Shown here piece after piece: positions 1 to 41,928 of a stretch of DNA of 41,928 nt; position 1 is the first letter of the stretch, and every line of letters begins with the position of its first letter. A program made the translations under genes and the position numbers. The stretch is from Gemmatimonadota bacterium. Its GTDB lineage: Bacteria; Gemmatimonadota; Gemmatimonadetes; Gemmatimonadales; GWC2-71-9. The notes under the pieces are model-generated. The model saw nothing but the letters and a program-made list of their open reading frames with translations. It ran no database searches and was not told the DNA's origin. The DNA lies in contig JBMOPM010000173.1 of assembly GCA_049323575.1 (NCBI GenBank), positions 9,111 through 51,038 of the forward strand. The letters run 5' to 3'.

Positions 1-78
1 CCAGCAACAGGATCAGGTCCATGGGTGATGAAGCCGGGTGTGTGGCGTCACTGGCGTCGAGGCGTACCCCATGGCGTC

Positions 79-2127
79 TCAGGGACCCTTGACCGCGGAC
101 GGCGTGAGCTGGCCCAGCTGCGCGCCGTTACCCAGTTGACCCGCGGCATTGCCGCCCCAGCAGTAGCCGAAGCCGTCGGTCCCCACGGCGCAGGACGAGA
201 GCGCTCCCCCCTCGATCGCCGCGGGCGTGAGCCCGGCCGCAACGACGACCGGCACGGTCCGGGTGGTGAACGTCCCGTCGCCCAACTGTGCGCTGTTGTT
301 GCTGCCCCAGCAGAGTCCCTTCCCGTCCAGGCGCACACCGCAGGTGTGGGTATCGCCGGCGGCGAGGCTGCCGTATTTGTGGCCGCCCACCACCGGGGTG
401 CCTGCGGTCGTGGTGGGGATCGTGTTCCCGACCCCGAGCTGGCCGGTGTCGTTGGCGCCCCAGCAATAGGCGGTGCCGTCGGTCGCGAGGGCGCAGCTAT
501 GGCGGTCGCCGGCCACGACCCGCGTGAGCGTCACCGGCGTGGAGAAGAGCACCGCGGTGGGCGCGCCCTTGTCCACCGTAGTGCCGTCGCCCAGTTGGCC
601 GGCGCTGTTGCGGCCCCAGCAGAAGATTCCGCCGTTCTCGATGCCACAGGTGTGGGAGGAACCGCTGGCGATGGCGCTGAACACATGTCCGCCCTGCACC
701 GCGACCGGCACGTTCGAACTGGCACCGGCGCCGGCGCCGAGCTGCTGGTTCCCGTTGCTCCCCCAGCACCACGCCGCCCCGGCCGTGTCGAGCGCGCAGG
801 TGTGGCGCGCGCCGGCGCTCACCTGCGTGTACGTGCGCCCGCCGGAGATGGCCACGGGACTCGTCTGCGCATTGGGCGAGCTGCCGCTGCCGATCTGCCC
901 CTGAGCGCCGCCACCCCAGCAGACGATCGAGCCAGTGGTGGTGAGGCCGCAGGTGTGCAGCTCGCCCGCGGTGATCGCGGCGAAGCTGAAGCCGCCCGCC
1001 ACCTTCACCGGGTCGGCCTGACGCGCGGAGCCGGTCTGGCCGCTGCCGAGCTGCCCGTTCTGGTTCGCGCCCCAGCACCACGCGGCGCCGTCCGGCGCGA
1101 TGCCGCAGGCGTGGGATTGCCCCACGGCGATGGCCCTGAGTGCCTTGCCCGTCGCGGTCGCGCGGACCGCGATGTCGGGCGCGCCGGCCACCTGCACCGT
1201 CATGGTCTGCACGCCCACGGAGGCCCCGGGCGTCCACAGCACCTTGAGGCGGCCGTCGGCGCGCGTACGCGCACTGCCCGGCGCCACGCTGCCGATGGTC
1301 AGATAGCGCGGCTGCACACCGGCCACCGGGTTGCCGGCGGCGTCGGTCACCTTGAACTCGAGCGAATCCGTGAGCGGCAGCCCCGCGATGCCCGTCTGGT
1401 TGTCACCGGCCAGGAGCTCTGCCCTGGCCGGGCCGCCGATCGTGCCGGTAGCGCTGACCGCCACCGGCGGGAGGCCCGCGACGGTCGCCGTCGCCCCGTT
1501 GGGCCCCGGTGTCCCGCCCAGCGACCAGTTGGCCGATGCCTCGCCCTGAGCGTCCGTCGTGTCGAGCGCGGGGGTGAGCGTGCCGCCGCCCGCGGTCACC
1601 GCGAAGGCCGCCTCCACGTTCGCCAGCCGGTTGCCCCGCGCATCGGCCACCCGCACGACGATCGGCGCGGGGAGCACGGTGCCCGCCGGATTCGTCTGGT
1701 TGTTGCCGGAGACGAGCGTCACCGCCGCCGGCGGCCCGGCGACGCTCGTGGCCGACACGATGCGATCGGCCAGGCCTGCCACCCGCACGGTGAGTGCGTT
1801 GGGGCCGGGCACGTCGCCCACCGACCATCGGGTCTGCGCCAGACCGCCGGCGCCGGTGGCGGTGGTCGCGGGACTCACGCTCCCGCCACCCGACGTCACC
1901 AGGAACGACACGGCGACGCCCGCGAGCGGCTGGCCCTGCGCATCGTCCACCCGGACGACGATCGGGTTGGCCAGCGCCGTTCCTGCCGCGGCGGTCTGAC
2001 CGTCGCCGGAGACGAGCACCAGGGCCGCGGCTTGCGGCCCGCCGCCGGGCCCCGACGAGTCCCCGCTGGAACAGGCGGCAGCGGCGGCTGCGAGGAGCGG
2101 AACGAGACGTTGGCTAATGGTGGGCAT
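79..2127 (-). CDS. Secreted lipoprotein with three Ig-like (Big-type) repeats followed by RCC1-type beta-propeller repeats
   Basis: 682-aa ORF. The N-terminus MPTISQRLVPLLAAAAAACSS looks like a signal peptide plus lipobox Cys. Three ~95-aa repeats follow the pattern LVSG..QT...G..L..P.VVRV.D..G.....V...F.V..GGG. The C-terminal half has about seven repeats of HTCG....G...CWG.N..GQLG, the RCC1 signature. Confidence 0.75.
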   Translation of the reverse strand: MPTISQRLVPLLAAAAAACSSGDSSGPGGGPQAAALVLVSGDGQTAAAGTALANPIVVRVDDAQGQPLAGVAVSFLVTSGGGSVSPATTATGAGGLAQTRWSVGDVPGPNALTVRVAGLADRIVSATSVAGPPAAVTLVSGNNQTNPAGTVLPAPIVVRVADARGNRLANVEAAFAVTAGGGTLTPALDTTDAQGEASANWSLGGTPGPNGATATVAGLPPVAVSATGTIGGPARAELLAGDNQTGIAGLPLTDSLEFKVTDAAGNPVAGVQPRYLTIGSVAPGSARTRADGRLKVLWTPGASVGVQTMTVQVAGAPDIAVRATATGKALRAIAVGQSHACGIAPDGAAWCWGANQNGQLGSGQTGSARQADPVKVAGGFSFAAITAGELHTCGLTTTGSIVCWGGGAQGQIGSGSSPNAQTSPVAISGGRTYTQVSAGARHTCALDTAGAAWCWGSNGNQQLGAGAGASSNVPVAVQGGHVFSAIASGSSHTCGIENGGIFCWGRNSAGQLGDGTTVDKGAPTAVLFSTPVTLTRVVAGDRHSCALATDGTAYCWGANDTGQLGVGNTIPTTTAGTPVVGGHKYGSLAAGDTHTCGVRLDGKGLCWGSNNSAQLGDGTFTTRTVPVVVAAGLTPAAIEGGALSSCAVGTDGFGYCWGGNAAGQLGNGAQLGQLTPSAVKGP

Positions 2128-2168
2128 GCAAGAGTATATCTCCGATATTCACCACCACCAAAGCGAAC

Positions 2169-3338
2169 ATGCCGACCGAACGACTCTATTACACCGACAG
2201 CTACCTGCGCGAGTTTTCGGCGAACGTGCTCCGGCGCGAAGACGGCGGACGCCGCCTCTACCTCGACCGCACCGCTTTCTACCCCACGTCCGGCGGCCAG
2301 CCGTTCGACACCGGCCAGCTCGCGGGCGCCCGAGTGGTGGACGTGGTGGACGAAGGAGACGAGATCGCCCACGTGCTCGACGCGCCGGCCCATGAGACCG
2401 CCGTCACCGGCCTGGTGGACTGGCCGCGGCGGTTCGACCACATGCAGCAGCACACGGGCCAGCATCTCCTGTCGGCGATCTTCGCGGACCGCTTCGGCTG
2501 GCCCACCGTCAGCGTTCATTTCGGGGCCGAAGTGTCGACGCTCGACCTCGACACCGGCGCCATCACGTGGGAGGACGCGCGGGCCGCTGAGCTCGCGGCC
2601 AACGCGGCCGTGGTGGAGAACCGCCCGGTGACCGTGACCTTCGAGGACGCGGCCACGGCCGCCGGCCTCAGGAAGCCGCCGGATCGGGACGGCGTGCTGC
2701 GCATCATCGACATCGGCGGCATCGACCGGAGCGCCTGTGGCGGCACCCACGTGAGGGCCACGGGCGAGATCGGGCCCGTGCTCATCCGCAAGCTCGACAG
2801 GATCCGCAAGCAGGTACGCATCGAGTTCGTCTGCGGCGGCCGCGCCGTACGAGCCGCCCAGCGGGACCACGCCGCCGTCACCGCCATGGCCGCCCTCCTT
2901 TCGGCCTCCCCGGCCGACCTGCCGGCGCTGGTCGAGGCCCAGCGCGAGCAGCTCAAGGAGCAGACGGCAGAGCGCCGGCGCCTGGCAGAGGAACTGGCCG
3001 GCTGCCGCGCGCGGGAACTCCATGCGGCGGCCATGCCGGACAGCGAGGGCCGCCGAGTCGTCGTGCAGCAGGTGAGCGGCGCGCTCGACGACGTGCGTCC
3101 GCTCGCCCTCGGCGTCGCGGGACTGCCGGGCGGCGTGTACGTCGCGGTGAGCGCGGCGCCGCCGGCGCTGCTCGTCGCCGCGGCAGAGGACTCGGGCGTG
3201 GAAGCGAACGCGCTGCTCCAGCGGGCGCTCGAGCCCGTAGGCGGCAAAGGCGGCGGATCGCCCCGGCTGGCCCAGGGTCGCTTGCCCAATGCGGCCGCCG
3301 CTGGGGTGGTGCTAGAATTGGTGAGAAGTCTGCTCTGA
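2169..3338 (+). CDS. alaX: AlaX-type alanyl-tRNA editing protein (AlaRS editing domain plus C-terminal DHHA1-like region)
   Basis: 389 aa. The N-terminus MPTERLYYTDSYLREF...DRTAFYPTSGGQPFDTG is typical of AlaX/AlaRS N-terminal editing modules. The zinc/editing motifs HTGQHLLS and CGGTHV are present. Confidence 0.8.
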   Translation: MPTERLYYTDSYLREFSANVLRREDGGRRLYLDRTAFYPTSGGQPFDTGQLAGARVVDVVDEGDEIAHVLDAPAHETAVTGLVDWPRRFDHMQQHTGQHLLSAIFADRFGWPTVSVHFGAEVSTLDLDTGAITWEDARAAELAANAAVVENRPVTVTFEDAATAAGLRKPPDRDGVLRIIDIGGIDRSACGGTHVRATGEIGPVLIRKLDRIRKQVRIEFVCGGRAVRAAQRDHAAVTAMAALLSASPADLPALVEAQREQLKEQTAERRRLAEELAGCRARELHAAAMPDSEGRRVVVQQVSGALDDVRPLALGVAGLPGGVYVAVSAAPPALLVAAAEDSGVEANALLQRALEPVGGKGGGSPRLAQGRLPNAAAAGVVLELVRSLL

Positions 3339-3357
3339 ACTCTTGCCGGGAGACACG

Positions 3358-3945
3358 ATGACGCAGCGATGGATCACCTCCGCTACTCTCGTGGCCGCAC
3401 TCGCGCTGGCCGCACAACCCGCCGCGGCCCAGGCATTCGACCTGGGCGGCTCCGTGCTGTTCTCGCGCCTCAGCAAGACCTCCGCTGCCTACGATCGCGG
3501 CAGCGACGTGGGCTATCGCGTGGGAGTGAACCTGCGGCTGGGCCGCATGTTCTTCGTGCAACCCGGCGTGCACTACCAGGAGGAGGGCTTCAAGCTCGAG
3601 CGCACCAGCGCGCCGGTGGTGGGCCGGGATCGCGTGGCCATCAGGAGCTGGTATGTCCCGGTGCAGGTGGGCGTGAACCTCGGCGTGCCCGCGGTGGGCC
3701 TCAAGTTCAGCGCGGGCCCCACCGTGAAGTTCGTGACCGGCGCCAACACTAACGACTTCGCGCTCGGGAAGGACGATTTCGCGAAGACCCAGTGGGGCGG
3801 CACCGTCAACGCGCAGGCCAGGCTGCTCTTCTTCTCCGTCGACGTCGGGTACGACGCGGGATTCACCAAGGCGTTCAAGGACACCGCCGGGTTCGGCGAC
3901 GGCACGGTGAACACGTTCCGGGTGGGGCTGGGGTTCTTCTTCTAG
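3358..3945 (+). CDS. Outer-membrane beta-barrel protein (OmpA-like/porin-family barrel)
   Basis: I prefer the ATG at 3358, which follows GGGAG (3348-3352). Signal peptide MTQRWITSATLVAALALAAQPAAAQA. The body has alternating hydrophobic beta-strand patterning and the C-terminus RVGLGFFF ends in aromatic Phe, as in OMPs. Confidence 0.7.
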   Translation: MTQRWITSATLVAALALAAQPAAAQAFDLGGSVLFSRLSKTSAAYDRGSDVGYRVGVNLRLGRMFFVQPGVHYQEEGFKLERTSAPVVGRDRVAIRSWYVPVQVGVNLGVPAVGLKFSAGPTVKFVTGANTNDFALGKDDFAKTQWGGTVNAQARLLFFSVDVGYDAGFTKAFKDTAGFGDGTVNTFRVGLGFFF

Positions 3946-4884
3946 ACGGGCGCAGGGTTCGGTGCCACCGTCTCCCACGGACCACCCGGCCGCCAATATC
4001 CCGTCAGTTCCTCGCCGCGTGGAGCGGCGGTGAGCACGGGGCCGAGGAACGCACGCAGCGCTTCGGCCAGCCGGCCAGCATCGGGCGGCGCCGCAAGCCG
4101 GCTCCTCCGGAGGAAGGCCCGCCATGCTGTCTGCCGCTCCGGTGCGCCGAGGAACTCCGGGATCAGCACGAGCGGATCGCCGTCGGGAAGGGGCGTTCTG
4201 CGACGCTCGAAGGTTGCCCGGATCGCCCGCGTCAGTGTCGGGCCGTCGAAGACAAACGACGAGCCGAGCAGATCAGAGATCGTAGGCATCCTTCATCCGG
4301 CTGTTGGTCACTCCCCGTGAAACCATGGCCTCGAACGTCTCCGCCACGACCGTCTCGCGCGGGTAGGTGAGGATGCGGGGCGCCGCGTGATCGAGCAGGG
4401 TCGGGTAACTCTGCCAGCTCGGCGCGGGCACGACCGCGTCGCCGAATCCGACATCCACCTGCATCGGAATGCGGGCTTCGGCCAGCCGGGCCTCGAACCG
4501 CACCCGTACGCCCGGATATTCCTCGTCTCCGCGGATCTCCTCGCCGACCATGGATCCAGCCTCGAACCTGATGCCATCCTCAGCCTCGATGCCGCACAGA
4601 CCTCTGATAACGGGCACCACGTCGTCCACCGCGCTCGCGCCTCGCCCGAGGAGGTCGAGATCCCAGGTGGCACGGTGGCGGTCATCCGACCAGAGCTTGA
4701 AGAGCATGGCACCCTTGAGCACGAACCGGTCGGCGTGAGGTGAGATGCCCAGCCGATACAGCAGGCGCTCGATGCCAGACTCCGAGAGCACCCGCTGGAA
4801 CTCCACTCCCTGCGCCCGTGAAAGCGCGAGCAAGCGCGCGCGCGCCGAGGCCGCAACGTTCACCGGCCGCCGGGCCGGGCTCAT
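3942..4884 (-). pseudogene. AbiEii/AbiGii-family nucleotidyltransferase toxin (type IV TA), split by a frameshift
   Basis: Two consecutive minus-strand ORFs (4273..4884, 203 aa; 3942..4289, 115 aa) together reconstruct one ~315-aa protein. Family hallmarks are FVLKGAMLF...RATWDLDL, GVRVRFEARLAEARIPMQVDVGFGD and NSRMKDAYDL. The C-terminal continuation (LLGSSFVFDG...AIRATFERR) lies in another frame. The frame switch maps to the repetitive run around 4269..4281. Confidence 0.65.
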
Positions 4885-5018
4885 CCCGTGGCTTCGAGAT
4901 ATCGGCGAATGACCTGCGTCACGCTCGCTGAAATTCGGAACGTGCGCGTCGGCTCAAGCGTCAAGGAGCCGCTCGGCTGCCGATCGCGTTGCGGTTGGGC
5001 TACGGAAGGGGAAATCCA

Positions 5019-5091
5019 TGGAGCCGAGGGGGCTCGAACCCCTGACCCCCTGCTTGCAAAGCAGGTGCTCTCCCAGCTGAGCTACGGCCCC
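5019..5091 (-). tRNA. tRNA-Ala (anticodon UGC)
   Basis: The reverse complement reads GGGGCCGTAGCTCAGCTGGGAGAGCACCTGCTTTGCAAGCAGGGGGTCAGGGGTTCGAGCCCCCTCGGCTCCA. It has a 7-bp acceptor stem with the G3:U70 alanine identity pair, anticodon loop CTTTGCAAG wait-free reading TTTGCAA with TGC at positions 34-36, and a GGTTCGA T-loop. CCA is not encoded. Confidence 0.95.
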
Positions 5092-5356
5092 GGTTCTGAC
5101 CTGCAACAACTTAGCATGGGCCGGCGGGCGTCGGCAGCACCCCGGCACGGCCGGCGCGTCCCCAAATTTCCAGACCGCCATCGGCGTCACCGCACACCGG
5201 CGACGAAGATGATCGCGGCACCATTGTCGGCCAGCGCCGGCCACATGGGGCACCCGCCCGGAACTTGACGACGCCCTCCGCCGCGCCCTACGTGCAGCCG
5301 CCGTGAGGCACGCGGCGCCCCGCGGCACGGGTCGAGTCATCTCACGGGAGGCAGCC

Positions 5357-5554
5357 ATGACACCGGAGGAACGGGAGGAACTGCTCGAACGGCTGATGAG
5401 CGAGCTGGATCGCACCTTCACGAGCGGCGGCCACGCCGAGGGGCTGCGGGCGGTGCGGCGGGCGCTCGCGTCGGCGAATGATCAGGTCCTGGAGGACCTC
5501 GCCTACCAGTTCGGCCTCGACGAGCCCGGCGAGGAAGAACTGGAAGGCGACTGA
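5357..5554 (+). CDS. Small acidic hypothetical protein (65 aa)
   Basis: The ATG at 5357 is preceded by GGGAGG. The sequence MTPEEREELLERLMSELDR...EEELEGD has no recognisable family. Coding status rests only on the RBS and codon-like composition. Confidence 0.35.
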   Translation: MTPEEREELLERLMSELDRTFTSGGHAEGLRAVRRALASANDQVLEDLAYQFGLDEPGEEELEGD

Positions 5555-5566
5555 GCCGTCGGCGCC

Positions 5567-6235
5567 TCACCGGACGAGCCAGAACCCTCCGACCACGATC
5601 GCGGCGACCGAGCAGGCAACCATCAGTCGCCGGTAGTGCCGCGCGCCGTTCCGGGCGCGACGCGTCGCAACCCATCCCATCATCCCGGCAAACACCGCCA
5701 TCGAGACGATCGTGCCGGCCGCGAACGCCGCCACGTACGTTACGGCCTGGGCCATGGTGGGAAACGCCAGCGCGGGCAGCACGCCGAGGAAGTGGCTGCT
5801 GCCCGCGAGGCCATGCAGGATGCCGACGCCCAGCGCCGCGTGCGTATGGGCGTGCGCGCCCGGCGCCTCATGATTGGCGGGATCGGTGTGAACGTGCACG
5901 TGCGTGTGCTCCACGCCGTCGTGCTCGTGGCGATGCGCGTGCACCCGGGTGCGCATCGCCTTTCTGACACCCCACAGCCCGATGCCGACCAGCATCACGC
6001 CCACCAGCCGCTCGCCCCATCCCGACAGGGTGTCGATCGGCAGGACCTCGCGAAGCAGCAGCGCGAGGATGCCCACGATGGCCACGCCCGCCGAATGCCC
6101 CACGCCCCAGCGAATGCCCACGAGCCAGGGCCGTTGCTGGCGGTCGATGGCCAGGGGCGCGATCGCCGCCAGATGATCCGGCCCCGACCAGACGTGGACC
6201 GCTCCCGCCAGCATTCCGGACACCGCGGCGATCAT
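5567..6235 (-). CDS. Ni/Co-type metal transporter-like membrane protein with His-rich loop (HupE/UreJ- or NicO/RcnA-like)
   Basis: I chose the ATG at 6235 (MIAAVSGML). About six hydrophobic segments. The H-x3-G-x-DH motif (HVWSGPDHLAAI) and a central loop HAHRHEHDGVEHTHVHVHTDPANHEAPGAHAHTH are present. The upstream 78 codons of the tracked ORF are Arg/Pro-rich and look non-coding. Confidence 0.6.
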   Translation of the reverse strand: MIAAVSGMLAGAVHVWSGPDHLAAIAPLAIDRQQRPWLVGIRWGVGHSAGVAIVGILALLLREVLPIDTLSGWGERLVGVMLVGIGLWGVRKAMRTRVHAHRHEHDGVEHTHVHVHTDPANHEAPGAHAHTHAALGVGILHGLAGSSHFLGVLPALAFPTMAQAVTYVAAFAAGTIVSMAVFAGMMGWVATRRARNGARHYRRLMVACSVAAIVVGGFWLVR

Positions 6236-6580
6236 GCGTGACCCTTCATCGGCTCGACTGCTCCCCGGTTGACGACAGCGACCCGGCCGAGCGGCCGGAA
6301 AAGTGCCCTGCAACATCCCCGGGAGCGATGCCGGCCGCAAGATCGACCGGCGGCTCGCGTGATTCACGCTACCCGGCGCCCGGCCGATGGCCTGCTTCCT
6401 GCCCATGGAAGGGCGCCGGAATTCCCGATGATACGGCGATCCGAGGCCGGAGGAGATCCTGACTGCCACAACATTCTCCCATCAGGACTGGCTCGTGGCT
6501 GACCGGCCGCGATGCGGCAACGTCCGCCCGGCAGCCAGCGGGCGACGCTTCGGCTGGCGGCGACGCTTGTCATCCGGCCC

Positions 6581-6614
6581 GGACAGGTTGTCCCCGGCGG
6601 GGACACTCTGTCCC
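6581..6614. promoter_or_regulatory. Twin palindromes GGACA-N3-TGTCC, a candidate operator upstream of the 6658 operon
   Basis: GGACAggtTGTCC lies at 6581-6593 and GGGACActcTGTCCC at 6600-6614. Their centres are 20 bp apart (about two helical turns), 45-75 nt upstream of the HAD ATG. Confidence 0.3.
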
Positions 6615-6657
6615 GGGAGATTCCCACTGATGAGCGCTCCGGGGGCTTGGCACACCC

Positions 6658-7344
6658 ATGCGTGACGGGTTGCTCTTCGACTTCGGCGGCACCCTGGATG
6701 CCGATGGCGTCCCGTGGGCGGATCGCTTCTTCGCGGTCTATCGTCGGGCCGGGGGCCGTCTGGATCGGACGGCATTTACCGCGGCATTTCGCGCTTCCGA
6801 CGAGCGCCTGGCGGAGACGCCCGGCATCCGGCAGTGCGGCTTTGCCGCCATGATCGAGCGGCAGGCCGCCATCCTCCAGGACCTGTTGCCCGACGGTTAC
6901 CTCGTCCCCCAGCACGGGATGGCCGAGCGGTTCGTCACCGATGCCCGGCTGATGGCAGCGCGCAACCGGCCCGTCCTGGCCGCGCTGGCCGCGCGGCATC
7001 GCCTCGGCATCGTGTCGAACTTCACCGGCAACCTGGTCCCCTGTCTCGTCGAGCTCGGGTTCATCGAGTTCTTCGACGTCGTGCAGGACTCTGCCGTCGT
7101 GGGCGTCGCGAAGCCGGCGCCGGCGATCTTCCTGGGCGCACTCGCCGCGCTCGACCTGCCTGCCTCCCGCTGCTGGATGGTGGGAGACAACCCGTCGGCG
7201 GACCTGGCGCCGGCGCAGGCGCTGGGACTGCGCACCTGCTGGCTCGCACCGGCCGGCCGGCCGGCGGGCGACTGCCGGCCCACAGCGCGCATCGCTCATC
7301 TCACCGACCTTCCCGAGGCACTGCAGTGGGCGCCGCTGGACTGA
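6658..7344 (+). CDS. HAD-superfamily (subfamily IA-like) hydrolase with atypical motif I
   Basis: 228 aa. Motif I reads LLFDFGGTLD, with Gly where the Asp+2 general acid normally sits. Motif II is IVSNF. Motif III/IV reads VAKPAPAIF...WMVGDNPSADL. Confidence 0.75.
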   Translation: MRDGLLFDFGGTLDADGVPWADRFFAVYRRAGGRLDRTAFTAAFRASDERLAETPGIRQCGFAAMIERQAAILQDLLPDGYLVPQHGMAERFVTDARLMAARNRPVLAALAARHRLGIVSNFTGNLVPCLVELGFIEFFDVVQDSAVVGVAKPAPAIFLGALAALDLPASRCWMVGDNPSADLAPAQALGLRTCWLAPAGRPAGDCRPTARIAHLTDLPEALQWAPLD

Positions 7345-8030
7345 TCCTGGCCGGCGGCGAAGGCTCTCGCCTCGCCGCCTCCGGCGTCGCCACGCCGAAG
7401 GCGGCCGTGCGGGTCGCCGGCCGTCCCCAGGCGGTGCGCCTGGCCGATGCGCTGCGCCGGGCCGGCTGCGATCCGATCGCGTGTGCCGTGCGCGACACCG
7501 TCGCCGGAACCCTTGCCGCCCTCCCCGATCTCGCCGAAGTACGCCTCGTCACCTGCCACACACCCACGTCGCTGCACACGCTGGCCGTGGGCCTCGAGGC
7601 GCTCCCGGCAGGTACCGTGATGTGCACCATGGTGGACTGCGTGATGCGCGACGCGGACTGGTTCGCCGCGCTCGACGCGCTGGCCGCGGGACTCTCGGAC
7701 GGCGCCAGTGCGGGCGTGGTCGTGACGCCGCTCATCGAGGACGAGCGCCCGCTCCACGTGGAGCTCGATCAGCATGGCCTCGTTCGCCGCTTCGGCGGCC
7801 CTTCCGCGCCGCGGCCGCTGGTCACGGCCGGCGTGTACGCCTTCGGTCCCGTCGCGCGGGCCGGCGTGCGCCCGGCGCTCGGCGCGGGCGTCCAGCGCAT
7901 GCGAGGGTACCTCGCGTGGCTCGTCGAGCAGGGCCACCGCATCGCCGCCGTCGAGGTGCACGAGGTGGTGGACCTCGACACCGCCCGGGATCTCGCGCGC
8001 GCCACCGCCTTGCTCGAGGCTGGCGTCTGA
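7326..8030 (+). CDS. Nucleotidyltransferase (NTP_transferase-fold; sugar/polyol-phosphate cytidylyl- or similar transferase)
   Basis: The second half of tracked ORF 6714..8030. The proposed GTG start at 7326 gives VGAAGLILAGGEGSRL....PK, the GxGxRL nucleotide-binding signature. The part of the ORF upstream of 7326 overlaps the HAD gene out of frame. The start is uncertain. Confidence 0.65.
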   Translation: MGAAGLILAGGEGSRLAASGVATPKAAVRVAGRPQAVRLADALRRAGCDPIACAVRDTVAGTLAALPDLAEVRLVTCHTPTSLHTLAVGLEALPAGTVMCTMVDCVMRDADWFAALDALAAGLSDGASAGVVVTPLIEDERPLHVELDQHGLVRRFGGPSAPRPLVTAGVYAFGPVARAGVRPALGAGVQRMRGYLAWLVEQGHRIAAVEVHEVVDLDTARDLARATALLEAGV

Positions 8031-8860
8031 TGCCCCGCCTGGTCGCGATCTACCGGAGTCCGACGTACTCCCCGGCACAGCATGCCTGCAACGACACCGA
8101 GATCATGAATGAGACGGTGCGGCGCCTGATACGACGAGGCTGGCAGGCCACCCGCATCGGCGAGGCGGACGTCGAGGCCGGCCGGATCCCCGCCGCCGAT
8201 CTCTACCTCACCATGTGTCAGGGCGCGGCGGCCGCGGAGCGCTTGCTGCCGCTCGAGGTCTCCGGCGCGCTGGTGATCAACCGGCCGTCCAGCATCCTGA
8301 ACTGCCACCGTCACCGGCTGGTGCCGGCCCTGGCGGACACCGGCATCCCGTTCCCTCGCACGCTCATCGTGCCGACAGCGGCCGAAAGCGCGATCGCGGG
8401 GCTGGCGTTCGATCGTCCGCTCTGGCTCAAGCGGGGAGATGTGCATGCCGAGCGCGCCGACGATGTCGTGATGCTGAGCAACGGCGGCCTCGAATCCGCG
8501 CTTCGCGCGTTCGCGGCGCGGGGCATCGCGCGCGCGGCACTCCAGGAGCACGTGGACGGCCCGGTGGTCAAGTTCTACGGCGTAGCCGATGGCTCGCTGT
8601 TCCACGCCTTCCTGCCCGACGGCCGCGATACCCTGGGCGCCGACGTGGTGGACCTCGCGGCCCTCCGCGACCTCGCCTTCTCCGCCGCACGGCAACTGGG
8701 ACTCGACGTCTTCGGCGGCGATGCCGCCGTGCCGGCGCCCGACCGCCCGGTGCTCATCGATCTCAACGACTGGCCCAGCTTCGCGCCGATCCGCCTGCGG
8801 GCGGCGGACGCGATCAGTGCCTACGTCGACATCACCTATCGTTGCGGGAGACCTGCGTGA
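8030..8860 (+). CDS. ATP-grasp-fold protein (ligase or kinase; specificity unknown)
   Basis: The ATG at 8030 shares its A with the upstream TGA (TGATG). 276 aa. Architecture by eye is a pre-ATP-grasp N-domain, then IPFPRT...PLWLKRGDVH...QEHVDGPVVKFYGV...VLIDLNDWPSF, matching the ATP-grasp central and C-terminal strand pattern. The assignment is by pattern only. Confidence 0.5.
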   Translation: MPRLVAIYRSPTYSPAQHACNDTEIMNETVRRLIRRGWQATRIGEADVEAGRIPAADLYLTMCQGAAAAERLLPLEVSGALVINRPSSILNCHRHRLVPALADTGIPFPRTLIVPTAAESAIAGLAFDRPLWLKRGDVHAERADDVVMLSNGGLESALRAFAARGIARAALQEHVDGPVVKFYGVADGSLFHAFLPDGRDTLGADVVDLAALRDLAFSAARQLGLDVFGGDAAVPAPDRPVLIDLNDWPSFAPIRLRAADAISAYVDITYRCGRPA

Positions 8861-10197
8861 CCACCGTCAGTCCTGTGCAGCGCACGCTGCCCGGCCCCCG
8901 GTCGCTGGCCACCTTCGCCGAGGAGGCGGAGTTCCTGGCGCCTGGCACCCAGAGCGTAGCCCTCTTCAGCCGGTTGTGCATGGACCGGGGCGAAGGCGCC
9001 ATCCTCTACGACATCGATGGCAACCGCTATATCGACCTGCTGGCCGGCGTCTGCGTCGCGAGCCTGGGGTACGGCCACCCCCGTTACGTGGCCGCGCTGC
9101 AGCAGCAGGTGGCCCGGCTCCACGTGGGCAGCTTCACGACGGCGCACCGGGCCGAGCTGGTACGGCTCATCGCCAGCATCACACCGGGCGACCTGAACCG
9201 CACCCAGTTCTACTCCAGCGGCGCCGAGGCGGTAGAGGCCGCGCTGCGACTGGCGAAGTCGTTCACGAAGAAGACCGAGATCGTGGGCTTCTGGGGCGGC
9301 TATCACGGCAAGACCGGCGGCGGCGTGCTGCCGCTGCTGGGCGGCACCTTCAAGCACGCGCTCGGGCCGCTCATGCCCGGCGAGTACCTGAGCCCCTTCG
9401 CCAGTTGCGCCCGTTGCGCCTTCGATCAGTCGTTCCCGTCGTGCGAGTGGCACTGCGTCGAGTTCCTCAAGCGGAAGATCGAGCTGGAGACGACCAACAA
9501 CGTCGCCGCCATCATCGTGGAGCCGATCCAGGGCACCGCGGGCAACGTCGTACCGCCGCCAGGCTACCTGCGCGTCCTGCGCCAGGTGGCCGACGACCTC
9601 GGCGCGCTCCTCATCTGCGACGAGATGATCACCGGCTTCGGGCGCACCGGGCGCATGTTCGGGGTGGAGCACGACGGCGTGGTGCCGGACATCATGACCG
9701 TGGGCAAGGCCTTCGGCGGCGGCTTCCCCATGAGCGGCGTGATCGCGAGCGAGCGGGTGGCGTTCGCCCAGCCCTGGGCCAACCCGAGCGGCAGCTCGTC
9801 CAGCTACGGGGGCAACCCGCTCGCGGCGGCGGCCGCGCTGGCGGCCATCCGGATCACGATCGACGAGGATCTCCCGGCCCGCGCCCATCGCGTGGGCGAG
9901 ACGATGCTCGCTGAAATGCGGCGCTGGGAGCGCGAGATCCCCATCGTGCGCGATGTGCGCGGCCGCGGGCTGATGATCGGCATGGACCTGGTCAAGCCCG
10001 GCACCCGGCAGCTGCTGGACAAGGCGACGACCCGCTGGATCTTCGACACCCTGCTCTCGCGGGGCGTGCTCGCGATGATCTACCACCCGGAGGTACGGAT
10101 CAATCCGCCGCTCGTCATCAGCGAAGCGGAGGCCCTGGAAGCGCTGTCGATCATGGAGGGAGTGCTGCGTGACGCCTGCGACCGGCTCATTTCATAA
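8857..10197 (+). CDS. Class-III (omega) PLP-dependent aminotransferase
   Basis: The GTG at 8857 overlaps the upstream stop (GTGA) and follows GGGAG. Motifs are LLAGVCVASLGYGHP, GGYHGKT, ICDEMITGFGRTGRMFGVEHDGVVPDIMTVGKAFGGGFPMSG (catalytic Lys in TVGK) and the terminal INPPLVIS. Confidence 0.85.
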   Translation: MTTVSPVQRTLPGPRSLATFAEEAEFLAPGTQSVALFSRLCMDRGEGAILYDIDGNRYIDLLAGVCVASLGYGHPRYVAALQQQVARLHVGSFTTAHRAELVRLIASITPGDLNRTQFYSSGAEAVEAALRLAKSFTKKTEIVGFWGGYHGKTGGGVLPLLGGTFKHALGPLMPGEYLSPFASCARCAFDQSFPSCEWHCVEFLKRKIELETTNNVAAIIVEPIQGTAGNVVPPPGYLRVLRQVADDLGALLICDEMITGFGRTGRMFGVEHDGVVPDIMTVGKAFGGGFPMSGVIASERVAFAQPWANPSGSSSSYGGNPLAAAAALAAIRITIDEDLPARAHRVGETMLAEMRRWEREIPIVRDVRGRGLMIGMDLVKPGTRQLLDKATTRWIFDTLLSRGVLAMIYHPEVRINPPLVISEAEALEALSIMEGVLRDACDRLIS

Positions 10198-11065
10198 GGG
10201 CGACGTCGTCGAGGAGTGGATCGATCTCCACTTCTACCGGCCACTGGGCCTCCGTGTGGCCCGAGCGCTCCGGCCGACGCCGCTCAGCGCCGATCACGTC
10301 ACCATCCTGGCCGTCGCGATCGGCCTCGTGGCCGGCCGGCTCTGCTTCTACGACTCCTGGCGGCTCAATCTGCTCGGCTTCGGCCTGTTCGTGGTGTCCG
10401 ACATCTTCGACAGCGCGGACGGCCAGTTGGCCCGCATGCGCGGCACCTCCACCCGCTTCGGCCGAGTGCTCGACGGCGCGGGTGACTCGATCCGGTTCGT
10501 GAATCTGTTTCTCCAGCTCGCGCTCCGTGTGACCGCGGGCGGCGGTCGCTGGACCGTGTGGGTGCTCGCCGCGGCCGCCGGGTGGACCGCGTCGATCCAG
10601 GCGAATGCCATCGATTTCATGCGGCAGGCCTGGTCGTGGCTCACCGGAGGCGGCGCCGGCGAGCTCGACTTGCCGGAGGATGTCGACCGGCTGCCGGCAC
10701 GTACCGCGCTCGAACGCCTGCAGCGCGCGACCTATCGCGACTACGTGAACCGTCAGGTCCGTCTGCTGCCCCATACGGCCGAGCTGGTGCGCCGCATGCG
10801 TTCCGGCAACGCGCCGCCCGATATGGCCCGGTGGTGGGCCGAACGCCAGGAGCGCACCATCCGCCGCTGCGCCTGGGTGGGCCAGAACCTCCGGATCTTC
10901 CTGGTGGCGCTGACGGTCGTCCCGGGCTGGGTGACCGGGTACTTCTGGGTGCAGCTCATCCCGATGAACCTCATCCTGATCGCGCTCGTCCGCGACCACG
11001 AGCGCACTGCCGCCGAGTGTGCCCGCCCGCTGGGCGAACCGCTGTCGGTGGCGGGAGTGGCCTGA
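10169..11065 (+). CDS. CDP-alcohol phosphatidyltransferase-family membrane enzyme
   Basis: Contains the family signature D-x2-DG-x2-AR-x8-G-x3-D-x3-D as DSADGQLARMRGTSTRFGRVLDGAGDSIRF. Multiple TM segments and a ~120-aa C-terminal extension. The GTG start at 10169 (29-nt overlap with the upstream gene) is uncertain. Confidence 0.8.
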   Translation: MTPATGSFHKGDVVEEWIDLHFYRPLGLRVARALRPTPLSADHVTILAVAIGLVAGRLCFYDSWRLNLLGFGLFVVSDIFDSADGQLARMRGTSTRFGRVLDGAGDSIRFVNLFLQLALRVTAGGGRWTVWVLAAAAGWTASIQANAIDFMRQAWSWLTGGGAGELDLPEDVDRLPARTALERLQRATYRDYVNRQVRLLPHTAELVRRMRSGNAPPDMARWWAERQERTIRRCAWVGQNLRIFLVALTVVPGWVTGYFWVQLIPMNLILIALVRDHERTAAECARPLGEPLSVAGVA

Positions 11066-11066
11066 C

Positions 11067-12071
11067 ATGCCACCGCGCCGGGGCGTCATCGTCGGCGCCG
11101 GCGGCATCGCGCGCCGTTCGCACCTGCCCGCCTATCGCTCGGGCGATGGGGTCGCGCATCGGCTCCGCATCGTCGCCGCCATCGATCCTGCGGCGCGAAC
11201 CGGTGACCTCGACGGCATTCCGATCGTCGCCAGCCCGCGCGACCTTGCGTCGTTCGACCCGATCGACTTCGTGGACATCTGCACGCCCACGGCATCGCAC
11301 TACGAGCTGACGCTGTCGGCGCTCGAGGCCGGGCGCCACGTGCTCTGCGAGAAGCCGGTGGCCGTCACCCGGGCCGAGGCCGCCCGGCTCACCGCGACCG
11401 CCCGGGCCTCGGGGCGCGTGCTCATGCCCTGCCACCAGTACCGCAACAATCCGGCGTGGCAGCAGCTCCGGACCTGGCTCGAGGCGGGCGCGATCGGCCG
11501 GTGGCATCTGGCCGAGTTTCACGTCTTCCGCACCGAGGCCGACCGCGGCGCGCATACCATGGGCGTACCCTGGCGCGGACGCCAGGCCGAGAGCCGGGGC
11601 GGCGTGATGCTCGACCACGGGACGCATCTGTTCTATCAGCTGGTCGACGTGGCTGGCATGCCCAGGAGCGTACAGGCCCATACCGCGCGTCTCGGGCACG
11701 CCGGCTACGACGTGGAGGACACCGCGCACGTCGTGCTCGATTTCGGTGATCGGCTCGGCGTGCTGTTCCTCACGTCGGCCGCGCGCGAGCGGGACACCCG
11801 GATCCGCTTCATCGGCGAAGACGGTGCGATCGAATGGATCGGCGGCCGGCTCGAGCGCCGCGGGCGACACGGCACCGAATCGATCGACTTCTCGGCCGAG
11901 CTGGACAAGGCGGCCTACTACCGGTGGTTCGCAGCGCTGTTCCATCGGTTTGCCGATGCGATGGACACGGGCGACGCCGAAGCCGGGCTCGAGGACATCA
12001 TGCGCGTGGCCACACTGCTCGAGACGGCCTACGCCTCCGCGGGCGAGGGCTGCCGCGTGCCGGTGGCATGA
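11067..12071 (+). CDS. Gfo/Idh/MocA-family NAD(P)-dependent oxidoreductase
   Basis: The ATG at 11067 lies one nt after the upstream stop and follows GGGAG. Rossmann N-terminus RRGVIVGAGGIARRSHLPAY and the conserved CEKPVA motif. 334 aa. Confidence 0.8.
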   Translation: MPPRRGVIVGAGGIARRSHLPAYRSGDGVAHRLRIVAAIDPAARTGDLDGIPIVASPRDLASFDPIDFVDICTPTASHYELTLSALEAGRHVLCEKPVAVTRAEAARLTATARASGRVLMPCHQYRNNPAWQQLRTWLEAGAIGRWHLAEFHVFRTEADRGAHTMGVPWRGRQAESRGGVMLDHGTHLFYQLVDVAGMPRSVQAHTARLGHAGYDVEDTAHVVLDFGDRLGVLFLTSAARERDTRIRFIGEDGAIEWIGGRLERRGRHGTESIDFSAELDKAAYYRWFAALFHRFADAMDTGDAEAGLEDIMRVATLLETAYASAGEGCRVPVA

Positions 12072-13081
12072 GCGCGCGCATCCGGCTGTTCGGGTTCCTG
12101 ATCGGGACGGCGCTGACGGCCGCCATCATCATTCAGAGTGGTCCCGCTCGCCTGCTCGCCAGCATCCGCGCGGCAGGCTGGGTCGTCCTGCCGCTCGTGG
12201 CCCTCTGGGGTGTGGTCTACCTGTGCAACGCGCGCGCCTGGCAGCTCCTCACTCGAGGCGGTGGATCGTCGCTGCCGTTCGGCCGCGCCTGGCTGATCAC
12301 CGTCGTTGCCTTCGCCATCAACTACGGCACCCCGTTCGTGGGACTGGGCGGGGAGCCGATCAAGATCGCGGCGGCCGCGCCGTGGCTGGGCCCGGACCGC
12401 GCCGCGGGCACGGCCGTGGGCTACCGGCTGCTCCACGCGCTCTCCCAGGTCCTGGTGTTCATCGCAACGCTGGTGCCCGCGGCCATCCTGCTGCCGCACA
12501 CCTGGGCGATGGCCGCAGGCATCGGCGTGACCGCCGTGTGCCTCGCCGCCATCGCCTGGTTCCTCCTGGCGCGCCACCGCGCTGGCCTGCTCGAGGCCGG
12601 GGTCGACGGACTCCTGCGTTTGCCCTTTACTCGCCGCTTCCGCAACCACCTCGAACGCTGGCAACCGCGACTGCGCGAGCTGGATCACGAAATCACGGCC
12701 ATTCACCGCGAGGATCCGGCCCGCTTCCGGCACGCGCTCGGGATCGAGACCGCCGGCCGCGTCCTGTCCACGCTCGAGTTCGCGGTCATCCTGGTGGGTC
12801 TCGGTCGGCCGGGCAACGTGTGGCAGGCACTCGTGATCGCGAACTTCTCCTCGCTCGTGATCAACCTGCTGTTCTTCCTGCCGTTCGAGCTTGGCGCGAA
12901 GGAAGGCGGCGTCTACGTGATGTTCCAGTGGCTGGGGCTCGACCCCGCGCTGGGCGCGGCGGCGGCGCTCCTGAGCCGCGTCCGCGAACTGGTGTGGATG
13001 GGGCTGGGGATCGCTGGCTTGCTGCTGCTCAGGAGACGGGCACCGGGCCAAGGGCCGGATGCGGAATGCCGTATCCGGTGA
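12068..13081 (+). CDS. Flippase-like / lysylphosphatidylglycerol-synthase-TM-region-like integral membrane protein
   Basis: The ATG at 12068 overlaps the upstream stop (ATGA). 337 aa, about 8 TM segments. The N-terminus MSARIRLFGFLIGTALTAAIII and the GLGGEPIK motif are typical of the UPF0104/LPG_synthase_TM family. Confidence 0.65.
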   Translation: MSARIRLFGFLIGTALTAAIIIQSGPARLLASIRAAGWVVLPLVALWGVVYLCNARAWQLLTRGGGSSLPFGRAWLITVVAFAINYGTPFVGLGGEPIKIAAAAPWLGPDRAAGTAVGYRLLHALSQVLVFIATLVPAAILLPHTWAMAAGIGVTAVCLAAIAWFLLARHRAGLLEAGVDGLLRLPFTRRFRNHLERWQPRLRELDHEITAIHREDPARFRHALGIETAGRVLSTLEFAVILVGLGRPGNVWQALVIANFSSLVINLLFFLPFELGAKEGGVYVMFQWLGLDPALGAAAALLSRVRELVWMGLGIAGLLLLRRRAPGQGPDAECRIR

Positions 13082-13086
13082 CCCGC

Positions 13087-14022
13087 CTAATCCTCGCCGT
13101 CCAGCCAATCCCGCGGTCGCAGCATCGCCATCAGCTCCTGCTCGAACGAGCCCGGCTCGAAGACCGGGTCGTAGTCCCACATCGCCACGGGCGGCAGGCT
13201 CATCAGCACGCTCTCGATCCGCGCATTGGTCTGGAGGCCGAAGAGCGTGCCGCGATCATGCACGAGGTTGAACTCGACATAGCGGCCGCGGCGCAGCAAC
13301 TGGAGACGGCGCTCGCGCTCGCCCCAGGCCGCGTCGCGGCGGCGCTCCACGATGGGCCCGTAGGCGTCCGGGAGCACGCGTCCCACGTCCCGCACGAAGG
13401 CGAAGAGCTGCTCGGCATCCAGCGCGGTCTCCCTGCCGGGCCTGAGGTTGTCGAAGAAGATCCCGCCGATGCCGCGTGCCTCGTGGCCGCGGTGGGCATT
13501 GACGAAGTACTGATCGCACCACGCCTTGAACCGGGGATAGAAGGCCCGGTCGTGGGCATCGCAGAGGTTCCGCAGCACGCGGTGAAAGTGCACGGCGTCA
13601 TCGGGGAACGGATAGTACGGCGTGAGGTCGGTGCCGCCCCCGAACCAGCGATCGAGCACGATACCGTCGGGCGCCGCGATCTCGAAGCAGCGGACGTTGA
13701 GATGGACTGTGGGCACCATGGGACTCCGGGGATGGAGCACGACCGATACGCCCGTCGCATGGAAGCGGAGGCCCGCGCTGACCGGCACCACCGCGCCGAG
13801 CCGCCGGGCGTGGTGGGCGTCGATGGCCCCCTCCACCGCCGAGCGGTTGACGCCCGCCTTTTCGAAGGTAGCGCCCTCGGTGAGCACCCGCGTCACACCG
13901 CCACCGCCGCCCGGCCGCTGCCAGCAATCCTCGCGGAAGCGCTTCCCGCGATCCAGCCGCTCGACGAACGTGGTGATTTCGTCGTGCAGGTCGGACATGA
14001 ACGCTTCCACCCGCTCACGCAT
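13087..14022 (-). CDS. hemF: Oxygen-dependent coproporphyrinogen III oxidase
   Basis: The ATG at 14022 gives MRERVEAFM. Diagnostic stretches are WQRPGGGGGVTRVL, FEKAGVN, LHPRSPMVPTVHLNVR, WFGGGTDLTPYYP and ARGIGGIFFDNL. Confidence 0.9.
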   Translation of the reverse strand: MRERVEAFMSDLHDEITTFVERLDRGKRFREDCWQRPGGGGGVTRVLTEGATFEKAGVNRSAVEGAIDAHHARRLGAVVPVSAGLRFHATGVSVVLHPRSPMVPTVHLNVRCFEIAAPDGIVLDRWFGGGTDLTPYYPFPDDAVHFHRVLRNLCDAHDRAFYPRFKAWCDQYFVNAHRGHEARGIGGIFFDNLRPGRETALDAEQLFAFVRDVGRVLPDAYGPIVERRRDAAWGERERRLQLLRRGRYVEFNLVHDRGTLFGLQTNARIESVLMSLPPVAMWDYDPVFEPGSFEQELMAMLRPRDWLDGED

Positions 14023-15067
14023 CGCCGGCCCCTCCGCGCTCGGCACGCCACTCCCGCACCGCGTCGATGAACGCCCGCGCGTGGTCCACCGGCACGTCCG
14101 GGAGAATGCCGTGCCCGAGATTGGCGATGTGGCGCTGGCCGCCGAACGCGGCGAGCATCGCGTGCGTGCGCTCGCGGATGAGGCCGGGCTCGCCATAGAG
14201 CCAGCAGGGATCCAGGTTCCCCTGCAGCGCCACGTCGAACGCCTCGAGCCTGCGGCGTGCATGGGCCGCATCGGTCTGCCAGTCGATGCCCACCACGTCG
14301 GCGCCCGTGGCCCGCACGATCTCCTCCAGCGCCCATCCCGCGCCCGGCGCGAACACGATCACGGGCACGCCCGCCCCCGCCGCCGCCTGCGCTGCCCGGG
14401 CCAGATACGGCAAGGCGAACTCACGGAAATCCCGGGGACCGAGGGCGCCGGCCCACGATTCGAAGAGCTGCACGGCCTCGGCCCCCGCGGCCACCTGCGC
14501 CGCGAGAAAGTCGCCCACCGCGCGGGCGACACGGTTGAGCAGCCGGTGCATGCGCGCCCGGTCCTCTACCAGGAGGCGCTTCGTGCGGTTGAAGTTCTTC
14601 GAGCCGCCGCCCTCGATCATGTAACACGCCAGGGTCCACGGCCCGCCCGCGAACCCGATGAGCGGCACCCGTCCGCGCAGCTCGCGGCGGCACAGCCGGA
14701 TCGCCTCGAGCACGTGGCCCAGACCCTCCTCGGGCGGCCGATCGACCAGGGCCTCGAAGTCGGCTGGCGTCCGGAGCGGACGGGTGAACCGGGGCCCCAC
14801 GCCGTCGTCCACCGTGAGCTCCATGCCCATCGCCTGCGGCACCACGAGGATGTCGCTGAAGATGATGGCCGCGTCCACCTGGAGGATGTCTACCGGCTGC
14901 AGCGTCACCTCCACCGCCAGCTCCGGAGTGCGTACCATCGTGAGGAAATCGGCGCGGGCGCGCACGGCACGATACTCGGGCAGGTATCGCCCCGCCTGGC
15001 GCATCATCCACACTGGCGGACGCTCCACCGGCTCGCGCCGACAGGCGCGCAGAAAGAGATCGTTCAT
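14015..15067 (-). CDS. hemE: Uroporphyrinogen decarboxylase
   Basis: 350 aa. The N-terminal PVWMMRQAGRYLPEYR motif and overall length are typical of HemE. Confidence 0.95.
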   Translation of the reverse strand: MNDLFLRACRREPVERPPVWMMRQAGRYLPEYRAVRARADFLTMVRTPELAVEVTLQPVDILQVDAAIIFSDILVVPQAMGMELTVDDGVGPRFTRPLRTPADFEALVDRPPEEGLGHVLEAIRLCRRELRGRVPLIGFAGGPWTLACYMIEGGGSKNFNRTKRLLVEDRARMHRLLNRVARAVGDFLAAQVAAGAEAVQLFESWAGALGPRDFREFALPYLARAAQAAAGAGVPVIVFAPGAGWALEEIVRATGADVVGIDWQTDAAHARRRLEAFDVALQGNLDPCWLYGEPGLIRERTHAMLAAFGGQRHIANLGHGILPDVPVDHARAFIDAVREWRAERGGAGDA

Positions 15068-15112
15068 TCGAGCACGGAAAGAGGGTACGGCACGGAGGAG
15101 CGACGCGTGCCC

Positions 15113-15835
15113 CTAGAGCAGATCATCAACGGCTCGGGCCACCGCGCTGGCCGACACCTCCTCGGCCACCGCGTCCGCCATCCAGCCCACCTTGACGGCG
15201 GCCGCGGCCGTGGTGGGGCCGATCACCACCAGGAGCGGACGGTCCGCCGGCACCGCGCGACCGAGCAGCTCCATGACGCGCGGGCTGCCCACGACGAGCA
15301 CCTCACCGGCCCGGGCCGCGGCCAGCGCCTCCGCGTCCGCGGCCAGAAAGGCGTGGTAGCAGACCACCTCGTCCACCATGATGCCGGCCGCGCGGAGCAC
15401 CCGCGGCAGTTCCTCTCGATGCACGTCACCCGTGGGGAAGAGCACCGGCCCCGCGAGACCGGCGGCCAGCATCGCAGCCGCGAGGTCCCGCGCCGCCCCC
15501 TCGCCCGTAGCGACGTCGGGAATCCGTACCCGGCCGGGCCAGGCCGGTCCGAGCGCCGCGCGGGTGGCCTCCCCCGAAGCCCACGCCTGCCGGATGTACG
15601 GCGTGATACCGCGGGCGAGCAGCCGAAGGGCGAAGGAGCGGGCCGCGCGCGGCGAGGTGAACACCACGGCGTCGTAGGCGGCCAGACGGCCGATCGCCGC
15701 GTCCACCGGCCCCCAGTCCGGCGGCTCGCCGAAGCGGATGAGCGGCTGCTCCAGCACCCGCACACCCGCCGGGCGGAGTTCCTCCGCCAGCCCGGCGAGC
15801 GATCCGCGCCCGAGGGTCACGACCACGGTCGTCAT
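15113..15835 (-). CDS. hemD: Uroporphyrinogen-III synthase
   Basis: 240 aa. It sits between hemC and hemE and has HemD-like segments (AVVFTSPRAARSF, VIGPTTAAAA). Confidence 0.8.
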   Translation of the reverse strand: MTTVVVTLGRGSLAGLAEELRPAGVRVLEQPLIRFGEPPDWGPVDAAIGRLAAYDAVVFTSPRAARSFALRLLARGITPYIRQAWASGEATRAALGPAWPGRVRIPDVATGEGAARDLAAAMLAAGLAGPVLFPTGDVHREELPRVLRAAGIMVDEVVCYHAFLAADAEALAAARAGEVLVVGSPRVMELLGRAVPADRPLLVVIGPTTAAAAVKVGWMADAVAEEVSASAVARAVDDLL

Positions 15836-15844
15836 GCGCCGCCC

Positions 15845-16822
15845 TCAGGACCACGGAGCGGCCCGCTGCGTCTTGAGGTCATGGAGAATCCGGTCCGCGC
15901 CGCGAGCGAGCAGTGTCTCCGCCGCCGCCTCGCCGAACGCCGTCGCATCGTCTCCGTCATCGACGACCCCCTCAGCATCGACATCGGCCGCGCGGGTCCC
16001 GTCCACGGAGACCGCGTTTCCGCGCAGCCGCAGCAACCAGCCTTTCGCGGCCTGCCGCACCTCGGCAAGCGCACCGATCGGCACCGAGCACCCGCCTTCG
16101 AGGCGGCGGAGCAGCGCACGCTCCGCCGTCACCGCGACTGCGGTGCCCTCGTCGTGGACCGCCTCGCGCGCAGCCGCCAGCACCAGAGCGTCGTCGGCGC
16201 GAGCCGTCACCGCCAACGCGCCCTGCCCCGGCGCGGGCAGCATCACATCCAGCGGCATCCGTTCGCCGATGCGCGCCGCGAAGCCCAGGCGCACGAGGCC
16301 CGCGGTGGCCAGGACCGTCGCCGCCCACTCGGGCGAGGCGTCCAGCCGGGCCAGTCGCGTGTCCACGTTGCCGCGGATGTCGACGACGGTCAGATCGGGC
16401 CGAGCCCGCTTGAGCTGCGCCCGGCGGCGCAGACTGCTCGTAGCGATGATGGCACGCGGCGGCACATCGCGCCAGAGGAGGGGGTGGCGTCCCACCAGGG
16501 CGTCGCGCGGGTCCTCGCGTGAACTCACGGCCGCGAGCCGGATGCCCGGCGGGAGAACCGTGGGCAGGTCCTTGAGCGAATGGACGGCAAGGTCGATGTG
16601 ACCCGCGAGCATGGTCTCGTCGAGCTGGCGAGTGAAGAACGCGACGCCTCCCACGGCGGCCAGCGGGATATCCTGGATCACATCGCCGGTGGTGGTGATC
16701 TCGACTCGCTCTGTGGCGTACCCGCGCTCCGCCAGCAGCGCTCGGACCCGTTCGGTCTGCCACAGTGCCAGCGCGCTCGCCCGCGTGCCCACCCGCAGGA
16801 CCCGCGACGCGGCCGTACTCAT
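15845..16822 (-). CDS. hemC: Hydroxymethylbilane synthase (porphobilinogen deaminase)
   Basis: The ATG at 16822 overlaps the hemY stop. Motifs LRVGTRASALALWQ, TTGD, AVHSLKDLP, RGNVDTRL and GGCSVPIG. Confidence 0.95.
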   Translation of the reverse strand: MSTAASRVLRVGTRASALALWQTERVRALLAERGYATERVEITTTGDVIQDIPLAAVGGVAFFTRQLDETMLAGHIDLAVHSLKDLPTVLPPGIRLAAVSSREDPRDALVGRHPLLWRDVPPRAIIATSSLRRRAQLKRARPDLTVVDIRGNVDTRLARLDASPEWAATVLATAGLVRLGFAARIGERMPLDVMLPAPGQGALAVTARADDALVLAAAREAVHDEGTAVAVTAERALLRRLEGGCSVPIGALAEVRQAAKGWLLRLRGNAVSVDGTRAADVDAEGVVDDGDDATAFGEAAAETLLARGADRILHDLKTQRAAPWS

Positions 16823-18192
16823 CGGCGGTTCCGCGCCGTGAAACCGGCGCCAGACATGCGATCCACCCGGCTGGCCGCGTCGAGACCGGAGGCCAGCGTT
16901 TCGCCCACCGACACCCCATCGCGGAAACTGCCGGCGAGGGCCAGGCCGGGCCAGCGCTCCTCGAGGGCCCGAACGCACTCGCGGATGCGGCGGTAGCCCA
17001 CCACGTACTGCGGAATGGCGCGAGGCCGGCGAATCACCCGCGAGAACACCGGAGCGCCGCTGCAGTCGAGGAGCTCCATCAGCTCCTCGGTGACGAGCTG
17101 CACCAGCTGATGATCCGGTCGGTCAAGCAGTTCCACGTTGCGCTCACCGCCCACGAACGCCGTGAGCAGCACGTGCCCGTCCGGCGCCCGCCCCGGGAAG
17201 AGCGTCGACGAGAACAGCGCGCCCAGCACGCGGCGCCGCTCCACCGCGGGCGCGAGAAATCCGAAGCCATCGAGCGGATGCCCCACTTCGTTCCGCCGAA
17301 ACCCCAGGGCTACGACCGCAACCGGCGCGTAGCGGATCTCCTCCAGCGCCGCGGCGTCGGGCCCGATGCCGGCCAGCAGCCCGGCGAGCGACCACGCCGG
17401 CGCTGCCACCACCACCGCGTCGAACGCGCCTTCGTCGCCGCGCCGCGTGCGGATGCGCCAGCCAGCGCCGAGCCGGCCAATCTCGGTCACCGGCGTCTCG
17501 AGCTTGAGCCGATCGCCGAGCTGGTGCGCCAGCCGTCGCGGCAGCGCGGCGAGTCCCTCGCGGAAAGACCAGAGCCCGCTCTCGAACGCGCCGTCGCCCC
17601 CGGCGCGGCGGCGTCCTAGACCCTTGATCACGGACCCGTACTCCCGCTCGAGCCGCGCGAGGCGCGGCAAGGCGAACTGCACCGAGAGGCGCTCGGGGTC
17701 GCCGGCCAGGAGGCCGGAGACGAGAGGGTCCACGAGGTACTCGAGCACCTCCTGGCCCAGGCGGCGGCGGGTGAAGTCGGCGACACTCTCATCCACGCCG
17801 TCGGGCGACGGCGTGATGAACGGCTCCCGTGCCAGACGAAGCTTGGCCCCCGCGGACAGTAGCGCCGAGGCGAGCAGCTCGCTGGGCGACAGCGGCAGAG
17901 CCATCAGCCTGCCATCTCGCACGACGAAGCGCGCTCGCGCGGCCGGGTTGGCCGGGATGCGCTCCTCGGCCAGCCCCAGGTCGGCGAGCGCATCCCGCGC
18001 CGCGAGAGGGAGGTGGGTGATGGTGTTGGGCCCGGTCTCCACCAGCCAGCCGCCATCGCGGATGGTCCGGATCACGCCGCCGGGCTCGGCGTCGCGCTCG
18101 AACACGGTCACGTCGTGGCCGAGGCGGGCCAGGCGCCAGCCCGCGGCGAGGCCGGCGATGCCCGCTCCAACCACGCCGACGCGGACGGTCAT
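16819..18192 (-). CDS. hemY: Protoporphyrinogen oxidase (HemY-type FAD amine-oxidase fold; CgoX-type coproporphyrinogen oxidase not excluded)
   Basis: 457 aa. FAD motif [14 protein letters not shown] followed by [14 protein letters not shown] co-operonic hemF argues for the protoporphyrin branch. Confidence 0.8.
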
Positions 18193-19517
18193 CCTGCGGC
18201 GACGCGCGCCATGGCCTGCGCGACCGCCGATTCAAAACAAGAGCGCTCCACGGCGCCGTGCACCGAGGAGGTGAAGGCCGCCTCGAACTGCGAGGCCGGG
18301 AGGTAGACCCCGCCGTCGAGCATCGCCTGGAAGAAACGGCTGAAGGCGGCGCGATCACTGGCCTTCGCCTCGACGTAGTTGCGAACCGGCCCCGCGTGGA
18401 AGAACGGCGTCAGCATCGTGCCCACACGCTGCACCACGAGCGGCACGCCGGCGTTCGCCGCCACCCGCTCCAGCACCGCCTGCGCCGCCGCGGCCCAGCA
18501 CTCGGCCGCGTCCCAGGCCCCGTCGCGCTCCAGCACCGCGAGCGTGGCGAGACCGGCCGCCATCGCCAGCGGGTTGCCGCTCAGCGTGCCCGCCTGATAG
18601 ACGGGTCCCGCCGGCGCGATGAGGTTCATGAGCTCACGACGCCCGCCGTAGGCCGCGGCCGGAAGCCCGCCGCCAACCACCTTGCCGAGGCAGGTCAGGT
18701 CAGGCGCAATGCCGTACAGCACCTGCGCGCCCTGGCGATGCACGCGCCAGCCGGTCATCACCTCGTCGAACACGAGCAGCGCGCCGTACCGCTCGGTCAC
18801 CGCGCGCAGGCCTTCGAGAAACCCTGGCATGGGCGGAACGAGCCCCATGTTGCCCGCCACCGGCTCGATTAGCACCGCCGCGATCCGATCGCCGTGCGAC
18901 CGGAAGAGATCTTCCACCGCGGTCAGGTCGTTGTAGGGGACGACGAGCGTGTCGGCCACCGTGGCGGCCGTCACGCCGGGCGAGTCGGGGAGCCCGAGCG
19001 TCGCGACGCCGGAGCCCACGGCCGCGAGGAGCGCATCCGCATGGCCATGATAGCAGCCGTCGAACTTGACGATGGCGGCGCGGCCCGTCGCAGCGCGCGC
19101 GAGCCGCACCGCACTCATCACCGCCTCGGTGCCGGAACTCACGAACCGCACCATCTCGATGGCCGGGAACGTGTCGATCACCCGCTCGGCGAGCCGGAGC
19201 TCGGCCTCCGTGGGCGCGCCGTACGTGGTCCCGCGCTGCGCCGCCTCGGTGATCGCCTGCACCACCTCGGGATGCGCATGACCCAGGATCAGCGGCCCCC
19301 ACGAGAGGACGAGGTCCACGTAGCGGTTGCCGTCCACATCTTCGAGCCAGGGCCCCTCGCCCCGCGCCACGAAGCGCGGCGTCCCGCCCACGCTGCGGAA
19401 GGCACGCACCGGGCTGTTCACGCCGCCGGGCAGGAGCTCACGAGATGCGGCGAAGAGCTGCTCCGATCGCGCCGTCGCCGACCGCGCGGCGCCGGTCTCG
19501 GCCGAAGTCCACGTCAT
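18189..19517 (-). CDS. hemL: Glutamate-1-semialdehyde 2,1-aminomutase
   Basis: The ATG at 19517 overlaps the hemB stop. Motifs [27 protein letters not shown] and [10 protein letters not shown]. Confidence 0.95.
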
Positions 19518-20500
19518 GCGCCGTCCCGGAGCCAGCGCGCCACGTCCGCCGCGTGATAGGTGATGATCGCATCCGCACCGGCCCGGCGCATGCCGATGAG
19601 CGTCTCCAGCACGACGCGGCGCTCGTCGATCCACCCCCGCTCCGCGGCCGCCTTCACCATCGCGTATTCACCGCTCACGTTGTAGGCCACGACCGGCCGC
19701 GTGGTCGCCTCGCGCACCGCGCGTACCACATCGAGATAGGCCAGCGCAGGCTTGACCATCAGCATGTCCGCTCCCTCGGCCTCATCCAGCGCCGCCTCGG
19801 TGAGCGCCTCACGCACGTTCGCGACATCCATCTGGTACTGCCGCCGGTCGCCGAAGGCGGGAGCGCTCCCCGCGGCATCGCGGAAGGGACCGTAGTACGC
19901 GCTGGCATACTTCACCGCGTAGCTCAAGATGGCGACGTCGGTGTATCGGTCGGCATCCAGCGCTGCGCGGATCGCCTTCACCATCCCGTCCATCATGCCG
20001 CTCGGCGCCACGATGTCGGCGCCCGCTGCCGCGTGGGACCGGGCCACGCGCCCGAGCAGCTCGAGCGTCGCATCGTTGTCCACCTCGTCGCCGCGGAGGA
20101 CGCCGCAGTGGCCATGGCTCGTGTACTCGCAGCAGCACACGTCGGTGATGAGCAGGAGATCGGGCGCACGGTCGCGGATGCGGCGCAGCGCCCGCTGCAC
20201 GATGCCATCGTCGGCGAAGTTCTCGCTGCCGACCGCGTCCTTGTACGCCGGGATGCCGAAGAGGATCACGGCCGGGATGCCGAGCGCGACGAGCCGGTCC
20301 ACCTCGCGATCGAGGACCTCGTCCACCGAGCGCTGGCAGACGCCGGGCATCGACGGCACCTCGCGCTCCACGCGCTCGCCGTGCACGACGAAGAGCGGCT
20401 GGATCAGGTGCGCCGCCTCCAGGGTGTGCTCGCGGATCAGTCGGCGGACGGCTTCACTCCGGCGGAGGCGGCGCGGCCGGTGGATCGGGAAAACGGTCAC
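19514..20500 (-). CDS. hemB: Porphobilinogen synthase (delta-aminolevulinate dehydratase), Zn-type
   Basis: 328 aa. RPRRLR N-terminus, Cys-rich metal site [14 protein letters not shown], and active-site region [10 protein letters not shown]. Confidence 0.95.
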
Positions 20501-20573
20501 GGAAACGCCTGACTGCGGTCTGGGTGATCAGGTGGGCGTGAGGATCAGCTGGACATCGACGGCAAGAAGCTGT

Positions 20574-20593
20574 ACCGGCGCCGGGACGCCGGT
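20574..20593 (-). terminator. Possible terminator hairpin downstream of the TetR gene
   Basis: ACCGGCG-ccggga-CGCCGGT forms a 7-bp GC stem 30 nt past the TetR stop. On the minus strand it is followed by a weak T-containing tract (CTTCTT). It could insulate tetR from the hem operon. Confidence 0.25.
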
Positions 20594-20621
20594 CAAGCAC
20601 GGAAGGTGCCGGAATCCCGGG

Positions 20622-21272
20622 TCAGTAGAACCCCGCAGGGAGCGCCCGGCTGGCAGCCACACCATAGCGGGTGAGCATGGTCGTCACCGCCTCCGCGATG
20701 ACGTGCTCGACGTCGGCGTCGGAGATGACCAGGTCGGTCAACAGAAACCCGGGCCAGAAGACCAGCTCGGTGATCATGCCAAGGAACTGGCGCGCGGCGA
20801 GAGGCACGTCGCCGATGACCAGCGTGCCGGCCGCGATCTCCGCGGACAGGTAGCGCTGCAGGCGATCGAGATATGACGCCATGCCGCGTTCGAACAGCGC
20901 CCGCCCCAGTTCGGGGAAGCGCGGGGCCTCGGCGATGATGACGCGGAACAGGGGGACCGTGTTGGGCTGGCGAAGCAGCCGCGCGTAATCATGTCCGATG
21001 GCGAAGAGTCCGGCGCGGGGATCGCCGGCCGGGGGAAGCGACCGGTCCTGGCCCGGCTCCGCTTCCCAGAGCCGCTCCAATATCGCGCCGAACAAGGCCG
21101 CCTTGGTGGGGAAATGTTTGAAGAGCGTGCCCGTCGAGATGCCGGCGGCCCGCGCCACGTGCTGCAGCGTGGTCCGGTCGTAGCCGTGGTCGAGGAAAAC
21201 GGCGATGGCCGCGTCCAGCGCAGCGCACCGCTTTGCAGCCTTGACTCGCTCGCGGTATTCCTCGACCGGCAT
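20622..21272 (-). CDS. TetR/AcrR-family transcriptional regulator
   Basis: The ATG at 21272 gives MPVEEYRERV. HTH region AAIAVFLDHGYDRTTLQHVARAAGISTGTLFKHFPTKAALF. 216 aa. Confidence 0.85.
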   Translation of the reverse strand: MPVEEYRERVKAAKRCAALDAAIAVFLDHGYDRTTLQHVARAAGISTGTLFKHFPTKAALFGAILERLWEAEPGQDRSLPPAGDPRAGLFAIGHDYARLLRQPNTVPLFRVIIAEAPRFPELGRALFERGMASYLDRLQRYLSAEIAAGTLVIGDVPLAARQFLGMITELVFWPGFLLTDLVISDADVEHVIAEAVTTMLTRYGVAASRALPAGFY

Positions 21273-21315
21273 GGTGGCTCTCCTGGATGGCCGCGGGCGG
21301 GGCACGCGGGTAGGT

Positions 21316-21356
21316 AAGTCACCTGACTTGACACGCACTGTCGGCGCTGATATCAT
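21316..21356 (+). promoter_or_regulatory. Near-consensus sigma70-type promoter with an overlapping palindromic operator (probable TetR site) for the alcohol dehydrogenase gene
   Basis: TTGACA (21328-21333), a 17-nt spacer, then TATCAT (21351-21356). The palindrome AAGTCAccTGACTT (21316-21329) overlaps the -35 element. Confidence 0.45.
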
Positions 21357-21500
21357 AAGCCAAGCCACTTCACTTGGCCAGTGCAGACATCCTTGGGTCG
21401 GCGCTGGCCGAGTGGGCGGGATCATCCATGCGCAACCCACGCGAGGCGTCGCGGCCGCGGCGGCTCGCGTGCGTGTTTCAACGAATCACTCCACACGATC

Positions 21501-22550
21501 ATGCTGAAGACACCTGCGTACGCCGCCCAGTCCGCCACGACGCCCCTTGCGCCATTCTCCATCGAGCGCCGTGAGCCCGGTCCGCACGATGTGCTGATCG
21601 ACATCCTGTACTGCGGAGTCTGCCACTCCGACATCCACCAGGCCCGCAACGAGTGGGGCGGGTCGATCTACCCGATGGTGCCGGGACACGAGATCATCGG
21701 CCGTGTGGCGCAGGTAGGCGGCGCCGTGACGAAATGGAAGGTCGGTGACACCGTGGGCGTCGGCTGCTTCGTCGACTCGTGCCGGGAATGCGCGGCATGC
21801 CGGGAGGGCGAGGAACAGTACTGCGAGCAGGGGGCGACGTTCACCTACAACAGCCGTGAGCGCGACGGGAAGACGCCCACCTACGGCGGCTACTCGACCC
21901 GCATCACGGTGGACGAGCATTACGTCGTGCGCATCCCCGGCAACCTGCCCCTCGAACGCGCCGCCCCGCTCCTCTGCGCCGGTATCACGACCTACTCGCC
22001 GCTCCGCCGGTTCGGCGTCGAGCCGGGCGACGAGGTCGCCGTCGTAGGGCTCGGCGGCCTGGGCCACATGGCGGTCAAGCTGGCGAAGGCGATGGGCACG
22101 CGGGTGACCGTGCTCAGCCACTCACCCGGCAAGCGTGACGACGCGTTTCGCCTGGGTGCAGCCGACTTCATCGCGACGAAGGATCCCGGGGTCTTCACGA
22201 CCAATGCCCGGCGGTTCGACTTCATCCTCGACACCGTGTCCGCCCAGCACGACTACAACGCGTACCTCGGTCTGCTCCGCCGCAACGGCACGATGGTGCT
22301 GGTGGGGCTTCCCGAGCCCGCGCCGCTGTCGGCGGCGCCGCTCATCATGGGCCGGCGCCGCCTCGCGGGGTCGCTGATCGGCGGCATCCAGGAGACGCAG
22401 GAGATGCTCGACTTCTGCGCCGAGCATGGCGTGGCGGCCGACGTGGAGGTGATCTCGATGCCGCAGATCAACGAGGCATACGAGCGCACGATCAAGGGGG
22501 ACGTGCGCTACCGGTTCGTGATCGACCTCGCGAGCCTCAAGGAAGGGTGA
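21501..22550 (+). CDS. Zn-dependent NAD(P) alcohol dehydrogenase (cinnamyl-alcohol/YahK-like MDR)
   Basis: The ATG at 21501 gives MLKTPAYAA. Motifs GVCHSDIH, PMVPGHEIIGRV, structural-Zn Cys cluster CRECAACREGEEQYC and Rossmann GLGGLGHMAV. 349 aa. Confidence 0.85.
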   Translation: MLKTPAYAAQSATTPLAPFSIERREPGPHDVLIDILYCGVCHSDIHQARNEWGGSIYPMVPGHEIIGRVAQVGGAVTKWKVGDTVGVGCFVDSCRECAACREGEEQYCEQGATFTYNSRERDGKTPTYGGYSTRITVDEHYVVRIPGNLPLERAAPLLCAGITTYSPLRRFGVEPGDEVAVVGLGGLGHMAVKLAKAMGTRVTVLSHSPGKRDDAFRLGAADFIATKDPGVFTTNARRFDFILDTVSAQHDYNAYLGLLRRNGTMVLVGLPEPAPLSAAPLIMGRRRLAGSLIGGIQETQEMLDFCAEHGVAADVEVISMPQINEAYERTIKGDVRYRFVIDLASLKEG

Positions 22551-24735
22551 GCGCGGCAATCGGCAACCGCCGCACCCGCACACCCGTCAGTGCGAACAGC
22601 GCGTTGGCCACGGCCGGCGCGATGGGCGGCGTGCCCGGCTCTCCCACGCCCCCCGGGTCGGCGGTGCTCGACACCAGATATGTCTCCACCGCCGGCATCT
22701 GGTTCATGCGCAGCATCGGATAGTCGTGGAAGTTCGAGGGACGGGCGCGGCCGTTCTCGATGGCGACTTCGCCGAAGAGCGCGGCCGTGAGCCCGTAGAC
22801 CATCGCCCCTTCGATCTGCGCCCGGACCGTATCGGGATTGATCACGATGCCGCAGTCGACGGCGCTCACCACGCGGTGCACCCGCGGCGTGCCGTCGGGG
22901 TTGAGTGACACCTCGGCCACCTGGGCCACCCACGTGCCGAACGACTCGTGTACCGCGATGCCCCGGGCGCGCCCCGGCGGCAGCGGCGTCCCCCAGCCGG
23001 CTTTCTCCGCCGCGAGATCGAGCACGCCCAGGTGGCGCGGCGAGCCTTTCAGCAGCTCACGGCGGAAATAGTACGGGTCCGCGCCGGCCAGGTGGGCCAG
23101 CTCGTCCACGAAGCTTTCACACGCGAAGGCGGTGTGGGTGTTGCCCACGGATCGCCAGAAACCGACCGGGACGCCCACGTCCGCCCGCGCGCAGCTCACC
23201 TCCAGGGCGGGCACGGCGTAGGGCGTCCCCACGGCGCCCTCGATCGACGTCGGGTCGACGCCGTGCTCCAGCAGCCCCATGCGGTTCGCGAGCCACTCGG
23301 GCAGCCAGCCCGGCATGAACCGGGCGAGGATCGACGGCACGACGATCCGGTGCTTCCACGCCACGGCGGCGCCGGCCTCGTTCACCGCGCCGCGCATCAC
23401 GTGGTAGCTCGCGGGCCGGTAGAAATCGTGCCGGATGTCGTCCTCGCGAGTCCAGATCACCTTGACCGGCGCCCCCACCGCCTTCGACGTCTCCACCGCT
23501 TCGGCGACGAAGTCCATCTCCGCGCGGCGGCCGAACCCGCCGCCGAGCTGCGTGGTGTGCACCGTCACCCTGTCGCGCGGCAGACCGCTGAGCCGGGCTG
23601 CGAGGCCGTGTGCGCCCCCGCCCAGCATCCGGGGCGCCCACTGGATCTGCGTGGGCGCCCAGACCGTGCAGGAATCCGGCTTCACGTCGGCGGCGCAGGT
23701 CATCGGCTCCATGGTGGCATGGGCCAGATAGGGCAGCTCGTAGATCGCCTCGAGGGTCCGGGGCGCCCGGGCGAGTGCCGCGTCGACGTCGCCGTCACTG
23801 CGGACCACGGGCGCCTCGCCCGCGGCCAGTGTCTTGAAGCGCTCGGTGATCTCGGCGCTGCTCAAGGTCGCGAGCGGCCCTTCGTCCCACATCACCACGA
23901 GCGCGTCGCGTCCCTTTTTCGCCGCCCAGAACCCGTCGGCCACCACGGCCACCCCGCTGGAGATGGCCACCACATGCCTGACGCCGGGCACGGCGAGGGC
24001 CGGCGCCGGATCGAAGCTCTTGAGCTTACCGCCAAAGACCGGACAGCGCGCCACGACGGCGGTGAGCATCCCCGGAACGGCGACATCGATGGCGAAGACC
24101 GGCTCGCCGGTGACGATGGCCGGCGAGTCCAGCCGCGGCACGGCCTTGCCGATGAGGCGGAACTCACGCGGGTCGCGGAGCGTCACCTTCTCCGGCACCG
24201 GCAACTGTCCGGCGAGGTCGGCCAGCTCGCCATAGGTGGCCCGGCGATCGGTCGCATCGTGGTGAACGACGCCCTGGCTGGTGCGGCACGTGGCGGGGTC
24301 GACGTTCCACTGCCGGGCCGCCGCCGCAATCAGCATCAGTCGCGCCCTGGCCCCGGCCTCACGCAGCGGGACCCATGCGTTGCGCACCGAGGTGCTTCCG
24401 CCGGTGCCCTGCATGCCGCGCATCATGGCGTTGGCGTACGCCGCGCCGGCGGGCGCCCGCTCGAAGCGGACCATCGACCAGTCCGCATCGAGCTCCTCGG
24501 CCACGAGCATCGGCAGCGCGGTGGTGACGCCCTGCCCCATCTCCGACCGATCCACGACGATGGTGACGCTGCCGTCGGGCCGGATGCGAAGCCACGCGTT
24601 GGGGGCGAAGGGGGCATCGGTGGCCGGCTGACTGGGGGTGCGGTTGCAGCCGGGCAGCGTGATGGCGATGGTGAGCCCGGCCCCTGCCGCTGCGCCAGCC
24701 TTGAGGAAGTCACGGCGGGTGAATGCGGTGCTCAT
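22537..24735 (-). CDS. Molybdopterin-binding large subunit of a xanthine-dehydrogenase-family oxidoreductase (IorB/aldehyde oxidoreductase-like), Tat-exported
   Basis: The ATG at 24735 overlaps the small-subunit stop. Tat signal [21 protein letters not shown]. 732 aa with an IorB-like layout. The first 173 codons of the tracked ORF overlap the 2Fe-2S gene out of frame and were discarded. Confidence 0.85.
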
Positions 24736-25214
24736 GGTGCGGCCCCCGCATTCGCCGTGAGCACGACCTCGCCGGCCGCGCGATGGATCGCGCGGCGAAT
24801 GCGCGCGTAGGTACCGCAGCGGCACAGGTTGCCGGACATCGCGGCATCGATGTCCGCGTCGGTGGGGCGCGGCACCCTGGCCAGCAGCGCAGCCGCCTGC
24901 ATGATCTGGCCGGTCTGGCAGTAGCCGCACTGGGCCACCTGCTCCGCGAGCCAGGCCCGCTGGAGCGGATGCCCGCCGTCGGGCGAGAGCCCCTCGATGG
25001 TCGTGACCGCCTTGCCGGCCACGGCGGCGATCGCCACCGAGCAGGACCGGACGGCCTCCCCGTCGAGGTGCACGGTGCATGCGCCACACTGGCCGATGCC
25101 GCAGCCGAATCTGGTCCCCCGTGCGCCGATCGTGTCGCGCAGCACCCAGAGGAGGGGCGTGTCCGCCGGCACGTCGACCGACGCCGGCCGGCCATTGAGC
25201 GTGAACTGGATCAT
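24732..25214 (-). CDS. (2Fe-2S)-binding small subunit (IorA-like)
   Basis: The ATG at 25214 follows GAGGAG. Sequence [10 protein letters not shown]. Cluster motifs are [11 protein letters not shown] and CGYCQ...NLCRCGTY. 160 aa. Confidence 0.9.
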
Positions 25215-25283
25215 CAGGATCTCCTCTCGCGACTCGCCCGCGCTCGAGACGCAACGCTCACCGACCGCACACCGGCACAACGG

Positions 25284-26174
25284 TCAGTTACCGCCTGCCG
25301 CTCGCGGTGCCCCTGCCGCTACCGGCAGATCCTCCCGCTCCGACCACTCGTTCCATGCGCCCGTGTAGATGCGGACGCGGGGATAGCCGAGCAGGTACCG
25401 CAGCGCGAAGTGGACGTGACTGGCCTCGGTGCCCGTGTTGCAGTAGACGATCACATCCTTGTCCGGCGTGATGCCCTGCGCTTCGTAGCTCGCCCGCAGC
25501 TCCTCGGGGCGCTTCCATACGTTGCCGAACTCCCGCCGCTCCAGATCCGACTTCCATGGATGGTTGATCGCCCCCGGGATGTGCCCCCGGCGCAGCTGCG
25601 CGCCCGCCTGCCCCGCGTACTGTTCCGGGCTGCGCGCATCGACCAGCACCGTGCCCGGCCGGCCCAGCGCGGCGCGGAGCTCGGCCAGCGTGACGGCCTC
25701 GGGCCGGAAGGGCCGCGAGGGAAAGCGGCCCGGCACCTTCGGCGGATACTTCTGCGTGAGCGGCCGATGCTCCACCTGCCAGGCGAAGTAGCCGCCATCG
25801 AGCAGGTATACCGCCGGATGCCCGAAGCTCGCCAGCAGCCAGGCAAGGAAGGTAGCATCGATGTCCCGGCTTTCGCCCGCGGAATAGATCACGACGGGCC
25901 GGTCGATGCGGATGCCGAGCCGGGTGAAGAGCTCCACGTACGCCGCGGGCGACAGCAACTGGCTGGGCAGTCCGTCGCGCGTGGCGCGGAGTCCTTCGAC
26001 GTGCACATAGGCCGCGCCGGGCAGGTGACTCTCGAGGTAGGTGAAGACGTCCTCCCGGATATCGATGACCGTGAGCGGGGTTCTCGCATCGAGCAACCGT
26101 GCGAGCTCGGCCGTCGAGATCAGCCGCGGGTGCGGCGCGGCCAGCAGCATGGCCGCGAGCAACAGACCGTTCAC
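25284..26174 (-). CDS. Tandem-rhodanese sulfurtransferase (thiosulfate/3-mercaptopyruvate sulfurtransferase-like)
   Basis: The GTG at 26174 overlaps the upstream stop (GTGA). Two rhodanese domains, with the active-site loop YCNTGTEAS in the C-terminal one. The N-terminus has a hydrophobic, signal-like stretch. Confidence 0.8.
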   Translation of the reverse strand: MNGLLLAAMLLAAPHPRLISTAELARLLDARTPLTVIDIREDVFTYLESHLPGAAYVHVEGLRATRDGLPSQLLSPAAYVELFTRLGIRIDRPVVIYSAGESRDIDATFLAWLLASFGHPAVYLLDGGYFAWQVEHRPLTQKYPPKVPGRFPSRPFRPEAVTLAELRAALGRPGTVLVDARSPEQYAGQAGAQLRRGHIPGAINHPWKSDLERREFGNVWKRPEELRASYEAQGITPDKDVIVYCNTGTEASHVHFALRYLLGYPRVRIYTGAWNEWSEREDLPVAAGAPRAAGGN

Positions 26175-27139
26175 GGCCCGCCCCGGGTGGAATCCGCCGG
26201 GAACCCCATCACCTCCCGCTCCATCTCGAGGTAGACCCGCACCGCGTTGCGGCGCCGGCGCGAGTTGCGGGAGACGGGGCGATCCGCATCGGACGGCGGC
26301 AGCGCGGCCGTGGCTTTGCCCAGCGGCACGCCCCTTTCGACGGCGTCGCGCATCGTCGCGCGGAGTTCAGTGAGATACGCCCGCGTGCGGGCCACCAGGC
26401 TGTCGCTTCCGCCGGGCGGGATCGTGCCGTGCCCGGGCACGATGACCCGCGGAGCGAGGCTGTCGATCAGGTCGAGTGCCCGCAGCATGCCGGCGGAACT
26501 CCCGTCCACTACCATCGTCACCCCGTCGTTGAGGATCAGGTCGCCGGGGAAGAGCACCCGGCTCTGCGGCAGCCACAGCATGAGATCGCCGGCCGAGTGC
26601 GCGACGCCCGGATGGATGAGCACCATCGTGACCCCGCCCAGGCGCAGCGTGTCCACGCCGGTCACGGGCCGATCGGGCACGTCCGCGTACTCGAACCCGA
26701 TCAGCTCCTGCAGTCCCACTACGCGGTCCCAGTCCGCCAGCATCGCGTCGAGCCCGTTCTCGGCCGCGAGCGTATGCCGCTCCGGATGCGCGGCCACCCG
26801 TGCCCCGGCCTCGCGGAGCACGTTCGTGCCGAACTGCATGTCGGGGTGATGCGCGTAGAGCACGAACCACTTGAGGGGCTGCGACGTCACCCGGCGAACC
26901 ACGGCGAGAAAGGCCCGCGCATGCGCGGGGCTCCACAGCCCGCCCACGGCCACGACGCCCTCGCGCGTCACGACGAACCCGGCGTTGGGCCGGCCCTCCG
27001 CACCTTCACCGTGGCCCAGGACGGCGTACACGTCGGGCGCCAGCCGCCGCAGCTCGAGCGGCCGATCGACCCCGGGCGGAGTCTGCGCGGCGAGCGGCGG
27101 GATCAGGAGAACGAGGACTGCCAGGATGAATCGACGCAT
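26171..27139 (-). CDS. Secreted metallo-beta-lactamase-fold protein (SoxH-like by context)
   Basis: The ATG at 27139 gives MRRFILAVLVLLIPPLAAQ, a signal peptide. MBL elements are YAHHPDM (a degenerate HxHxDH), HPGVAHSAGD, FPGDLI and VPGHG. Confidence 0.7.
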   Translation of the reverse strand: MRRFILAVLVLLIPPLAAQTPPGVDRPLELRRLAPDVYAVLGHGEGAEGRPNAGFVVTREGVVAVGGLWSPAHARAFLAVVRRVTSQPLKWFVLYAHHPDMQFGTNVLREAGARVAAHPERHTLAAENGLDAMLADWDRVVGLQELIGFEYADVPDRPVTGVDTLRLGGVTMVLIHPGVAHSAGDLMLWLPQSRVLFPGDLILNDGVTMVVDGSSAGMLRALDLIDSLAPRVIVPGHGTIPPGGSDSLVARTRAYLTELRATMRDAVERGVPLGKATAALPPSDADRPVSRNSRRRRNAVRVYLEMEREVMGFPADSTRGGP

Positions 27140-27179
27140 GCCTGGCTGTGTTCCATGTGGCTCGTCTGCGCCCGGGGGC

Positions 27180-27518
27180 CTACGCCGTCGCAAAGGCGAT
27201 GTTCACCGACTGCGTGAACACTGATCCCTTCGTGTCCGTCCACCTGATCGTGAGCGGCCCCTCTTCGACGGCCCGGAGGGAGAAGCTCACGAACGGGTCG
27301 CGGCTCACACCCGAGGTCCACACGAAATGCGCCACCTGCCGGCCGGCGTACTCCACCACGACGTCCTTGATGAACCACGCCGGAATCGGCTCGCCTTCCC
27401 GGGTGCGGAAGAAGCCGGTGTCCATCGGGTGGGTCACGATCGCATTGACCGTGATGATCTCGCCCTTGGTGATCCGGGCCGGAATCCGGATCCGCGCCTC
27501 ACCGATCTCGTATGCCAT
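27180..27518 (-). CDS. soxZ: Thiosulfate-oxidation carrier complex protein SoxZ
   Basis: 112 aa, immediately downstream of soxY. SoxZ-like sequence IRIPARITKGEIITVNAIVTHPMDTG...FIKDVVVEYAG. Confidence 0.8.
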   Translation of the reverse strand: MAYEIGEARIRIPARITKGEIITVNAIVTHPMDTGFFRTREGEPIPAWFIKDVVVEYAGRQVAHFVWTSGVSRDPFVSFSLRAVEEGPLTIRWTDTKGSVFTQSVNIAFATA

Positions 27519-27522
27519 CGGC

Positions 27523-28014
27523 TCACCCGCACCCGTTGAGGGTGACCATCACCTTCGCATATCCCGCCCACACCTGCCCATCGCTGGTCTCGGCGATAGC
27601 GCGCACCCACGTCGTGCGCTTCATCTTGATCCGGGTCTGGATCGCCACTTCGCCGATCGCGGGGGTGAGTTCGAACGCGGCCAGGTGCGGATCGGGATTG
27701 TGATCGACGATCAGGTGGACGCCCTTGACGTAACTGGCCTCCGTCATGGGAAGGTCGCTCTCGATCATCACCGGCACCACGCGCCCGTCCTCCGCCACGG
27801 CCGGCATGTCGAGGTCCACGTGGCCGCGGCGGATCGGCCGGTCCCCGAAGAGATCGTGCAGGAGCTTGCGGATTTCGTCGTTCGGGATCTCGGGTTCGTC
27901 GGGCTCCGACGCCGCAACGGGTCGGATCCCGGCGCCGCCCAGGGTCAGAAGACCGAGGGCCGTGACGGAGGCCTGCAGAAAGCGACGGCGGGAGGGATCA
28001 GCCATCGGAATCAT
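27523..28014 (-). CDS. soxY: Sulfur-carrier protein SoxY (Tat signal, C-terminal Cys swinging arm)
   Basis: Tat motif SRRRFLQAS. The C-terminus VTLNGCG is a variant of the GGCGG carrier motif. 163 aa. Confidence 0.85.
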   Translation of the reverse strand: MIPMADPSRRRFLQASVTALGLLTLGGAGIRPVAASEPDEPEIPNDEIRKLLHDLFGDRPIRRGHVDLDMPAVAEDGRVVPVMIESDLPMTEASYVKGVHLIVDHNPDPHLAAFELTPAIGEVAIQTRIKMKRTTWVRAIAETSDGQVWAGYAKVMVTLNGCG

Positions 28015-28033
28015 GGATTGCTCCCTGCTGAGA

Positions 28034-28438
28034 TCAGCGCGACAGCAACAAGCGATACTCGCTCACATCCTGCGCCGCGTACGTTCCCTTCGCGGCCGCC
28101 TGCTCCACCGACGCACCGTACCGCGAGGCCTGGCTGATGTCCGGCACGTACACCCGGGCGATCGGACCGGCGGTCACCACCGGACCGGTCACGATCGCGC
28201 GGAACGTCGTGCCGGTGATGCGCGATACGTACCCCCGGTACGCCGGAGACACAACGACGGAATCGATCGGGCCGCCATCCACCTGAATCATGACGGCGCC
28301 GTCGTTGCCGTTGGGGGATTGGAAGTTGACCGTCAGCACACCGGGCACGTTCGGGCTGACGCCGCCGCCCCCGCTGTCGCCACAGCCCGCGAGCGCCGCC
28401 ACGACGGCGACGAATCCGCAGACGACTGCTCGCCTCAT
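28034..28438 (-). CDS. Hypothetical lipoprotein
   Basis: 134 aa. MRRAVVCGFVAVVAALAGCGDSGGGG is a clear lipobox. The start overlaps the stop of the M6 protease gene (ATGA). No recognisable family. Confidence 0.5.
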   Translation of the reverse strand: MRRAVVCGFVAVVAALAGCGDSGGGGVSPNVPGVLTVNFQSPNGNDGAVMIQVDGGPIDSVVVSPAYRGYVSRITGTTFRAIVTGPVVTAGPIARVYVPDISQASRYGASVEQAAAKGTYAAQDVSEYRLLLSR

Positions 28439-30801
28439 CGTTGCGCCTCCGGGGGCTTGCCCTTCGCCGGTTTGCCGAAGGTCGGGCTGCTGAGTGCCTT
28501 GGCCATCACCTCCGGCGAGGGCGTGACGCCGTTCCGATCGAGATAGGCCAGGAAATCACCAAGGTCATACACGCCGTTCCGGTTGCCGGTGAGATCCAGG
28601 AACGTACGCTGGGCCGGCGTCAGCACCGGGTTGCCGAGGATATCCGCGACGACGTCGCTCTGGACGAGCTGCACCTCCGGCGTGAACCCGGCCGTCACCG
28701 CGAATGGGCGATTCATCCTGAGCACCAGCGTGGTCGAGAAGCTGGTGGTGTCGCCCCGCCATCCGGTGAAGATCTGTCCGCTGGGGACCGTGGCCGTGAG
28801 CGTCACCTGCGTCCCCTCGGCGAGGAAGATGCCGCCCCCCAGGTTACCCGCCACGCTCGCCCCGATGGTCCCGTTCCCGAACTCGATCGTGGCCATGAGC
28901 TGGTGCTCGACCGCGAGGACCGCGGTGAGCGTATCGCCCGTCGGCCGCACGGCGAACGTCTGCGCCCTGGGCCCGCCATTGCTCCACGAGAGGAACCGCC
29001 CCCGCGAGCGGCCGTCGGTCGAGAGCTGGATCGAGTCCACCGCCACGGTCACCTGATCGCCCGGAGCGAGTACGTCGTCATAGCGCTGGTAGGCCTGGCC
29101 GTTCACCTTGACGAAGAACCCCGGCTGCGTGGTCGCGAACACCGAACGCGGTGCCCGGACGAAGCGGAAGCGGATCACGCTGTCGGGGAGCTGGGCGATC
29201 TGGTCGATGGCGAAGCCGGCGAACACGCCGGCGTTGTCGACCGGGCTGGGATTGGTCATCGCCGAGAGCCGGGTGTTGCCGGTGGCACCGGGGAACGGAT
29301 CCCCGGTGTCGCCGCGGTTGCGGCTGCCCGGCGTGCGCAGCTGGTTCAGGCCGTCCGCCTGCAGCAGGGCGACGCCCTGATTCTGGCCCGTGTTCACCCG
29401 GTTGTTCCTGAGGCCGGCCGCCACCCGATCGGCGTCGATACGCCATACGAGGAGGCCCGGCGCCTTGCGCCGCCAGGTGGTGCCAGCACCGCCGCGGGTG
29501 AGCATCACCGAGTCGCTCTCGAGCGCCTGCCGGTTCTCCAGGAGGTAGTAGATGTTGGCCGAGCCGGACGGACGGTGGTAGAAGATGGTATCCGATACCT
29601 GCACTGGGCCGGTGGTCACCACGCGGGTGCTGACCAGGGTGTCGACCACCCCCCAGCCCAGCTCGAGCAGCGACCACGCGTCGTAGCTCGCGGGGCTGAA
29701 CGGCGCCGAATAGTTGCCGCTGCCCATCAGGCCCCACTCGCCGATCCCCTCGGTGCCGGAGGTGGAGGCATCGGTGTCGTAGAGGTCCGGCAGGCCGAAC
29801 GCATGGCCGGTCTCGTGGGCCACGGTGCCGATCGGCATGATGAAGTTGCCGTCGCAGGCGTTCGCGCCGCCCACCGCGCTCTGGATGGTGTAGTCGTTGA
29901 CGGTGATGTACTGCTGTCCCCGGGCGGCGGCAGCAGCGCTGTTGCTGCGCGTCTTGGTGACGAACGGCGAGCCGTTGTTCCAGCCCGCGATGACGAAGCG
30001 GTGGGCCCAGATGCCGTTCGTGCGGCAGGCCCCGTCCACCTTGGGCTGCAGGAAGGTGACGAAGTCCACCACCCCGTCATCATCGGCCGAGTTGGGAATG
30101 CCATCGGGCCCGTCGTTGTCATACTGCGCCCAGACGGTTGCGGAATCGGGCCCGTTCGAGACCTTGGTCAGGACCTCGATCAGCAGCGACCCGAAGCGCC
30201 GGCCGCCATCCGCGCAGTGGATGACGCCGTTGCAGCCGTTCTCGTAGTACACCGAGGTCGTGTCCGCACGGGTCCAGGGGAAGACCCGACCCTGCAGGGT
30301 AATCGACCCGCGGGAGAGCTTCTCGTAGTACGTCTTCAGGCTGTAGGGACGCGGGTTCTGGGGCGGACCCGAGGGCGTCGGCGTGAAGAACAGCTCCTGG
30401 TAATCCTCCACCGGATAGGGCGGCGGCACGTCCGTGAAGGCAATCGGCAACACCGGCACGAAGTACGTGCCGGTCACCCGCTTGGCGCCCGGGATGCTTG
30501 GTGCGCCCAGCGCCGAGGGGGCGAGTCGCACCGGCCCGCCCGTCAGCCCCGCATTGAGGGTGCGCACGTCGCCGGCCCGCAGCAACTCGCGGCGCTCGGC
30601 CCGGATCAGGCGGGTGCGTCGGCGCCAGGCCCCGTCGGGACTGAAGTCCATCCCCGGCAGCTCGAAGCGGCCGGGCACCGGCGTCCCGACGAAGCCCTGG
30701 GCCCGCGCCTCCGGGGTGACCCCGGCCACGAGCAGCAAGGCCAGAACCGAGGCGCCCATCCGGACCGGGGCGCGGCAGCGTGCTGGCGGGAATGGGAGCA
30801 T
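28435..30801 (-). CDS. Secreted M6-family (immune inhibitor A-like) zinc metalloprotease with C-terminal repeat domains
   Basis: 788 aa. Signal peptide, then zinc site TVAHETGHAFGLPDLYD (HExxH followed by LPDLYD). The C-terminal third has two repeat units containing F(L/T)(S/G)W..G, resembling bacterial repeat domains. The alternative start at 30759 is not excluded. Confidence 0.75.
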   Translation of the reverse strand: MLPFPPARCRAPVRMGASVLALLLVAGVTPEARAQGFVGTPVPGRFELPGMDFSPDGAWRRRTRLIRAERRELLRAGDVRTLNAGLTGGPVRLAPSALGAPSIPGAKRVTGTYFVPVLPIAFTDVPPPYPVEDYQELFFTPTPSGPPQNPRPYSLKTYYEKLSRGSITLQGRVFPWTRADTTSVYYENGCNGVIHCADGGRRFGSLLIEVLTKVSNGPDSATVWAQYDNDGPDGIPNSADDDGVVDFVTFLQPKVDGACRTNGIWAHRFVIAGWNNGSPFVTKTRSNSAAAAARGQQYITVNDYTIQSAVGGANACDGNFIMPIGTVAHETGHAFGLPDLYDTDASTSGTEGIGEWGLMGSGNYSAPFSPASYDAWSLLELGWGVVDTLVSTRVVTTGPVQVSDTIFYHRPSGSANIYYLLENRQALESDSVMLTRGGAGTTWRRKAPGLLVWRIDADRVAAGLRNNRVNTGQNQGVALLQADGLNQLRTPGSRNRGDTGDPFPGATGNTRLSAMTNPSPVDNAGVFAGFAIDQIAQLPDSVIRFRFVRAPRSVFATTQPGFFVKVNGQAYQRYDDVLAPGDQVTVAVDSIQLSTDGRSRGRFLSWSNGGPRAQTFAVRPTGDTLTAVLAVEHQLMATIEFGNGTIGASVAGNLGGGIFLAEGTQVTLTATVPSGQIFTGWRGDTTSFSTTLVLRMNRPFAVTAGFTPEVQLVQSDVVADILGNPVLTPAQRTFLDLTGNRNGVYDLGDFLAYLDRNGVTPSPEVMAKALSSPTFGKPAKGKPPEAQR

Positions 30802-30930
30802 ATGGGGCAGAATCTAATGCGCTGGGGGCCCGGGCGCGGGAGACCAGCGGAATCAATACGCAGTAACAGACCTGCAGCATACCGCCGGCCGCGGCGACCC
30901 GCGACCGTGCTTGTGGACTGCGCGCCGCAT

Positions 30931-30995
30931 CGCTAGGTTAAGCTCTTCTGTCATATGGCGATGAGCGTATCTGGACGCCGCCCGGACACCTAGCG
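30931..30995. repeat. 8-bp inverted repeat flanking an AT-richer segment upstream of the spt-like gene
   Basis: CGCTAGGT (30931-30938) pairs with ACCTAGCG (30988-30995) across a 49-nt spacer. CGCATCG occurs next to both arms. The second arm ends 13 nt before the GTG start at 31008. Confidence 0.3.
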
Positions 30996-31007
30996 CATCG
31001 AGGGCAC

Positions 31008-32213
31008 GTGGACACCCAGACCCTGCAACAGGTCGCACTCTTCGAGAAGTGCCGCCAGTTCACCAAGGCGCGTGAGGTTCAGGCCGCTGGGCTGTACCCC
31101 TATTTCAAGCCGATCTCCGAGTCCGAGGACACGGTCGTCGTCATCGAGGGGAAGAAGCGGATCATGCTGGGGTCGAACAATTACCTCGGCCTGACCCATC
31201 ACCCCAAGGTGCTCGAGGCCGCGGGCCGTGCCCTGCATCGCTACGGCTCGGGATGCACCGGCAGCCGGTTCCTGAACGGCTCGCTCGACCTGCACGAACA
31301 GCTCGAACACGCCCTCGCGACCTTCCTCGGCAAGGAAGACGTCATCGTCTTCTCCACCGGGTATTCCGCCAACCTGGGTCTCATTTCCGGCCTGCTGGGC
31401 CGCGGGGAGACGGTCTACCTCGACAAGCTGGACCACGCCTGCATCGTCGACGGCGCCAAGCTCTCCTTCGGCGAGACGGTCCGCTTCAATCACGGCGACT
31501 ACGCCCAGCTCGAGCGCATGCTGGAGCGCAACCGCACCGGCCGCGGCACCATGGTCGTGGTGGACGGCGTGTACTCCATGGAGGGCGACATCGCCGACAT
31601 CCCGGCGCTCGCGCGCATCTGCCGCAAGTACGGCACCGCCCTCGTGGTGGACGACGCGCATGCCCTCGGCGTGATCGGGCCCAAGGGCGACGGCACGGGC
31701 GCCCACTTCGGCATGCAGGACGACGTCGACATCATCGCCGGCACCTTCTCCAAGTCCCTGGCGTCCATCGGCGGCTTCGTGGCCGCGAGCGAGAGCGTGA
31801 CCCACTACCTGCGCCATCACAGCCGGCCGTTCATCTTCACGGCCGCGCTGCCACCGGCCAACACCGCGGGCGTCCTCGCCGCGCTGGAGCTGGTCCGCAC
31901 GGAGCCGGAGCGCCGCGACCGGCTCTGGGCGAACGCCCGGCGCCTGCAGGAAGGCTTCCGCTCGCTGGGCTTCGACATCGGGTCCACGCAGACGCCGATC
32001 GTGCCCGTACTCATCGGCCCGCTGGAGAAGACGTTCCTGATGTGGCGCAAGCTGTTCGACGCCGGCGTCTTCACCAACCCCGTGGCGCCACCCGCCGTGC
32101 CGCCCTCGCAGTGCCGGCTCCGCACCAGCGTCATGGCCACGCACACGTTCGACCAGATCGACTTCTGCCTCGAGGCGTTCGCCCGGATCGGGCGCGAGCT
32201 GGGGGTCATCTGA
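31008..32213 (+). CDS. spt: Alpha-oxoamine synthase, serine palmitoyltransferase-like
   Basis: 401 aa, GTG start. GLYPYFKPI...IMLGSNNYLGLTHHP...YGSGCTGSRFLNGS...VFSTGYSANLG...DDAHALG...FSKSLASIGGF (PLP Lys). The GSRFLNG and YPYF features resemble bacterial SPT more than BioF or KBL, judged from memory. Confidence 0.75.
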   Translation: MDTQTLQQVALFEKCRQFTKAREVQAAGLYPYFKPISESEDTVVVIEGKKRIMLGSNNYLGLTHHPKVLEAAGRALHRYGSGCTGSRFLNGSLDLHEQLEHALATFLGKEDVIVFSTGYSANLGLISGLLGRGETVYLDKLDHACIVDGAKLSFGETVRFNHGDYAQLERMLERNRTGRGTMVVVDGVYSMEGDIADIPALARICRKYGTALVVDDAHALGVIGPKGDGTGAHFGMQDDVDIIAGTFSKSLASIGGFVAASESVTHYLRHHSRPFIFTAALPPANTAGVLAALELVRTEPERRDRLWANARRLQEGFRSLGFDIGSTQTPIVPVLIGPLEKTFLMWRKLFDAGVFTNPVAPPAVPPSQCRLRTSVMATHTFDQIDFCLEAFARIGRELGVI

Positions 32214-33346
32214 GCGGACCGGTCACGGTCCGCCAGGTCGCGAGCGGTCGAGACCTCCGGCGCTTCATCGACTTCCCATACAGACTCCACGCGCGGGACC
32301 CGCTCTGGGTCCCGCCGTTGCGTCAGGACGTGGCGTTCCTGCTGGACCGCGCCCGGAACCCGTTCTTCGAGCACGGCGAGGCCGAGTACTTCCTGGCCGA
32401 ACGGAACGGCGCGGTGGTGGGTCGCATCGCCGCGATCATCAACCGGCTGCACAACGAGACCCACCACGACAAGGTGGGCTTCTTCGGCTTCTTCGAGTCG
32501 ATCGACGATCAGGCCGTGGCCTCCGCTCTGCTCGACCAGGCCGCGGCGTGGCTCAAGGCCCGGGGCTTCGACACCATCCGCGGCCCCGCCTCCTTCTCGG
32601 TCAACGACGAGTGCGGCCTGCTGGTAGACGGCTTCGACACGCCGCCCACGGTCATGATGCCGCACAACCCGCGCTATTACGTAAGCCTCATCGAGCGCGC
32701 GGGCTTCAGCAGCGCCAGGAACCTGCTGGTCTACGAGGGCGGCACGCCGGAGCGCTTCACCCCCGTTCCCGAACGGCTGGCACGCGGGACCGAGCTGATC
32801 CGCCAGCGGCAGGGCATCACCCTGCGGCCGCTCGAGCTGGGGCGGCTGGACGCCGAGATCGAGACGATCAAGGAGATCTACAACGAGGCGTGGGAAGCCA
32901 ACTGGGGCTTCGTCCCCATGACCGACAAGGAGATCGACCACCTGGCCAGGGCCTTCCGGCCGATCGTGGTCCCCGAGCTCGTGCCCTTCGCCGAGAAGGA
33001 CGGCAAGGCCATCGCCTTCGGGATCGCGATTCCCGACATCAATGTGGTGCTCCGGAAGAACCGCAACGGCCGCCTGCTGCCGGCCGCGCTCGAGCTGCTC
33101 TGGAAGATCCGGACGCGTCGCATCACCCGTTGCCGCATCCTGCTCCTCGGCATCCGGCCCGAGTGGCGCAACCGCGGCGTGGACGCGATGCTGTATCACT
33201 GGATCTGGACCCGGGGCGGCGAGCTGGGTTACCGCTGGGGCGAGGCCGGCTGGATCCTCGAGGACAACGTGGCGATGAACGCCGCGCTCGAGAAGATGAC
33301 CTTCCGCGTCTACAAGACCTATCGCCTCTACGACCGGCCGCTATGA
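32210..33346 (+). CDS. GNAT-fold acyltransferase-like protein (candidate bacterial ceramide synthase by context)
   Basis: Conserved-looking N-terminus VRQVASGRDLRRFIDFPYRLHARDPLWVPPL, then GRIAAIIN...FGFFE...RGPASFSVNDECGLLVDGFDTPP..MMPHNPRYY. There is no ATG/GTG/TTG between 32111 and 32318 in this frame. I placed the start provisionally at the CTG at 32210, inside the CTGA overlap with the spt stop. Confidence 0.6.
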   Translation: MSGPVTVRQVASGRDLRRFIDFPYRLHARDPLWVPPLRQDVAFLLDRARNPFFEHGEAEYFLAERNGAVVGRIAAIINRLHNETHHDKVGFFGFFESIDDQAVASALLDQAAAWLKARGFDTIRGPASFSVNDECGLLVDGFDTPPTVMMPHNPRYYVSLIERAGFSSARNLLVYEGGTPERFTPVPERLARGTELIRQRQGITLRPLELGRLDAEIETIKEIYNEAWEANWGFVPMTDKEIDHLARAFRPIVVPELVPFAEKDGKAIAFGIAIPDINVVLRKNRNGRLLPAALELLWKIRTRRITRCRILLLGIRPEWRNRGVDAMLYHWIWTRGGELGYRWGEAGWILEDNVAMNAALEKMTFRVYKTYRLYDRPL

Positions 33347-34317
33347 GGGCGCTGGTGACCGGGGCCACCGGCTTCGTGGGTGGCCATCTCGTCCGGCGGC
33401 TCCACGCGACCGGCCATGAAATCACCGCCCTGGTTCGTTCACCCACCAGGGCGGCGGCGCTCGCACCGTTCGGCGTCCGGCTGGTGCGGGGCGACCTGGC
33501 CGATGCCGCCGCGCTCCGCGAAGCAGTCACCGGGCAGGATGTAGTGTTCCACGTGGCGGGCGTCGTGGCCGCGCCGAACGAGGCCGAGTTCCTGCGCATC
33601 AACCGCGAGGGGACCGCGGCAGTGCTCGACGCGGCCGCCCGCGCGGGTGCACCGCGGTTTGTCCTCGTCTCCTCGATGGCGGCCGCCGGCCCGAGCCCGA
33701 GAGGCAGACCGCGCGCGGCGTCGATGCCGATGGAGCCCCTCACCGCCTACGGCCGCAGCAAGCGCGCCGCCGAGGAGCTGGTGCGGTCGAGCCATCTGGC
33801 CTGGACGATCATCCGCCCGCCGATGGTCTATGGCCCCGGCGATCGCGAGGTGTTCAAGATCTTCCAGCTCGCCGCGCGGGCCCTCGGTCTCGTGCCGGTC
33901 TTCGGTGACGGCTCGCAGGAGCTGTCCGCCGTCTACGGCCCCGACCTGGCTGCCGCGCTCGTCGCCGCGGCCGAGAGCGAGGCGACGGTGGGCGGGACCT
34001 ACTATGCCTGTCACCCGGAGATCTTCACCTCGGGCGAGTTCGCGGCGCATGTAGCGCGCGCCGTCGGGCGGCATCCGCGCCTCATCCCCATCCCGAGGCC
34101 CATCGGACGAGCAGTACTCGCGCTCACCGGGCTTGCCGCCGCGCTGGCCGACACGGCCACCGTACTCAACGCGGACAAGGCCCATGAGTTCTTCGCTCCG
34201 GCCTGGACCGGCGACCCGGCCCCGCTGGAGCAGGCCACCGGCTGGCGCGCGGCCACCGGCATCGCCGAAGGCATCCCGGCCACCGCGCGCTGGTATCGGG
34301 AGCAGGGTTGGCTCTGA
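33343..34317 (+). CDS. NAD(P)-dependent epimerase/dehydratase-fold (extended SDR) reductase
   Basis: The ATG at 33343 overlaps the upstream stop (ATGA). MRALVTGATGFVGGHLV Rossmann motif and Y-x3-K as YGRSK. 324 aa. Confidence 0.8.
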   Translation: MRALVTGATGFVGGHLVRRLHATGHEITALVRSPTRAAALAPFGVRLVRGDLADAAALREAVTGQDVVFHVAGVVAAPNEAEFLRINREGTAAVLDAAARAGAPRFVLVSSMAAAGPSPRGRPRAASMPMEPLTAYGRSKRAAEELVRSSHLAWTIIRPPMVYGPGDREVFKIFQLAARALGLVPVFGDGSQELSAVYGPDLAAALVAAAESEATVGGTYYACHPEIFTSGEFAAHVARAVGRHPRLIPIPRPIGRAVLALTGLAAALADTATVLNADKAHEFFAPAWTGDPAPLEQATGWRAATGIAEGIPATARWYREQGWL

Positions 34318-35195
34318 CCGCGACATCGGGGACGCTCCGCCGGCTGCGCCTGTTCCCGCTCGACGTCCTGCTGCTGGCCTATCTGGCCCTCACGACTGCC
34401 GTGGCGGTGTCGCGCTGGTCGCTGTACCCGGACATGATCTGGGTGCTGGTGTCCAACGCACTCGCTGCCCTGCTCATCCTGCTGGTGCGGATGGCGCAGG
34501 CCCGCGGCAGCTCCGGCGCGTGGCTCGATGCCTACCCGCTCGCGCTCTTGATTCCGCTCTACGGCGCGATCGGCTTCCTCAACGGCAGCGGCGCGGCTCC
34601 CACGCACGATCTCACGATCCAGGCATGGGAGCAGGCCCTGTTCGGCGGGCAGCCTGCCCGCGACTGGTGGCGTGCCTATCCCAGCACGTTCTGGTCGCCC
34701 ATCCTCCACGCGGCCTATCTCGGCTACTACCTCATTCTCGTGGTGCCGACCGTCGTGTTTGCGGCGCGGGGTGACATCGCCTCGCTGCGCCGGTCGATGC
34801 TGTTCGTCATGGCGACGTTCGTGCCGTGCTACCTGGCCTTCATCTTCTTCCCCGTCGCCGGCCCGTACTACTCCTTCCCCCGGCCCGCCGGCCCGGTCGT
34901 CGACAACTGGCCGGCTCGTCTCCTGTACGCGGGCCTGCCGTCGGGCAGCGCGTTCGGGGCGGCGTTTCCCTCCTCGCACGTGGCGGCGTCGGTGGCGTCG
35001 ACGGCGGGCGCATGGCTGAGCTCGCGCCGGCTCGGAATCGTTCTGGCCATCCCGACCGTACTGCTGGTGGTGAGCGTGGTGTATTGTCAGATGCACTACG
35101 CGATCGACGCCCTCGCCGGGCTGGCGGTGGCGACGGTCGTGATCACCGTCGCATCCCGACATCTCGCGCGACGGAGCATCCAGCCGGCCCCATGA
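34308..35195 (+). CDS. PAP2-superfamily membrane enzyme (PAP2_3 / inositol-phosphorylceramide-synthase-like)
   Basis: The TTG at 34308 follows GGGAG. About 6 TM segments. The PAP2 C2/C3 motifs read FPSSHVAAS and QMHYAIDALAG, a form I recall from lipid phosphotransferases of the AUR1/SMS type rather than soluble phosphatases. Confidence 0.7.
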   Translation: MALTATSGTLRRLRLFPLDVLLLAYLALTTAVAVSRWSLYPDMIWVLVSNALAALLILLVRMAQARGSSGAWLDAYPLALLIPLYGAIGFLNGSGAAPTHDLTIQAWEQALFGGQPARDWWRAYPSTFWSPILHAAYLGYYLILVVPTVVFAARGDIASLRRSMLFVMATFVPCYLAFIFFPVAGPYYSFPRPAGPVVDNWPARLLYAGLPSGSAFGAAFPSSHVAASVASTAGAWLSSRRLGIVLAIPTVLLVVSVVYCQMHYAIDALAGLAVATVVITVASRHLARRSIQPAP

Positions 35196-35342
35196 CGATG
35201 TCCCAGCCGCCCGCGCTGCTCGCGCCGGCCGCTCGATGAAGGTGCTGTATGCGTCCTCCGGCAGGCCCCTCCCGGCTCGGCACCGATCGGTCCGGTCGTC
35301 GGCGCCGGCGGGTGGCCGCGCCGTTCCGACGAGGCGGGACCA

Positions 35343-35381
35343 CGAGAAAAGAATGAGCCCCCCGGCGATGCCGGAGGGCTC
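35343..35381 (-). terminator. Rho-independent terminator of the cupredoxin gene
   Basis: GC-rich hairpin GAGCCC-CCCGGC-GAT-GCCGGA-GGGCTC (35355-35381). On the minus strand it is followed by ATTCTTTTCTC. It lies 44 nt past the stop at 35425. Confidence 0.55.
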
Positions 35382-35424
35382 CTGGTCCGCGATCGACGTG
35401 CGTCCAGCCGTGTGCCGTTCGGGC

Positions 35425-35895
35425 TTACTGGACGGTGATCTTCCCGTGCATGCCCAGCGCCTGGTGGGGCAGGCAGAAGAACTTGTACTCACCGGCCGGC
35501 GCGCCGGCGAAGGAGACCTCATACACGGCGTTCGGCTCGGCGATGAGCGGACCGGCCACCGGGCCCATGCGATCCTTCATGTTGGCATCAAGCACCGCCG
35601 CCGCGCCGGCCGGGATGCTGTCCGCATAGAACTGCACGTTGTGCGGGCCGCCGCTCACGTTGTGAAAGCGGACCACATCGCCTGCCTTGATGGTCAGCTC
35701 GGCCGGCACATACTTGTAGGCCGTGCCCTCGAGGACCATGTTGACGTCGTGCGTGGTACCAGTCGCGGCCGGCGCGGGCGCGGCCGCGGGAGCCGCAGGC
35801 TTCGTGGTGTCGGCGGCCGCGGACTCCGCCTTCTTCTCACCACCACACGCCGCGAGGACGAGGGCCAGCCCCGCCACCAGGGAAGTCACACGCAT
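35425..35895 (-). CDS. Type-1 (blue) copper protein, plastocyanin/auracyanin-like lipoprotein
   Basis: The ATG at 35895 follows GGAGG. Lipobox LVLAACGG. Copper ligands are in GGPHNV and FFCLPHQALGMHGKITV (C-x2-H-x4-M). Confidence 0.8.
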   Translation of the reverse strand: MRVTSLVAGLALVLAACGGEKKAESAAADTTKPAAPAAAPAPAATGTTHDVNMVLEGTAYKYVPAELTIKAGDVVRFHNVSGGPHNVQFYADSIPAGAAAVLDANMKDRMGPVAGPLIAEPNAVYEVSFAGAPAGEYKFFCLPHQALGMHGKITVQ

Positions 35896-35972
35896 TGCTG
35901 TTCTGCCTCCAGTCACAGTGGACTAACGTTTTTTGCTCGGCCCTACGTGCACCAGGGTCACACGCCGAGCCT

Positions 35973-35988
35973 TGTGATCCCGTTCACG
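35973..35988. promoter_or_regulatory. CRP/FNR-family-like binding site
   Basis: TGTGAtcccgtTCACG matches TGTGA-N6-TCACA at 9 of 10 positions. It lies in the divergent intergenic region between the cupredoxin gene and the Cys-cluster gene. Confidence 0.3.
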
Positions 35989-36031
35989 ACATGCAAGCAC
36001 AAACCGAAAATATGAAGCCAGGAACGACACT

Positions 36032-36844
36032 TTGCAACGCCCGGAGCCCCGTGTCGTGACCGGTTCTCCACCACCGTGCCGGTCGCTGGGGCGCCAGTGC
36101 AGGGCCGTGCCCGTCATCATCCGCGTGAGTTCCTTCGAGAAGTCCCGCAAGGAGACCGATCATGAGGCCACCTGGCTCCTAGGCCATACCGAGCGGATCG
36201 ACTTCGGCGACCCCTGGATCGAAAACGGCGACCTCTTCGTCGACGCCATGATCCGGGTGCCGTGCCGCTACCTCCGGACTGCCAGCGGCCAGGACCAGTG
36301 TCGGGCGCATGGGTTCTCCGGGCCGGCCCCCCGCGAGCGGCGGCGGCAGGAACAGCCGCGACGGCTCGGGGGCGACCGGTTCCGCCTGGCCGAAGGCGGC
36401 CGCCTGGTGGATCGTCGACTCCTTCCGCCGCCCCCGCCGGCGACGACTCGCCGCCTCCCGGTGCTGAACGGGAACAACCCGTGCGCCACGGCCAGGTGCC
36501 GGACGTCCGACGGCACCATCGGCGCCGCCTGTTGCCGCGACCTGCAGATCGAGATCATGTGCTCGCGACGGCAGACCCGCCTCGAGGCGCTCATCCGGTC
36601 GAGGAAGGCACCGTATCTCTGCAAGGTCACGCGCGAGGGCGATCTCTCGATCGAGGCCGAGGTCATCTCGGCCTGCGCCTACCTGGGCGAGGACGGCATC
36701 GCCTGCACCCTGCATGCGCGCACCCGGCCGGACGGCCGGCCCGCCAAGCCGGAGATGTGCAGCCACTGGCCGCCGCGGAAACTCCGGGATCAGCTTCACC
36801 CGGGATGTGCGTTTGCCAGGAAGGTGCCAGAGGCCAAGGGCTAG
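36032..36844 (+). CDS. Cys-cluster protein (YkgJ/UPF0153-like putative Fe-S or Zn binding)
   Basis: CATARCRTSDGTIGAACCRDL plus ACAYLGEDGIACTLHARTRPDGRPAKPEMCSHWP resembles the CxxCxxCC ... C.fL...g.C.iy..RP..C family pattern. The start is uncertain (TTG 36032, GTG 36125 or ATG 36248). Confidence 0.5.
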   Translation: MQRPEPRVVTGSPPPCRSLGRQCRAVPVIIRVSSFEKSRKETDHEATWLLGHTERIDFGDPWIENGDLFVDAMIRVPCRYLRTASGQDQCRAHGFSGPAPRERRRQEQPRRLGGDRFRLAEGGRLVDRRLLPPPPPATTRRLPVLNGNNPCATARCRTSDGTIGAACCRDLQIEIMCSRRQTRLEALIRSRKAPYLCKVTREGDLSIEAEVISACAYLGEDGIACTLHARTRPDGRPAKPEMCSHWPPRKLRDQLHPGCAFARKVPEAKG

Positions 36845-36860
36845 GTTCCGGGTGGTGGGC

Positions 36861-36912
36861 GGGAAACATCAATGCCTTCCGGACCGCAATCCCGGAAGGC
36901 ATTGGATTTCCC
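36861..36912. terminator. Bidirectional terminator / long palindrome between convergent genes
   Basis: A 13-bp perfect stem CAATGCCTTCCGG / CCGGAAGGCATTG with a 9-nt loop, flanked by GGGAAA ... TTTCCC. This supplies a T-run after the hairpin on both strands. Confidence 0.6.
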
Positions 36913-36964
36913 CTGCTCGCTGTTCACCGCGCACCAGGCGCGGACCACCGATCACCTGCGCCGA

Positions 36965-38320
36965 TCACCTGCCCTTTTCACGCCGCTCCAGCGCCACATC
37001 CGGCACGTAGTCGGCGATAGCCTCCTCATGCAGGAACTCGTGGCCGTGGCCATGGCCGCGCTCCAGGGTGAGGGTGATCTCGGCGAGACGCGGCGAGACC
37101 ATCGGGAAGGTGCGGGCAAAGAGGCCGTACGCCAGCAGGAACAGCCCGATGAACGCCAGCGTGGGGCCGAGTTCGGGAAGCCCGAAGACCGGCCCGGGCT
37201 CGTGGGTGACGGACGGCATCACCATGAGGTAGCGCTCCACCCACAGGGTGAAGAGGCTAACGGCGGTGAAGAGGCCGAGCGTCACGGGGTTCTTCTTCGC
37301 GGCCGCCCCGAGCAGGCCGATGAACGGGATGATGAACATCCCGAGGAACACCCAGCGGCCCACCGGCATCCACGGGCCCCACAGCCGCGAGAAGACGAAC
37401 CCGGTCTCCTCCGGCAGGTTGCCGTACCAGATGACCAGGAACTGGGCCCACATGAGGTAGGTCCAGAACACGGACATGCCGAAGACCATCTTGCCGTGGT
37501 CGTGCCGCTGCTTGGGCGAGACGAGGTCGGCGATGCCGAGGTGGCGCGCGCCGTAGAGCATGAGCAGGGCCTGCAGCGTGTGGGCGCCCAGGAACGACCC
37601 CATGAAGAACCAGCCACCGAACAGGTTCGAGAACCAGTGCGGCTGGAGCGCCATGATGGCGTCGAACGCGATCATGGTCATGACGATCGCATAGGCGAGG
37701 GCGAACAGCGGTGCCAGCCGGTAGATCTTGGCGTCATTCGCCGCCACCGCCTCGGGCGAGCCGTCGAACCCGGCCGACCACCGCTCGAACAGCGCCCGGC
37801 GGCTGCCGGTCACGGCGCCGCGGGCGGCGTGCAGGTCGGGCACGAGGTCGGCCCGGATGAGGGCGAAGCCCAGGCCGAAGAGGAGCAGGAGACCGAGGCC
37901 CAGGCGGGTGAACATGAACCCGTGGCTGAGCCATACCTGCTTGCCGTGAAACAGCGTGGGCAGGACTTCCAGCATGTGCCCGTAGACGTGCTCGTAGCCC
38001 ACGGTGTAGATGAGCAGGAACCCGACGAGTGACACCGGGATGAATGCGACGGCCGCCTGCGAGAACCGGATGATCACACCGGACCACTTGGCCTTGGCAA
38101 TCTTGTGCACCGCAGTGATCGCCAGGCTGCCGGCGGTCAGCCCGGTGAATACGATCCAGTTGACGTGGAACAGTTGCCACGCCCGGTCGGCGTGATCGCC
38201 GAGGCTCATGAGGAACAGACCGAGACCGGCCACGGCCAGCGCGCCGCCCAGGCCGATGAAGAGCCCGAACCTGCCGCTCACCGAACGGGCGATGAGGCGC
38301 TCCCTGAGGCGGTTGGCCAT
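36965..38320 (-). CDS. actF: Alternative complex III subunit ActF (NrfD-like membrane subunit)
   Basis: The ATG at 38320 shares a base with the actE stop. 451 aa and polytopic. Its position after actE matches the canonical actABCDEF order. Confidence 0.75.
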   Translation of the reverse strand: MANRLRERLIARSVSGRFGLFIGLGGALAVAGLGLFLMSLGDHADRAWQLFHVNWIVFTGLTAGSLAITAVHKIAKAKWSGVIIRFSQAAVAFIPVSLVGFLLIYTVGYEHVYGHMLEVLPTLFHGKQVWLSHGFMFTRLGLGLLLLFGLGFALIRADLVPDLHAARGAVTGSRRALFERWSAGFDGSPEAVAANDAKIYRLAPLFALAYAIVMTMIAFDAIMALQPHWFSNLFGGWFFMGSFLGAHTLQALLMLYGARHLGIADLVSPKQRHDHGKMVFGMSVFWTYLMWAQFLVIWYGNLPEETGFVFSRLWGPWMPVGRWVFLGMFIIPFIGLLGAAAKKNPVTLGLFTAVSLFTLWVERYLMVMPSVTHEPGPVFGLPELGPTLAFIGLFLLAYGLFARTFPMVSPRLAEITLTLERGHGHGHEFLHEEAIADYVPDVALERREKGR

Positions 38321-38949
38321 CAGTTCATCCCCCCGGCGTTCGCGACGCCCTCGGCCGGCGCCATCGACTGCAGCCTGCGCACGTAATTGACCACCGCCCA
38401 CCGGCCGACGGGCCGGTAGATCTTGTCGCCGTACTGCGGCATGACGCCTCGGCCGTAGCGGATGATGCTGTAGAGATAGCCGTCGGTGTACCCGCGGGCC
38501 CGCGGGGTGAGCAGCGAAGGCGCGCCGATGTAGCGGGAGACCGTGCCGTCGCCGGCACCGGTATCGCCGTGGCACATGGCGCAGTACGTGTGATACAGCG
38601 TGTCCCCCATCGCCTGGATGTCGCGCGCCTGCGGGTCGGTCGGGTTCACCAGCCGGTTGGCCGTCAGTGTGTCGAAGCCGTACTGGAGGTTGGCGGGGTC
38701 GCCCACGCGCCAATCGGCCTCGGGCACCACGACCTGGCCCGGCGCCTTCGCGAGCGGCACCGTGCCGGCCACGGCGTAGCGGGGAATGTCCGCGCGCTGG
38801 TAGGGCGCGACGGACCGCGACGTGATCATGTGGTCGAACCAGGGAATGGCCTTGACCGCGTCGTCCGGCGACGGGACGTCGTTGTACCACCAGTTGCAGC
38901 CGCTCACGGCCAGCAGCACGGCGGCGACGGCGAGGCGCCTAGCGCTCAT
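38320..38949 (-). CDS. actE: Alternative complex III subunit ActE (monoheme cytochrome c lipoprotein)
   Basis: Lipobox LLAVSGC and a single CAMCHG heme-binding motif. 209 aa. Confidence 0.8.
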   Translation of the reverse strand: MSARRLAVAAVLLAVSGCNWWYNDVPSPDDAVKAIPWFDHMITSRSVAPYQRADIPRYAVAGTVPLAKAPGQVVVPEADWRVGDPANLQYGFDTLTANRLVNPTDPQARDIQAMGDTLYHTYCAMCHGDTGAGDGTVSRYIGAPSLLTPRARGYTDGYLYSIIRYGRGVMPQYGDKIYRPVGRWAVVNYVRRLQSMAPAEGVANAGGMN

Positions 38950-39448
38950 GGCGGACCTCCACCGCGCCGACGGCAGTGAAGAGCTGGCGCACGGTGTCCT
39001 GCTTCACCGGCGGGCACGGCACGAAGATGCCGATGTGGTCGTTGGAGAAGCTGGGATCGTACAAGAAGCCCTTCGTACGCTTGCGCGCCGACAGGAGGAT
39101 CACGCCCGCCACGGTGCTGAGCGCACCAAGGAGAATGGTGAGCTCGAAGCCGATGACGACGTAGGCCGGCACCGCGTCAAACGGCTTGCCGCCCACCAGC
39201 AGCGGCCAGTCCCGCGCCATCCAGATCGCCATGGTGAAGCCGCCGGTGCAGCCGATCAGGCCGCCGAGCAGCGTGAACAGCCGGACCGGGCTCACCTTCT
39301 GATCGAGGGCCTCCTCGATCTCGTGGTTGGGCGCAGCCGAGTAGACCGTGATGTCGGTGTGCCCCAGCGCGCGGAGCTCCCGAATCGCGTCGCAGGCGGC
39401 GTCGACGTGGAAGAACGAGCCGAGGACGCCGGGCACCGTGGCGGCCAT
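38939..39448 (-). CDS. actD: Alternative complex III subunit ActD (DUF3341-like)
   Basis: The ATG at 39448 shares a base with the actC stop. 169 aa: MAATVPGVLGSFFHVDAACDAIRELR then two TM helices. The remainder of the tracked 486-aa ORF is out-of-frame overlap with actC. Confidence 0.75.
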   Translation of the reverse strand: MAATVPGVLGSFFHVDAACDAIRELRALGHTDITVYSAAPNHEIEEALDQKVSPVRLFTLLGGLIGCTGGFTMAIWMARDWPLLVGGKPFDAVPAYVVIGFELTILLGALSTVAGVILLSARKRTKGFLYDPSFSNDHIGIFVPCPPVKQDTVRQLFTAVGAVEVRHER

Positions 39449-40791
39449 CAGCGGGCTCCCTTCCTGCGCGGCATCGGAATCATCTCCTTGATTTCCTGAA
39501 TCGCCACCACGGGGAAGTTCCGGCAGAAGAGCAGGAACCACATCCCGAACCAGCCGAACGAACCGAGGAGGATGCACCAGTCGACCCAGGTCGGCTGGAA
39601 CTGGCCCCAGGCCCACGGCTGATAGTCGTTGTTGAGCGACGAGATGATGACGTAGCGCTCGAACCACATCCCGAGGTTGATGAAGATCGAGATCGTGAAG
39701 AGCGCAGGCAGGCTGGTGCGGATCTTCCTGAACCAGAGCAGCTGCGACACGAACGCGTTGCAAATGATCATGGTCCAGCCGGCCCACCACATCGGCCCGA
39801 AGGCCCGGCGCCAGAAGGTGGTCTGCTCGAACGGGCTCCCGCTGTACCAGGCGATGAAGTACTCCATCCCGTAGGCGTAGAACAGGATGGTGCCCGTCAG
39901 CAGGGTGAGCTTCGCCAGGTTGTCGAAGTGGTAGTCCGTGATCATGTGCTCGATCTTGAGCACCTTGCGCAGCGGGATGAGCAGCGTGAGCACCATCCCG
40001 ATGCCGGAGTAGATCGCGCCCGCCACGAAGTAGGGCGCGAAGATCGTCCCGTGCCAGCCCGGGACGATGGACACCGCGAAGTCCCAGGACACCACCGAGT
40101 GCACCGAGAGGACCAGCGGCGTGGCCAGCGCGGCGAGGTAGAGGTACGCCCGGGTGTAGTGGCGCCACTGGTTGTCGGTCCCCCGCCAGCCGAGCGAGGC
40201 CCAGGTGTAGATCTTTTTGCGCCACCCCGACACCTGGTCTCGCACCGCGGCGATGTCGGGCACGAGGCCGACGATGAGGAACGTGGTGGAGACGGTGAGG
40301 TAGGTGGAGATCGCGAACACGTCCCACGCCAGCGGTGACTTGAAGTTGGGCCAGAGCCAGCGCTGGTTGGGATAGGGCAGCAGCCAGTAGAAGATCCACT
40401 GCCGGCCGATGTGGATGATCGGGAAGAGCGCGGCCGTCATGACCGCGAACACCGTCATCGCCTCCGTGGCGCGGTAGACCGCCGTGCGCCAGGGGGACCG
40501 GAAGAGGAACAGGATCGCCGAGATCAGCGTGCCGGCGTGGCCGATGCCGACCCAGAACACGAACGTCGTGATGAACACGCCCCAGAATACCGGCGGCACG
40601 TACCCGGCGACACCGAGGCCCTCCTTGAGCATGTAGAGGAACGTGCCACCGAGGAGGGCCGTGCCCGCCGTCGCCGTGAGCAGCAGGGCGAGATAGCCCC
40701 GTCCCGGCTTGCCCAGCGTGGCGAGGACGTCCCGGGTGACCTCGGCGTGGGTCTGCGTAGGCAGACGCGAATCGTGTGCGATGACGGCCAT
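39448..40791 (-). CDS. actC: Alternative complex III subunit ActC (NrfD/PsrC-like quinol-interacting membrane subunit)
   Basis: 447 aa, about 10 TM segments, with NrfD-like segments FWGVFITTFVFWVGIGHAGTLISAILF. Confidence 0.85.
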   Translation of the reverse strand: MAVIAHDSRLPTQTHAEVTRDVLATLGKPGRGYLALLLTATAGTALLGGTFLYMLKEGLGVAGYVPPVFWGVFITTFVFWVGIGHAGTLISAILFLFRSPWRTAVYRATEAMTVFAVMTAALFPIIHIGRQWIFYWLLPYPNQRWLWPNFKSPLAWDVFAISTYLTVSTTFLIVGLVPDIAAVRDQVSGWRKKIYTWASLGWRGTDNQWRHYTRAYLYLAALATPLVLSVHSVVSWDFAVSIVPGWHGTIFAPYFVAGAIYSGIGMVLTLLIPLRKVLKIEHMITDYHFDNLAKLTLLTGTILFYAYGMEYFIAWYSGSPFEQTTFWRRAFGPMWWAGWTMIICNAFVSQLLWFRKIRTSLPALFTISIFINLGMWFERYVIISSLNNDYQPWAWGQFQPTWVDWCILLGSFGWFGMWFLLFCRNFPVVAIQEIKEMIPMPRRKGAR

Positions 40792-40794
40792 GGC

Positions 40795-41928
40795 TCAGTG
40801 CTCCGCGCCGTGAGCCGCCGCCGGGGGCTCGCGGTGATAGACCTTGGCGAGATACGTGACGGACGGCCGCACGTTGAGCTCCTCGAACACATGATAGCCG
40901 CGCGGGTCCTGCAACTGAGCGGCGATCTTCGACTCGGGATCCTTCACGTTGCCGAACGTGAGGGCGTGGGACGGGCAGGCCTGCTGGCAGGCGGTGACGA
41001 TGTCACCGTCCCTGAGCGGCCGGTCGGCGAGCCGGGCCTCGTTCTGCGCGGCGCGGATGCGCTGCACGCAGAAGGTGCACTTCTCCATCACGCCGCGCGC
41101 CCGCACCGTGACGTCCGGGTTGAGCTGCAGCGCCATCGGTTCGGGCCAGGCCCACTGGTTGTAGGCGCGCCAGTTGAAGTAGCGGACCTTGTACGGACAG
41201 TTGTTGGCGCAGTAGCGCGTGCCGACGCAGCGGTTGTACACCTGGCCGTTCAGGCCCTCGGGCGTGTGGTAGGCCGCGTACACCGGGCAGACCGGCTCGC
41301 AGGGCGCGTTGTCGCAGTGCTGGCACATCACCGGGACGAACCGGGCCTCGAGCGGCTCGCCGTCTTCCCCGCCCTCCCAGTACCGCTCGATGCGCATCCA
41401 GCTCATCTCGCGGCCGCGCAGCACCTCTTCCTCACCCACCCACGGGATGTTGTTCTCGGCATAGCACGCGGTGACGCAGGCCGAGCAGCCGGTGCAGCGG
41501 GAGAGGTCGACCGCCAGGCCCCACTTCGGCAGGTCCTCCGTGTAGTCGCCCAGGTAGGTGCGCTTCTTCTGGTTGCCGCTCCAGCCCTTGAGCGCCTCCT
41601 TCTCGCGCTCGGTGTTGATCTCGTGCGCGTGTCCGCCCATGGCGAGGAGCGCCTCCTCCGGCGTCATCCCCTTGCGGGCCAGCGCCAGCGGCATCGCCTC
41701 GGCGATACCCCGGCCGAGCTGGCGGGGATTGCCCTCGGTCTTGGCGACCTTCCTGTAGCCGCGGGTCTTCTCGACCGCCACCTTGGTGGCGAAGTACGGC
41801 AGGAAGCCGTTGCCGTCCTTGGCATCGAGGAGGTCGAGCGCGTTCACGCCACGGCCCTGGGCGAACTGGCCGAACTCGGTATGGCCCAGCCCGAGCGGCG
41901 TGGCCAGCACCCGGGGATGGATGCCGGC
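40795..41928 (-). CDS. actB: Alternative complex III subunit ActB, C-terminal part (end of molybdopterin-like domain plus 4Fe-4S ferredoxin domain); 5' end lies outside the window
   Basis: The frame stays open to the window edge. Cys clusters are [37 protein letters not shown] and CTFCVQRI...CQQACP. Confidence 0.85.

Follow-up and report, generated by a model that had tools for sequence, protein, structure and literature searches.

What would be assembled by an operon that combines a nucleotidyltransferase and a CDP-alcohol transferase with an aminotransferase, a dehydrogenase and an ATP-grasp protein? The question is raised by seven genes on the forward strand (6658-13081) of a 41,928-nucleotide stretch of DNA from a soil-type Gemmatimonadota bacterium, here called the window. 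A preliminary description, made from the sequence alone, had proposed a pathway for the polar head group of a lipid or solute. Here, we argue that the operon is probably an extended version of the bacterial inositol-phosphate lipid pathway, in which two extra enzymes would aminate inositol.

A conserved seven-gene operon

The seven genes are tightly packed, overlapping or lying 1 nt apart (Table 1). A GTG start at 7326 falls inside the end of the HAD gene, whose stop codon occupies 7342-7344, and the following junctions are TGATG (8028-8032), GTGA (8857-8860), a GTG start at 10169 ahead of the aminotransferase stop at 10195-10197, TGA-C-ATG with its 1-nt gap at 11066, and ATGA (12068-12071). 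The GC content at the third codon position is 0.85-0.98 only in the seven proposed frames, and the frame changes at every junction. The same genes have been called identically by others on three further contigs with an identical ATP-grasp protein, where the lengths are 228, 234, 276, 445/446, 298, 334, and 337 aa. The coupled operon, with the overlaps first described, is thus borne out by the sequence, the codon-position GC, and independent gene calls. A profile-HMM check of the family assignments agreed for the six genes in which Pfam families were found, and gene 3 is assigned to the ATP-grasp proteins by its fold.

Table 1. Features of the seven-gene operon and of a second, probably linked operon in the window.
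Feature	Coordinates	Strand	Remarks
Gene 1, HAD-superfamily hydrolase	6658..7344	+	228 aa; Pfam Hydrolase/HAD_2
Gene 2, small nucleotidyltransferase	7326..8030	+	234 aa; GTG start; Pfam NTP_transf_3
Gene 3, ATP-grasp protein, unannotated family	8030..8860	+	276 aa; predicted fold
Gene 4, class-III (omega-type) PLP aminotransferase	8857..10197	+	446 aa; GTG start; Pfam Aminotran_3
Gene 5, CDP-alcohol phosphotransferase, membrane protein	10169..11065	+	298 aa; Pfam CDP-OH_P_transf
Gene 6, Gfo/Idh/MocA NAD(P) oxidoreductase	11067..12071	+	334 aa; Pfam GFO_IDH_MocA + C-terminal domain
Gene 7, LPG_synthase_TM/HpnL-like flippase-like membrane protein	12068..13081	+	337 aa; Pfam LPG_synthase_TM
Second operon, four genes, ceramide-type backbone + phospho-head-group transferase	30942..35195	+	probably linked; Pfam
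SPT-like alpha-oxoamine synthase	to 32213	+	best NCBIfam serine palmitoyltransferase, 516 bits (cutoff 640)
GNAT acyltransferase	about 32210-33346	+	Pfam
NDUFA9/epimerase-type reductase	33343-34317	+	Pfam
PAP2_3 head-group transferase-like protein	34308-35195	+	Pfam

The seven genes are conserved together in unchanged order in about 40 Gemmatimonadota loci whose flanks are unrelated, which places the arrangement far beyond chance, and the block is also found in a different gene arrangement in Ignavibacteria, Verrucomicrobiota, myxobacteria-like and Elusimicrobia genomes. The core of the block consists of the nucleotidyltransferase, the ATP-grasp protein, the CDP-alcohol transferase, and the HAD protein, with or without the flippase-like membrane protein. 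The idea that the genes form a single conserved operon, which builds a polar head group by a CDP-alcohol logic, is therefore supported.

The aminotransferase and dehydrogenase as an add-on

Of the loci compared, 51 carry genes 4 and 6 together and nine carry neither, the sole apparent exception being one locus with a frameshifted aminotransferase. They are a strict add-on to the core and behave as one functional pair, in support of the dehydrogenase-aminotransferase partnership initially suggested. The aminotransferase matches Aminotran_3 with an E-value of 1e-93 in Pfam, retains the PLP lysine (in TVGK), stays under all NCBIfam cutoffs, and has GabT and putrescine aminotransferase as its nearest structures; its sequence is 70-79% identical inside the phylum and 50-56% between phyla. 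The dehydrogenase carries an EKP motif and has generic PDB neighbours, together with a weak full-length match to the inositol 2-dehydrogenase IolG (65.8 bits, NCBIfam cutoff 355). Gene 6 is predicted to convert a ring hydroxyl into a ketone, which gene 4 would then aminate. Class-III aminotransferases, however, mostly work on terminal amines and aldehydes, and the inosose aminotransferases known so far are DegT-family enzymes. The family of gene 4 and the weak IolG likeness of gene 6 count against the pathway proposed below.

The ATP-grasp protein: kinase or ligase

Gene 3 matched no Pfam family. Its AlphaFold (AF2) model (pLDDT 89.9) shows an ATP-grasp fold, with Foldseek E-values of about 1e-13 to Ddl, RimK, ArgX, and ITPK1, and its family comprises 916 clusters at 50% identity. 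The profile matches PsnB, ITPK4, RimK, and ITPK1, but the ligases PsnB and RimK score level with the ITPKs, and fold and profile searches do not separate a kinase from a ligase. More is learned from the genomic context. The gene is kept in clusters without the aminotransferase and the dehydrogenase, and its homologues occur as NTP::ATP-grasp, HAD::NTP::ATP-grasp, and ATP-grasp::HAD fusions, the link to gene 2 homologues recurring in many proteins. All 67 clusters with the add-on have Q at residue 64, and all 14 without it have R (120/120 each for Q and R in wider hit sets). Clusters of the two types are interspersed in the tree. The switch would represent perhaps two to four independent evolutionary events rather than 81 independent observations. 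On the basis of its retention without the add-on, its fusions, and the Q/R switch, gene 3 is predicted to be a cyclitol or cyclitol-phosphate kinase rather than an amide ligase. The Campylobacter-style amidoligase tied to the amine, as envisaged in the preliminary description, is not the best reading given that retention and those fusions.

An unlikely variant of the same lipid pathway would have the ATP-grasp enzyme act as a ligase that couples a carboxylic acid, either an amino acid or an organic acid, to the head group; the bond would be an amide with the new amine or, in clusters lacking the aminotransferase, an ester with a hydroxyl. The HAD protein would then take off a phosphate, much as in the serinol-phosphate system of Campylobacter. 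ATP-grasp enzymes form esters and amides alike (VanA, microviridin ligases), and the best PDB sequence match of the family profile is PsnB, an ester/amide-forming RiPP ligase (4e-8), followed by RimK (3e-5); the top Foldseek matches are Ddl, DcsG, RimK, and ArgX, and a change of nucleophile from OH to NH2 would also be consistent with the Q/R switch. However, the protein is a fixed core member even where the amine-forming genes are absent, and its recurrent fusion to the nucleotidyltransferase is the usual pattern of kinase-plus-pyrophosphorylase pairs. Neither the glycine-rich loop nor the RimK-type R-x-N-x3-GG segment is aligned in the gene 3 family, whose C-terminal DxN-W-PSF motif resembles an ITPK motif. 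Core-bearing bacteria, moreover, have been reported with plain inositol phosphoceramide and no extra acyl mass (PMC9246714).

Activation and transfer of the head group

The nucleotidyltransferase carries the GxGxRL motif (as GEGSRL...PK), and its Bacteroides orthologue has its best match in the IPCT half of IPCT/DIPPS (39 bits). We predict from these sequence features that gene 2 makes a CDP-activated cyclitol. At residue 196, all 54 proteins from clusters with the add-on have L, and 12/14 of the others have Q; both L196 and T167 co-vary with the presence of genes 4 and 6. In the same comparison, no residue switch tracking the add-on was found in the HAD and flippase-like proteins. This pattern fits an amination that precedes the kinase and activation steps.

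The catalytic motif of the CDP-alcohol transferase, D-x2-DG-x2-AR-x8-G-x3-D-x3-D, is complete (residues 81-106, nt 10409-10486). Its NCBIfam scores, all under the cutoffs, are headed by the archaetidylinositol-phosphate (AIP, 45.7 bits), PIP (40.7) and DIPP (26.7, cutoff 580) synthases, with PssA (24) and PgsA (21.6) scoring poorly, and its best PDB match is AF2299. The membrane protein encoded by gene 7 has no synthase domain and occurs in both cluster variants; it passes the TIGR00374 (flippase-like domain) cutoff (46.2 against 43.2) and stays below that of TIGR03476 HpnL (89.9 against 195.65). In the HAD protein, the nucleophile Asp8 is present in a motif I (DFGGTLD) where Gly replaces the Asp+2 general acid, D-x-G-G-T being conserved at 90% or more across 73 orthologous sequences, and no NCBIfam equivalog was matched at its cutoff. 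Lacking the canonical general acid expected of an alkyl-phosphate phosphatase, gene 1 can be called a typical phosphatase, as first proposed, only with uncertainty.

Links to inositol and to lipids

The inositol-phosphate synthase MIPS is encoded adjacent to the cluster in 18 related loci. It lies directly 3' of it in 14 Ignavibacteria/Bacteroidetes loci, covering both variants, 5' of it in locus L088, and 5 kb downstream in four Gemmatimonadota loci; it was not found within the window. Some Gemmatimonadota relatives also have a PIPS-like gene beside MIPS (135-146 bits). This adjacency and the nearness of the transferase to inositol-type synthases support the suspected inositol connection.

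The phospholipid-transport genes MlaE, MlaF, and MlaD sit between the nucleotidyltransferase and ATP-grasp genes in nine Ignavibacteria loci, and about 24/84 loci, from four or more phyla, have ceramide-type genes bordering the cluster. An SPT-GNAT-reductase-PAP2_3 set is found directly beside the seven genes in at least ten Gemmatimonadota loci, and SPT and GNAT also in Verrucomicrobiota and others. In the window, the second operon, with genes joined by ATGA and TTG overlaps, lies 18 kb from the cluster. Because of the MlaEFD genes inside the cluster and the adjoining ceramide-synthesis genes, the sequence evidence favours a lipid over a solute, the two options left by the preliminary description.

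It is very improbable that an activated aminocyclitol phosphate is placed instead on a non-lipid or lipid-A/glycan surface acceptor, or secreted as a rhizopine- or aminoglycoside-like metabolite. A MocA-family dehydrogenase with an aminotransferase does follow the rhizopine/aminocyclitol logic, but the only partners of gene 5-type CDP-alcohol phosphotransferases known to us are lipids or inositol phosphate. Even though the Bacteroides capsule contains inositol (PMC9246714), the genes accompanying the cluster are lipid genes, and no glycosyltransferase, polymerase, or resistance genes were found in the neighbourhoods of related loci. Very improbable, too, is a soluble phosphodiester, namely an aminated analogue of di-myo-inositol phosphate (DIP) or glycerophosphoinositol made in an IPCT/DIPPS-like manner, with the HAD protein removing a terminal phosphate and the membrane protein exporting the solute. 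A nucleotidyltransferase, a CDP-alcohol transferase, and a phosphatase are exactly the logic of DIP, and gene 5 is similar to DIPPS and AF2299; however, DIPPS is its weakest inositol-type match, MlaEFD and, in many phyla, ceramide-synthesis and PAP2_3 genes lie inside or beside the cluster, and the hosts are mesophilic bacteria of soil and gut, while DIP is a solute of thermophiles. The Bacteroidetes core cluster is, furthermore, tied to inositol sphingolipids (PMC9246714).

Comparison with known systems

The earlier statement that the gene set matches no characterized pathway needs qualifying, since four or five of the seven genes match the Bacteroides (Phocaeicola) vulgatus/Prevotella cluster (PMC9246714) and the Rhodothermus IPCT/BEPIS pair (PMC4587543). 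In the former, an NTP transferase, a CDP-alcohol phosphatidyltransferase, and a HAD protein are encoded beside MIPS, with a lysyl-PG-synthase-like membrane protein close by (PMC9246714). This "putative alternative inositol-lipid cluster" has a proposed, not proven, role (Heaver 2022, PMC9246714); B. vulgatus and P. veroralis, which have the core cluster type, make inositol phosphoceramide without BT-type genes (PMC9246714). The ATP-grasp gene is not mentioned there, and yet the order in Bacteroides, Parabacteroides-like, Muribaculaceae and Prevotellaceae loci is NTP, ATP-grasp, CDP-OH, (LPG_TM), HAD, (MIPS), the proteins being homologous to window genes 2, 3, 5, 7, and 1, at low cross-phylum identities of 21-38%. 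Unlike the window, this cluster has neither the aminotransferase nor the Gfo/Idh/MocA dehydrogenase, and MIPS is not adjacent in the window.

The MIPS-IPCT-BEPIS route of Rhodothermus marinus, as summarized in PMC4587543 (Jorge, Borges & Santos 2015), is the sole case in which the donor chemistry proposed here has been shown by experiment. There, CDP-inositol, formed from inositol phosphate by a cytidylyltransferase, is proven to donate a lipid head group, and a membrane enzyme of the CDP-alcohol family transfers its phosphoinositol to a lipid alcohol; genes 2 and 5 would be the counterparts of IPCT and BEPIS. That summary reports no ATP-grasp, HAD, aminotransferase, dehydrogenase, or flippase-like genes. 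The ceramide phosphoglycerate set of Caulobacter crescentus places nucleotidyltransferase-like, CDP-alcohol-type, and phosphoesterase genes beside spt, bcerS, and cerR, but it starts with a ceramide kinase, builds a phosphoglycerate head group, and involves no inositol, ATP-grasp, aminotransferase, or Gfo protein (PMC11324152).

The mycobacterial/Bacteroides thetaiotaomicron PIP-synthase route (MIPS, PIPS, PIP phosphatase) shares the inositol-phosphate source of the head group, a phosphatase step, and a PAP2-family enzyme (the AUR1-like BT_1522) that transfers phosphoinositol to ceramide. It differs in needing no soluble nucleotidyltransferase, gene 5 staying under the PIPS cutoff (40.7 against 170 bits) and leaving the BT_1523-type model unmatched. 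In streptidine biosynthesis, a phosphatase, a Gfo/Idh/MocA dehydrogenase, an aminotransferase, and a kinase yield phosphorylated scyllo-inosamine. The early streptidine/hygromycin steps thus follow the same chemical sequence, from inositol phosphate to phosphorylated inosamine, but with DegT/StsC-type aminotransferases, a non-ATP-grasp kinase, and antibiotics as products. The serinol/ethanolamine amidation of the Campylobacter jejuni HS:2 capsule brings together the same three superfamilies (transaminase, ATP-grasp amidoligase, HAD phosphatase). Here, however, the ATP-grasp and HAD proteins persist without the aminotransferase, coupled to a nucleotidyltransferase and a CDP-alcohol transferase, and the cluster contains no uronic-acid or capsule genes.

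A proposed pathway

We consider it fairly probable that the operon makes an inositol-derived, aminated phospho head group and installs it on a membrane lipid by a CDP-alcohol (Kennedy-type) route, the predicted product being an aminocyclitol-phosphate (sphingo)lipid. The HAD protein would dephosphorylate the myo-inositol phosphate supplied by a MIPS encoded elsewhere in the genome, the dehydrogenase would oxidise one ring hydroxyl to give an inosose, and the aminotransferase would convert it into an inosamine. This cyclitol would then be phosphorylated by the ATP-grasp protein and turned into a CDP-cyclitol by the nucleotidyltransferase, whereupon the CDP-alcohol transferase would pass the phospho-cyclitol to diacylglycerol or ceramide, and the LPG_synthase_TM-like protein would carry the lipid over the inner membrane. 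Removing a phosphate only to restore it looks wasteful unless the phosphate changes position. Alternatively, the ATP-grasp enzyme may put a second phosphate on (amino)inositol phosphate, and the HAD protein may take the leftover phosphate off the lipid last, as in the PIP-synthase route. The second operon probably provides the ceramide, onto which its PAP2_3 protein may shift the head group, as AUR1 and BT_1522 do with phosphoinositol. We know of no lipid with an inosamine head group; if the proposal is true, this amino-sugar-like, inositol-derived head group would define a kind of lipid that has yet to be described. A plain inositol lipid would, in turn, be made by clusters without genes 4 and 6.

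Operon structure and gene families

The seven genes, joined by short overlaps or a single-nucleotide gap, form one operon as the preliminary description had it, since the junction strings are present in the sequence, the coding frames follow them, and independent gene calls agree. The window has a G+C content of 70%, and its closest homologues bear names that assign it to Gemmatimonadota. The third-position GC reaches 0.85-0.98 in seven plus-strand frames, and the frame shifts exactly at the junctions listed in the table below. An identical protein to that of gene 3 is found on three other assemblies, where the gene calls give the same seven products (228, 234, 276, 445/446, 298, 334 and 337 aa). 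A divergent gene for a DsbD_2-like membrane protein borders the block upstream. On the downstream side follows a convergent haem operon; only 5 nt part its first stop from the end of gene 7, with no terminator-like hairpin between the two. Scans with Rfam and for promoters and terminators were negative for regulatory elements, both inside the operon and ahead of it.

Features of the window and of related loci (L numbers; fetched sequences carrying the cluster)
Feature	Sequence	Position	Strand	Remarks
Seven-gene operon: HAD protein (gene 1), nucleotidyltransferase (NTP transferase, gene 2), ATP-grasp protein (3), class-III aminotransferase (4), CDP-alcohol transferase (CDP-OH, 5), Gfo/Idh/MocA oxidoreductase (6), LPG_synthase_TM protein (7)	window	6658-13081	+	
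Gene 2 start, GTG	window	7326	+	19 nt ahead of the HAD stop
Junction TGATG	window	8028-8032	+	
Junction GTGA	window	8857-8860	+	
Gene 5 start, GTG	window	10169	+	29 nt ahead of the aminotransferase stop
Junction TGA-C-ATG	window	around 11066	+	
Junction ATGA	window	12068-12071	+	
Haem operon: hemF, hemE, hemD, hemC, hemY-like oxidase, hemL, hemB	window	13087-20527	-	convergent with the seven-gene operon
SPT-like alpha-oxoamine synthase, GNAT acyltransferase, NDUFA9/epimerase-type reductase, PAP2_3	window	30942-35195	+	overlapping stops
AbiEii-type nucleotidyltransferase toxin	window	4273-4884	-	with small upstream ORF; region 4273-5091
tRNA gene	window	5019-5091	-	
TAT-signal molybdopterin oxidoreductase, SoxY, metallo-beta-lactamase-fold protein, M6 peptidase, NrfD with 4Fe-4S subunit	window	22537-28062 and 39448-41928	-	
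Third CDP-alcohol transferase (394 aa) and GNAT protein (427 aa)	L045	5265-7726	-	Verrucomicrobiae chromosome, one side
SPT-like and sphingolipid-desaturase-like (FA_desaturase + Lipid_DES) genes	L045	13093-15713	-	other side
Split aminotransferase	L057	10795-12179		three frames
Second, short CDP-alcohol transferase	L001-L003, L006	about 7950-8575		
Second, short CDP-alcohol transferase	L008-L010, L014-L017, L019, L020, L022, L026, L028, L030-L033, L042, L052			just after gene 7
Second, short CDP-alcohol transferase	L069, L073			
Mla genes embedded in the cluster	L041, L044, L047, L048, L050, L051, L069, L073, L078			

Pfam profiles confirmed six of the seven families that had been read from the sequence (HAD, NTP_transf_3, Aminotran_3 with an E-value of 1e-93, CDP-OH_P_transf, GFO_IDH_MocA with its C-terminal domains, and LPG_synthase_TM), with the expected catalytic motifs present in genes 2, 4, 5 and 6; gene 3 matched no Pfam family, ATP-grasp and RimK included. 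None of the seven genes reached an NCBIfam equivalog cutoff, and the only NCBIfam model scoring above its cutoff was the generic flippase-like domain TIGR00374, in gene 7. Among structural neighbours, gene 4 is GabT/putrescine-aminotransferase-like, and gene 6 is generic.

Gene 5 belongs to the CDP-alcohol phosphotransferase family (PF01066, E = 6.5e-10), with the motif D-x2-D-G-x2-A-R-x8-G-x3-D-x3-D at residues 81-106 and the hydrophobic segments of that family. Its best NCBIfam matches are the archaetidylinositol-phosphate synthase (45.7 bits) and PIP synthase (40.7 bits) models, yet both lie far below the respective cutoffs of 180 and 170, and its closest solved relative is AF2299. A housekeeping identity as PgsA or PssA, raised beforehand as a possible objection, was rejected on NCBIfam scores of 21.6 and 24.0 bits against cutoffs of 109.1 and 107. 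Other familiar identities were rejected as well. Genes 2 and 5 are not a bifunctional IPCT/DIPPS, being separate genes, of which gene 5 scores 26.7 bits against the cutoff of 580 and gene 2 gives no match; the best match of the Bacteroides orthologue of gene 2 is, at 39 bits, the IPCT half of that model. Gene 7 is not MprF, as it comprises the transmembrane domain only (337 aa) and lacks the C-terminal aminoacyl-PG synthase domain. A hopanoid (HpnL/HpnO-like) context was rejected too, since gene 7 resembles HpnL only weakly (TIGR03476, 89.9 bits against 195.65) and no hpn genes lie nearby. Gene 6 does not qualify as IolG, reaching 65.8 bits against 355 with TIGR04380, though it aligns over the full length.

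Conservation and the two-gene add-on module

A tblastn mapping of the seven window proteins to 84 fetched loci shows strong co-conservation of the operon: about 40 Gemmatimonadota loci, whose flanks differ considerably, have all seven genes in the order of the window, and the full set recurs rearranged elsewhere. In Ignavibacteria the order is NTP transferase, further on ATP-grasp, aminotransferase, CDP-OH, Gfo, LPG_TM and HAD, and in Verrucomicrobiota, myxobacteria-like "delta" lineages and Elusimicrobia a CDP-OH or LPG_TM gene precedes HAD, NTP transferase, ATP-grasp, aminotransferase and Gfo. A core form (NTP transferase, ATP-grasp, CDP-OH, in some cases LPG_TM, and HAD), which lacks the aminotransferase and the oxidoreductase, is found in Bacteroidales, Melioribacter and Ignavibacterium. 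Among the loci with enough flank, 51 have both genes 4 and 6 and nine have neither; the two thus make up a single add-on module. The one locus with Gfo only, from a long-read metagenome-assembled "delta proteobacterium", carries a frameshifted aminotransferase. An indel introduced during assembly is a likelier cause than true gene decay, a caution for presence/absence counts in long-read assemblies.

About 25 loci, the window not being one of them, carry with the cluster a second, short CDP-alcohol transferase (~207 aa), which is nearest to the AIP/PIP synthases (48-59 bits).

The ATP-grasp protein

The protein of gene 3 has the characteristics of the ATP-grasp superfamily, namely the three-domain fold, two conserved lysines and an acidic/acidic/Asn Mg site. 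A model built from 45 homologues (pLDDT 89.9) is clearly of this fold (Foldseek E of about 1e-13, TM 0.6-0.7), and K134, K181, D231, D244 and N246 are invariant or nearly so in the family. This family is a large one, with 1845 matches in a word-indexed search, at least 916 clusters at 50% identity (E <=1e-3) and relatives in at least 593 species genomes of those scanned, and its members are named by NCBI only as "hypothetical" or "ATP-grasp domain-containing protein". Some of them are natural fusions, of the types NTP::ATP-grasp (seven representatives), HAD::NTP::ATP-grasp (802 aa) and ATP-grasp::HAD; these proteins (P0211, 802 aa; P0216, 570 aa; P0121, P0143, P0159, P0229, P0235, P0245 and P0248) offer useful single-polypeptide targets for biochemistry.

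The family shows a residue switch that follows the form of the cluster. Residue 64, in the motif M-C-Q-G, is Q in 67 of 67 full-form clusters versus R in 14 of 14 core-form ones, and a neighbour-joining tree of FCB lineages shows the two forms intermixed. In wider match lists, Q is found in 120/120 Gemmatimonadota-type proteins and R in 120/120 Bacteroidales-type ones, and diverse representatives of the family have Q in 87 cases, R in 29 and E in 16. In the AlphaFold model, this residue belongs to the loop that follows strand 58-61 in the N-terminal domain, next to R9, S14, P15, N84 and R94, likewise invariant residues of loops, a site that we infer to be the substrate pocket. The nucleotidyltransferase switches similarly (L196 in 54 of 54 full-form sequences versus Q in 12 of 14 core-form ones, and T167 versus S), the transferase does so weakly (Y61/F), and the HAD and LPG_TM proteins show no switch. 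Such a switch in genes 3 and 2 would be expected if amination preceded the ATP-grasp and nucleotidyltransferase steps, and the absence of one in the HAD protein fits an enzyme whose substrate both forms share. The Q/R switch is a concrete, testable specificity determinant of the ATP-grasp enzyme. The E at residue 64, seen in 16 of 150 diverse members (P0121-P0270), may mark a third substrate class.

The pattern of these switches supports, without proving it, the reading of gene 3 as a cyclitol kinase, to which we would give about an even chance. The inositol-phosphate kinases ITPK4 and ITPK1 are matched by the family profile with E-values of 1e-6 and 8e-4, although over the C-terminal third only, where the family's "fGGD...liDlNdWPSF" aligns with the ITPK "fGfD...ivDlNylPSF", and of the fold matches, those to ITPK1 structures are the closest in sequence (20-21% identity). 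The rival reading, a ligase, we consider less likely. PsnB (4e-8) and RimK (3e-5) are matched by the same profile, and the fold and PDB profile scores are alike for both enzyme types. The FRSNLHRGG loop of RimK is a gap in the family alignment, and Pfam gave neither an ATP-grasp or RimK match nor one to the ITPK family (PF05770). The particular version put forward in the preliminary description, a Campylobacter-style amidoligase, is not supported as stated: as gene 3 is fixed in the core form, where there is no aminotransferase, and is fused to NTP transferase or HAD partners, its distribution indicates that it cannot merely decorate a newly made amine.

The HAD protein

Gene 1 is a member of the HAD superfamily and retains Asp8 as the nucleophile as well as motifs II-IV (SN, K, GD...D), but it does not have the canonical phosphatase motif I, since the general acid at Asp+2 is replaced by Gly, with a conserved Asp four residues beyond it. 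This motif I, D-x-G-G-T-x-D, is at least 90% conserved in 73 orthologues (from loci L001-L084). A Gly at this position is unusual for an alkyl-phosphate phosphatase, which leaves canonical phosphatase chemistry uncertain, and the earlier assignment to a typical HAD phosphatase is not supported as stated. The CDP-alcohol transferase of Prevotella veroralis is a fusion with its HAD protein (PMC9246714), which favours a late, membrane-proximal role for the latter. This fusion, together with the missing general acid, keeps open a sub-variant in which the ATP-grasp enzyme would phosphorylate the (amino)inositol phosphate and the HAD protein would take the extra phosphate off the lipid.

Relation to published inositol-lipid systems

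The nearest published system is the "alternate cluster" described by Heaver et al. in 2022 beside the inositol-phosphate synthase (MIPS) gene of B. vulgatus and Prevotella, which consists of an NTP transferase, a CDP-alcohol phosphatidyltransferase and a HAD hydrolase (PMC9246714). A lysyl-PG-synthase-like gene lies nearby, an ATP-grasp gene is not mentioned, and the authors suggested that PI and inositol phosphoceramide arise by way of CDP-inositol, a route that they themselves called unconfirmed (PMC9246714). Genes 2, 5 and 1 of the window are clustered in the same way, but not directly beside MIPS, and homologous clusters can be traced into Bacteroides, Prevotellaceae and Parabacteroides-like genomes. 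The locus tags given for that cluster, BVU_RS13095, 13105 and 13115, leave two unnamed slots, which fits the order NTP, ATP-grasp, CDP-OH, LPG_TM, HAD of a Bacteroides locus (L075), and we infer that the two are the same arrangement. The MIPS-IPCT-BEPIS operon of Rhodothermus marinus provides a proven precedent for the donor chemistry (Jorge 2015, as cited in PMC4587543). No characterised seven-gene set was found in the literature, nor any description of an inosamine lipid or of the function of this ATP-grasp family, and nothing closer than Heaver 2022; the Lipocone paper contained nothing relevant to this cluster.

No MIPS gene is present in the 42-kb window, but MIPS adjoins the cluster in 18 related loci. 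In 14 Ignavibacteria/Bacteroidetes loci, of both forms, it is the gene that directly follows HAD; in one Tannerellaceae locus it precedes the NTP transferase, and in four Gemmatimonadota loci it lies 5 kb downstream, there paired with a PIPS-like gene (135-146 bits). These positions, together with the IPCT match of the Bacteroides orthologue of gene 2, are evidence that the pathway works on inositol. Tannerella forsythia, a species with a BEPIS homologue, takes its inositol from outside only (PMC4587543); two protein searches for the ATP-grasp family aimed at this species matched only Dysgonomonadaceae and Parabacteroides relatives. Parabacteroides chinchillae and P. provencensis carry the ATP-grasp gene and are candidates for the core form.

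Lipid context

The ceramide-type operon of the window lies 18 kb from the seven genes. Its SPT-like product has the SPT model as best match, with 516 bits and below the cutoff of 640; for bCerS and CerR no dedicated model exists, and the GNAT and epimerase-family genes follow it with overlapping stops. Its last product belongs to PAP2_3, the family of the yeast inositol-phosphoceramide synthase AUR1. The operon looks like one for bacterial ceramide synthesis plus a phospho-head-group transferase, the bacterial ceramide pathway being composed of Spt, an acyltransferase (bCerS) and an NDUFA9-like reductase (CerR) (PMC11087976). In at least ten Gemmatimonadota loci, the same four genes follow the cluster immediately, in convergent orientation, and in three more they are nearby; SPT and GNAT genes flank it in Verrucomicrobiota and others, once with a sphingolipid desaturase. 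A Verrucomicrobiae chromosome (L045) has, in addition, a third CDP-alcohol transferase with a GNAT protein on one side, and the SPT-like and desaturase-like genes on the other.

In nine Ignavibacteria and Bacteroidetes loci, the genes for MlaE, MlaF and MlaD, of phospholipid ABC transport, are inserted between the NTP transferase and ATP-grasp genes, as candidates for a dedicated product transporter. These insertions and the ceramide-type neighbours are evidence for a membrane lipid as the putative product, rather than a solute. Candidates for sphingolipid transport, which according to the field has yet to be assigned to genes (PMC11087976), are the flippase-like gene and the Mla genes. Our literature search found no report of sphingolipids in Gemmatimonadota, and for Gemmatimonas polar lipids it gave nothing beyond Heaver 2022.

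A predicted aminocyclitol head group

The idea originally suggested, a CDP-alcohol route to an aminated polyol-phosphate lipid head group, is supported and can be sharpened, its amidoligase and typical phosphatase parts excepted. An inositol origin of the polyol is almost certain; for the lipid, a sphingolipid and/or glycerolipid of the outer membrane is probable. Taken as a whole, the proposal is that undescribed lipids with a phospho-aminocyclitol (inosamine phosphate) head group on ceramide and/or diacylglycerol are made in Gemmatimonadota, Ignavibacteria, Verrucomicrobiota, some myxobacteria-like lineages and Elusimicrobia, by means of an unrecognised family of ATP-grasp cyclitol kinases that would also supply the component so far lacking in the alternative pathway of Bacteroides/Prevotella. 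It is a tentative one, to which we give somewhat less than an even chance. The system is a variant of a known route, itself unproven, its most notable elements being the predicted aminocyclitol head group and the unrecognised ATP-grasp family.

Inositol lipids and sphingolipids of bacteria have effects on the function of the outer membrane, on antimicrobial-peptide resistance and on host signalling. Two bacterial routes to them have been proposed, and for one of these both genetic and biochemical proof is still wanting. The locus reveals a universally conserved, overlooked ATP-grasp component in this alternative route. With the widespread add-on module, the head group would change from an anionic inositol to a zwitterionic aminocyclitol; this would give abundant soil phyla a new means of tuning the membrane charge, functionally comparable to lysyl-PG or PE.

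Other genes of the window

The molybdopterin oxidoreductase, SoxY, metallo-beta-lactamase-fold protein, M6 peptidase and NrfD/4Fe-4S subunit genes appear to have no relation to the seven-gene operon. Upstream of the divergent neighbour of the operon, the tRNA gene stands beside the AbiEii-type toxin gene and its small upstream ORF, a region that may represent a small toxin-antitoxin islet.
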